From the NCBI RefSeq assembly GCF_964355755.1, contig NC_092675.1:7559812-7623811 (forward strand): a stretch of DNA of 64,000 nt, read 5' to 3'. Position 1 is the stretch's first letter, and every line of letters begins with the position of its first letter. Below the pieces are notes generated by a model. That model ran no database searches. It had not been told where the DNA came from and saw only the letters and a list, made by a program, of their open reading frames with translations. Below, piece by piece: positions 1 to 64,000 of the stretch. This stretch comes from Antedon mediterranea. Taxonomy: Eukaryota; Animalia; Echinodermata. The position numbers were made by a program, and so were the translations under genes.

Positions 1-452
1 GTGGCGTTACGTAATATTTAGTTGTAGGTTTACGTTTTCACTTCTCGCATTCAATATATTACGTATGAAATTTAACCAAGTGTGTGCTATACTTTCTTTA
101 CTCTGATATACGTATTATTTTGAACACTGCCCTCTCTATAGAAAACTTTCCAAACTTATTCATAATCCCTTACCGTGCTGCAGTATTACTGCTTTTATCA
201 GTCCATGGAGGAAATTCCTCCATGCTCAGCAGTCTAGGCAATTGAAAATTTCCTTAACATAATGTTGTTTACCCCCCTCCCGCCCCCCCACCCAATTTGT
301 TAATTTTCATTCAACAGCGGAAGCCCGTAAATATAATTTAATGCATTTTAAGTAACAGACAAAAACAACAATTTAAAGCTTTAACCTTTATTAATTTTAG
401 ATTTAATCATGGCGGCTCATCTTAGATTTACTAATTTTCATTCTTATTTCAG

Positions 453-507
453 ACTTTTCTGACGGTGTTTTTGCCATAGTGGCAACTCTAATTATCCTTG
501 ATGTCAC
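453..507 (+). CDS. TMEM175: TMEM175 internal exon (second-repeat pore helix, FSDGVFAIVATLIILDV)
   Basis: ttcttatttcAG acceptor and GTGAGT donor. Translation matches the TMEM175 signature FSDGVYAIVATLLILD, including the gate Ile (human I271). Confidence 0.93.
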
Positions 508-777
508 GTGAGTTATTTTTTAAATTGTACTATTAATTATTGGCAGTAGCAGCATAGGCCTGTTTGTACAGTGTTAGTGTAAAATGTAAAAGGAAATGTT
601 AGATAGGCCTATAAACGTAAGAAGCACGTGTACGGCAGTATTTCTCATAGGAGCATTGACTAGAACATATCTCTCTGTACAAACGTTTTCCTTTCAAACA
701 TGCGTACAGTCGTATGGCTTTGTCGGTATCGCCAATGTGTTCTCTTCGTCTACTGCATTTTATTTTCTCCACTGTAG

Positions 778-884
778 TACTGCCGTTGTGCCAAATTCTG
801 AAACTTTACAAGTTGACCTGAGGACAACACTGAAGGACGACTCGGAGCTACTACTATCATACGCAGCCACTTACATAACAATAG
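778..884 (+). CDS. TMEM175: TMEM175 exon (TAVVPNSETLQVDLRTTLKDDSELLLSYAATYITIG)
   Basis: tgtAG acceptor, GTAGGT donor, phase fits the previous exon. Aligns to human NVPDP...FLAYFGSFATVG. Confidence 0.88.
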
Positions 885-1133
885 GTAGGTTAATTAGTCA
901 TCAGATAAACATCATTTTGTTTAAATTAAAGATTTTGAAATAAACAAAAAATATTAATGAACTTACTTGCGTGTAGGCTTACCATTTTGCAATATTGTAA
1001 ATGTTTAATCAGGTTCTATAGTTAATTCAGTAGGCCTATTATGTGTGGTGCAATGCATTTATTTTCTGTTCTACCAGATGGCCTACACGGCAAACATAAC
1101 GCATAAAGCTAATTTTCTCTATTCAACTTTCAG

Positions 1134-1171
1134 GAATGATTTGGTATGTACATTACACCATCTTTAACCAT
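1134..1171 (+). CDS. TMEM175: TMEM175 exon (GMIWYVHYTIFNH)
   Basis: tttcAG / GTAAGT. Aligns to human GLLWFAHHSLFLH. Confidence 0.88.
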
Positions 1172-1180
1172 GTAAGTCCT

Positions 1181-1555
1181 TTTATTTTATTTTATTTTTT
1201 TATTTTTATTTTATTTTATTCAATCGAAACCAACAGCGATAATTACCGCCACTAACAGGTTTGATACAAACAAAGCCAGGAGAGTTTAAAGCACCTTGAT
1301 TGGTCCTGACATTGATCAAGGGCTTCTCTCGTCCAGTGCCCACCTTGACCAGAAGTCTGAGGCAGATACTAGATGCAGGGGCTGCCATAAGAGTCAGCAG
1401 TGCTGATTTCAAATGCCTAACGGGACCCCAGCTCCGTATACAGCACCCGCTATTCCCAGATGGTCTCCCATCTAAGCTCTAACAACCAGGCCCAACGTTG
1501 CTTAACTTCGGTGATCTGACGAGAACCGGTGTTTCAACGTGGTAAAGCCGTAGTT
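1181..1555 (-). mobile_element. 5S rRNA-derived SINE (SINE3-type): 5S head, unique body, (TAAAA)n tail
   Basis: Reverse strand 1555-1436 reads ACTACGGCTTTACCACGTTGAAACACCGGTTCTCGTCAGATCACCGAAGTTAAGCAACGTTGGGCC...GGGAATAGCGGGTGCTGTA (5S-like). It is followed by about 215 bp of non-5S body and an A-rich tail instead of a Pol III T-run. Confidence 0.8.
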
Positions 1556-1556
1556 A

Positions 1557-1959
1557 AGCTTGGTTCCCACTAGCGACGCAACGTTAAGCGTGGTTCCCAC
1601 TAGCGACGCAACGTAACGCAATCTACGCAACGTAAGAAAATGCCCTTCTAATAATTGTGTTTGCCCCCTACGATGTTTGCAGCACTAGTGCATCGTCGGT
1701 TCCCACTTGTGATTACGCAATATAACACTTTGCGTCGATACGTCGCTGCGTTACGTTGCGTTCTAGTGGGAACCACGCTTAATGCAATCTACGCAACGTA
1801 AGAACATGCCCTTCCAATCATTGTGTTTGCCCCCGCCTGCGTGAAATCAAACCTGCGATTTTTGCAGCACTATTGCGTCGTCGGTTTCCACTTGTGATTA
1901 CGCAATGCAGCACCTTGCGTCGATATGTCGGTGCGTTGCGTTCTAGTGAGAATCACGCT
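1557..1959. mobile_element. Harbinger/PIF-like MITE family A, one copy (1587-1779) nested inside another
   Basis: TIR AGC(T/G)TGGTTCCCACTAG...CTAGTGGGAACCACGCT with TWA-like flanks. The inner copy interrupts the outer one. Confidence 0.8.
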
Positions 1960-2177
1960 TAACTATGTAATTTATAGGTCCTTACACAATAGATATTAAA
2001 ACCCCTATTAATGGGAAACATTCATGACCCAACAACAACGTACTTACTTGTCCCCAAATGAGGTTTTTTTTAAAAACTATTATGCAAAAAAACTACCTCC
2101 TGATTGCGGATTGTATAAGTTGTCAATTAGGCTTCTACGATCTTTGGAATAATGTTTATTTCATCATTCATTTTCAG

Positions 2178-2222
2178 TTAGTGGTGGCGGTTTCTCGTGC
2201 AATGAATATGTTCAATAAGTTG
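2178..2222 (+). CDS. TMEM175: TMEM175 exon (LVVAVSRAMNMFNKL)
   Basis: ttttcAG / GTAAGA, phase 0-0. Aligns to human VRKATRAMGLLNTL. Confidence 0.82.
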
Positions 2223-2514
2223 GTAAGATTTATTATGATTTAATGTTATAGAAATAGAGAATGTTATGTTATACTGATTGTGGGACGCAAACAGAAATAA
2301 GGAAGACCTTTGACGGACATCATGACGATAGTGACGAGGATCGTTCCTTGATGAGATAACAAAGATATACTAAACGCTGCACTAAGACGTAATAATACCA
2401 AATTTCTCGTCACGATGTACAACCACAAAAATCTTCCCTTTTTTCTCCTTTTCTAAAAGTCCATGCTGATTTTTTTCTTGGCTTGGCTATAAATTTAATG
2501 TGAACTTGAATACA

Positions 2515-2793
2515 TTTTTTTATTTTTTTTATTACACCTTATTTATAGAGGGTGACCCTAAACAGTGTATGCTGACAATGAAGGGGCCCTCTTGATGAGT
2601 GAAAGTGGACGTACTAGGTTCTTTAAAGTGCACATGAATCAGATGTGAACACTGGACCCACGGTTTATAGTCCTTATCCGAGAAGACTCGTTCTACCACC
2701 AGAACGATGGAGCGAGTGAGGCTCGAACCCTTGCCGATGTTAATATGGCAAGGTATTACGGTGCCACTGTCTTAACCGCTTGGCCATTCACCG
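2515..2793 (-). mobile_element. tRNA-derived SINE with Deu-like conserved central domain
   Basis: Reverse strand has A box TGGCCAAGCGG, B box GGTTCGAGCC, core TCTTCTCGGATAAGGACTATAAACCG...CACTTTAAAGAACC and an A-rich tail. A second copy lies near 19.6 kb. Confidence 0.75.
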
Positions 2794-2959
2794 GAGAGTA
2801 AAGTCTCCACGGTTTCACACAGGAACTATACTGATTATCAAACTACCCCCTCAATTTAAATGACGACCATTACATAAAATACATGATGTAATAAAACTAT
2901 GCTTTTCCAGGGCGGAAAAGATTGGCAGCAACAATAACAGACACGCGAGCGGCAAAAAT

Positions 2960-3113
2960 TGGTTCAGTTGGACCTAACGCAAAGACGGAAGCGCAGCAAG
3001 TAATTTGACCAATCACGACTCGTACGCTCCATTGCGTCGTCGTGATTGATCAGATTAATTGCGTTGTGCTTACGTCGTCGTTTACGTCGCGTCCTATAGT
3101 GCAAACCAAGCTT
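2960..3113. mobile_element. Degenerate MITE family A copy
   Basis: TTGGTTC...AACCAAGCT termini and an internal GACCAATCAC / GTGATTG palindrome. Confidence 0.55.
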
Positions 3114-3719
3114 GATTGTTTATGACGCGCCACATGACTACGCAGCTTTCCAGTCGAAAAGTCATTAAACAATCACCGAGGGCATGCGCAGACTGACTCG
3201 TGAAGAGGGCTAATGATTGATATATTTATGGTGATGGTTAGTTTGCTTATAAAGATGGAAGAAAATAGTAGAATGTTTATGAATAATGATAATAATGCAA
3301 ATAAAATAGAATGAGCAAAAAATGCTAATTATCGTAATTTTTAGGTTGAAAAATGAGCTTTTTAACCTCCTGTACCTATATTAAATCGGTTATATAATCG
3401 CTTAAAACTAGTTAATACCAAATATAACAAATGAAGCGGAATGTTCGTGTGGGAGTGCGAAAACCCTAAACTGTGAAATAACTCAAATTAGGGCCGAGTA
3501 TGATTTATGGTCTTTGAGATAATTGATCTGTATGCATTAATTACTATTGATACTGGTATTTCAGGTATTGTACGGTGTAATAATAGGACGTGAGAAAGTT
3601 TCACGCCAATAAAAAAAAAACATACTTGTTATCTATATAAATCCATGGAGGTAATAACTCCATAATTGATCTATATTTAAAATAATATATAACATATCTA
3701 ATTGTTTGGTTATTTTCAG

Positions 3720-3782
3720 ACACTGCTGTGCGTTGGAGTGTACCCGTTTAATTTCAAACTCATCTCTCTTTATAGTAAAAGT
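3720..3782 (+). CDS. TMEM175: TMEM175 exon (TLLCVGVYPFNFKLISLYSKS)
   Basis: ttttcAG / GTAAGT, phase 0-0. Aligns to human SLAFVGGLPLAYQQTSAF. Confidence 0.85.
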
Positions 3783-4194
3783 GTAAGTCATTTTACAATT
3801 CATTTGTAGCTTTCGATTTGCGATGACCTACGACCTAGGTCAGGTCGGGGGTCAGGTAAATCAATATGTGGTCGGTCGTCGCCTTGGCATAGAAACCATC
3901 AAATCTGTGTCGAGGTGGGGAACAAGGATTCACGTCACAATGTCCCTGCTGATGCGCACAATGAATTAACATGACGTAGTTTGGTCATCGGTCATTGGTT
4001 AAAAAAAAAAAACCGAAAGAAGCTCCCTATTATTATTTTTATATAAAAATCCCAGCCCTTTCTCTTTCTATTTAGCGAAATCGATCATACTGCATGCCTA
4101 CTTTACAATAACTCTGTAATGTGTATATAACTAGTGTGAAATAGTGCTGATGTGAAATCATTTCATTCAATTTCGTGACGTCATTATTTAATTA

Positions 4195-5386
4195 CGTAAG
4201 CAATTTGCAAACAACTTGCCCCTCTCTGCAGCGTATACAATATACAAGTTTAGATATAGGAATAGTGAATGTTTAGAATGAGTTGATTGCTGGGGATGTT
4301 TAGAATAATGTACGAACTCACTCAATTCAACGAATTAAAAAAAAAATTACTGTTCAATTGAATTAATAGCATGTAGAAGACTAATATGCCATGCAAACAT
4401 TCGGTGGGGCAGAGCAGTTTAAAACAAGGTGACCGTGCAATAGTAGTAGTTGAAATGGGAGAAAATAATGCACGACACGTGTGCGATACCAGCGAATCAA
4501 GTCAACACTTGACATGTGGGTTAAACTAGCAGTATATTACATTTAATGGCCTCTCTATAATATGCATAAAATATTTCTAATACGTTCACTATTCCATGTA
4601 TTGTCTAGAAGGAATTCGGTGAGCATAGGAACAAAAAAGGAATACAAATAATTCCATTCCTTGAGTTTCGATTTAAGTATTGTATTATATTGGTTATGTT
4701 CACGACTCATTGAAGACATTACAGTGTTGTTTATGTCGTAAGGTGTGGAATTTTTAACTTTAACTATCGGATTTATAAAAGTATTTTTTCGTAAGCAATT
4801 TGCAAACAACTTGCCCCTCTCTGCAGCGTATACAATATACAAGTTTAGATATAGGAATAGTGAATGTTTAGAATGAGTTGATTGCTGGGGATGTTTAGAA
4901 TAATGTACGAACTCACTCAATTCAACGAATTAAAAAAAAAATTACTGTTCAATTGAATTAATAGCATGTAGAAGACTAATATGCCATGCAAACATTCGGT
5001 GGGGCAGAGCAGTTTAAAACAAGGTGACCGTGCAATAGTAGTAGTTGAAATGGGAGAAAATAATGCACGACACGTGTGCGATACCAACGAATCAAGTCAA
5101 CACTTGACATGTGGGTTAAACTAGCAGTATATTACATTTAATGGCCTCTCTATAATATGCATAAAATATTTCTAATACGTTCACTATTCCATGTATTGTC
5201 TAGAAGGAATTCGGTGAGCATAGGAACAAAAAAGGAATACAAATAATTCCATTCCTTGAGTTTCGATTTAAGTATTGTATTATATTGGTTATGTTCACGA
5301 CTCATTGAAGACATTACAGTGTTGTTTATGTCGTAAGGTGTGGAATTTTTAACTTTAACTATCGGATTTATAAAAGTATTTTTTCG
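4195..5386. repeat. Near-perfect head-to-tail tandem duplication, 595-bp unit x2, in a TMEM175 intron
   Basis: CGTAAGCAATTTGCAAAC starts at both 4195 and 4790. I saw only one substitution (ccAGcgaatc vs ccAAcgaatc). Confidence 0.95.
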
Positions 5387-6925
5387 GGAAATACCCTTTA
5401 ATTTCAATAAAATATTATAGCCTAATATATTTGATAAATTCAAGGAATTTGCTAGAATAAATAAATAGGCTTAAAATAACATAAAAAGCAAAACCATTAA
5501 ATGAGTTGAGTCAACTTGTTTATCTATAGTAAAACCCGGTTATGTACAAATAAGTGTGTGTACAAGTTAACGGTACGTATAGGATAAAGTGTGCCCATAA
5601 AATTATTCAGGGGGACTCGTGCCCACCGCCCTGTTTAGTATTAAATCATAATGATTTTATTCTATAGCGCCACCACAACGTACAAATCGAGTAATGAATA
5701 TCTATCCAGGTAATATACTTACAACGTTGTGTGATATACTGCCATCAACGGTACGATATCATAATTTTCTTTTGGAGTTTCAAAAAATGTGCATGGAAGT
5801 GTAAAATTACTCTTCCCTGTATGCATTAGGCCTATTTTATCTAACTTTCAATTCCAACGATGTGACGTAAATATTGCGCAATCTTGTTTTACTTCATCGT
5901 CATCATGGTGACTTTAATTTTAATAAAGTTTTACTTTACAACAAAAATAGAAATGATAATCTTGTTCAAATTAAACAAAAAGCAAAAATGAATTTTTAGA
6001 ATACCTGCAATGGTTCACATACCCACGTGATTTTTTTTTTGTCACAAAAAGACTAGATATGCGTTTTTTTATTTCATTATACCGTGTGAAACCGGAAATA
6101 TAGAGGCCCATGTTAGTAGAAGGTAAACCGGGAATTCAGAGAATTAAAAATAGTTAGGTATACATAAGGCCTCCGTCGTCCACTATAGAGTGACACAGAC
6201 GTTGGAAATTACGAGATTAGTAATAAGTCCTAGTTCTGAGGAATGTCATAATAGGTCAATACAGCCAGTATACATTATACATTATTTACATTGTGTTAAA
6301 AGCAATGACAATTTTCTTCAACCTAAAGAAAGCAATATTTGCTAACATTCCAGAGCTGGAGTGACAAACAAAACCTACTCATGAATAGACACCCGACCAG
6401 CACACGCTCTATTCTTCGCCTGAACGTGCAATATCCCTTGGGCCTAGGAACACAACAGATTGACAAACATAGGCCTACAGTTAGAAAGGTTGCACTTTCA
6501 AACATAAGTCTCCAAAAAAGAAAGCTATATCAAAAGACGTATAAGCGGTGAATAATTCCACCATTTTAAAACGAAACACAACGCATATTTTCAGTGCCGG
6601 ATCCAGGGATGTCTCAACCGTCACAAAAAAAAAAATCTGTTTTGAAATATAATCGAATTTCGTTTATGATTGAAAATGTTCATCTGGTTTGAAGATACGT
6701 TATTATAAAATTCTATTATAAAATTTCGTTCAATTTGCAAAAATGTATTCAATTTTGAAAGTTTCCTAATGGATGATAATGATCGCATTCATTGCTTACA
6801 CATAAAAGAATACTTAAAAATCGTGTTATGACATGATACAGATCATTGGTTAAGCATTTAAAATGAATGATAGATAGGCCTAAATATTAACCTATTCATA
6901 AAGTAATATATAGGATTGTTATAAA

Positions 6926-7104
6926 AGCTTGGTTCCCACTAGAACGTAACGCAAGGACGTAAACGCAACGCAAGCGTTTTAACCAATGACAAGCGAAGTT
7001 ATAGACAGTTAGCAATCACAAGCGAATAAGCCATCGCTTGTGATTAGTCAATTCACTTGCGTTGCGTTACGTCCTTGTGTTGCGTCGCTAGTGGGAACCA
7101 CGCT
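6926..7104. mobile_element. MITE family A, full-length young copy
   Basis: AGCTTGGTTCCCACTAG...CTAGTGGGAACCACGCT; almost wholly palindromic and nearly identical to the copy at 63643. Confidence 0.85.
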
Positions 7105-7344
7105 TAAGATTAGAACCTATTATTTAAATATAGAACTGACCGATCACAAACTATATCTGAGCCACCAGCTTGAAACTTTCGGTTTATTTTTGTTCAGTTT
7201 TCACAAAGGGAGCTTAACATTTATTGGAAACTATATAAAATGTTAGCTACCCATATTTTACTTCGAATTTGATTAAAAATGATAGTTTTGATGATCTGGG
7301 CTTTGTCACTTGTTCATCGTTATTATTTGGTTATTGTATCGAAA

Positions 7345-7575
7345 TGGAGTTGTGGCTTGGTGGTTATTATGCTTGGATTGGAGTTGTGGCTTGTTGGTTA
7401 TGATGCTTGGCTACCAATTCAAGGGTCCTGGGTTCAAGTCCTGTCATATGTCAGGACAAATTACAACTCCACTCCCAAAGACTTGTATCAAGACTTTGTT
7501 TTAAAGAGCATCTTGTGTATGTTTGTCTTGTGAACAAGATTGCCAACTTTAAGGAGGATAGTGAATAAATGAAAA
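7345..7575 (+). mobile_element. tRNA-derived SINE with duplicated 5' head
   Basis: GGAGTTGTGGCTTG..GGTTA occurs twice (about 34-bp duplication), followed by B box GGTTCAAGTCC and a 3' AATAAA. Confidence 0.55.
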
Positions 7576-8094
7576 GGAATGTTATCCTTTGCAATTTTTC
7601 TAAATATATAATCAAACAATTAGGTGATATTGTTATGAATGTGACGTAACATCACATGTACATCAAACGTGAATGCAATTTAGGCGTACTGCAAATTGTT
7701 AGCCCCACTATGAACACTACCACATCCCCGCAATTGATAAACCTTATTGGAAGCCATTTTAATTAATGTGTATAATGTACACGGTATTTTTTTATCGGGT
7801 TGCTAATTCATATAATAATGTAGTTCAAATGTTTCCTTACATCGAAATTTTTAGTTGTAATAATTCTGTCTTTAATGTCATCTTTAATAATATATAAATG
7901 TGTTTATTTTCCTTGTCCTTTTTATTTAAAACAAATGTATATTTTATGGCGATCCTGTAGGCCTATTTGTATTTTTCTTGATACACTGTTGGATCTTGAA
8001 TAAATAAATAAAAAGTAATAAATTTGTATAGATATAAATGAATTTAACCGTCATCATGATTTAACATTTTGTTAATGGATTTCTCATAGTTTGT

Positions 8095-8215
8095 AGTGTG
8101 ATGTGCCTAAATATGGTAGTGATATCCCCAAATATGGTACTGATAATGACATCATTGTGTCCTTATATGGGCACATCACATTTTTATCACATAAAGTTTG
8201 ATAGTATAGACAGAG
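8095..8215. mobile_element. MITE family B (Harbinger-like), partial copy
   Basis: GTGATGTGCC...GGCACATCAC...AAAGTTTGATAGTATAGACAGAG, shared with copies at 11.0, 17.7 and 21.2 kb. Confidence 0.6.
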
Positions 8216-9459
8216 GTATTCATTCATTTACATCTTTCTTAAAATTCTTCCTTCTTTTTCTTTCTAAATTTCTCTCGTTACTGATCCTATTTCCTTATTG
8301 TTATTATATCATTTATAGTTTATTGCCTGTAAAAATTGTTTAATAATTAGTAAAATAATTGTCGTCAAACATAAAAAAAAAAAATCTAGCTTTTATTTAT
8401 AATATAATCATTAATACAATAAAACAAAATAATTATTGAATCTATGTTTGAAATTTGGTGAATAATGACAGGTCACCATCCAAGTCCACGCCTTAATAAT
8501 TTCTATTTAAGATTCATAAAAAACTTAATCTCTAATTATTTCGGCATTTGAGCAGGAGTTAACGTTTCCGCTAGCCTTTCTTGTCAATGTTTACGCCGAA
8601 TTAACTTCGTATTAACTTAGTAGCTTAATAATTCTCTCGAGAATTTTATAAATTTCTTTGCTATAGAATAATAAATCAATTAGGGTAATAAGGTAGTTAG
8701 GCAATTTGAATATTTTGTAGTTATTTATATGAAAGAAATGGTGTGAGAAAGACGATGATCGGTTAAGTCAACGATTGCTCAACCACAACATAACCTTTTA
8801 ACACCGTTTTTGTTATTATTGCTTTCTTTCAATTGTATATATATTATAGCACTTAATTGAATACTTTAAAACTTTTATCCGAATTATAAGTTATGTTATC
8901 ATTGCTTGAAGATACATGCAACGTTATTTAGTATTGATTACATTTCTTTTGATAATCAGCCTATTGGAAATTATTAACATTATATCATTTTGCTTGGTTG
9001 CAGAATGTATAACAAGATTTGCCATTCCGTATTTTCTCTCATCCGAATATTAATTTAATGAACAACACAATATAAATATTTATTTTATATATATAAATGC
9101 TATGTTTAAGTTTGCCCTCTAGTTACAGTTGTCTATCTAATTTGAGTGAATAATATAAAAACCCTCTTGGCAACGGAAGAAATGGGTTTTAGGAGACTTT
9201 ACTATACTTAATTTCCGAAAATTCTATAGTTATGAGGCCCGAATAAATTGATTTTATTGTGTGTAAAGAATGGTTTAATTTCCGTTAGTAATACACTTTT
9301 AAGCCCAAATGATGAATAAGATGAGATATGTTACGAATGTTAGCCCACGCACACCAGTTTGTTTTTGTATGGAACGCCAAATTGTATTGGATAACGCATA
9401 GAGTGTTCTATGAGAAGTAAGATTCTTTGTCAAGCCACCTCCTAATATAAAGATGAGAA

Positions 9460-9578
9460 GAGGAAACCAGAGAAAGAGAAAACCAGGGAAATAGAAAACC
9501 AAGGAAATAGGAAACCATGGAAAGAGGAAACCAGGGAAAGAGGAAATCAGGGAAAGAGAAAACCAGGGAAAGAGGCAA
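9460..9578. repeat. 16-bp purine-rich minisatellite (GAGGAAACCAGGGAAA)~7
   Basis: Direct reading of degenerate tandem units. Confidence 0.85.
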
Positions 9579-10486
9579 CCAAATGGTTCTTTTGCATCGG
9601 CTGTGATTGAATCGGGGGCATGGTACAACGGTGGTCTGCACAGATCACAACCAACACCTTTGTTGTCCACCAGCATTCTTTATGTTACCTATGTACACGA
9701 GTTATATCCTCAAGGGAACTCTGGCGGCATATCAAGTGTAGAAATGAATTGTCATTATTTTTACCGCAGCTTAAGTGACATTGTTATACAGGAAATGCCG
9801 ATAGTTCTGATTGTCACTTGTGTTCTATAGGCTTGATCCATGACATTTCAATAGTGTACTGTGGGATTGAACAATGGCGGATTTTAATGGTGCTTTATAT
9901 ATTGCATTCCAAAGAATTAACATGTCTGGGCTTTTATAAAAGTGCAAAAAATTTAACCTGCTACTGATCAGGCCATACGATAACTAATTGATAATTATGA
10001 TAATTATGATAATTAAGATTGAAAAGATTAATATTCATGAAAAGAGTGATCATGAAAAGAGTGAGATTGAAATATCATTCTTTCCTTTTGTTTATCGACG
10101 ATACACAACGTCAAAAACTGTTGCCACTTTCTCAAATCTCTTTCCACTTTCTTAGCGTTTAAGGAGGCTATGGTCTTGCTATGGTATCATTATTAGTTCA
10201 TTCAACATTTATATTTTAAAAGAAAGTAATAAACAATAATATGAGAATGCAAATTAAGTATATAAACAAAAATAAGGAGACTAACAGACTAACTTTATCA
10301 GTTAAAATGTGACCCTACTCAAAGTTAGTTCTCGCTTGGACGCAAGGCGCAACGTGATTGGTCAATTTACTTGCGGTACGCGTAGATCCATGTGTTGCGT
10401 TCAAGTGAAACTAAGGTTGATACTCACAACCAACATTCGCAGTAGTTTTTATTAAAACTTTATATTATTTCTTTATATATTTAAAG

Positions 10487-10590
10487 ACGTTTGAAAGGAA
10501 TGAAAATGTAGCAGTTCAAATAAGCTGTCTTTTACTATTTATCTCAACGGTGTCATTACTTGGTACGTGGGGAGTTGCACATTTAAATGG
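10487..10590 (+). CDS. TMEM175: TMEM175 exon (TFERNENVAVQISCLLLFISTVSLLGTWGVAHLNG)
   Basis: AG / GTAAGT, phase 0-2. Ungapped alignment to human RVRVSCTIIFLASIFQLAMWTTALLH. Confidence 0.87.
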
Positions 10591-10726
10591 GTAAGTGGTT
10601 GGTGCAGCTATTGCGGTTTATATACATCTGCCCTTTTAATTGAAAATATCAATACAAAATAATTAAATCCAGCAAGCGCCCACGGTTTTAAATAGTTCGC
10701 TTTAAAAGTGTTCTCGTTATTTTTAG

Positions 10727-10807
10727 ATGTGCTCGTAAGTTACAAGAAAATCAAAAGTTTTTCTTCACCCGTACACTTATTATTCTCTCCATATATCCAG
10801 TTGTAAG
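10727..10807 (+). CDS. TMEM175: TMEM175 exon (CARKLQENQKFFFTRTLIILSIYPVVS)
   Basis: tttttAG / GTAAGT, phase 2-2. The YP motif matches human KLALYPCAS. Confidence 0.82.
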
Positions 10808-11409
10808 GTAAGTTAAAAGAAAATGGAGAATGTTATCTCCATGTCATAATTTGTATAGTATCCCACATTTAACCGAATATTGTGTAAAATAATGATATGA
10901 AATTCATTGGTCTTTAGTGGCATTGCTTGCACGAAAATACACATCCATTCCAGGCCATAGATTCTGGATCTGGCCCAGTACCAAGAACCATAGCCATTTG
11001 GACACATCACACTTTTTTGTCACATAAAGTTGATAGTGTAGACAAGCCTTTAGGCCCATTAATAATAACTAAAATTTATTTGAAAACGCCTTCCATGCAG
11101 TATGTAAAGTATGTACAAAATATTTAAAAAAGTACAGGTAATACAGTTAAGAAGCTTGTCTTTAGAATTTGTTGTGAATGTGCTTCAAAGTAAAACATTA
11201 AATCTAGGCCTATAATAATAGAAAACAAGTTGATCGCTCAGGGCCGTACGCGGGGGATTGAGATTGTGTGGGTTTGTGATTCGTGGTGCCAAAACCACTG
11301 AAAGTATTGGGCGTTGTATGTACCGAGGCCACTCATTATTTTTAATGTCCCTTTTTCATTGACGCAACAATAAAAACAAAAAATTGAAATTAATGTTTGA
11401 CTGAAAGAT

Positions 11410-11715
11410 GTATTGTCCCCAAACAACATGACAAATGAAGATTAATTAAATAGGTTATTTTGTAGTTTTAATATAAAGTTAATCCCTTCCGTAAAAAAAA
11501 AATAAATAATGTTTTCTCAAAGAAGATGACAAAATAAATGATTAAATTCAACCAAAAACCCATTTGTATGAAAGCCAATTTGACTATTTTTTTGCTTTAA
11601 ATTGCTTTTTTTTTCGATTCAATTTTTGTTCAAAGTGGATAACTTTCATGTGACATTAAAATGGCATATTTAACGACAAAAAAATGTTTTTTTCAAGAAG
11701 ACAATGTATTTTTAA
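11410..11715. mobile_element. Degenerate Kolobok-like MITE
   Basis: AAAGATGTATTGTCCCC...GACAATGTATTTTTAA; homologous to 48790-49026. Confidence 0.55.
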
Positions 11716-11819
11716 TGATAATTTCCGTTATGTTAATTAATTCAAATGTTGGAGAAAACTTCACGCTCTTTGAAAGCTACATTGAAATGGAATTGTTTAT
11801 ATAAATATCTATGTTACAG

Positions 11820-11880
11820 TTTATTAACATTTCTGTGCGGATTCAAAGCTGGGACCTTCGATGCTGTTACATTTGAAATC
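11820..11880 (+). CDS. TMEM175: TMEM175 exon (LLTFLCGFKAGTFDAVTFEI); terminal exon(s) downstream not securely identified
   Basis: ttacAG / GTAAGT, phase 2-0. Aligns to human SLLAFASTCLLSRFSVGIFHL. Confidence 0.8.
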
Positions 11881-13561
11881 GTAAGTGTGACTCATGTTCC
11901 ATCTTTTTGTATAAATCTAGTACACATTTAAATTAATTATATATTGAATCAATTTATATTGTATGCGTCATTTGAAAGGTACAATTGTATTATGCATACA
12001 GCATATATTTTTGATCATATAATCGTTTATTTGTTATGTACGACTTTCTAATGTTCTGGCATAAAATAACATTAAGGATTGAGTTTGACTTAGCACTTAA
12101 AAATAATAATTAAGGACACTTAAATCGTAGTTACAGGTTTTATGTAAATAAAGATACTAAAATCGAGAATACATTAATGTAATAAGGTCACAAATCACAA
12201 ATAATAACTCATAGTAAAATACGTAGTGGGAATCGCATTTGAAATTATATTTGAAGTTAAATGTATGTATATTTAACACACTGGAGGCTACTCAAAATAA
12301 TAATACAGTAATAACATTATGGCACCGTTTTCATTTACGAAATTATGTACAGTAAATTAAGCAGTTCACTAAAATTTCTTAAAACTATAGGTGTAAAACG
12401 TTAATGTTTTTATTTTGTTTATTTTATTATTATTGAGCTTTCGTACGACCTAACCTTGGTGAGTGAGAAAGCACACACTCAAAACCCCACCCCGCTCCAC
12501 CCCACCCCATGTCCGCACAATGAATTTCTGATTACTGTCACTTCGTAACGAATCGAAAGCTCTCTATTTTCATAATATACAATTCGTAAACAGGTAATTC
12601 ATAACACGCAATTAGGTTTATAATTATATATTTATCAGTAATTCAACTTATGTTTCTAAGTATCTGCAATATATTAAATATGAGACAAAATAATCCTTTA
12701 CCGATGTTGCAAATAAAATAAAATTATACAGTGCATGTATAGAATAATAGTTCATGATAAATAACATATGACCTGTTGAATGATAATTTATTCGTTCTGT
12801 AGCAAATTTTCATTTTTTCATATTTTCCTTTTTTCATATATTTATACAGAACTCCTAAAATTAAAAGTATGGAGTGAAATACAATATTTGTATGAATGAT
12901 TGATTTCAAATTAATGTTTTGTTTTAGATTCAAGTCTGTCTTCCCGTAGTTTTTCTCTTAATGCGATTTTTTCTTGATCGATATCACGTAAGTAACTAGT
13001 CAATTCTAGTAACTGGTCAATTGTAGTATAGCCTAGGTTGAATTCATTCAAATGATATTCCATATTAAGAGTAAATTGGTTGATGCTATAAAATAAAGAG
13101 AGTCTTATACCTTTTGCTAGAGATTGTAAAATACTGGTCCCTGTATGTGTATAGTCACAAATTGAGTACGGCGTCTTATAAAAAATATTCACCAACATTA
13201 TGTTTAGCTTTCATACTTAGGGTCATGGTGTAGTTTACACAGGGAGAGTAAGGGTGGAAATCCCACCCATTCTTCCACATTCCCCTTTGCGCCTAACATA
13301 AATAAACAATGTGTTGTATTAGGCCTAGCTCTCTAATTTACGTTTCTTTAAAAAAAAATCGATTATAAATGGTAGGTTAAAAAAGGTTAAACATTTTATA
13401 ATATAGGGTGAAGCACCCCCATCCTACTATAATCCGCCCTCTATAGACATTTAACTTGCAATCATTTATCATCATCACTTTATATCAGGAGTTCAAAGTA
13501 GGCGAGACAGGTCACAAGTACCTTTTTATTTATACTATGATTATCATCAGGAATGAGGGTA

Positions 13562-13666
13562 CGTTTATTGTAAATACATAATAGAAAAACAACACTTAAG
13601 AAAGAACGACTCAATTATGGAGTCGAAACGTCGTTCTTTTTTAAGCGTTATTTTTCTATTATGTAT
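13562..13666. mobile_element. Inverted-repeat hairpin resembling a Penelope-like element terminus
   Basis: About 37-bp inverted arms around CGACTC-loop-GAGTCGAAACGTCG (hammerhead-like stem II plus GAAAC); AATAAA on the reverse strand. Confidence 0.45.
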
Positions 13667-14165
13667 TATCATCAGGGTTTTATAAAATCAATACTTTTAA
13701 TAGAAACACCGACAGGTACAAAGTTCAGATGAAGCACAACATGTGAAACAAAAAGAAGACTTCCCCGCAGTGCCATCTTCCAGTATAGAATGTGAGTACA
13801 GACACAATGCTACCGGAAACTATAATGTGACAATACAATAGAATTTACCTTTCGATAATAAAGTATAATACATAGACCATGAAAAGAGTGTAGACAGATC
13901 CAAATTACGGTCAACCAACTCTAAACACAAAAGACGAAATAACAAGGCAAGTGTGAACGTGATGAAGTGTTGATATTGATATTAATAGCACTACAATGAT
14001 AGAAATTGACTGTGAAAAATTTGTCAGTCCTATTTCTGGTATAGTTAAGATCCATGCTTGAGGCTATGTTAGGCACCGGTTTATTTCACAGTTACCTTTT
14101 ACAATCTAAAATTAGAGTTTATGAATATACGATTAATTGTAGTGTATACATTTGAATGCCTCCTT

Positions 14166-14229
14166 GGCGACACCCCTACTCGGCGACACCCCTACTCGGC
14201 GACACCCCTACTCGGCGACACCCCTACTC
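14166..14229. repeat. Perfect 16-bp tandem repeat (GGCGACACCCCTACTC)x4, within a Tc1/pogo-like MITE remnant
   Basis: Four exact units, followed by CTCTATTAAGGGG subterminal-type motifs. Confidence 0.9.
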
Positions 14230-15139
14230 ATGGACATCTCTATTAAGGGGTCACTTTCCCATGAAACAAGTTAGTGACAATGTTTTACCACCGGCAAACC
14301 CCTATCAGACGACACTTCTATTAAGGGGACATTAATCTGTTGGGTCTGTAGTTCAATCTACACATAATATTTCTTTTCCAAGATAGTTTAGACTGATATG
14401 AAACATCTTGACGAATGTGGGAGAGATGACCTCTAATTAGCAGCGAGTGCATTGAACACGAAATTTAGACTTTATATTTTCATTTCACCTGTCCATCAAT
14501 ATCCTTCAATTCAAAGCTGTAATTTTATGATTTTAATTTGACGTCATACCGTACAACATGGAAATACCAAATCGTTATACAAAAAAAAACCTTCCGAATA
14601 ACAATTATTTACTTAGCACCGCAATCAGCGATGTTTAATAATGCAATCAACTTTTATTCCCACGAAATGGTAACAATCGCGACATAAAAGCACTATCCAC
14701 TCTAACGCTCTCTCGCACATGACCGGTCACCTGATTTTACCCATAAAAATAATGGTAAAATTTGTATGATGACATTTTTAAAAACCTCAAGGGCGAACCT
14801 CTTCATTCCATTATTATATGTTTTTATTATGATTATATATTATTCAAGAAATTGATGTGAATTATTCAATTATAAATATAATCTTTTTAATTCATGTGTT
14901 GTCATGAACGTTATTCCTTTTTTCTTCTTCAGCTGAAATGACAAATATGTAGGCTAGATGGTTGCAGTTGAATCATCACCTAGCAGACTATTTTTGTGCT
15001 TTTGCAACGCAGTAACATTATAACAACATTGGCAGAAACAGAAACCTTCAGACAGCCGATCATCCCTGATTTTTATCTCCCAGTGTGTGATTTTATAGAC
15101 CGTATCAAAACTTCCAAAATGTTTGTACTGTGGCCTACA

Positions 15140-15440
15140 AGTGTCACAGCAAAACCTTCAAACATCGTGGCAAAATTTCAAGTGCCACGGCAACATTTTA
15201 ACAAATTTCTTCGCAAAAAGCCACGGCAAAGTTTCAAATGTGTTGCCACTTACAGGTCACCGTATGTATGTTCTCAATATAACATTATTATCTGATGCAA
15301 AAGTAGTCACGGCAAAACTTTCAAAATGCCACTGCAAAATGGTTTAAAATTTCGCCGCAAAACTTTTGAAATGCCACGGCAATATGAATTCAAAGTTGTT
15401 ATCGTGTCGGCACTTAAAGGCCACCGTATGTTTGTTCTCA
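15140..15440. repeat. Degenerate ~21-bp minisatellite (GCCACGGCAAAAnTTTCAAAT)
   Basis: Recurrent GCCACGGCAA and TTTCAAA motifs, plus a duplicated CACCGTATGT..GTTCTCAATA block. Confidence 0.7.
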
Positions 15441-16596
15441 ATACAACGTTATGAAGGTTTGCTGCATTGACACAGGCCACCATAGTAATATTTTTTTTAC
15501 TGCAGTACAACATTACTACTGAAGCAAACATAAGCCAACCTTTTGTTGATTTTTGTTTTCATTATTTTTTGCTGTCGTCATGCTGCAAGTTTCTGCTTTT
15601 TAATTCAGTTGCAAGAAAGATTACGATGTGCATGATTTAAATAGATTACGGTAATTTTCGGTGGTGTAAAGTTTCGTTTTGACGCGGATATACAAATAAT
15701 ATTTTCGCTGATTTTTCTTGTACATCATAATGCAAAGAATGTTTACAAATATTTTTATCCAAAATAATAAAATACAAAACGAAACTTTTAAAAGAATAGA
15801 GAGGTATTTATTTATTACAACTATATATTTATTACATACATTTTTTTAGATTTCATGTTGGATTTGTTCTTTAGTTCTAGGCTTAGGAGTATGTAAAGCC
15901 TATTATTTTTTAACAGTACTTTACTGGAATGGAGCATATTGGATTTTCAGGCCCTTGTATATAACTTTTTTAACTATGGTTTGCAGCAATCCCCTCCGGT
16001 CATAATAATAATAATATTAATAATAATACAAGTGCTCAAATACAAGTGTGAGCAATTATAACAAATATAACTGATTTCTAACATCAGTGCAGAAATTGTT
16101 TATTATTTTCTTTCTCCACTTTTGGCCTAGGCTATATTTAATTTTTTTTTAAATAGGGTTTTTTTTCTTCAAATAAATGCTTCAGTCTCGTTGAAAAACA
16201 AATTTTAATTATTTTTATACTTCTAATTTATTCATGCATGAAAATGAATAATATAAATATTTTAAATAAAATGTTTAAAAAAATGTATTCTATTTTCTAT
16301 GTTTTGTCTCGTGTATCGACCTAAATTTAGTTTTTCTTTAATAGAATATAATAATATAGGCCTAATAATGATATAAACAGATACAATGAAGCCTGCATAA
16401 ACACAAAACACGATCGATCGTAAAGATTGAAATATGTCATCATTGGCCTATTCTTCACAAATATCTGTTTACCCTGCACTACTATAATAAATAAGTTAAA
16501 TTGCACTATTCGAAAATAATTATTTAGCTTGGAAATTTCTCATACGTTCGTTGATTCTAAAGCGTTTTCAACGATGCAGAAACAATCGTACCCGTG

Positions 16597-16819
16597 TCAT
16601 ACTTGCGTTGGCATACTGGGTGAGTGCATACCTGGAGCATATATAGACCTACGGGGAGCATACACAGGCCTACGGGGAGCATAAATAGGTCTACGTGGTG
16701 CATGCTTACTGGTTGTAGGCCTACTCGACGCCCTCTTTTCATCACTGGGAAGCATCTCAAAGACTACGTGACTTCTTTCAACTGTGCCAAGCTCTACTGT
16801 TCTATTTCGGATAGATTTT
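16597..16819 (-). CDS. EGF-like TM ligand paralog 1, exon 5 (cytoplasmic tail with 3x APRRP(I/V)Y repeats, ends PTQV*)
   Basis: ttttacAG acceptor, phase 2. Open to TGA at 16597-16599. The KSI start and TQV* end are shared with paralog 2. Confidence 0.85.
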
Positions 16820-17105
16820 CTGTAAAATTAAAATAAAGAATAACGTTGTTATTAGTCACAGAGAAACACAGTTTTCGGGGTTTAGTAATAACATAGACCT
16901 ATATCATAGGCTATAATTCTCTGGTTTCCCATGAATATTATTATGCCATTTTTGGTCCCATTTTATAAAAAAAAAATCACATTTTAGGTGCATTCACTTC
17001 AAAGATCAAATTTATACAATATACATAAATATTAAAAATAGGTCTACAACAATATAAATATAATTTGATAATTGGCCCATGCGTTTAATATTAAACAAGA
17101 CTTAC

Positions 17106-17208
17106 CTATATTTTAAATGGGCATAAACACCAAGAACAGTTATCAGGAGAGATGCAACGAAAATAATTCCAATAAAAACCATTGTTTTGTTAACATTCTG
17201 CAACGAAT
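17106..17208 (-). CDS. EGF-like TM ligand paralog 1, exon 4 (transmembrane helix)
   Basis: ccacAG / GTAAGT; DSLQNVNKTMVFIGIIFVASLLITVLGVYAHLKYR. Same 103-nt length as the paralog 2 exon. Confidence 0.88.
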
Positions 17209-17463
17209 CTGTGGAAAGACAGTGTTGTGAGAGGGATTATACCTATAGCGTCATATTTGACGTGATACTCTGATGTCATTTTACGGCATTTGTCTAATAA
17301 ACTGAACAAATTGTTGAGACCGAATATTTTAGTTGGGTATACAAAATACCAAAAGAAATGTATTAGCTACGAATGGGCAAGCCAATTCAATCAATGGGGT
17401 AGGGGTGGGGACTTTTAAAACAATTATAGTTTTACTCATCAACAGCTATACATTTGTACTCAC

Positions 17464-17543
17464 CTAATGATTTAAAATGATTAAAATTATAGCCTGAAGC
17501 ATCATACAACTCGCACTGTTTACCCGTATAATTGCTTAAACAC
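17464..17543 (-). CDS. EGF-like TM ligand paralog 1, exon 3 (EGF Cys5-Cys6 and stalk)
   Basis: tttttaAG / GTGAGT; CLSNYTGKQCELYDASGYNFNHFKSL. Confidence 0.88.
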
Positions 17544-17654
17544 CTTAAAAAAAAATGTTTAAAGTATTAACAACAACACATCGGTTAATCTGTCGGTCAA
17601 GAAACGTGTATATTAAACCTATTACCAAGAATATTAGAAAGTATTTATAGGAAG

Positions 17655-17789
17655 CTGCACTCTACACTATCAAAATAGTTTGACAAAAAAGTGTTATGTG
17701 CCCAAATCCTGTAGTGATATGACGTCATCGTCTATATGGTCACATCACATTTTTTTGTCACATAACGTTTGATAATGTAGACATAGCTT
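17655..17789. mobile_element. MITE family B copy (intronic)
   Basis: TCTACACTATCAAA...TTTGATAATGTAGACATAGCT inverted termini. Confidence 0.7.
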
Positions 17790-17876
17790 AACACTAATCA
17801 ATTAATAACACATTAATATTTATACCGATACTACAATATACCTTATGAAGGTGGATCAGTAAAATATCATACTTAC

Positions 17877-18096
17877 ACGCAGTGTGCTAATCCATTAGTT
17901 TCGTAACATGAACCGTGAATGCATGTTATTAGGTTGTCCACACTGCAAAGACGACGGGCTGTCGTCGTCGTCGAGTTTAATACGCTTTCCGTCAGCTCCG
18001 TTACCGTTCCAATTTCTGTAAAGACATCGGTTCCAGTTGTCACCGTGTCCAATAATGTCGTTGTCGCATTCACCAGTGCTGTCGATACGGTTGCGG
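17877..18096 (-). CDS. EGF-like TM ligand paralog 1, exon 2 (Thr-rich mucin-like region plus EGF Cys1-4)
   Basis: ttacAG / GTAAGT; ...NSTTTTARRLCSVDNLITCIHGSCYETNGLAHCV, phase 1-2. Confidence 0.9.
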
Positions 18097-18586
18097 CTGT
18101 AATGAAACGGAAAATCATTTAATCTAAAGTCGGGTTCCCACACAGTCACGTATGACGGATCGACCCGAAATACCAATCAAAAGCTGGTTCCAACTAGTAC
18201 ACGTAACTTTCACAACCTCAAGAATGCACAGACTACTGAACAGAAATTTGAAAATGTCGAGTGACAAATCATCCTAACTACGTTTGTGATTGGTCCAAAC
18301 TTGCAACATGCGTTGCGCGTACGTACAGCACTTTTTCTTAATTCTAGTAACTAGTTTGGTATGCCCGTCATACCTATGAGTATTATCGCTATGTGCTACA
18401 TTATCAATTAATTAGTGCAGGTCGGCGAGGTCTATAAAATATATTTTAATTAGGCCTATATGATAATCTTTTTAAAACCTAATTATTGATAATTATGTTG
18501 GAATCATAAGTTCATAAATTACATAAAAAAAAGAATAATGAATTATTAAGAAGCCTAATTTTGATAATAATTAATGCATAACTTAC

Positions 18587-18599
18587 TTATATTATTCAT
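18587..18599 (-). CDS. EGF-like TM ligand paralog 1, coding part of exon 1 (MNNI-T); spliced product 212 aa
   Basis: ATGAATAATATAA|GTAAGT. The same 13-nt structure is conserved in paralog 2; TATATAA lies upstream on the - strand near 18710. Confidence 0.72.
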
Positions 18600-19499
18600 A
18601 ATTCTTATGTTAAAATAAAACTCTGTAGTTCACTCAAATACAAATGGTTGCTGGTTACACATTAACTGCTTACTTCAAGTAATGCATGTTGACTGAAATC
18701 ACCAATTATATATGTTAGGTTCCACGCATGTGCAAACGAACCTGACGTGTTTTCTAATTATAATAAAAAGTGTAGGCCCATATTTATATTTGGCATATTC
18801 GGTGTGGTATCAAGTGCAAATTAACTTGTGAAGTCCGGTTAAAAAACACAAAAGCAAATTTCAGAATCACAATAGGTGTAAAACAATAAATAAACATCTA
18901 TTGTTTCCAATTTCAAAAAGAAAAAGTTGCTTGGGTGACACTGAAAGTGGGGAAGCCCACATGATTACGTCAATGTTAATTATGCATGACATCCACAATA
19001 GAGTAATTGTATATGTATGTTGGTAATAATAAGGGACTCTATATAACATGGGAGGGAAGGGAATAGTGTAATATGTTTTATACATTAGTCAGTGAATAAA
19101 ACAATAACCCTCCTAAAATATAACACGATATAAAAATAAACATCTTTTATTTATTTATTTATTTATTTATTTTATATATTTAGGCAAATTGTTTTCATTG
19201 TATTCGCTCGCGTTGCGCTGAAAGAGGGAAATCCCACGAACGTCAATTTAAAATTTCACTAGAACATTGTACCTATAACAATTGAATATTAATAGTCATA
19301 AGATACTTCCCTGGTAATTAATAGGACGAAATGTATAATAGGAAAATATGTATTATAAATAAATCGGCATTAATAAAAAGACATTCATAAAATAAGTACT
19401 ATTTCTATTAGTATATTTCTAAAATTAAATAAGGGAATTTTACGACAAATTGGCCAATTACAGTTTATTTTATTTATTTATTTTAATTTTATTTTATGT

Positions 19500-19770
19500 C
19501 TTTAGGTAATGTGGCCAAGAATTACCAATAGTAAATTAGTCACTGTCCTATCAGATTAGGTGGTAATCCCCCTGATACATTTTGTGAACCAGTTCACCGG
19601 GGTAACCCCCTCTTCTCGAATAATAAACTGGATTCTTTAAAGTGCACACAGGTTATACTACACTGGACCTACAGTTTATAGTCCTTATCCGAGAAGACTT
19701 GTTCCACCAACAGAACTAGGAGCGAGTCGGCATCGAACCCTTGCCGATGTTGTTGGCCTTAACCGCTCGT
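19500..19770 (-). mobile_element. tRNA-derived DeuSINE-like copy
   Basis: Reverse strand GGTTCGATGCC...TCTTCTCGGATAAGGACTATAAAC...TTCGAGAAGAGGGGGTTACCCCGGTG. Confidence 0.72.
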
Positions 19771-19799
19771 TAATTTTTCATAAAAATTCTTCGACACAG

Positions 19800-20770
19800 G
19801 CCTACATTAACTGGTTATGAATATGATAAGGACGATAACGCAATATGTACGCATTTTATTAAAATATTGTTATATTAATAATAATAATTTTATTTTAAAA
19901 AGTCGATATTGGCATTAAAAAAAGTCCCTGTACTTACAGTAATAGTTTTGACGTTTTTTAATTTTTTTATATAACTGGTTGCTATGAGTATAAAATAATA
20001 ATAATAACAATAAAACGTATATTAATTAATAATATTATCGCATAATTATATTTTGAATATGTTTTGCTCTGTACTATAATAAAGGTAATTTTGTTCAAAA
20101 AATGTCAATTTTATGTTATTATTATTTTTACATAAATTTGTATGATGATGACGCAATAATATGCACATATTGTAATATTACCGCATAACTGAATTTTAAA
20201 ACGTCGATATTTTGGTCATTTTTTTTAGAAACAAAGTTTCTGTACTATAGTACAGGGATTTTGATCACAAATGCACCAAATTGATATTTTTCGACCTAAC
20301 TATGATGATGTCTCTGTATAGTACATGGATTTTTTTCTCCACAAAAACACCAAATTTCGATGTTTTTATTTTTTGACTGGTTAGGTTAGGCCCACAACAA
20401 TATTAGGCCTATGGCATAACAGATAGTTTGGCCTTTTTCAAAACAAAAGCCCTGTAGGTACTTACCAATATAGTAAATGGATTTTTTCTCACAAAATAGG
20501 CAAATTTCGGTCCTTTTATATCTTTTGACATAACTGGTTATCTATAATGACTCAAGCTGATAACACAATATAGCAGTATTATCACATAGGCAATAATTGA
20601 AATTTGGCCCCCTTTTGAAAAAAAAACACATCCCCATTCTATAGTACAGGAACACTTATGTATTGATATAACTGTTTACTATATGACAATATTTTCAAGA
20701 AAAAAATCCCTGCCCTCAGAACAGGAATGTTTTTCTAAAAAAATCGGTCAATTGTCTAACTTTTCTTTGA
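19800..20770. repeat. Decayed tandem array (recurrent CCCTGTACTATAGTACAGG and ATAACTGGTTA motifs)
   Basis: Motifs recur about 6 times at 100-200 bp spacing. Confidence 0.55.
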
Positions 20771-21187
20771 CAACCTTAATTCAACTGAAGAAAGAACAAC
20801 ATATTATTTAGTGGAATTTTTTACATCACACTTTTATTCTAATAAAACTCAAAAATATATATAAATATATTAAATTTATCATTTGGTAAGTTATTCAATC
20901 AACGTTATATATGCCTTTACAAAACGATTATCGGTACAATTTAATACAATTTCACAATGGACTATTGTGGCATATTTAATTCTAATATATTTCCTGATTG
21001 AAATAAATGTCAAAATATAATACAAATATAATAAATAATAATAATAATATAAAGAAAATTAAATTAAAATTCATCATAATTGAAATTAATAAAACAATTA
21101 TTCGTCTACAAATTCTTTCACATTTTCAATATGAATATAATTTAGTGAAACAGAAAAGATTAAAATCTTATTCCAGGTCATATAATA

Positions 21188-21305
21188 AGCTCTATCTACA
21201 CTATCAAACTAATTTCACAAAAAAAGTGTGATGTGCCCAAATATCGTGTCCATGGACACAGCACATTTTTTTTGTCACACAAAGTTTGATAGTGTAGACA
21301 GAGCT
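21188..21305. mobile_element. MITE family B full copy
   Basis: TIR AGCTCTATCTACACTATCAAACT...AGTTTGATAGTGTAGACAGAGCT. Confidence 0.8.
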
Positions 21306-22281
21306 TTATAAAGAAATGTATTTTTAATGTTGAAACACACAATACAAAATCAATAAATTCCATGAATTTGTCCACATATCTAAATAGATCAAATAGAAAT
21401 CCAGGAAGTGTATAAGCCTAAAAATACTAATAAAATAAAACGTTTATGAAAGGAACCATTTGTTGTTGAATACTATCTTCTACTTTCGCTTTTCTAAGTT
21501 CAATGAATGCTGATTTTTTTAAATTTTATTGTGCTTTATAATGATGAACAAACACCCTGCTATAATAAAGGGAAATAATGTGATTTATAATATAAAAAAC
21601 TGATATCGCTATCCATTTGTTGTGCTCGAATCTCGAACCTGGTTTACGAACGTCGAGCGTACCTACTCTCGCTACCAGTTTTTACACATTTAGGCCTATA
21701 CCTTTTAAATATTATTTTTCTTATAATCTACCATCAATGGACAACCCACTGAATCTTTGAACTTGATCGTATGAATTTATTAATTCAGTCTAAATTAGTC
21801 AATCAACAACCGGTAATTAACTTAGGAAATGTCAAACACTACTTTTGGAGTATCATCATTGCCTTCTTAGTTATTGTTTTAAACAATTCAACAAACAACA
21901 ATATCATAGTATAATACTTAAACATGTATATTATATACGTACAAATTTATAAATTAAATATACTTAGGAAATAATAAATATTTCAGTTTAATATTTAGAA
22001 AGAAGTATAATAGATCTGAACTCAAATCAAGGTGTTTTTGTTGACGCTATAAAACGCATTGTTCTAACGATTAACACGCAATGCGTCATCAAGCAGCATT
22101 CCTTCTTCTTCAAAGTACACTTCAAGTCTTCCACTACTTTAATAAATATTGCACTGTCTTCACGTCTACATTAAATCCCCCTTTTCTCCGTATACAAATA
22201 GTGGATTGTACTTTCAAAATGCGTTTTTGACGATGGTTGTACGCTCTGCTTCAGTACCAACTATTTGTCGCCATTAGCACG

Positions 22282-22432
22282 TCATACTTGCGTCGCTGAC
22301 CCTGCACCGACCTTCGACGTTTTCGTATGGGAAAGCATATGCACGGCTTCGGTCCGCCTACCGTTTGTTACTGCGTCATCTTCATAAGATGCTTCATAAT
22401 CTTCCTTTATCTGACTTTGTTCAATAGATTTT
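22282..22432 (-). CDS. EGF-like TM ligand paralog 2, exon 5 (cytoplasmic tail, ends ATQV*)
   Basis: ttgtacAG acceptor; KSIEQSQIKEDYEASYEDD...GAGSATQV*. Confidence 0.87.
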
Positions 22433-23270
22433 CTGTACAAAGCAACAAAAATAGAAAAACAATAAAGATTTCGCACAATAATCTTTTTTTTTTACAAAAG
22501 CCATATTTTCGTACACCCATAATTATAATATAATTTATTAATAATTATACTCTACATTTAGTAAAATTAGTCTAATGGTATATATTTAGAAATTACATAA
22601 CCATGGAGAAATAATAATATTTCTCCATGGTTTAACGGAAATGGGGAAATAAACTGCTTAGCGATAGGCTGAAATCAATAATAAAATACATAGGCCTATG
22701 TATTTTAGCTGACACAACGTACCAACTTAATCCGTGTATTCTGGAGATTGAATATAATTACTGATTGTATAATTTAATAAAGGTAGTTGTTTGATGGTAA
22801 TTTAATAAACATATTTGTATACAGATAAAGTAAAACAGTGTTAAAAAAGACAATTGTTGTTAGACTGCCTTATTGCTTAGACCTACTCACAATCTCAGAT
22901 TGCAATACGTTGATAGGTGCATTAGCTTCTTTAAGCAACTATTTTGTCAAAATGTTATTGCAAAACCCACCTTTATTTCTATATTATAATAATAAACTAT
23001 TAACTACTATTTTCTACTTTGTTGTTTCAAAAATAATGTACAAAATGCATAAACCACAAAATAAAATAGCGATGCAATCGGGTACATGATAACCATGCCT
23101 TTAGTGCAATATTAAATAAGTATTAAATAAAACAATATTAAAATCGTATAATGTTACAGTGTACAACATATACATATACATGACAGACGTACCATGTAAC
23201 AGTATATCACTGTTATATAGTTCATATATTGTATGATACCGTATACTGTTATAACACAACAGGTACTGAC

Positions 23271-23373
23271 CTATGTTTCAAGTAGATATACACGCCAAGA
23301 ACAATTAATAGGAGAGTTATAACGAAAATAACTCCGATAGCAATCATTGCTTCGGTAAAATCCAAGAAGGAAT
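23271..23373 (-). CDS. EGF-like TM ligand paralog 2, exon 4 (transmembrane helix)
   Basis: atacAG / GTCAGT; DSFLDFTEAMIAIGVIFVITLLLIVLGVYIYLKHR. Confidence 0.88.
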
Positions 23374-23448
23374 CTGTATTGAAAAGGAGAGTATAGAAGT
23401 GATATAGAATATAGTCGGGCTAGTTGCATGGATTAACATACACCGGCA

Positions 23449-23630
23449 CCGTAAAACCTCAAAAGATGGGCTTATTTTCAAACAACTACAACTGAATGGG
23501 GCTAATGTTCATGTAAACATAACCGGACTACAAACAAATCCGCTTTATGATACATAACTTTTTTTTCGAGATCAACAATTAGGCCTATCAACTATATTCA
23601 ATTAAAGAGTCATTTTTGAGGTTTTACAGT
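23449..23630. mobile_element. Tc1/mariner-like MITE
   Basis: Inverted termini CCGTAAAACCTCAAAAGATG...CATTTTTGAGGTTTTACAG. Confidence 0.6.
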
Positions 23631-24388
23631 TTAATACAAAATAAATAATATATAAAAAAATAACATAAATAGTGTTTATTATGAATGAATGCATTTGGTT
23701 GCAATTTTATATAATAAAAGTATCTTTAGATTTCAGATAGATGAAATTATGAGAGAAGATGTTACAATTAGTTATAATGAAAACAATTCATCACGTGACA
23801 TACTGACGGTAACAGACAACATCTTTTACAAAACGCAGCAATGATATGGTATTAATGGATAATGGTTAGTAAACTAAGATTTGATGGAAGCAGCAGAGAT
23901 CACATTGTGCATGCATGGGTGCAGATTGGATGCTTTCAAGAAGAAAAGATCTACACCCACTAAAACCCCGGCAAAACTGCGTTCGCGATTGGTTTAAGCC
24001 ATGTTTTGTATCAAAGTCCCACGCAGGTGTGTGCACCCTACTTTTCTGCTTGAAATAATCTGCACCCATGGATATACGAGTGTGGACACTTATAGCAAGA
24101 AGAGGACCCAGACGACCTTACTTGGATTAACTTGAAGGGTCACGTGGAGGTTCATCATCTTTGAATTTGGTTTAAAAGAGGGGGTTGTTAACTCGGGTAA
24201 CAAATTGCATTCATGTTTCTTGATGATGATGATCTCTGAAATGGTGAAATACGACAATGCAATGACGACGGGAGGGCAAGCAGTGTGAAGATGTAGTTTG
24301 ACAAAAATTGCGTGCTCTCAACGTATTGCAAACTGGATTTATCGAAATAATGTAAAAATGCGTTAATGGCCAACAAAGGTTTACTCAC

Positions 24389-24465
24389 CATCCGTTGACG
24401 TTGATTCAAAGGTTAACGTTACGTCGAATAGCTCGCACTGTGGACCCTTACGACCTGTTGTACAT
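24389..24465 (-). CDS. EGF-like TM ligand paralog 2, exon 3 (EGF Cys5-Cys6 and stalk)
   Basis: ttttcatAG / GTGAGT; CTTGRKGPQCELFDVTLTFESTSTD. Confidence 0.88.
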
Positions 24466-24660
24466 CTATGAAAAACAAAAGATATTTTATTATAAATAGT
24501 TGGCCTACTAAGTTCAAGTCTGGAGGTTATTTAAATTCTGATAATGCCATTGCTTAACGCAGACAATTATTATTATTAAGCGAGCTCTAGTACCGGTATA
24601 CCATAACAAATCTCTTTAACTTTTTAAGAGAAAAAAGCATAGGTCCCTGATAATACTTAC

Positions 24661-24877
24661 ATGCAATGTGGCCTGTCTGCCACTTCGTAGCATGTGCCAC
24701 CATTGTAGCACGTTAGCAAGTTTTTCACACAGGGACGGGACATCGGATTTAGTACAGTTTCAATGGCAGCTATCGTAGTTGTAGGCAAGATATCGGTTGT
24801 TGCACTGGTTGCCGTTTCCAGTAACGTTGTTGCTGTGGTTTGGACGACAGTTTTTGCAGAAGCAGCTAGTGTTGTAG
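24661..24877 (-). CDS. EGF-like TM ligand paralog 2, exon 2 (Thr-rich region plus EGF Cys1-4)
   Basis: ctttacAG / GTAAGT; ...NPMSRPCVKNLLTCYNGGTCYEVADRPHCI, phase 1-2. Confidence 0.9.
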
Positions 24878-25113
24878 CTGTAAAGAAACAATATTTTCTG
24901 TTAAGCTTGAGACAGAAACATTTTTTAAACAATTAGATTCGTCAAATCAAGTATATAAAGCATCAAAATGTATCATTCCATGTCACATTCTTTCCTTTCT
25001 AACAGTATAGGTTTTTCCTATTTCAGAGTCTTAATAGTAGCTTTTGTTTAAAAACGAATAAATACTATAAAATAATGAATAGTAGAAAACATGTTAAATT
25101 TCACACAACTTAC

Positions 25114-25126
25114 TTATAATATTCAT
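25114..25126 (-). CDS. EGF-like TM ligand paralog 2, coding part of proximal exon 1 (MNII-T); spliced product 186 aa
   Basis: ATGAATATTATAA|GTAAGT with an in-frame stop upstream; homologous to 18587-18599. Confidence 0.72.
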
Positions 25127-28100
25127 AATGCTCACGAGATATTTCAAAAGACTAAAATGTTGTAAAAGATAGTTGACACGTTGATCTTACTTCAGGTGAT
25201 AATGCTTCAAACCGCATTACACCTCCAATATAAGCTCAGTTTGCCACCCACGCATGCGTACAACCAATTGATGTATACTCTATTAATACATTTAATTGTT
25301 TATACTATTATATTATTTACATTCATTGCGTTAAAACGGAAACTTACTTCCACATCCGGGAAACACAAAAACGATAATATAATGTTTGAATATCCCTGTA
25401 AAAATCAACATCTGTTGTTTGCTATTATAATTTAGGTTCTTTTCGAGTGACGGGTTTTGCTTTGAGTGATGGCGCCGAAAAGGGGAACTCCCACATTAGG
25501 CCTACGTCATCTCATGTGAAGAAAATGTTTTATCATATTTGTGATAATACCCCATTACCAAATATGTTAAATTATTTTATGAGGTACCACCATCATTAGG
25601 CCTATAAGGGATTGCTTTGATTGATGACGTCGAAAGGGGATCTCCCACATTAGACATGACGTCATGATAAATTAAATGATTTTATTATGTTTATGTTGTT
25701 GGCACCATATCCCGTCTACCGTATCAGTGACACGACAACACTTTAGGAGGATATTGCAGACTATTATTAGACCCTGGTAATAATGATAGTAAGTAAAGTT
25801 TTGTAGCCGATTATCGTATCTAATGTTTCCAGTTTCCATAGGCAAATTCCATGACACAGCTTCACATGTGTTTCATATGTAACGCCTGTATCGTAGACCG
25901 TAACATAACATTTAATCTAGCCTCTTATGATACAGGTACAACATGCGATGCTTCCTGAATTACGCAACAGATCTATTTTTGTAATTTCCAAACGAACGTT
26001 TCTATCCTTTCAAGCCCGAACTTGCTTTTATCTGACGCGTTATTGCAACACACACTTAGCACCTCAAATGTCACTCCACTCAATATATTCAACAATCTTT
26101 ACAAAATTCAACAAAAGAATGACTTAAATCTGAGTGTCTCGGCTTTAATTTATCTGTAGTAATGTTTACCGATATAATAATGTTAGGATTCTCTTTGTTT
26201 GTGTGGTTTGTTGTATTAGATTGTGTATACTTTACTAGGAAGTACAAGTTTGCATTAGATGATGATGTTGAAACTCCCGGGACAGACTGTCGCCAGAACA
26301 AAAAGAAAACGCCAACGCATCATTGGACGAAACTACTTTGAAATTTGACACTGTATATTAGGTAACATTTCTGGTGCTATAGGCTACGTATCCGTAGCTA
26401 GCCGCTAAAGACGTCGTGCAAAACGATGTATACGCAACGCAAACGAGTTGACCAATGACAAGCAACGTTTCGAATAATTTATCGCTTGTGATTGGTCAAA
26501 TCACTAACGTTGCTCTTCGTCTTTGCATTGAGCCCAGGTGGGAAGGCTCAGTAAGCATTCGTGTAAACCATAAATCGACTGTGACTGTCGTCTGGAACCG
26601 AAAACCATCAATCAATGTGTTTACGATATACAGCAGCGCGCCATTTGTAATGTAGCGCGCCATAGTAGACCAGTAGCAGTGTTACGCAATGTAATTGTTT
26701 GTTTACTTTTAATGTACCGTGGGAAATTATAACACCAACAAATCCCAAATAACTGACATATCAAAATATGACGAAAACAGACCTTGTATTCAGACCTCGC
26801 ATACCAATTTAATAAAGAGAACGAAAGAACATGTAGAACAAAATAAACCCTTACTTATATGAACAATAAAATCGAAATTACTCTATAAATATTATAAATA
26901 CACAAACCTAGTATACAAACATTCTAAAAATAATATATTGTTTAAAGGCCAGGTCCGGGCAAAAAATGTCTATTGATCATACATTCCAATAATTATCGAT
27001 CTATAGTTTCCCCTATGTTTCATAATTTTTTGGGATTTTATTTGTGTTACACGAGCTTATTGAAAATAAGCACTTTCTTATCAGTGGGGGGATAGTTCAA
27101 ATTACACAGTAAAATCTCTATTCTTTTATACACAGATTTTGTAAATAGAGAGGCATTTTAAAAAGCTATGAAAAATAAACGGTGTGGTAAAAAATGTTAT
27201 CAGATGACTAAATATAGGTAATATAACTTGAATTTTACATTTCTGGTATTTTTATTCAACTTCAGATTTTTATTTTCATGCTATAGCAAAAATTATCCAC
27301 CGTATATCCACTATCTTTTTTCACCTTCTAGGGAGTCACCAGACATGTTATTACATTAGGTTAAACTACCTAACTACTAAAAAAAAGTCTTCCTGGTTTT
27401 TATGGCAGAATTATGCCAAATTTTGTATTTGACCATATTAAGGGAAATTCATGTTTTTTCATCTTGATTTCTGTTACAAATATTTTATTTATGTACAATT
27501 AACCAGATATTATATTTAGAATTCATGCCTGTACCTGAGCTTTAAGAACAGGGATTTTAAACAAAATATTTGGAATGTGCAAAATTAGCGCTATTGAATT
27601 GTACCTGTAATTAATTAGGGCGCAGTCAATGGTGTGACTTTTTATTATCGGTGGCAAAGTGGTATTATGTAAGCCTAGAATCAATAAGAGCCGTATATAG
27701 CCTATGTTGTTCTTTTAAATTTCATACCATGATTTGCAAATATCTTTATTTATCTTTTCTGTACAGATCACAGCTACAGTCGTTCGTAAAACGCGGTGGA
27801 CGTATTAGGAAATTGCGACCATTTTCCCCCTTAAAATTATTTCAAAATATATTTGACTTAGGCCTAATGTTTAACTATGTTTTAGGTAGGCCTACACTAC
27901 TTAGCATTGACAAGTCATAGGCCGGTATTTTTGGAAAATTATAGACGTCCTAAAATGTAATGATTGATTGATTTTAACAGCCATTTTATTAATGCAAATT
28001 AAGAGGTTGTGGACATATTTTTGTTGGTTGACATTTTGAATTTATCATAACCTGAAATTTACCTAACAAAAATCATAGACACTTTTACCTAAAAAATGCA

Positions 28101-30212
28101 TTGTTTTATTTTTCAGAAGTTTGTAATAGCTTACACGTCCAATTAGCATGACAGCTTCTGCCCGGGGTTTTATTGTTTTATATTATTATTCCTTGGTTCC
28201 ACAATCTTAAGGTTATGATTACAAAAGTAACGGTTTTTGGCGCTTTAGTTGTCAGAATAATCGTCGTTGGTGACAACCTTAAGTGACAAAGAACACATTT
28301 AATCATACTGAGCAATCGATTTCATTATAGACTTAACAAAAATTCCCACATATAACATTATATCAGCTTATCTTACTGAAAAAGGGGGCTTAAGACCCTT
28401 TGAATTCAAACAATTGTATGAATAAAAAAGGACAAAACGGAATCGGAATGTAGACAACGACAGTCTGTCACTTTGTTACAAGTTATCATTGGAAATATTT
28501 TACTTTTATTAAAATAATTTGATAATAATAAACTTTTGATTAAAGAAACAAAAAAAGAGGAAGTAAAGATTGACATTGCTATTAGATATACAGGGTACAA
28601 GTACGTGAATACAAAGAAACCACCGTGTGAAAAATTCCAGCCCATTAAACCATATTTTAACAATTTTAACCATCATAATAATGAAAGTATTATATTCAAT
28701 ACAAATCGATACGGATCAGATACAGAACTAAGTGTGGTGTGATTATTAGAAATAGACCTAGATTTACTGTTTGCATTTGCACCGTGGGATAAGGGAAATC
28801 ATTTGATAATTGAATAATAATAATAATACAATATAGAATTAAGTTTATCAAACGACGGAGATATCATGATCCAACCTTAGTAAGTTGCCTTTTTAATGCA
28901 AATCATTAGGTCCTAAAGTTAAAACTCATCAAAGCTCTGGCTTAGTTAAAGTCAAAACAGCGCCACCTTTAAAGAGCCTTCCACGCTGGAATGTCTACAC
29001 ATTGGTACAATATTAGTAATGAAGAAAACCCCATATGAATAAAACCTATACCAAAAGGCTATGTTTAGTATATTTTGATACGTAAAAATAATCATGTGCA
29101 TTACTAAAAATAAAAACAGAAAAATCCTATAATTCTTTAAGCCTATATTATCTTATATCTAGTATTTAAACATTACATTGTTTGTATTCCACAACAAAAG
29201 AATGATCCTGCAATCTTATGGGAAATTACAAGTATATAATTTTAAATAGTATAATAGTAATAACATCGGTATGCGACAGGAATAATGGTGGGAGACACGT
29301 TTGAAAGAGAAAAATTACTCTCTTTTGTTTGAAAAATGCAACCAGCGATACATGACGTAGGGTTAATTTATTGCTGAAGATGATGTAAATTTATACAGTA
29401 TTACGAAACGACCGACAATAATTATTAAAAAATTACGAAGCTAATAATACTTATTTTTTAATATGTAATAGTTTAATTAGATTAGAAATTAATATTACAA
29501 AGCTTTGTATTCAATTTTACTGGCTGGTTTGACTAATGTCGTAAAATGTATAACCATATACGTACACACATTAGGCATAGAACATTAAATCTATACTGAA
29601 ATTTAATTAATTAATTTGAAACGATAAGAAAAATTCGCCCCAACCGAGATTCGAACCCGGACCTTCTGCTTGATGTGCAGATATATTGCTAATTGATATT
29701 TACAAATTTAAAAATACAATGTCATTCCATCACTGTCTACTACTACACCTTTACACTACACCGACACCGTACCTCCAAACGTTTAGTATACCATCGCTAT
29801 TCCTAAATTAACTAAGTTATATTGCACAAAAATACATTGCGATTCCAAAATTAGGAAACTGATCGAAAACATACTGGAAAAAACGCAGTAATGCGATTAC
29901 CTACACATGTTATTAGCAAGACCAGCATTATTTCTTTATTTTAATTTCAAAATAATCTTTTTTCTGACGTCATAATTAACTTTAACTGATATTTAATAAT
30001 TATCATAATTGTCAAAATATGAATGAATGTGTTGTATGCAGTTTACAGGTGTCTCTAATTCACAGCGAGCCATGACACCTGCGTAATGTTATGCTAATTA
30101 TTAATAAGGTCAACGAATAGGCCTATAAATACAAAATCAAAACAACAACAAAGAAAAACAATTTTAATATAAGTATGTTCTTTAGTCCCAGTTGACGTCA
30201 TGAGACACTCAC

Positions 30213-30279
30213 GTTGAAATGCAGATGGATACATTTGGCAGGACTTGTATACGTGCACGTCAACTTTGTGTTCATTCAT
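30213..30279 (-). CDS. Candidate alternative first coding exon (MNEHKVDVHVYKSCQMYPSAFQ), phase-1 donor
   Basis: ATG...CAAC|GTGAGT, 67 nt; AGCCAATC box on the - strand near 30310. No homology support. Confidence 0.4.
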
Positions 30280-32921
30280 GCTGTCACTGCATGAGAAGCC
30301 GTTTGTGATTGGCTATTTATGTTATAAATTTACGCTCAGTCATGCGCAATACACTACTTGTCTGAAATTGAACCCGGTGGTCTTTGAGCTCATCAGACAC
30401 ACTTTGCCACGCGAGTTCATAAGGGTTTTTTATTGAAAATGTTGTTTACACGTTACAATCTTGTTCCTGTCCATTTTAAAAATCAACACAAACACTTTAA
30501 TACACAAATAACACGTTAACGAGGTTATTATGTTTTTAAAAGATAAATTCCAATCTTAATTCCTTTTCTTCATGTATAAATAAAATACAATAACTTTTGA
30601 TAATTTTGAATTTCGTCCACGGAATAATATCAATAGTTTTTCCTATTGACGCCGGTCAAACAACACATTTTATTCAAAATTCATCAAAACAAATTTTATT
30701 AGTCTGCCTAATGAAAGGACATACATTCCCGAAGATGTATAAAAAGTCTTAAATAATACCATATATTATAAGTTAAAGTAAACCAGGGTGCTTGTTAGTG
30801 TACCTTAGTTAGTTTTATTAGGTACTTGTTAAACAATTTAAAAAATATATATATTTGAATTTAAGCACGTAGACACTATTTTATGTCCTAGTTTAAATTG
30901 TTATTCTTGATTTTTTTAAATACGGCCTTTTTTGGTTTTATTCTATATTTTGCTCTAACTATTTTTTAGATAAATAATTTAGAAAAAAATGCATATTTAA
31001 AAGATTTTAAAAACAATATTTATATTTATTATTAGAAACGCAATTACTACTTTTTAATTGATATGATTTTCTGTTTCGTGATCGTAGTTAATTCTCCATA
31101 ACACACGAACTTATTTATGCATGACCATTTTAAGTATACAGTACCCCCGCGTGCTACCCCCTTTTACACCTAAAATTAAACAATATCAATTAATGAATAT
31201 CTATTTCTGACATTAAAATATCCTAATGCTTCCCCATGTAAACAATCACGTGGCCGTATCCGCCAATCACATATGAGATATTTCACTCAACTATTAAGTA
31301 TTTAACTTTAAGTCAATAAATATAGTATAGCCCTAGTAGTAAAGTAGTACTAGTATTAGTAAATATAAAGTATTTCCCTTATAGATTGAACGTATTTGTG
31401 TTACTTTTAAAGTGTGTTAAGTGTTTCCCTGTATGAAATAGTGATTATGCTGGAAGATGGATTTAAATTCATGAATTATTACATTTTGTAAAGCCCCTAT
31501 CACCAGCCGTTGATTAATTAAAGTGATAATAATATTCCTATATTAAACTTAAGGAAAGTCCCCGGTCTTTACCATCGTCACAGACGTGAAGTCTTCAAAA
31601 GAAAACAATAATGCTAGGTTAAAACCTGAGGGAAGCCCCTACCCGGTCTTTGTTGTCAAACAAAGTTGATAGCCTCGGTTGCACGATTAGCATGAAAAGA
31701 AATACGTAATTCATTAATTTAAACATTATATCAAAAACATCATTATTAGTCATTATTTACAATTATTTTCTTAATCTAAGAATCCAGTGGAAAGTTCAGT
31801 ATTCATCCCCTGTCATAGATTTGGAAAATAGTACCCACGTGGACATTCTGACCCTTCGGGGCATGTGTAAACGTACAGCATGAAATAACAACACATTTAT
31901 TACTATCATTAGATCTGCACCTTGAATTGAATTTGTAGTCAATTACTATCAATGGTGGTTGTACCAAGTGTTTGATTGCCTTGGATATAGGCAGCTTTAA
32001 CATATCATGTTATTGTTATAAATTGTGTTTCTAGATGGTTCAGGAACATATCATACTGTACATACTGTGTAACCATAGTAACCGGTAAGGGATGATGACA
32101 CGTGAGAGTTAAATATAATGAATCCATTATTTTAAAATAAAAATAAATATATTTTATGCCGTAGGTAAATATGCATATTATCATTTAATGACAGTTAATC
32201 GTATAGGTTTGCTCAATTGAAAGCTCGCGAGAAGGTCGTCCCTAATAAGGTTTGATTAAGCTATTGAAAAGGCAATCGTCATGCTATCTGTTTGTATTAG
32301 ACCAATCCTGGCTGGTATTGCATTATAATACAGCTATATTGCAATTTCGGAAGTTGTTCAGGTATGACGAAATAGTGATAGTGCACGTTGCGCACACACC
32401 AGATACTTTACGATTATGTTTTATAGTCTACACGCACAGTAAACGCGTACGGCGTTTATAGTAACGCATTCGAGTCAGCCTTGAGGTATAATACAGATCA
32501 TGCGGCGTTAAAGATATCAAACTATTAAGGTAGGACCAAACTAATCGATACAGCTAATGGTTAAGGAATGTTATGTTGATAATAGGGGATTCTTTTATTT
32601 ACCTTCACACAAGCATTCTATGTACTTAGATTAAGCAGGTACAATATAGAGTAAAAGGCACTATTTCCTCGCGACAACATAAAACTACTTAAACCGCGTA
32701 AGGCGGTAAACTCTCAAACATTTTTAAAGCTAACAGCAAAACCACATCGATTAAAGCAAAACATTACATATTTACATTCTCCCCTGGTGTGTTTATTTAT
32801 AATACATATTATGACACTTCACCTTCGATCCTCATTTTCACACACATCGGGCCTACCGCTATTGAAACAGCAATGTCAATGTGACTGGGTTATAAAAGTG
32901 ATTAACATCAGTGTATCTTAC

Positions 32922-33339
32922 CTTCTAATTCAGCGGCTATCTTGCGTATTTTGCGCAAAATCTGCTTTGAAGCATGGTACACGGGTCCTTGAAGTTCAAA
33001 TTCTGTGTTCGAATCATTTATCGCTACTATAAAAAATAAATATGCATTGTCTGGCATTATTTTAGATCCACATGCGTCTAAAATTGTTTCTTGCGAAAAT
33101 ACTTCTATGCTAGAAAATTTCAATCCTTTGGTTGTGAATTCCTTTTGGACTTTGACTTTTAAAATGTTATTTTCAACTTTTCGTACGGCTGCTTTTACTA
33201 TTAAACTGTTCCGCGTAATATTGTCCAGTCGTATATCTTCCGAACATTTATTTTTAGTAATAAGCCTAGTCTTAGTAGGCATACTGGTTACACTCAGATA
33301 CAATGTTAAACACATACATAGTTGGATATATCGAAACAT
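32922..33339 (-). CDS. First exon: signal peptide plus neuregulin-2/Vein N-terminal-like (agrin NtA/TIMP-type OB-fold) domain
   Basis: MFRYIQLCMCLTLYLSVTS signal peptide. The motifs LIVKAAV, LKVKV, C-x9-YLFFI and FELQGPV...ILRKIRKI parallel NRG2 VVVEGKV, LVKV, C..RYIFFL and LKKEVGKIL. Donor GAAG|GTAAGA, phase 1. Confidence 0.8.
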
Positions 33340-33437
33340 AGTTAATAAATTAATTTATCTTCAACTTCGTAATATATGATATAGACCTATACTGTCTTTG
33401 TCAAACTTATTAGTGATTGCATTAGTTTTGTCGCTAC

Positions 33438-33485
33438 TATTTTATACCATGAACTTCAACCGGAAATTGGTTTAGCCAATCAGAA
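33438..33485 (-). promoter_or_regulatory. Putative core promoter of the NtA/NRG-like exon (TATAAAA, ETS-like CCGGAA, CCAAT box)
   Basis: Reverse-strand TATAAAA near 33440-33446, ACCGGAAA near 33459 and AGCCAATCAG near 33475, about 100 bp upstream of the ATG. Confidence 0.45.
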
Positions 33486-33618
33486 GAGAGCACTAATTTA
33501 TTGTCGTTCATACAGTGCGATGGATCATACAAGAACTGTACTACTAGGTCGACAAATATAATTAATTTGATTATAATTATTATATAATTATTAGGCCTAT
33601 AAAGTTAATAATATTGTA

Positions 33619-33619
33619 T

Positions 33620-33646
<27 letters not shown>
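33619..33646. repeat. (TA)n microsatellite
   Basis: About 14 TA units. Confidence 0.9.
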
Positions 33647-33650
<4 letters not shown>

Positions 33651-34779
33651 TGTTTAATAAATAATAATATAAACATAACATCAACAATGTTGAACGATTA
33701 TAAGCAGAGAATATCTGATTATGAATACTATTTTTTTAATTGGACTGTCCCAGGGCCCTAAATCTAACTATCAAGTTTTGAAGACACAATTTTGAACATT
33801 ATGTTATATAATCATCATAATCATATAATGTATGTTTTATATTACTACCATAATAGCAAAGAAACAGTATTTTGCTTTGCTATTCCTAATAACGTTGTTT
33901 TCAACTAATGTAACAAATTAGGCCTACAGTTTCAAACGTGTAAATTACGTAATATATCTCCATATACACCGGTACTAGAATTGTTCCTTTGAAATTATAC
34001 ACCTATTACGAAATTCAGTGGATAATCGGATATGGTATTGGACGATAATCAATACATTCGGATATCCTTAAATTGGTGGGTGTTTGCAGGCTGCAGTTAT
34101 TCGACCACAAACGTGTTTGTTGCAGTAAATTAATAGGATTGTCCACACGTTACATGACACCGTTATGTACTCTTATTAAAGCAGGCCTACTTTAATTCTA
34201 TAACGTGTTGTCATTGTAATTATTTTACAATGAGCAGAGTACAAATAAAATTATTTCCGATTATTTGTGTAGGAAAACAAACGACAGAAACAGCATCTTA
34301 TTGAATTTTCCGATAATACTGGACGAATCTAGAGAGAATGGAAATTATGGTACAAGTTACCGGATTCACGTCACGAATTTTGTGACAAAGTACTCAAGTG
34401 ACAATTATACAATCTATTGTAAGAATTATAAAAAGGATTATAAAAGATTCCTTCATGCGAACTAAATGCTGTCATTCAATTCTTTATCAATAAATTTAGT
34501 AGTGATGTAAAAGCATATATACATTTTTTCTTCACATATTTATAGACTCAGTCACTAAAAATGTACCCATCGTATGTCACCAGTTTGTTAAACTCCTGTG
34601 TCATGCTAATTGTGATATAAATATAGGCTATTTTTTTTACCAAGAAACGGTTATTTCAAAGAAAGTATTTAAAATGTATATTTTATTTATTTATTTTTGT
34701 TATATTGAATATAACTGTACACAATCAATATAGATAGCTTTTGTATTCCTGTTAATTTCATTGAATTTCTTATTCTTGG

Positions 34780-35820
34780 TGGATGAAAACTAAATCAAGA
34801 CAACAAATTGTTCTCTTAAAAAGACGTATTACGTTCAGAAAAAAAATCTTTTATGTCATGGGAACATTTCAAAAAACATTATAATATTCAATGTAATTGT
34901 TTACAGTACCAAGGTATAATTAATTCAATAAAATATAAATAATTTGACTAAACTGCAAACACCAATAATTCCTTTTCATTTAGATATTTTTATTAAAAAT
35001 CCAACAGGGTGTAAAGCTTTTTACAACAAATTTAAAGAAAATGTTTTTGTCAGACCGAAAAGTATGAGAAAATGGGAAGACAAAATTAATGTCAATAAAA
35101 CAGATGAGGAACTGAAACAAATGTACAAACTTCCTTTTAAATGTGTCAGAAAAACAAACCTACAATGGTTCCAATATAGAATAAATAATAGAATAATTGC
35201 AACAAATGGTTTTTTGACAAGAATTGGTATTCGACAAAATGAAGCATGTACTTTCTGTGACAATGTACCTGAAACACTTCCTCATCTGTTTGTAAGCTGC
35301 AAATATGTAAAACCACTATGGTCAAATATAGAACACAAAATTAGTAGGCCTATTCCCTTTAAAAAAATAACTTTTACAATTGATTCGATTTTGTTTGGAG
35401 ATATTTCACGATGTTTTTCTGTTAATACAATTATTATTCTTACAAAGTATTTAATTTATAAATGTAGAATTGGTAAAACTCTGCCAAGTATTAAGGCTTT
35501 AAATATTTATATACGAAATTATTTAATGATGTTAAGGTATATTGCAAGGCAAAATGGAGAATCAAATGATTTTGAGAAACAATGGGTAGACTTTATTAAT
35601 TTATTGTAATATTAATCTTTTTTACTGCTGTTATAGACACGTCTTTTTGTTTATTTAAAAAAAAATGTTATTGCATGTATAAAATACAACATGATAAAAG
35701 TACAATTGGGCCTTTGTTTATAACACTGGGAGAGTGTCAATCCTCAATGCATTCATTAAAGCACCAATATGTTATTGTATGTATAAAATACAACATGATA
35801 AAAGTACAATTGGGCCTTTG
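34780..35820 (+). mobile_element. 5'-truncated L1/Tx1-clade LINE (3' end of ORF2, zf-RVT region; ORF 34944-35609)
   Basis: LQWFQYRINNRIIATN..L...CTFC....ETLPHLFVSC zinc knuckle and W..F C-terminus; duplicated 52-bp block in the 3' UTR. Confidence 0.85.
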
Positions 35821-36325
35821 AACTGAACTAACTGAACAACGTGATGTTGTGCGTCGTCACGAAAAGCCCGGCCGAAGCACGCGATTGGTCAGTCCATTTT
35901 ATAACCATCAACTCTCGACAATCTCTCGATCTCACGCTCAGCAGTGACTTTGACATCGGACACTCTGTATATTCGATCGATTTAAACATATATATATATA
36001 TATAATAGTCAATAGACGTAAAATGACCAAAAACTTTATTGATAATTAATTGCACGATTTTGGAAGTGCTACGGGCCTGCTAATCATTCCTTCCATCAAT
36101 GTTTGTATCACACTAAACAGGCGCTTAAACCGGGTGTTGATTTGAAAGGTGGCTTTCTATTAAATTAATATATAAAGGTTAGGCCTAATGATAGATACAG
36201 TAGTCTAGTCATATCCCTGTTTAGTGCTATCATCTCTAATTAACGAAGTATAATTCACTTGACATTGAGTAGTAGGGGTAGATCGAGTTCACAGAAAGCC
36301 CAACACAAATATGTGGCACTGTTCC

Positions 36326-36516
36326 ACGCGGTTTTGCTCCAGAGTGCGTTTGCAATCATGCCGACGTGTTCTGCTTTAGAATGCGTTTGCAAGCATGCAG
36401 ACGAGTTCTGCTCCAGAATGCGTTTGCAATCATGGAGACGTACGTGACGCGTTCTGCTCCCAGAATGCGATTGCAATCATGCCAACGCGTTCTGCTACAG
36501 AATGCGTTTGCAATCG
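36326..36516. repeat. ~37-bp minisatellite x5 (GTTCTGCTCCAGAATGCGTTTGCAATCATGCCGACGC)
   Basis: Five contiguous degenerate units with no unique spacers. Confidence 0.85.
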
Positions 36517-39500
36517 GGCAAACGCAACGCTTCAACTTTCAGATACTTGTCTACGGTAGCGTATTCTAAATACTTATAACATATTCTAGAATGCGAGTCA
36601 TTATAATTACGTATATTTATTTCGCATCGTATACAGTAGTCAAACAAGCAATTGGAAATATTTTAGTACTCTAAATTACAGCCGCAACAGCATTTCGGAT
36701 GTATGTGCATATCAAAGTTTTAACAAATATAAAACTAAAGCGCTAATAAATGATTAAGACAAACCCTTGAACTTTTAACTTTTTTTTAATCCACCCTTAT
36801 TTCCACCTAGTCGAGAACTTTGTTTCTTTTTTAATATTTATGTATATAATAATATTTAACATAGATCACGTATTCTTAATATTATTCTTGTAGAAAACAT
36901 TTATGAAGTTTCTCCGGTCGTTTTACGGGCGCGCGCGTCCCACAACCTTGCTCTTTGAACGCCGCTTTTAGTGTGCGCAATGAAACTAGAGTAGAACGTC
37001 TAACTAAAAATAATCACTTATTGTATTATGATTTATTTGCAATTCTTGTTATGATTACCAAGAAAACCACTCCAAATATAGACCAAATTCAGCATGTTTG
37101 TAAGTTTAGTTAATCAATTATGACAGATAGCGATGCTAATTAAATGAAAACGCTTATTAAATGAATGAACAACATAGATAAGTGGACGACACTTAAATAA
37201 CGATTATAGTTCATTGACCTAACCATGCGTCGACAGGACGAACACCCAGCCAATCTGGTGTTAAAAACTAATTTTCATGAAACCATATATGGCAATTAGG
37301 GGAAATCAAGTTTACAGTGACCTTAAAGAGTTTAAAAACGTGGTATTCGTCAGAAAAAATGATGAGTTATTACTCTTTATATTTTCCGACAGAACGTTTA
37401 TAGCCTGAAGACAAAATGTGTTAAACCTAAGGGCAGATGGTCACAGGAAATACCCACACGAGACAACTAAATATCGGGCTCAGAAACTTTACACACGTTC
37501 ATTATAATTACTCATACCATACGAATAATAATTCAAACGAAAAGACTTCATATAAGTCTAGATATTAATATACGAGTCTGTTGCTTCCTATATACCATAT
37601 TCTTATGCTGTCGTACACATTACAGTGCACTATTAATTGTAAATAGCGGATGCTAATACATCAGTTTAAACACGTACTGGTTACACATTTTTAATTCTAG
37701 TCGTTAGTTATCGTAAGGATATTCGACTATGATTCTATTATTAAATTGTAGATAATTTAGGTAATGTGTTTATTCCGTGTTTATAATTTTAGGTGGAGCT
37801 TCAGTTAATTAAAATTAAACGAGAGAGGATACGTTTTTAAATTACATGGCAAGTCCAGTTAACCGTATTTACAGATGGTTTAAGATGTACGGGTCTGTAG
37901 CTGCTGGGGCGGTGTCCTCTGATATATAAAAGTTCTTCTATAACAAAAGTGGATTTCAGCTTCCATGGAAATCGCAGGCTTGACTCTCACGGACAAAACT
38001 CAAGGAATGTAACGTCTTACACCAATAAAGAATGCAAGTCATATATTATTAATAAATACACTTGAAACAACGACACTTTAAAATAATTCGGTAATAGTTG
38101 AAAGAAGGGATATCCCATCCAAGGATAGAGGGATTAGAAACCTTTTGTTCCTTTCAGATTTATTGTATAATTATAACCTATTGTGATCTTAATTTCGATC
38201 AATTTGAATCAATATGTAATTAGTGGACATAAGCAGCTAATGGGGGATAAATTGCACCCGGTTCTTCATTTATAATAATCGATTAAATATAAATGGCGGC
38301 AATATAGCAAGAATGGCGGAATAGAGAAAAAATGTCGATTCATGATATCTTTGAATTGATGTATTGGAAGATATGTTGATAAGACGGTAAGCTATAATAA
38401 TAACGCAACGTCATGTCGTTTGTTTGCGTTAAATGTAACATATTATAAAGGTTTTATCGTGTAGGTCCTAATTTTGGTGGTAGTGATGCATGGTTCCATC
38501 CCCTTGTTTCTTGCGTCATCTCGTCTAAAACACCAATATGGTCTGGCATGATAGTGTTTAAAACTAACGATTTCCAAAAACACCATACCGTAGCTGTTGT
38601 CTGGCATGACTGACAATTGTAGCCTTATATTAATGGCCTCTTAAAATATGATATTTGTAATGATATAGAGTTCATAAATAATAATCTGGATGAAATTGTT
38701 TTATATTATATAATACTTGTGCGATGGTGTCGTGACGAAGTGGGCGTTTCACAAGGGCGACCATAAAGGGCGTGATATGGAATTTAATCATGATGACGGA
38801 ATAAATATAGGACAACCAATTGTTTTATAAAGGTGCATTTCAGTAGGCCTACAAGTGCCAACTGTCGTGTAGAAAATGATTGTTACGCTAAACTTTAAGT
38901 AGGCTAACTAATTGCAATTAAACATGTCCATATTATGAGGCCTAGTGTAATGCATTGCCTCGAAAATAGATCATAAATATCATGGGGAATGCTAAGAATA
39001 GGAGCGATGTCAGGCGGATGTTTACCTGTTTACTTTGTTTGTTTGCGCATATTTTTTATTTATGCCAATGTTTACACACTGATATCTAATTGCACTCACC
39101 CATAGAATAAACCTGTGCCGATGACGGAATATTCAAATATAGTGCATTCCGACACGCGTATTACCTATTTGGTTTTATATCTTATATTTTTATAACACCT
39201 TCATTTGATAGATAAATACCTGCCAATTATTGTATATCATTTATAGTATTAAATACCTTTAAGGTGTTTTTGTACAGTCCATTGTGGTCTACAGACCAAT
39301 GGATATGAAAAATATAAACGTTTGTAACGAAATAATGACAACTTGTTAAGTTAATTATAACATTTTTCTGTGAAATTAACGAAGAAAATAACATTTATAC
39401 TACACTACGGTCAACCACATTTAGTGGGTTACGAAGGATTAATAAATAAAAGAAGTCAAACGTTTCGTTCAATAAGAAAGAATTAAAGAATCTTTTACTT

Positions 39501-39677
39501 AATGTTAAACATATCATTTGTATTATATAGAGGTATTATAACTGATGTTTCATATTCTCACTTTTTTCATTATTTTGTGTAACCATGTTAAAGGGCTAAC
39601 TGAGAGAAGTTTACTTCTAGGTTGGTCCTCATTGTTATGCTCTGTATTATTTGTATGAGAGATACCACTTGACTTGC

Positions 39678-39745
39678 TTAACGCGTCTTCACTCGTTAAA
39701 CGCGTCGTCACTCGTTAAACGCGTCGTCACTCGTTAAACGCGTCT
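39678..39745. repeat. 20-bp tandem repeat (AACGCGTCGTCACTCGTTAA)x3
   Basis: Direct reading. Confidence 0.9.
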
Positions 39746-40919
39746 GATTGAGACGAGTTTATTTAAATAACAAAGTGTGTGTTGGTTTATGATAGCGACC
39801 ACACCACATAGCGATGACATGAGGAAAAACTCCTCTACGCAAAGAGAGATGGACAGCCAAATCTCTCAAACTAAATCATTCTGTAAAACACGCCGACATT
39901 GATATGAAATAAGGGCGTGGTGGGGTGGGTTAGAAGGCAAATTGCGCTACCTATGGATTTTTTTCAACCATTATATTTCAATGAGTAGTATGATCTTGTA
40001 TTTCCTTTAAATAAAATAATAAAATAAGTAATATCGCGGCTCAGGTATTCAACTACAAACAGCATAAATGTTGTTCAAATATAACCTTTACTATATCGCA
40101 ATGCTTGATCTTCTGCAGAAACCAGAGTGCATAATAAATGTGTTTACATGATTTCAAAAAGCGGAAATGTTATCTAGGACCTATAGACCTATTATGTAAA
40201 TAATAATCATTTCTTTTTACGGTGTAACGTAACAACAGTAGGCCCATCTAGGCCTATAAGAACCCTTCTAAATTGTCAAGGCCCAGATATTCTATATTTT
40301 ATTTTATCTTTATTATACATCAATAGGTGACATAAATAGCATCACAGTAGGCCATGCATGGCCTACTGTGACTTACATGGGCCATAGACCAAACTATAAA
40401 TCTAGGATAAACAGCATTATAATTACTTCTTAAGTTGTTTTGCTAGTTATACATACAGACTCGATATGTACTAAGTCCTATTGGATTAAGTAAAAGCCTA
40501 CTAACAAGAAACTAAAATATCATAAACGTCATTTACTTAAGTATAATCTCAGAACTTAATTAATTAAAAAGAATGTGAAAACTAGAGGTAAATGACCGGT
40601 GAATGAGGGTAAGATTTGACCTAGTTAGTAAACTTTAAAGCCTGTTGGATTACCAAAAGGATCACACAACCGAGAGGGGGAACATTTTAGGAATTTTATG
40701 AAATTATTCCCCTCAGGCGAAACAAGTTAGTCACGGGTGCAGGTCAAGCATCAAATGGCCATCAAAATCCGAAGAAGGGAACTGTAAACAGGGCCTCGAT
40801 CTATTGAGGCTCAGTAAAATTAATTTAACCTTCGATTCAATAAAAACATCTGTTAATATAGACTAACTAGTAATTGTATATAGGATATTAATGTTTGTGG
40901 GTGGTGAAGGGTGTGTGTC

Positions 40920-41044
40920 ATTGATGGGTAACGACGCAACGCAATTCATTTGACCAATCACATCGATGGGTCATCCGAACTGTCGCTTGTAATTGGTCAA
41001 ATACTTGCGTGACGTCCTTGCGTTGCAGTGGGAAACCAAGCTTT
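40920..41044. mobile_element. MITE family A degenerate copy
   Basis: GACGCAACGCAA..GACCAATCAC...AGTGGGAAACCAAGCT. Confidence 0.6.
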
Positions 41045-44000
41045 ATCGGGGTGCAGTATGGCACGTAATTGCGTAGGTACTTGAGGGTCAAGCAATAATA
41101 TGCAGACCACCGATCGATATAAGGGCGTAGGCATAATAGCTGCAGGTTGTTTAATGGTTGAAGAAAATGCATCACCCCTACAATATTAGTCCCCATAATT
41201 CCCCTGTGCTTGTTTGTGAATATACTTATAGGCATACCTCGATTGTTTAGTGTTCCAGGTACCTCACCTGTGCACCTCCCTATGCACAAACTGTCCCACT
41301 CCCTTCTTGCGCGCTGAATTTCGAAATACTTTGTGGCGTTATGTTAGGTTGGCGCATGGAATATAAACATGTAGGTCTATGGAACTATGTCACGTATATG
41401 TCAACGTACCGTATACCACTGGAGTGCAAACTTAAAAGATTATCAGTAATAACTTATATATAACAATACAGAACAGATACCTAGAGCAGAAGGTTAATAC
41501 AAAATTGTTGTTTTTCAAGTTTTTTTTATACCAAAAAACATGTTTTTCTTGTAGTTGACTTCCCACATTTCTGGGGTGACCTAAAAAGTTTATCAAAAGC
41601 TAACTTACCTTCCTTCTTAAAGGAATTGTGTCAGGGTTGATGAGTTCAGAAGGCCTTAGACAGGACGGAACCCTCTCTCGTCAGTGAAAAAGTGCTGCTA
41701 AAGTCGTAAATGCTCGTAAAGTCAGTCGCACACAATATGCAAGCAGTGACCCAAAATATGGCAGCCTATGATACAGAGACAAGATAACGTAAGGGTCGAG
41801 GCTCACCAATTAGCACTGTGTCAATTTATGATTTCTTTATCTAATTCAATTTGTACACATATTTAATAGCTGTTGAGTTCAAACAAACGAATAATATCCA
41901 TTCCATTTTATCTATAGACAAACAGGGTTCGTCCAACTTGTTAAATCAAGGTAACAAATATTTCAATTGTAACCCGGATTTAACTAATTTTAAGTACCAA
42001 TTGTATGAAACCTAGATACTGTATTTAATTTAAAAATAGGCCTACTATTATTATCTATTTCATGATAGTATCCATCGCTTAAAAAACATAAACAACCTAT
42101 ACACAAGTGGTACCAACCTAACCCATATCATCAATAGGGTATCGTAATTAATTAGGATCGTTTCACATATTGAGATATTAAAAATGATACGTTATTGATA
42201 ATAGTTACGTATTAATAACTGTTTACTGTATTAACTGTTGATTGTGAAGTTAAAGCGCAGCCTATCTGTCTCTAACTCTATAGATTGTATAGTAATTAAG
42301 TTTGTTGTCTTAGGACTTAAGTATTTGCCAATAGGAAGTTCAGAGTTGTAATGTACTATTAAGTTTTCCTAATCAGTGTCTGTTTTGCAAATAGCTTGAC
42401 AAAGGGATACTGTAATGACACTCGTGGTGTTTTTTTTTTAGCGCGATTGAATAATGATAAGATATTAATTATCAATAATAATGACCGGTATATACTAGTA
42501 CTAAAAGCAAAATGAAAACCTGAGAAATATGTCTTTTTCCTGTACTTACTGTGGATATCCTGAAATGAATAATGATCGTGTCTATCAAAATAACTAATTG
42601 TGGCTGGAAATCTTAAAATTCTTTTCGTTATTCTTCTACATTTTCAGTATAAAGGCAAGTACAAAATTGAGGTATAACACCCCCCCCCCCCTCCCTCTGC
42701 CCCCACGTCAGGTTAAAGGTGTTTCGTTTTACCATGGAGGATACCTACATACATGCACATTAGCTGGTCCTCCCACCCCCGTTTCACAAATATTTATTAT
42801 ATAATACCGGTATATAATAACATTATATTGTAATTTAGTTTCACCAAGTTACACTAAATACTGTATAATTAATACTTTCCGCGAAACATTGTCTTTAAAA
42901 AGAGCAGCTCTTTGGCAAACCGACATGCACATGTGCCATACAACAATCCATGAAAACCCACACGTGTTTCCTATTTTGTTAATATGCGATATTTTGAAAC
43001 AACAAAACATTTCACTATGGTTAGGATACAACGAATATCAATATCTAATTTGATAACGAATAAATACCGCAGGAAACAGTATATTTATAGTTTTGCGGTA
43101 GATATTGGTTTGTGGTGACACGTGGATTGTGGTCGGGGTACTTCTACTTTGAAGAGGAAGGAAATTAAGTCACAAAACAAGGTAAGTGACGAGTATGTGA
43201 CCGCCAAGTACAAGGTTGATGATACGTAAAATTAATTAATAAACAAACAAATATTTAGACGTGTAATAATACCACATCTTTTGATTAAAATCCTTGCATA
43301 ATATGAAATGAATTAAAACAAAATAGGTCTATATCGAAATAATATTTACTTATATTTGACCCAGCAAAGTTTCCTCATAAGGATTGGCACTTAGTTACCA
43401 ATGATCTGGTTTCAATGTCTTTTGGATAGAAAATGTCCCTTTGAATAGAGATGTCCTCTAAAAAGAGGAGTTGTATTTTGTTTAAATCATTTGATTGTCA
43501 CGAATTGTCTCAGAATGCTGTCTTCTTTAAAAATTGTATTTGTATTAATTTTTTAAAATGTATTCATATAACATACAAAACTAGAACAAGCAAGAAAACA
43601 TTCAAAGAAAAAAATTACAAAACTGTTGCAAATTTTGCTTTATGGCTGTCTTTGTATAATATAAGAGTTGGCCGCCCATACCTTACTGTACCAGGCCTAA
43701 GCGTCACATTATTAGCTAGATAAACGAATTACGAATGGCAGTAATTTATTCTTATGACAAATATTTGCTGAATTTATTGCTTAATAAATACAATCGATAC
43801 AGAAGTTAGATAACAATATCAACAACAATAATTGAAGAGTCAAACCGATATTTGGTAAGTACGGGTTAAGGACCATGTGTCGTCGGTCGAGAGGTAGCGT
43901 GACGTGTCGTCGAGAGAGGAAATAATTACAGGAACTCCCAAAGGAAATATTTAATTTAATTCGAGGACAAATTATATATTATAGGCTTATTTGTCAATGC

Positions 44001-45559
44001 TATACCAATATAATAGATACAGTATTATAATTATTAAGATATTTATCATTAAAAATGTTTTGAAATTAATGTTATAATAACGTAAAGTTGGGGAAGAGAT
44101 ATAATATATAATATACAAGAAAACCAAACACATAAAATATAAATATCAGAACTAAAACTTAATAATGACTAATTATAATAATTTTATAAAATAATATACC
44201 TACAAAACATGTCTTAGATTCTTTAAAAGAAGCCATTAAAAATCCTCACAACTCTATAAAATGTATAATGTACAACAATCCAGAAAAAAAAAGTTAATTA
44301 AAAAACATAAATTACTGCTACGATAGATGGGATAAGATTATGTCATTTAGTGCTTTGTAATTAAGGAATTAATTCAAAACATTTTACTCTCTGTGAAAAT
44401 TATCTTTTTTGTTAAGCTTTAAAAAAAGGATTGTTTGCATTTTCTTAAAAGTTAAATTATTTGCCTATGCCCTTGTGCCCTTTTTCATATTTGTATTTAT
44501 ATATATCTTGTTTTGTAACAGGGGGTTTTCATTAATTCATCATTCATTTATAAGCTATGCTTCAGAGAGTTCTCCCTTTCTATTCTTTTGTTTTGTACTA
44601 TGATTATTTATGTGTTTATGATTATGTGAATGGAAATGAAGAAAGATGTTTCAAAACAAAGGATGAATTGGCGTTAAGGTGAATTTGGGGAAAATGTAGC
44701 CAAAAAATACTACTTCATGTAGGCCTATGTAATGTTTTATTTCACTTTACTTTCTTTATAAGCCAGCGAGATTAGTCAAGGTCCATTTTACTGTCTGTAT
44801 CCAGGATTATGAATAATATAGGCCTACTAAATGGAATTCTAGGGTATAATATTCGTGACAGTGATTTCCTTATAATATATACTCGAACGAGTAATAATAA
44901 GTATCTATAAGTATAGGAAGTGTATTGCTGACTGAAAATAAGGGCTAAGCCTTAATTGGAATCTTGGATCACGAAAATGTTTCTGAATTTCCTTTTTATG
45001 AAGGATGAGGTTGGTTCGCACGGTATACTCACTGGGAAAGATATAGCAAAAACATCCTATTGTTTAATTATGTTTTTGTTAGGCCTAATATAAAATTCTT
45101 GAGTATTTGGTAATCAAACAAAGTAGAACAGAGGCAGCAAAGGTTACAAATTCTGATTGCAAAATTACAGTAACTTAAAAATGTTTGAAAGACTTTTGAA
45201 AGTTTAAAATGTTACACGTTAGGTCCTACACATTAAAATTGATAAAAACGCTAAAATAACAAAAGAAAACTGTTAAGTTCTGTCTCTTTTCTTTTAATAA
45301 AATAATGTTATAAATCTGTAATTTTTTATTATTACAATCTGGTAACAACAGCTAAATAAAAGATGGTTTCAGTAAAATTGTTTCGGGAATTTTGTTATTC
45401 TTAGGCCTAAATAATGAGTTCGTGATGATTTATGGAAATTTTTATTGTATCATTTTTGTTTAATGACTTCATTGTTAATCATTTGATTTATATCTATTGG
45501 CTTCATAGAAGCATGTCAGTTTAAATGTTGAGCTAAAATCAAAAGAAAGGGAGGTACGG

Positions 45560-46420
45560 AAACGAATGGGGAATATAAAGTGCAATTTATTTATCATAGC
45601 TAGAATATATATAAATTTAGAAATAAAGAAAATTGTTTCAGTAATTGTGTGTAATAACACAAATTTTGTTCGTAAAGTCTACAATTGTATAATAATAGTT
45701 TTCGGGTTTTTTAAATTGTTAATAAGGGGTTTTTTTTCTGTGGGTAAAACCAAAGGAAAGGGAAGATACAGGAGATAAGTGGATGATGTTTTAGGCGTAG
45801 TCTATTTCTTCACGTATCAAGGTATAGATGTGAAAGTGTTGTCTCTTTGCTATTTCCTTGTTATTTCAATTTACAAAGTATAAAAGAAAATATTTTGAGT
45901 AATTGTTGTTATATTATTGTAAAAAAAATTGGGTTCGGAGAGTCTACAATAATTATATATAATATATTTTTAGGGTGTTTTTTTAACATAAAGGGTTCTT
46001 TTTGTGTAAAAAGAAAGAGAAGGAAAAGGATGAGTGTGTGACGTTTTGGGCGTAGTATTCTGGGTTTAGCTAGGGAAAGTAACGTCTCTTCGCCACTTCC
46101 GTGTTAATTCATTTAATTTATAAATAAATAAAAGAAAAACATTTTAAGTAATCATGTGTATTTATAACAACTGTGGTGTTTAAAAAGAATAAAATGTTTA
46201 TTTTCTGTTTGGGGCAAAACCCGAAATAATGGAAGAAATGAGACGAGATAGGGGAATGTTTTGGGCGTAGTTTACGTTCAGGTAGGGAAAATACATACTT
46301 AGTATTGCTATTTCCGAGCTATTATTTCATTTATGGAATACAAGAAAATATTTCGAGTCATTTTGGGCAACAGTTCCAGGAAGTTAAAATTATATATTAG
46401 TTTTAAGTTTTTTTTTAAAA
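45560..46420. repeat. Decayed ~235-bp tandem repeat (3-4 units)
   Basis: TTTT(A/G)GGCGTAGT at about 45790, 46025 and 46260, each followed by GCTATTTCC/GCCACTTCC and AAGAAAATATTT. Confidence 0.65.
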
Positions 46421-48789
46421 TAAAGTGTTTCTTTGGCAACATATTTGAGGTCATTTAAAAATATTTTTTATTTGATGTTTTAAATGACAGCAGGAAACTC
46501 AGTAAAAATCATTCTTTCATTTCTTTCTTTCTCAGATAAAAAAACCGAATATTTGTCTCTGTGACATTTAAACAAGCTACCATCACAAAACAAAACTAAA
46601 CAATATATATATATGAAAATATATTTTAGGAAAATATGTATAGTTTAAAATGACCTATATTGTCAAAAGGAATCGCTGTGAGAATTCCTCTTTCCAAATT
46701 CACAGACAAGTTTAAAATAACACCGATTTTTTTAAACGAACAAAGGAAAACAGGCCAGTTGTTGGAAAGGTAAGGGGTAAAATCATGAACTTTATATACA
46801 GGTAATCTGTCACAAAGTAATTCCGGTATAATGAGACAGAAAATGTATAAATCTAAAGTAATCAAACGTAATTTGAAACTTAAAAGAAACTTAATTAAAT
46901 CAATTATACATATTACCCGCAACAATTTCAAATCTATTATTCAGTATGTTTTCATAACTTATTTATAAAACCACATAATTTATAGAAACTTTCCGCAAAT
47001 AGTTATGTCAATACTAGTCAGCCAGAGAGAACTTTACAACGGAAGGTCATTGTTGATGTTCTTTGTCGCTCACCTTTATAATATTTATACAAAGATAAAT
47101 CCTCAGTTAAGTATGTGATCTTGAAAAGAAGAAAAGAAAAATGACTGGCATGAATGTCAGACAAAAAGAAAAAATGGAGAGTTGCAAGTTCAAATACAGT
47201 CAAGGCTAACAAGGGACATTCTGGGGTTTCATCTCAACTTTGTGTGAAGTGTGAACGCTTCTAAAATGAGTTATTAAATCAGTCAACGGAAGTTCTGTAT
47301 CTTGTCCTTTTAAAAAATGATAAAATGTCATGCTGATTCGAAAGTATTTTGAATTTGATGGAGAGCTTGTTGGCATATGATAGTATTGTACTATACTGGC
47401 CTATGTTTCAGCAATAATGTAACCGTGTTGTGTAATAAAATTACAAGGCCATAATACTGTATATGGCTGCAGTCGCGTGCTTAAGTTAGTGTTAACCGCC
47501 CGACATAGTGAGCTTTGTAAAAACAAAGCAACAAAAAACAAGGCCTAAAAATTATTAAGTATAATTATTACTACTATATAATTAACCTTGAATTGTATTT
47601 TGCCCAATGAATAAATATATTTAAGCTAATTGTTATTGTCTGCAATACGCATACTTTTTAAGATAATTCCTATGATACAGAGTGACTATGAGGAATACTT
47701 CATCCATGGTGTGATAAACATATGACACTGTATCACAGAACCTTTCTAAAATACTTTAAGAAACAAGCAAACTATTGGAGACTTTGCCAATAGTTTATTG
47801 AGATTCTGTATGCAACTTTCTTAACGTCTACTTCTAAAGTCATCCATACCCAGGAGCATATTGTGTTTTTCGTGTCCACTTAACCCCCCTTGACCACATA
47901 CAATTATCATGACCAATTATTATCAAGTACAATTTAGAGACAATTTGCATCTTTGCTTCTTTAATCAACCGCAATTAGCTGTTAATATCTATATCTAAAC
48001 ACCGACTGGTGTTTACACCACTTTGCTATAGCATAACTTCCCGTAGATTTCCACACTTCTCGAAGTATGACTCAAATACTAGAAGTGTTTTTCTTAAACA
48101 GTAAGTTAATTCCAAAATCCGTATTTATCAATGTTGGTTAGATCATAAAGTAAAAACATTTTAAATTTCAATTACTTTGTTTTCGCTAGGTATAATAACT
48201 TATTAAACCCACGTCAGTGTTATTACAATGGCCAGATCATTCAGCGTATGGTTAGCATATTGCTACAACAGAACACGCGATTATGGTTTCGAAATCCAGG
48301 TCGATTGAATTGAATCAATCGGTAAACGACAATGACATTTCAAAGTTTTACCAATGAAAAAATAAAAACTAATTTATTTAATGTCTCGTTTTTTAATGAC
48401 TTAATGATAACTAACATAATTGAATTTTACTGTTTTTCGCTAATTTTCGCTAATTTTTAATTGTGGGATTACAAGTTTTTCTTGGTAATATTGTTGATAA
48501 CATCTAATATTGGTCAAACGCATAACTGTAAAAGGTCTGCTGTTTGCTACGGTAACACAATAAACAGATATTCTTGTATTTTACTATTTTTCATTGTGTA
48601 GACCTACAAGTAGGAATATGTCGTGTAGAATAATAATTGGTAAAAAAAGATAAAACTTTAATATAGGCCTTTATATAATAAAACATAGACCTTATCAAAA
48701 GTTCATTTGGAGTAATTAATTCACCCAGTAAGTTAATTAAGTATTCTTTTAAGTAAAGTTAGTTCATACTATACAATATTATATTGTCA

Positions 48790-49026
48790 TTCAAAGATGT
48801 ATTGTCCCCAAAAAACATGAAAATGAAGATTGATTGATTAGACTTGAATAGGCTATTTTGCACTTTTAATAAAGGTACTCAGTTCTATAGAAAAAAACAA
48901 CCAACAAAAATAATTATTTCACTTATAAAAAGACAGTTACTTTTAACCAAAAACCATTGACAGACAATTTAAGTATTTTTTGCTGTAAATTGATTAACTG
49001 TCATAAGGGGGACAATATATCTTTAA
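48790..49026. mobile_element. Kolobok-like MITE
   Basis: AAAGATGTATTGTCCCC...GGGGACAATATATCTTTAA; AG..CT termini in a TTAA-like context. Confidence 0.65.
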
Positions 49027-51399
49027 ATAACAATTATTACCGTACAGTAGGCCTATTTAATTTCAATCCAATTAAAATTTGAATAATTTGCAGAGAAAAA
49101 TGAAATAAATACAGTTTTCTCTCATGGTTACATCAATGGTATCAATGTAACAATAAAGTCTAAGTGTATAATACATCAACATACATCCCTCTACCTACGA
49201 AAATGCACCAGTGAAGTTGCTATAACTGACCCTTGTAAGACGCAACAAATGAGGGCGATCAGAGGTCAATAAGCTGACGGATATTGACCTAATAACTGAA
49301 ATTTATCCTTTACTTTCCATCCACCTTAATTTTCTTTGCGGCTAAAAGCAATCTAAATGGCGGAAGAATTCTACTAAATAAACATACACGACTAATTGCC
49401 ATTTCATTGATGCAAATAAAGGTTGTGAAAAGTTGAAGTATTCATGCAAGTTTAAATATAAAATAGTTCTTTTTGTGTGGTTATGATTCTATAGAGCTTT
49501 ACAGATAAGACTCCTTCAACTGTTAAACCATGGTTATTCTAATACTATAAATAACCACACGAGTAAACTTATTATCTTAACAGGTTTATATTTCGTAAAT
49601 TTCTCTCGGGTTTGTAAGCGATTAATTAAATAATTCTTCTTTGTGTAAAGAATTCAATAAGTACTTCAATTGGTAACATAGTCTGTTAGGCTCTATTTAG
49701 TTTATCTTGTTAGCCCAAGGTGTGAGAACACCTTTAATGCCAATTGTCAATATAGTGTTAGTTTAATGGTTAGATACGAGGAATTTTCAGGATTGTTGAA
49801 AACCCCCTTCCGTAATCTTTATCCAAATTTAACTTTTATACCTATCGTATTTAGGATCAATTACCCAAAATCTGAATGGATAAAGCTAATATATTTCAGA
49901 AGGTGAAAAGACAGGAAATATCAAACAATACACTTGATGTCAATCATGTTTGAAACCAACACCCTCAAGTGTTTGCCAATTTTGAATCTAACCACCAAGT
50001 TCTAACGACTCTAAAATTCGCCGCCAAGTGGAAAATGTATACATCCAATCGATTATTATTTAATCGGGATTTAAATCAGTAAAGAAATTAGAAAAAATTT
50101 AATTTCCTATCCCATATTTGAAACATGTTTATGTAAACTGTAAATAACCATTTTTTTTTATTTTGGTAAATGTCTTTCTGTGGCAACAACCTTTGTTATT
50201 GCTGCGTAGTGGTGTAAAAGTTTTCTTGTCAGAAAAGTAAATTATGATGTTCTCAGATAATAGCCACTATAAGCATCGCGGGTAATGCAATGCATAGAGT
50301 AACAAAACAAATACTACAAACCAATACATGAATCAATTAAAACAAACAGATTCTGAATCGTGGCACAGATACAGTTCGGTTAGTTGATGACAACGATGGA
50401 ACATATTTTTTAGGCCTATAAATATTCCAATCAATAAATCAAAACATATGTGACACATTCAAAATGTCATTGACATCAGTACATTCGATAATATATTATT
50501 ATAATCAAAACAATTATAAACATAGTAGGGAGTATTTATTTATTTGGACACTATTTTATTACAGTGACACGCTGCAAGAGACGGAGGTGCGTCCGATGGA
50601 AGACCAAAGTCAAATAAACAATATAAAATTCTAGAGACCACAGCAATATTGTTGAATTCCTTCCAACAAGTTCAATGTATCCCTATTCATTGACTGGTGG
50701 AATTACTAATGTAGCTTTGATAATTATTGTTGTTTTCATCATATGTTTTCTCTAAATTACAATGAATTATAATAGTTTAGCAAGAAAAACTAAATCTTTA
50801 TAATGCTGTTGACTCACATCTTTCGTTCAAATAATAATTATTTATGCAATTATTTGATACAATTTTATTTTTGAAGATTAAGAAGATCATAGATTTAGAA
50901 AATCAAAAACACTACCGCTTTTATCCGAGACGATAGATTATTTTTGTAATTATCAGGTACTTGGGTTTTTAAGCTTTTTCATAAGTGGTATGTCAATAAA
51001 GTAGTGGTACTTAGGTGAACAGGTGGGTGGAATGACGATAATCGATACATAAGATGATTAGAGTAGCGTAAGGCCAAAAGATTGCCATTGTATCTGTCAA
51101 ATTAAAGTGCCATTAATTGCTAAGATGTTACACGACGAAGGCTAGATCGCAAACTCCAACCAGGGAGTTAGGCCTACTCCCTACTCAAACAGAATCAACA
51201 CTCAATACTTTATCTATGATTTTAGTCAAGTCGAGTGGTTAAGTAGGGCGAAGCGCAACATCCATAACACTAATGCTCCTCTCGAACACATTCTGGTGGT
51301 AGGACAATATTCGGATAAGAACGTCAGGTCCCATATGCACAAATCAGGGAGGTATACAAATATTAAACATCCATGCATGGATCATGCACTATATTTTCC

Positions 51400-51680
51400 A
51401 AACCCTTCCCTGGTTTTCCAGTGCATTCGCGGAAAGGCACACCATGAAAGCCCTGCCGAAGGGATGGTTGAAGAAGTCACGTCATCATAGATCCATTACA
51501 TACAGACAAGATGATGAGATCCGCACTAAAGTTTCCACATCAGGGAAAAGAGTAAACCCTTCTCTGGTTTCCAGTGCATTCTATTCTTTTCGAAAAAGCG
51601 GGTGCGCACACCAGCCCTGCCGAAGGGATGGTTGACGTTGACGTCATCATAGATCCAGTACAGACAAGATGATGAGATCA
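51400..51680. repeat. Two diverged direct copies of a GC-richer ~120-bp unit
   Basis: AAACCCTTC.CTGGTTT.CCAGTGCATTC...AGCCCTGCCGAAGGGATGGTTGA...ACGTCATCATAGATCCA...TACAGACAAGATGATGAGATC occurs twice. Confidence 0.85.
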
Positions 51681-52266
51681 GCTATGATTAGGCCTATATA
51701 TTTTGATTTACACTTTTACACACAAGAAAACAAAAATTACACGACCAAAAGAAACCAATCGGTTTGTAACTCATAAATATGGTATCTCTTTACATCCGAT
51801 ATGACTGCCAATCGATAATGGTTTGACTTGTTAAGTGTAATAATAAAAACCGAATAAAAACCGACATTTATTGACGCTAAAACAGACTGTCCATGTATAT
51901 ACCAGATGGGGTTAGTTCAGTAAGGACACACTACACATTTACACTCATTAGTGGTATACTTGACTCCCCATTAAGATATTTGTTAATAACGGCCCAGGTG
52001 TTTTATAAGTTAACATAAATTTGGAAACACTTCATATTTTTTAAATAGCCAGGTGTTCGGCACATAAGGACATCATTTATATTTTTAATATAGCTTGATC
52101 TAATGCCTCTGATCCTCCGCAACTTTTCAGGTATTTTGCTAATTATAACCGGAGTTCGTCCAAAACAACAACGTGTAAAGTAGGCCTACATTTATATTGA
52201 AAAGGTGGATAATTAATGACGGCTGTCTCGTTACGTCACCCAACTCATCGCTAAGCATAGGCCTAC

Positions 52267-52371
52267 AAGCTTGGTTCGCTCGTTGACGCAATACGACGAC
52301 GTAGGCGCAACGCAAGTTAGTTCACCAATCCAAAGACGTCCTTTGGTTGCGTCAATATGTGAACCAAGCTA
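52267..52371. mobile_element. MITE family A-related short copy
   Basis: AGCTTGGTTC...GAACCAAGCT termini. Confidence 0.6.
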
Positions 52372-53949
52372 TATTATTTCGTTATTAACAGCATGCACAA
52401 GTTAACATTAATTATAGTTTATTCATTAAATTAATAAGAAAGGCATCTTTTGGAATAACTTTATTGATATTAGGTGATGTAAAGTGAATAATTGATACTT
52501 GACAATGACTGTTTGAAATGCCACCGACAGACTAGCCTTTTTTTGTCAAAAGCTAATTGATTAACACCGTTTGACACTAAGCTTTGTCACAATACAAGCC
52601 TAAGATTTAGGAAACCCGGTTTTAAACCATTCAACTACCGGAATAAACTACTTTTGTTCCACATCAATACAGCCGCTGTTAGATTAGCGTACGCTCTTCA
52701 GAAAATTGTCATAAGTTTCTACACATTTTTCTGTATTAAAAGCCCTAACTTGAAGAAATGGTGTTACGCAATAAATGACCCAACGTCGACCTGAATTTAC
52801 CTTCCGGTCGCAGTGAATTGTATACAACACAACCACATGTTTGATTGAAATGTTAATTGCCTGATAATAAATAAATAATTAACAAATTATTTGATACTGT
52901 GCCTAAACCCCGGGTTGGTTATACCACCAAATAAACAATAAAACCATTAGTTAGGCCTACATTCCTGAAGGGTGGACCCACGGTAAGAACTGAACTCAAT
53001 GTTAGAACTCAACCAAATCAATGAGCGAGGGCCTACAAATTGCAGGGGGATTGCAGGGGGGTTTGCAGTTTCCGGGGGGGGGGGGGGGGTTGCAGGGTAC
53101 TGTAGGCCTATGAATAAGCTCAAAGCTCATCGTGTATAAACGGACAATGAGGGCCAGCGATGTAGACCTAGTAAAAAGCATTTTAGAATTACTTGGCCTA
53201 CATAATGTAGTCTGGGTACAGGCTCGATACAAACAACCCCCACAGTGTTCATATTGTTTCCGAACTATAATGAAATGAGTGACGATTTACCTTTCGTACT
53301 GCACTTTCAAGTTGAACGTTGGATGACCCACAGAACGGAAATAATGACACTCAATGGAATGTGTAAGGGATATAAAGGTTTAAAACACTAAATAGGAAAA
53401 ATTAATTTATAAATTAAACTATTTAGTAGGTAACTAGGGAACACGGTATGCTCAGATTTGTAAAAATATAGAAAATGTATGTTTTCTATTACATACAATA
53501 GATTGATTGTTCAATAAGATATATACGGTAACGTTTATCTATATAGATAGATATCATATAATAACAATAATTCACATATCTTCTCTAATGGTTATGGTTT
53601 ATTAAGTGTTCTTTAGTCGTATATTTACCATTTACAAATATCAAGGAAAAGGCACATTTAAAGTTTAATATAGGCTAAGTGAAAAACACACGTTTAAGAC
53701 ATTGATCAAATCTATGAAATGAAGATGGCAGTACACTAGAATACGGGAAAATATTAAACACATCGAGGCACATGGCATCAAGATCTGGAGAAGGAAGACG
53801 AGTACGGACGATGGAGAGGAGATATCTGGTGCCTTCGAATTGGTCAATGCAAAGAAGAAGAAATAGAAATGCTTAAGGAGGGTTACATTCATCTTTTATG
53901 TGATTGTGAAATCCTAGATAAATATATTGTTAGTTAAATAATTAGATCA

Positions 53950-54860
53950 TAAACATAACACATGCTGATAATATGAGGATGCATGTAAGCTCCTGGTCAC
54001 AAGAAGAACTGCAAACCATTGTGAACATCTTGAATAAAGTTTGTCTGGAATTTGGTCTAAGAATTAGTGCCCCCAAAACAGAAACCATTATATGGAACTG
54101 GAAAGAGGAAGTTGAAGAATACCCAAGATGCATCATACAAATTGGCGGCGTACACATTAACAACGTAACACACTTTAGATACCTTGGTGTATGGGCTACC
54201 TACAATGATGTTCATATTGGAGATCAAGAAGTAAAATACAGAATCAATTCAGCCAAAGGAGCATTTGCAGAGAATAGGGCATTGCTTACCAACAGAACGA
54301 TCCACCTGCAAACAAGAATGATGTTTCTTAATGGTCTAGTTAGGAGTAGACTCACCTATGGTTGCCATGCTTGGAGGGCAACAGGAAGTGAAATGTCCAA
54401 ACTTAGCACAACATACAAAACCTTCCTAAGAAGAATGCTAGTGAATGGCTTTCAAAGAGTCTGCCCACCAAACCATGTAGACATATCCTCAGATGAAGAA
54501 ACAGATGAAAACTATATAGACTGGCGTTACGTAATTGATAATGACGATCTCTACAAAATTACTGGCTGTCAACCGCTAGAAGAATATGTCTACAAGCAAC
54601 AATTCAACTGGATCGGACATGTAATTAGAAAAGAAAATGAAAATCCTACAAAAATTCTTACTTTTCACACAACACAAAGTAAACGAAGAGGTCGGAAGAT
54701 ACCATCAGTACTTGATAGAGTTGTACAACAAAGTCAACTTACTAGATGCAACTTCATTAGAGCCTGCTTCAACAGAAATTTATAATTCCCAGCAATGTTT
54801 TAACTGTATATATGAACTGTTTTATAAGTTGTTTTGTGACTGTGTAATTTGGTAGTAGTC
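53950..54860 (+). mobile_element. 5'-truncated RTE-like LINE, reverse transcriptase C-terminal half (ORF 53973-54785)
   Basis: Decayed YADD (HADNM), GLRISAPKTE, FRYLG, EVKYRINSAKGAF, LTYGCHAW, WIGHVIR and RGR motifs. Confidence 0.88.
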
Positions 54861-57800
54861 ACTCTCATACTGTAGGCCTACATTTAAAAGTAACACATCC
54901 AAATGCCAACTTCAAGTCAATGGCTACCAGATGTCTCTGTGAGACGGTTATTTGAACCAGTACCAGTACCAGTACCAGTAGACTTGCGTGAAATACCGGT
55001 AGGCCTGCTTATTGTTCAAACTGGACATTATCGTAGAAACCACTTACTGCATTTGTCACAAATTCTCTTAGGCTCCAGGCCCCGGGCATCAGACCTGGTA
55101 GGCGTACTTCATTATTGAATATGAGTTATTTTAAAACAATGAATCACTCCATCTTCACGAATTAACTCTATATTAATAATGTTTCATTATTGTGGTAACA
55201 GACCTATTATTAACTGTAATTACAGCAAGGTATACATTTCACAATGTCGCAATGTGCGATGCATTGTAGCACTATAACACTTTAAAATACCATACGTAAG
55301 TGTAATTTCTACATAGTTTACAAGTTTTACTTTGTTTAACGTCACAATAAAAGGAATGTTGGAATAAAAGAACCTTAAATATGATAAAAACCTGTCTAGG
55401 CTAGTCTGTCAGAGTTACGGCTCAATACAATACGACAATAGAGCGTAGGATACGATTAACAAGTATAAAGATTAAACTATTTTAAACTGTTCAATATTAG
55501 CGCTTTCTCTTAGCATTAAAGTACCCACGGTTAATGACATGCCCTGGATACAGACGAAAAATCATCGCATAAGTCTATAAAAAATATAAACTTGTATTAT
55601 GAAGTTAATACAAAACTGAAAACAGTCATTCCATAAAGTATAATAAATAGGCCTATGTCACAAGAAGTACTGTACTGTATACAGTGTTATCCCGGCCCTC
55701 GGGCTAGGGTGGGTCAGAATAAAAAGCTTTATATTCATAGGTCAGTCTGCAAGAGCACGAATACTAAGCGTAGGTACGTATATTAATGTATCTCATGTGT
55801 TTAGGTCCATAATTCACACGTGTTTTCATTCTCGACGCAAATAAACGAAGTACCCAGAATCAAGCATGTATTTTAAAATCTACTCATTAGTTAACTTTAC
55901 TTGCCGAGAGGGGGCGCATGCTAATTCTAGGTACAGTACTTGGGTACCAGTGGCCATATTCATCTATCATACAGTAGGCCTACTTTGTATTTCAAAGGAA
56001 AATAACTTACTTTAAATAATGTGCAATAAATATATAAGGATTTAAATGTCATTTATATGCCACTTATAGGAGAATGTTTCCCTTAGCCTAGGTGTGAATG
56101 GAGTATACTGAAACGATACTCGTTTTTTTTGTATTCTCCAAAAGCATGTGATGTGTCGAACAATTTTGTTTACAAAAAACAACCACATGCCGCATACAAA
56201 AAGGCGTTGTCATATTTTACAATTTGACATTAGGCCACAGGTTACGGTCAACGATTATATATTTCGTCGAAAAAAAAGTTTTTTTCTGATGATTTTCTTT
56301 CCGCCTGTCCCCACTGATGCCTCAGGTTTTGGCACAATTCACACAATTTCCGTAAATACTTGCCCTACCTTAATCTAATTATTAAAATGTATAGAAACAA
56401 TACATTTTTACATTGTAAAAAGAACAATTAAACCCACAAATATTTAAACACCCACAACAGACCACAAAATAGGAGGGAACACGAACACGCAGGTACACGA
56501 AAGACCCGGCCTGCTTTTACACCCGCACTCCAATAATGATATTAGTTTATCATGTAGGCCTATAACACTAAAGAGACGTATCATTTGGGAATTTTCATCA
56601 AAACCATACAGTAACAGAATGCCTATGAGTAAACCCACTAGACCTAAAAAAGTTACCGTATTTCATGCTTTTAAAAAATAATTGAAAAGAATTTCACATC
56701 TGAAGTCGAGGCGAGTGTGGCCGAGAAGTGAAAGACAAGGCACTGTGGTTCAAGACACACAGTCCTGATGGATGGTAGAACAAGCCCTCGTTGATATCTG
56801 GACTACATTTTTCTTGTGACACCTTAAAAAAAGAGCGGAGGTTGACAGCTTTTGAGAGGGTTACTCAATCTGTCTACAAGTGTTTTCTGTTTACTACACT
56901 AATCTTTAGTGTTCACTTGAATTTCATTCTATTTCCTAGATAACTGGCCAGACTTTGTGAAGAGCGGCACCGACCGGAAACGTGTTAAACCACGAGTATT
57001 TCTTCCAATTTTAGTTGTCAATATTTGACATATGTCATTTTAACAGAATTCTAATATATTGCTTTTAATACGCCCTGATTAATAAAGATATTTATTACTA
57101 ATTACTTGGTATTTGGTTATGGTATTTTTAATTGTCTGGTAGGATAGGTTTGCTCCGTGACCACCAGATGCCACGAGCGTGAGTATGACGGATGGTCTCA
57201 TCAACCACAATTTCTTGGCAGCAGAAACAGGACAAATTTTCAATAAAAGTTATTTTAACCACATTTATTGAAAATTTGTTTTGATTTTGAAAACACTTAA
57301 AAGTGTTATCAAACGCCATTTAACCGGTTATCGTCGTGCAACTTGAGATCTCGGACTAGAAAGATGACTATTAAAAGAATAATTTTAACTTTATGTTTGT
57401 ACGTTTATATAATTTTGTATTCTATTTGTTTTTAAGAGGGCTCCTTCAAATCAGCTGTTAAAGCTACCCTTGTAAAACAAAGTTGAATAAATGAATAAAA
57501 TACGTTAAATATAAAAGAAAGGGCCGAAAGTAGGTACACTATATAACACAGACACATCATCATCAGGTACAAACATTACACAATCATTCTTATTCATAGG
57601 CGCGCGAAATTATGATTAAGATTCCAGTTTGATGGTCTACAGTTCAATGAACTAACAGAATTAACTTACATATTGTGAGGCACTGTCACTGTAGTTATAA
57701 TCTACGTTAGCGTTATACATTCAAATTGTTGTCTGGCAGCAGCCTACACACGTAATAACATCAGAAACACATGGTACAGTATTTGCAAATGACATACCTG

Positions 57801-58982
57801 TGACGTAACTTATTAAATAGAAAAAAACATGCACCGAAACGAACAGCGCCATCAGCACCTGAAACATAAAATTTTGATTTGACAGAGAAGAGAATCATCA
57901 TTTAGGCCTATCGACGCACGCCACATAAAGTTCTATAAACAATATCAAGTCTATTAGGTCCGGTTATATAATATATAACCTTGACTCACATTATTATAGA
58001 AGGTATTATTATTTTATCCATCTGGCGCCGCGGTTATAAAATCCGTGTTATAATTCTTAAAAATTGCTATAAAATTTACAATGCACCACATGTTTTAGAA
58101 TGGAAAAAGATCAGGGGATGTCTTTAGGCAGCAGATGGGAACAGAAATGGCTCATTTGGTGGTTTGAGTGGAATTTAAGCAGGGCTTTTAAAGCCCACGT
58201 TAATCCAAGGAAGTAGGCCTATTTGTTTGTTCTTTGTTTTTTTTGTTTTGTTTTGTGACAGATCCAGAGAGAGTGATAGGCCAGCTAATATTATTATTTT
58301 ACAACTCTCTGGATAGGCCTACTCCCAACTGAAGAATAATTATTAAACTATTTATCACACTTTTAGCTATACAATAGATGGGTTTGGAATATAAAGGGAA
58401 GAATTGAGGGCAGCAGACGGAAAGCGTGCTCTAAAATCTGATAAAAGTGATATTAACCAAACAATGCAGTCATTGACCAAAATATACAATATTTGTAAAT
58501 AAACAATAAATAATTTGTAAAATAAGCATTTTCTGTTAAAAATAACAGTGTGAATATTTCCATAGCAGAATATCTCAAATGCTTTCTCGACATGAGTCCA
58601 CCTCGATATCTATTATTTAAAGTTCAGTAAATAGAATTCATCTCGTTAACTCGTTGTATTTGTATAGGCTTATGGTTGGTTTCATTGACATCATAATATT
58701 TATTTATTTAATATTGACAAATAATGCGTAATAAAAACAACTTCATTTTCTATTGGTTTTAATATTTGGGGTTTGAATATAACCTTGAGGGTGTTACTTT
58801 TGAAATGCTGTAAGCATAAGTTTGAAAAGCATGGACCGAACTACTTAGGCAGACAATCGAAAACATTCCAACGTGACGAATGTTCACACCCTAAATGTAG
58901 CACCAAAACTGTGACAAATAGTCTCGTATTGTACTGTATAACCTAATCAATAAACTGCAAATAATCAAATTACTTTTTATAA

Positions 58983-59097
58983 AGCTTGGTTCCCATTAGA
59001 ACAAAATCGCAACGTAACCAATGCAACATAAAACGTTGTTCGGTTTCCACAACGACAAGTTGTTGCTTCGTTACATTTTTCTAGTGGGAACCAAGCT
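58983..59097. mobile_element. MITE family A short copy
   Basis: AGCTTGGTTCCCATTAGAA...TTCTAGTGGGAACCAAGCT. Confidence 0.78.
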
Positions 59098-61339
59098 TTA
59101 AAGGAAGGTTTAACATGTGATCGTCCAGTCAATCTAATGATATACCCACCACAAATTGCAATAGTAACAAAGTAAGTATTTTTGAATTCCATATAAAGTG
59201 TAGAACGACATACTAAAAGTCACCGAAAATCCAAGCATTGGGTCAAGGGGTCAGAGGTCAATAAAGGTCATTTTAAGTCAAAATTAATATGCCCCATTAA
59301 TTACATATATTTAACCATTTGAAATACATTATATACAAGTGTGATTTATGTCATCCGAAAGCTTATTAAATTTCCTATTCAGTGATATCAAACTTATAGT
59401 CATAACATTTTATTTAGCATGTCATTTTTGCGGAAAAACACAACATAATGTGTCAATTTTGGCTAAAAATGTTGTTTTCGCTGTAAACAACAATGGTATA
59501 CACACAGGGATACCCTGGGGTGAACATTTCAGTCCAAAGCGATACACATGACCAGCTCAAGATGCAGATGAGTTCCTGTTCCTTCCTGTTGCTTCTGAAT
59601 GATCTACATTCCATTTTTTTCCAGATGGCATTTGTGTTGCCATGGTTACAGTATTTATATTGGGATGTGTAAGTATTTTAACGATTTTTTAACCAGTAGA
59701 AATACAAAGATGTTCAACAGCCGTTTGACAATGACCTCCATGTTGTATGACGTTCGGACCATCTGGGCTGGATTGTCAACAGACCTGGTGATTGAAAAGG
59801 TTTCTATGAAAAGCCTCAAAGAAAACCAGAGGTTTGACAAGAGATTTAGGAATGAGTACATCCAGACCAAATCTGCGTTGAATGTAATGCCTCGCAATAG
59901 TATCAGGGCGTTACTCCAGCAGCGGCCAACATAAGAACTTTGGCCACACGTCAGGAACACAATGCAATTGAAAAATCCATTTGGTTACGACTCAGAGACT
60001 TCATACCATTGACACGGGAGTTACTGCAGGTGACTCGGAATATTGGCAATGTGGTATTAAGCATTGAATATTTTGGACGGATGTTAGGCCAGAAAGTCTT
60101 GCAATGTATTCAAGATCCTGGCAATAAAGTACATACAGGCAAATATGTGTGCATCGATCCTACAGTTCCAGAGGAGACTCGAGGTGACAACAAGGAAGTT
60201 TTTGAACATGAACTTTGTTATCCACCAGCACTTTTTGAAACAACCAACTTACAATACTTTCAGCTAATAAACCAACATGATGCCATGTGGAAACAATGAA
60301 TAGTCTAACACATCCAACTCACTGAATGATGTCCGATAGGCCTACATTCTAGATGGTAGTGCTCTACTGCACAGCATTCCATGGAATAGTGTAGAGACTT
60401 GATGCGATCTGCCATCATAGTCTTTGATGATTATGAAAGCGGCTCATCCACCAAAGATGGCGCACATGGTAAGGCGGGTCAGGTGGTAGTATCCCTGTAC
60501 ATTTTACCAGTGACATGTTCCACAAAATAGGATCACTTTCTGTAACAAACGACAATTTATAAATCTTCGTAATTAGTACCGGTACTTGAACAAAATGGCA
60601 ATGAGTGAATGCAGCTGCTGATGCAGATGTTATTTCGGATAGTACAAAAAACCATTGAATCAGCAAACAGGAAAACATCTGTCATTATCCGATGACACGG
60701 ATCTATCTAGTGCTCCTCTGCAATCAAGCATTTAAAACATCTTGTGATATTCTTTAGACTGGAGCTGAGATGCTGGACTATCAAACTGGTTCAAACAGTA
60801 CATTTGAGAGACATCTGTGATAACCTTCTGTTTGCTCATGCGATACTGGTGACAAAACATACAGAGTTTTCGGAATTGGAAAACAAGTGGCTCTAAAAAA
60901 AGCTTGTCATTGCACTTATTTCTGACATTATGCTGTAGTCTTCAGATGCAAACAAGCTACAAAGGATGAGAAAATGATTTAGTGTGTCTGTACAATAGAC
61001 GACCTGAAGAACGTGGAATGTCTTTGACTCCATCCCATCTACAAGTACAACCTTGCATATATAACTTCATAATCGTACCACAACCAAGGTACATAACATC
61101 ATGTTCAAGTTCAAGTTATCTTTTAGCAATGGAGTGGGGTTGATATGTGTACCGAAGATTGGGGATGGAAGATCAGATGATGGAAACATGGTTCCTCTAC
61201 ACACAGACTTAAAGCCAGCACCTGAGTATCTCCTTGAAGCCTTCAGGGGTAACTATAACTACATGTGGTGAATGCAACGGCATTGCACTGTACTGATACC
61301 CGAACAAGAAAGTGATACTGATGACATAGTTGTGAGTCC

Positions 61340-62213
61340 TTTTCTATTTGAAGGATTAAACAATATCATCCCACACGGGGCAATTCAAATAAAAAGGTCT
61401 GGATTAAAATGATCTTACAAAATATACAAAAATATCACAATACACAGTACAATATAACAAGAGTCAAAGTTCAAGAATTTAAGAGTCGGGTGGCAACTGG
61501 CAAAACAGAATTTCTTTTACGGTGTGTTCTACATGCCAGGCATCGAAAGCGACGCCCATGAGGCATGAGCTCGAAATCACTGAACAAGGCATGGTTAACA
61601 TTTTTTAGAATAGCTCTACTTTTTTCTAGAGTTTGCATGTCACAGAAGGAAGATAAGCTACGAAGTTGACAACCTATTAATTTAGAACTTAAATTAACAA
61701 TTCTTTGTAGTGAGTTTCTCTTTTTGACCCTAAGACTAAAAAACCAGCATATAAAGTAAAACAGTTAAAACGTTCTCAATAAAGGAATTATAAAAAACCC
61801 TGAGAATTACTTTATCGACATTAAAATGGTTCAGCTTCCTTAACAGATAAAGTCTCTGGTGCCCTTTCTCTATTGCCTCTGTATTTAATTCCCAGCTGAG
61901 ATTGTCCTAGGTATTTAAAGGAATGGACAATTTTGCTGGTTCGTCATTTATGAGGGCTACCAGAGGGCTGCGTCCTTTCTCCTTCCTAAAATCTACAATC
62001 ATCTCCTTGGTTTTGGTCACATTGACTTCCATCTAATGCGGAACCATGGCCGTCCTGTGAATTTTTAAGGAGAGACAGCAAGACAGTGTCGTCAGCAAAT
62101 TTGACAAGATGACTATTGTCCTGTTTGCTGCGACAGTCATCCGTGTATATAATATACAGGAGAGGAGAGAGGACGCAACCCTGGGGAGATCCAATACTTG
62201 TCATTACGTACAT
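61340..62213 (-). mobile_element. 5'-truncated Rex1/Babar-like LINE fragment inserted in the Academ element
   Basis: GSPQGCVLSPLLYIIYTDDC...LVKFADDT, FKYLG, and C-terminal GRRFRC...NSVLPVATRLLN; frameshifted. Confidence 0.8.
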
Positions 62214-62339
62214 TCGTTGATACTAAAATCATCAAAAATCTATCTATAGTAGGCCTAAATCATGAGTTGATTCCGAATTATCAAGACTCATTAATTAATC
62301 AGCAATAGTACATACCGCTAATGAATTCCAATGTTCTTC

Positions 62340-63240
62340 TAGCTAGCATCATTTTTCCTATTTCATGACGATACAATAGGTACAGGAAAAACATTATTTG
62401 CACCAAATACTTCCAATATATAAATAAACATAATTTAGTTTTACGCTATTTTAAGAAAATTTGAGTTTTCGTAAAAGGTCACTGACCTCTATAGTTACAT
62501 AACAACTGTTGTATCAATTAGTTTTAGAGTAAGAAATACATATTATACACATTTGTAGTTATTTAGATTTTATTGGCAGGCATAAATGTTACCTCTAAAC
62601 ACAAGTTTCATCAAATGCATCGGCAATTATGGAATAAGACATTGCAGTTAATAATTTTGTTAGGAAAAATTTGAGTTTTTGTAAAAGGTCAATGACCTTT
62701 TGACCTCTAGTTACGTATAACTGTTGTATTAATTGTTTTTTTAATGTATATTAGTAGGATATATATACTATACACATTGGTACTAAAGCTAATTAGATAT
62801 GGTTATAAAACAATGGATTATAGGCATAAACGCTACCCCCTACCACAAAATTGTTTACATTACATTTGATCAAGAATCAATTTCAATAAGAATAGTACAT
62901 CATTACTTTAAAAAATTCTTCTAGTTAACATCATGTTTCCTATTCTATATATCGATAGGTACAGAAAAAACACAATTTTGATTAAATGCATCCACAATTA
63001 TGGCATACGATATTACAGTTAATCATTTTTTTTATGGAAAAAAATGAGTTTTTGTAAAAGGTCAATAACCTTTTGACCTCTAGTTATATAAATAGGTGTT
63101 GTATTTTGGTTTTTTAAATTGCATATTAGAAAGACATATATATTCTACACATTGATATCAAGATTATTGAGATTGGATTATAAAACCACAAGTTATGGGC
63201 ATAAATGTTACCCCCTACCCCAAAAATATTTACGGAATAA
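62340..63240. repeat. Three diverged subterminal repeats of the Academ element
   Basis: GAGTTTTnGTAAAAGGTCA..GACCTCTA at about 62463, 62673 and 63046, each followed by GGCATAAA(T/C)G(T/C)TACC. Confidence 0.75.
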
Positions 63241-63585
63241 AATCGCTATATAGTTGTTGAGATTACGTAAAAAATAAAGTGTTCCAATGCTTCAATTTTC
63301 GGTGACTTTTAATATGTCATTATAAACTACATTTGGAATGAAAAAATCAATGTTTCGTTACTATTGCAATTTGTGGTGGGTTTACCTCTAAATATCACTA
63401 GATTGACTGGACTAAACGTACTATTGTAGATATAACCCCACCGCTATTTAATAAAACAAACGAGGGCTATAACGTGTTAACACTGGCCAACCCTTTATTC
63501 AGAGGGAACAACCAATTTAGGGGAAGCATTGTTTTGTCCCAAAGGAAAGTCAGGTGCGTTGTGTAGAAAATGTAGTCATTTTTAA

Positions 63586-63973
63586 AGCTTTGTTCCCACA
63601 GGATACAAACGCAATCACGTAACGCAACATGTTGACCATTTAAGCTTGGTTCCCACTAGAACGTAACGCAAGGACGTAAACGCAACGCAAGCGTTTTAAC
63701 CAATGACAAGCGAAGTTGGTTCCCACTAGAACGTAACGCAAGGACGTAAACGCAACGCAAGCGTTTTAACCAATGATAAGCGAAGTTATCACAAGCGAAT
63801 AAGCCATCGCTTGTGATTGGTCTATTCACTTGCGTTGCGTTACGTCCTTATGTTGCGTCGCTAGTGGGAACCACGCTTTAGCAATCACAAGCGAATAAGC
63901 CATCACTTGTGATTGGTCTTTTCACTTGCGTTGCGTTACGTCCTTGTGTTGTGTTGCCAGTGGGAACCACGCT
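63586..63973. mobile_element. MITE family A nested in itself (inner 63643-63877, TTA target duplication, internal 70-bp duplication)
   Basis: TTA-AGCTTGGTTCCCACTAG...GGGAACCACGCT-TTA inside an older copy. Confidence 0.85.
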
Positions 63974-64000
63974 TTACAAGCGAAAGTTTGAATAATCCAA

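What the first reader, a model, noticed from the sequence alone, without database searches (positions are those of the whole stretch)
16597..33339. Ig-less neuregulin-like locus: NRG2/NtA-type first exon is phase-compatible with tandem mucin-EGF-TM-PDZ modules
Seen: a first exon (33339-32922) encoding a signal peptide and an OB-fold-like domain ends in a phase-1 donor. I found no Ig-domain exon downstream, and the next clear minus-strand internal exons (24877 and 18096) both have phase-1 acceptors. Known: NRG2, type II NRG1 and Vein carry this N-terminal domain followed by Ig and EGF; in NRG2 the domain ends in CxxC, which is missing here (IAAELE). Inference: a neuregulin-related gene that lost Ig, gained a Thr-rich spacer and duplicated its EGF-TM-tail module. 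The long N-terminus could then be spliced to either module.
Basis: partly seen in the sequence, partly recalled or inferred. Interest (0 to 1): 0.85.

Follow-up and report, generated by a model that had tools for sequence, protein, structure and literature searches.

The report
Ig-less neuregulin-like ligand pair in crinoids
This feather-star locus holds two tandem genes for likely EGF-receptor-type growth factors, each with its own tiny first exon; in public gene models only the upstream gene also has a long first exon, whose neuregulin-like domain would tether the ligand to the extracellular matrix, and nothing found here shows that exon joining the second gene.

Summary
The exons, phases and missing Ig domain are real. 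Public Antedon mediterranea models match the window exactly: long exon + module A (321 aa), short exon + A (224 aa), short exon + B (212 aa, separate gene). The Anneissia japonica orthologue has the same long and short forms and no Ig, so the design is conserved in two crinoids. Long exon + B is in frame (347 aa), but that follows from the duplication; no such protein was found, and A likely ends at its own poly(A) site near 20830. The long exon is likely the NtA/NTR-fold domain of NRG-type ligands (ESM leads, by-eye motifs, one of two weak models; no Pfam hit). Missing CxxC is not distinctive: Vein and sea-urchin NRG lack it too. The EGF domains have the ligand-type intron but Gln for Arg41 and Thr for Tyr13, so receptor activation is uncertain. 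Verdict: a new variant of EGFR-ligand design; the 'either module' splice is unsupported.

The parts
33440..33480 (-). Promoter-like motifs about 100-140 nt upstream of the E1 ATG: ATTGG, CCAAT and TATAAAA
   Evidence: Sequence read directly; function inferred
32922..33339 (-). E1: long coding first exon; likely signal peptide (about aa 1-19) and NtA/NTR-like domain with two Cys (C33, C90); phase-1 donor
   Evidence: first 139 aa of XP_071953621.1; 54% to Anneissia; fold leads
25127..25520 (-). Upstream/5'UTR region of short first exon A0, alignable to the region upstream of B0; likely internal promoter
   Evidence: Local alignment score 97 against a null maximum of 63; 0 of 543 windows reach it
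25114..25126 (-). A0: 13-nt coding first exon (MNII, phase 1), no signal peptide
   Evidence: A0+A1+A2+cassette+A3+A4 equals public isoform X3, 224 aa; Anneissia X3 begins MATIT at the same junction
24661..24877 (-). A1: Ser/Thr-rich spacer (37% S+T) and EGF Cys1-4; phase 1 to 2
   Evidence: Pfam EGF E 0.0003 on the spliced protein
24389..24465 (-). A2: EGF Cys5-6 and stalk; intron lies between Cys4 and Cys5
24122..24235 (-). 114-nt phase 1/1 cassette exon adding 38 aa to the stalk of A
   Evidence: Found by scan; present in public X3, absent from X2
23271..23373 (-). A3: transmembrane exon
22282..22432 (-). A4 coding part: 50-aa tail ending TQV (class I PDZ-binding pattern, label recalled)
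20827..22281 (-). Likely 3'UTR of gene A, ending just past an AATAAA at 20838
   Evidence: Contigs of likely-RNA run X1 cover 20827-22434 and stop at 20827; AATAAA list
18600..18979 (-). Upstream/5'UTR region of B0, homologous to that of A0; likely promoter of gene B
18587..18599 (-). B0: 13-nt coding first exon (MNNI, phase 1)
   Evidence: B0+B1-B4 equals XP_071952346.1, 212 aa; the pattern ATG-N9-A|GTAAGT occurs only at A0 and B0 on either strand of the window
17877..18096 (-). B1: Ser/Thr-rich spacer (42% S+T) and EGF Cys1-4
17464..17543 (-). B2: EGF Cys5-6 and stalk
17106..17208 (-). B3: transmembrane exon
16597..16819 (-). B4 coding part: tail with repeated YAPRR and TQV end; 3'UTR runs on past 15800
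   Evidence: an X1 contig piece starts exactly at 16819

Best explanation
The locus holds two tandem copies of an EGF-transmembrane-short-tail unit, each with its own 13-nt first coding exon, that likely act as two separate genes for membrane-bound, probably shed, EGFR-type ligands; public models join a second, long first exon to the upstream copy only, and that exon likely descends from the N-terminal domain of NRG-type ligands and would tether the ligand to the matrix. Shown: exon structure, phases, exact match to three public protein models, the same long/short choice in Anneissia, no Ig. Inferred mechanism: promoter choice makes either (i) a signal-peptide form NtA-like/spacer/EGF/TM that after shedding would be held in basement membrane and act at short range or for longer, or (ii) a short form without signal peptide, inserted through its TM as a reverse signal anchor, that would release a freely diffusing EGF. 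The 38-aa cassette would change stalk length and so shedding; the TQV/SQV end would bind PDZ proteins for sorting. B arose by duplication of the unit from the internal promoter onward and makes only the short form. Odds: two-gene architecture about 0.8; E1 homologous to the NRG N-domain about 0.7; EGFR agonist about 0.55; matrix tethering about 0.4.
For: Exact translation matches to XP_071953621.1, isoform X3 and XP_071952346.1. B protein carries no isoform suffix and is a cluster of 1. A0/B0 upstream DNA homologous. Anneissia LOC117114363 has X1 (long, 325 aa), X3 (short, MATIT, 168 aa) and X2 (long, ends before TM, 257 aa). Likely-RNA run X1: A-side contigs stop at 20827, just past AATAAA at 20838; a B contig piece begins exactly at the B4 acceptor with 105 unlaid letters before it, which fits B3 (103 nt) plus 2 (the join itself is inferred). 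Intron between Cys4 and Cys5 and EGF about 25 aa from the TM meet the Stein and Staros ligand criteria (PMC1618406 passages). Best PDB sequence hit of the EGF part is TGF-alpha, E 0.012; the only non-crinoid hit of the profile search is spitz, E 0.17. E1: ESM top hits NtA 0.91, then TIMP/NTR; whole protein top hit neuregulin 2a cluster with NRG2_N, 0.82; model 1 gave NtA at Foldseek ranks 2, 4, 5, 6 and NTR/NtA-fold chains in VIA ranks 1-7. By eye, Anneissia SKVILRQVRKI matches Lineus NRG SKKTLRQVRGI at 8 of 11 and YVFFL is shared. Agrin uses an N-terminal choice to add or drop laminin-binding NtA (PMC6966886 passages); SISS-1 and NRGs lack a signal sequence and likely use the TM as reverse signal anchor (PMC11686035 passages).
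Against: No Pfam NtA or NRG2_N hit for E1 in either species and no PDB sequence hit. Both folds are low confidence (pLDDT 47.8 and 44.9); no Foldseek hit reaches E 0.001, best VIA Z is 7.6, and model 2 gave only generic OB folds with no NtA in the 50 ranks shown. ESM scores are leads: 159 of 256 shared features is under the 170 typical of same-family hits, and 0.82 is within what shuffled proteins reach. HMMER over 1.84 billion representatives found no NRG or Vein: 1 of 5 hits is real, 4 are unrelated repeat proteins. All three crinoid EGF domains have Gln at the near-invariant Arg41 position and Thr at the aromatic Tyr13 position (PMC1618406 passages). Jagged and factor IX rank third and fourth. 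The E1 junctions were not seen in reads; the gene models are predictions whose read support I could not see. No binding, shedding or localisation data exist.
Confidence: 0.6

Rival explanations
1. One reading: one gene in which E1 is spliced to either module A or module B, giving two long ligands with a shared N-terminal domain.
For: E1+B1-B4 is open for 347 aa. B1 lies 14.8 kb from the E1 donor with a good acceptor. Collections are incomplete: the expected 359-aa isoform (E1+A+cassette) was not listed either.
Against: Phase match follows from duplication of A1. B has its own first exon and upstream region. A likely ends at its own poly(A) site about 2.2 kb before B0. No E1+B protein: 1 hit among 124 candidates for E1, 1 among 413 for B1, 4 among 7994 for the profile. 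One search showed no loose end or joint at 18096, but its tables were filled by repeats and cut, so it is silent on this.
Confidence: 0.12
2. Chimeric origin: the EGF-TM-tail unit with its short first exon is an EGF-type (TGF-alpha/epiregulin/spitz-like) gene that captured a copy of an NRG N-domain exon upstream; no Ig was lost from this gene.
For: The unit is self-sufficient with A0/B0. Its tail is 50-75 aa, while the TM-bearing invertebrate NRG entries read have far longer tails; human epiregulin has a short tail ending PQV. EGF part is nearest TGF-alpha, betacellulin, epiregulin, spitz and a gurken-like cluster (second hit). E1 is one exon with a phase-1 end, easy to shuffle.
Against: NRG1 itself uses many alternative first exons, some without Ig (PMC11360300 passages), and NRG3, NRG4 and the amphioxus entry lack Ig, so loss within an NRG is also ordinary. 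EGF-domain similarity has little phylogenetic signal (PMC4914847 passages).
Confidence: 0.4
3. Not an agonist: the EGF domain has lost receptor contacts, and the proteins act as decoys, weak partial agonists or TMEFF/mucin-like surface proteins; E1 then serves as a general NTR/TIMP-fold matrix or protease-binding domain.
For: Gln for Arg41 and Thr for Tyr13 in 3 of 3 crinoid EGF domains. Mucins, meprins and IMPG2 share the intron and position without being proven ligands. Top VIA rows are NTR domains of Sizzled, AceES-2 and complement, not only NtA.
Against: Tomoregulins carry Tyr, Gln or His at that site and one was reported to stimulate ErbB4; the Echinococcus NRG entry also has Gln there. 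EGF-to-TM region is 59% identical between the two crinoids. E1 lacks an N-terminal Cys at the predicted mature start, which TIMP inhibition needs (PMC3439447 passages).
Confidence: 0.3
4. E1 is a separate single-exon gene that reads through to the stop at 32908, or splices to an overlooked Ig exon or another gene.
For: An in-frame stop follows 4 codons after the donor. The junction was not seen in reads here.
Against: Public models in two crinoids join this domain to the spacer at the same residue (LE|A). The donor is among the strongest in the locus, score 6.4. No Ig motif in the window.
Confidence: 0.05

Closest known systems
NRG-type EGFR ligands (human NRG2, Drosophila Vein, spiralian and sea-urchin NRG)
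   Same: Signal peptide, then a roughly 110-aa N-domain with matching motifs (by eye), one EGF near a TM, intron between Cys4 and Cys5.
   Different: All 12 entries with this N-domain have an Ig next; the crinoid genes have none. Tail is short. Arg41 and Tyr13 positions are changed.
EGF-type ligands (TGF-alpha, epiregulin, betacellulin, spitz, gurken)
   Same: Single EGF, short stalk, TM, short tail ending in Val; nearest EGF hits.
   Different: The crinoid gene A has an optional NtA-like domain, and the short forms lack a signal peptide.
NRG1 alternative first exons; NRG4
   Same: Promoter choice sets the N-terminus; Ig-less, signal-peptide-less forms; a TM-less form (Anneissia X2).
   Different: No Ig exon at all in the locus, and the short-form unit has been duplicated as a second gene.
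Agrin N-terminal switch (secreted NtA form versus transmembrane form)
   Same: An N-terminal choice adds or removes an NtA-fold domain; the domain has one Cys pair (agrin Cys2-Cys74; E1 has C33 and C90).
   Different: Agrin's NtA binds laminin by experiment; E1 binding is untested, there is no sequence-level hit, and the rest of the protein is unrelated.
Tomoregulin/TMEFF
   Same: Juxtamembrane EGF with the ligand-type intron and no Arg41.
   Different: TMEFFs carry follistatin domains, not an NtA-like domain.
Anneissia japonica LOC117114363 (XP_033113906-8)
   Same: Orthologue of gene A: same long and short starts and same junctions; 54% (E1) and 59% (EGF-TM) identity.
   Different: Has a TM-less isoform not seen among the Antedon proteins retrieved; no B orthologue was found, a weak negative.

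Membership tests
EGFR/ErbB ligand (Stein and Staros criteria) | Splice site between Cys4 and Cys5 of the EGF module | tested here: met
   A1|A2 and B1|B2 introns, phase 2; criterion
EGFR/ErbB ligand (Stein and Staros criteria) | EGF module close to a TM segment | tested here: met
   Cys6 at aa 222, TM from about aa 247; 38 aa more with the cassette
EGFR/ErbB ligand (canonical) | Arg before Cys6 (EGF Arg41) and aromatic before Cys2 (Tyr13) | tested here: not met
   Gln and Thr in A, B and Anneissia; conservation described
EGFR/ErbB ligand (canonical) | Binds and activates EGFR | not testable with these tools
   No crinoid EGFR sequence or assay available
NRG-type ligand (PMC4914847 definition) | Ig I-set domain before the EGF | tested here: not met
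   absent from public models in two crinoids
NRG-type ligand | N-terminal NRG2_N (PF25518)-type domain | tested here: inconclusive
   No Pfam hit; ESM lead 0.82; motif match by eye
NRG-type ligand | Long intracellular Neuregulin (PF02158) domain | tested here: not met
   Tails of 50-75 aa, no PF02158 hit at E up to 10
NRG-type ligand | Orthology by synteny or tree | not testable with these tools
   No genome held; no host gene recognised elsewhere in the window
Agrin NtA domain (PF03146) | Sequence profile match | tested here: not met
   No Pfam or PDB sequence hit
NtA/NTR/TIMP OB-fold | Five-strand OB barrel with C-terminal helix | tested here: inconclusive
   Model 1: Sizzled NTR Z 7.6, rmsd 3.0, 104 aligned; NtA Z 4.2, rmsd 5.1, 89 aligned. 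Model 2: best Z 3.5, unrelated chains. Both pLDDT under 50
Agrin NtA domain (PF03146) | Laminin binding | not testable with these tools
   Needs a binding assay
Shared-exon multi-cassette gene | Cassettes lack independent starts and a common exon splices to each | tested here: not met
   Each module has its own first exon; only E1+A is on record

The most novel reading that the evidence does not exclude
Crinoids carry a third design of EGFR ligand: an NRG-derived, laminin-binding NtA-fold exon that works as one shared matrix anchor and is spliced onto either of two non-canonical (Gln41) EGF cassettes, each of which can also be made untethered from its own promoter, giving four ligands from one locus and showing that the NRG N-domain functions without Ig.
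Probability: 0.1. Interest if true: 0.72.

Novelty: new variant of a known kind. Interest (0 to 1): 0.42.

Why it matters
EGFR ligands are usually sorted into EGF-type and NRG-type by the Ig domain (PMC4914847). This gene has the N-domain seen in NRG-type ligands but no Ig, and is the same in two crinoids, so it falls between the classes. It is a natural construct for asking what the little-studied NRG2/Vein N-domain does alone, with a built-in control in the short isoform. The conserved loss of Arg41 and Tyr13 predicts either a matching change in crinoid EGFR or a decoy role. The proteins are already in RefSeq as 'uncharacterized', the range is two species so far, and the shared-exon idea that drew the high first score has no support, so interest is moderate.

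Tried and rejected
No whole genome was held, so no synteny or search for a canonical crinoid NRG. Run search: no RNA holder on record; X1 is only guessed to be RNA. The one lay covered 15800-23560, so neither E1 junction was laid; its joint and loose-end tables were filled by high-copy repeats. Pfam on single exons gave nothing for E1; phmmer on PDB gave 0 hits. The two-sequence fold was no better than the single-sequence one and did not repeat the NtA hits. P0004-P0007 were dropped as unrelated repeat proteins. The word-based protein search missed the Anneissia protein although it lay in range, so its blanks for other echinoderms or an Anneissia B are weak. A CCAAT-containing element at 26422-26544, first taken as a possible promoter, is a dispersed repeat. 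An in-frame ATG at 18118 could give B a signal-peptide-like start (MIFRFITAA...), but the public model uses B0 and X1 has no cover in the 18131-18389 bin. 150 of 158 other open stretches of 58 aa or more were scanned; 2 of 150 hit Pfam, both retroelement. No complex was folded, since no crinoid EGFR or laminin sequence was at hand. Published NRG sequences were compared by eye only; no alignment, profile or tree was computed with them. Earlier-findings look-ups returned nothing. Ten paper searches listed no title or abstract on this crinoid gene or on an NtA fold in neuregulins; the library lacks most subscription journals, and the Vein domain paper PMC1470887 was not held.
Full report
Observation. 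E1 runs 33339-32922 on the minus strand, from an ATG with an in-frame stop upstream and CCAAT/TATA-like motifs 100-140 nt before it, to a phase-1 donor. Two four-exon modules follow: A (24877-24661, 24465-24389, 23373-23271, 22432-22282) and B (18096-17877, 17543-17464, 17208-17106, 16819-16597). Both have end phases 2,1,2,0 and encode a Ser/Thr-rich spacer, one EGF, a TM and a short tail ending TQV. No Ig exon was found by motif scan of six frames, Pfam on 39 open stretches in the E1 intron, splice-site scan or Pfam on 150 of 158 other long open stretches.

Source and public models. The E1 search returned one protein, named Antedon mediterranea 'uncharacterized, isoform X2', XP_071953621.1. 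E1+A1-A4 translates to it exactly. The B1 search returned a separate 212-aa protein, XP_071952346.1, that begins MNNIT. That start led to a 13-nt coding exon at 18599-18587 and to its twin at 25126-25114 in front of module A; the pattern ATG-N9-A|GTAAGT occurs only at these two places on either strand. Isoform X3 (224 aa) uses A0 plus a 114-nt cassette at 24235-24122. The 450 nt upstream of the two ATGs align with score 97; 0 of 543 control windows reach it, maximum 63. The duplicated unit therefore starts at the internal promoter region, not at the 24877/18096 acceptor. These models are predictions, and I could not see their read support.

Conservation. HMMER over 1.84 billion representatives gave 5 hits at E up to 0.001; one is real, Anneissia japonica LOC117114363, and four are unrelated repeat proteins. 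Its isoforms are long (325 aa), short (168 aa, MATIT at the same junction) and long without TM (257 aa). Identity is 54% over E1 and 59% over EGF-TM; A versus B is 46% and B versus Anneissia 43%. A versus B gives dS about 0.88 and dN about 0.46 over 85 codons: both copies are intact, B is old or fast, and the timing is unresolved. So the Ig-less long form and the long/short choice are shared by two crinoids.

Transcripts. No run is on record as RNA. X1, a guess, behaves like RNA over 15800-23560: contigs over the A 3' region (20827-22434) have depth 136-313 against 4-8 for the listed intron pieces, the last stops at 20827 just past AATAAA at 20838, and a B contig piece starts exactly at the B4 acceptor with 105 unlaid letters before it, the length of B3 plus 2; three runs of one other sample cover the stretch evenly outside repeats. 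This is one study, contigs only, and the tool warns that depth does not rank parts of a gene. It suggests both modules are transcribed and that A ends before B starts. It says nothing on the E1 junctions.

The 'either module' claim. E1+B is open for 347 aa, but B1 is a copy of A1 and inherits its phase. No protein with E1+B appeared in three searches where exact words would be shared. The collection is incomplete, since the expected 359-aa E1+A+cassette form was not listed, so the splice is not excluded; I put it at about 0.12.

What E1 is. Pfam and PDB sequence searches give nothing. ESM features rank NtA first for the domain (0.91, 159 of 256 shared), then TIMP/NTR, and a neuregulin 2a cluster bearing NRG2_N first for the whole protein (0.82, lead only). 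A single-sequence model (pLDDT 47.8) put agrin NtA at Foldseek ranks 2, 4, 5, 6 with E 0.05-0.12 and NTR/NtA-fold chains in the first seven VIA rows, best Z 7.6. A two-sequence model (pLDDT 44.9) gave only generic OB folds. The supplement of PMC4914847 prints NRG-type sequences; of 19 entries in parts 14-15, 12 have this N-domain, all followed by Ig (read by eye). Shared motifs are an early Cys, a D-x-C, Y-x-F-F-L and a basic C-terminal helix (Anneissia SKVILRQVRKI, Lineus SKKTLRQVRGI). Of the 12, 6 end in CxxC, 2 have two Cys otherwise spaced, and 4 have none (Vein, Owenia, Schmidtea, sea urchin). That type II NRG1 has the same domain is recalled, not checked; the passage I saw calls it kringle. 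I judge homology to the NRG N-domain likely, about 0.7, not shown.

What the EGF is. The intron between Cys4 and Cys5 and the position near the TM meet the criteria of PMC1618406 (also PMC11686035). The same paper calls Arg41 almost invariant and Tyr13 aromatic in ligands; all three crinoid domains have Gln and Thr. Nearest sequences are TGF-alpha (E 0.012), with Jagged and factor IX close behind, and spitz (E 0.17). The short tail fits EGF-type ligands better than NRG-type. So the C-terminal half looks EGF-type and the N-terminal exon NRG-type; Ig loss and exon capture both remain open.

Mechanism, mostly inferred. Gene A would make a signal-peptide form with the NtA-like domain and a short form without one; the hydropathy scan finds an N-terminal hydrophobic stretch only in the long forms. 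By analogy with agrin, where an N-terminal choice adds laminin-binding NtA (PMC6966886; PMC3439447), the long form would hold shed ligand in the matrix, and the short forms, inserted by a reverse signal anchor as proposed for SISS-1 and NRGs, would release free ligand. The cassette would tune shedding, and the TQV end would bind PDZ proteins (label recalled). Gene B would supply a second short ligand. E1 is basic (20 K+R, 14 D+E), which fits matrix binding but does not show it.

Papers seen: PMC4914847 passages, supplement passages and supplement parts 14-15; PMC1618406 passages; PMC11686035 passages; PMC11360300 passages; PMC6966886 passages; PMC3439447 passages; PMC4451617 passages, nothing bearing; all others as search listings only. 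Supplement figures on domain architecture are not held as text and may bear on whether Ig-less N-domain ligands were noted.

Verdict. Real and conserved, a new variant of EGFR-ligand design that does not qualify as an NRG-type member (no Ig, no long tail) and may work like one. The shared-exon reading is unsupported. Interest 0.42.

Noticed in passing
window 16632-16700 (-), B tail: Three tandem 7-aa repeats around YAPRR in the B tail, absent from A; possible Tyr-phosphorylation or docking sites.
   Followed up: no
window 18118-18050 (-): In-frame ATG just inside the B0-B1 intron gives a signal-peptide-like start (MIFRFITAATVSTALVNA); no equivalent in A.
   Followed up: partly
window about 25190 and 18675 (-): A GAA|GTAAG donor-like site about 70 nt upstream of both short-exon ATGs is conserved in the A0/B0 alignment; no in-frame ATG precedes it.
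   Followed up: no
window 34932-35606 (+): LINE-type remnant (zf-RVT, E 2.5e-08) 1.6 kb upstream of E1 on the opposite strand.
   Followed up: partly
window 61989-62222 (-) and 53946-54782 (+): Reverse-transcriptase remnants: the first hits RVT_1 (E 3.3e-07); the second is a 279-aa open frame that looks LINE-like by eye but has no Pfam hit.
   Followed up: partly
window 17646-17789, 21181-21308, 19500-19750: Very high-copy short repeats, the first two partly palindromic, with summed contig depth far above their flanks; one lies in the likely 3'UTR of gene A.
   Followed up: no
window 4185-4791 and 4782-5386: Tandem duplication of about 600 bp at 99.3% identity; recent duplication or assembly artefact.
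   Followed up: no
Anneissia P0003 (XP_033113907.1): Isoform X2 ends before the TM, a predicted secreted NtA-like/EGF form; no such form among the three Antedon proteins retrieved.
   Followed up: partly
PMC4914847 supplement, parts 14-15: Most invertebrate NRG-type entries carry an N-terminal domain before the Ig that the passages I read do not name; the sea-urchin and acorn-worm entries also have several EGF repeats.
   Followed up: partly
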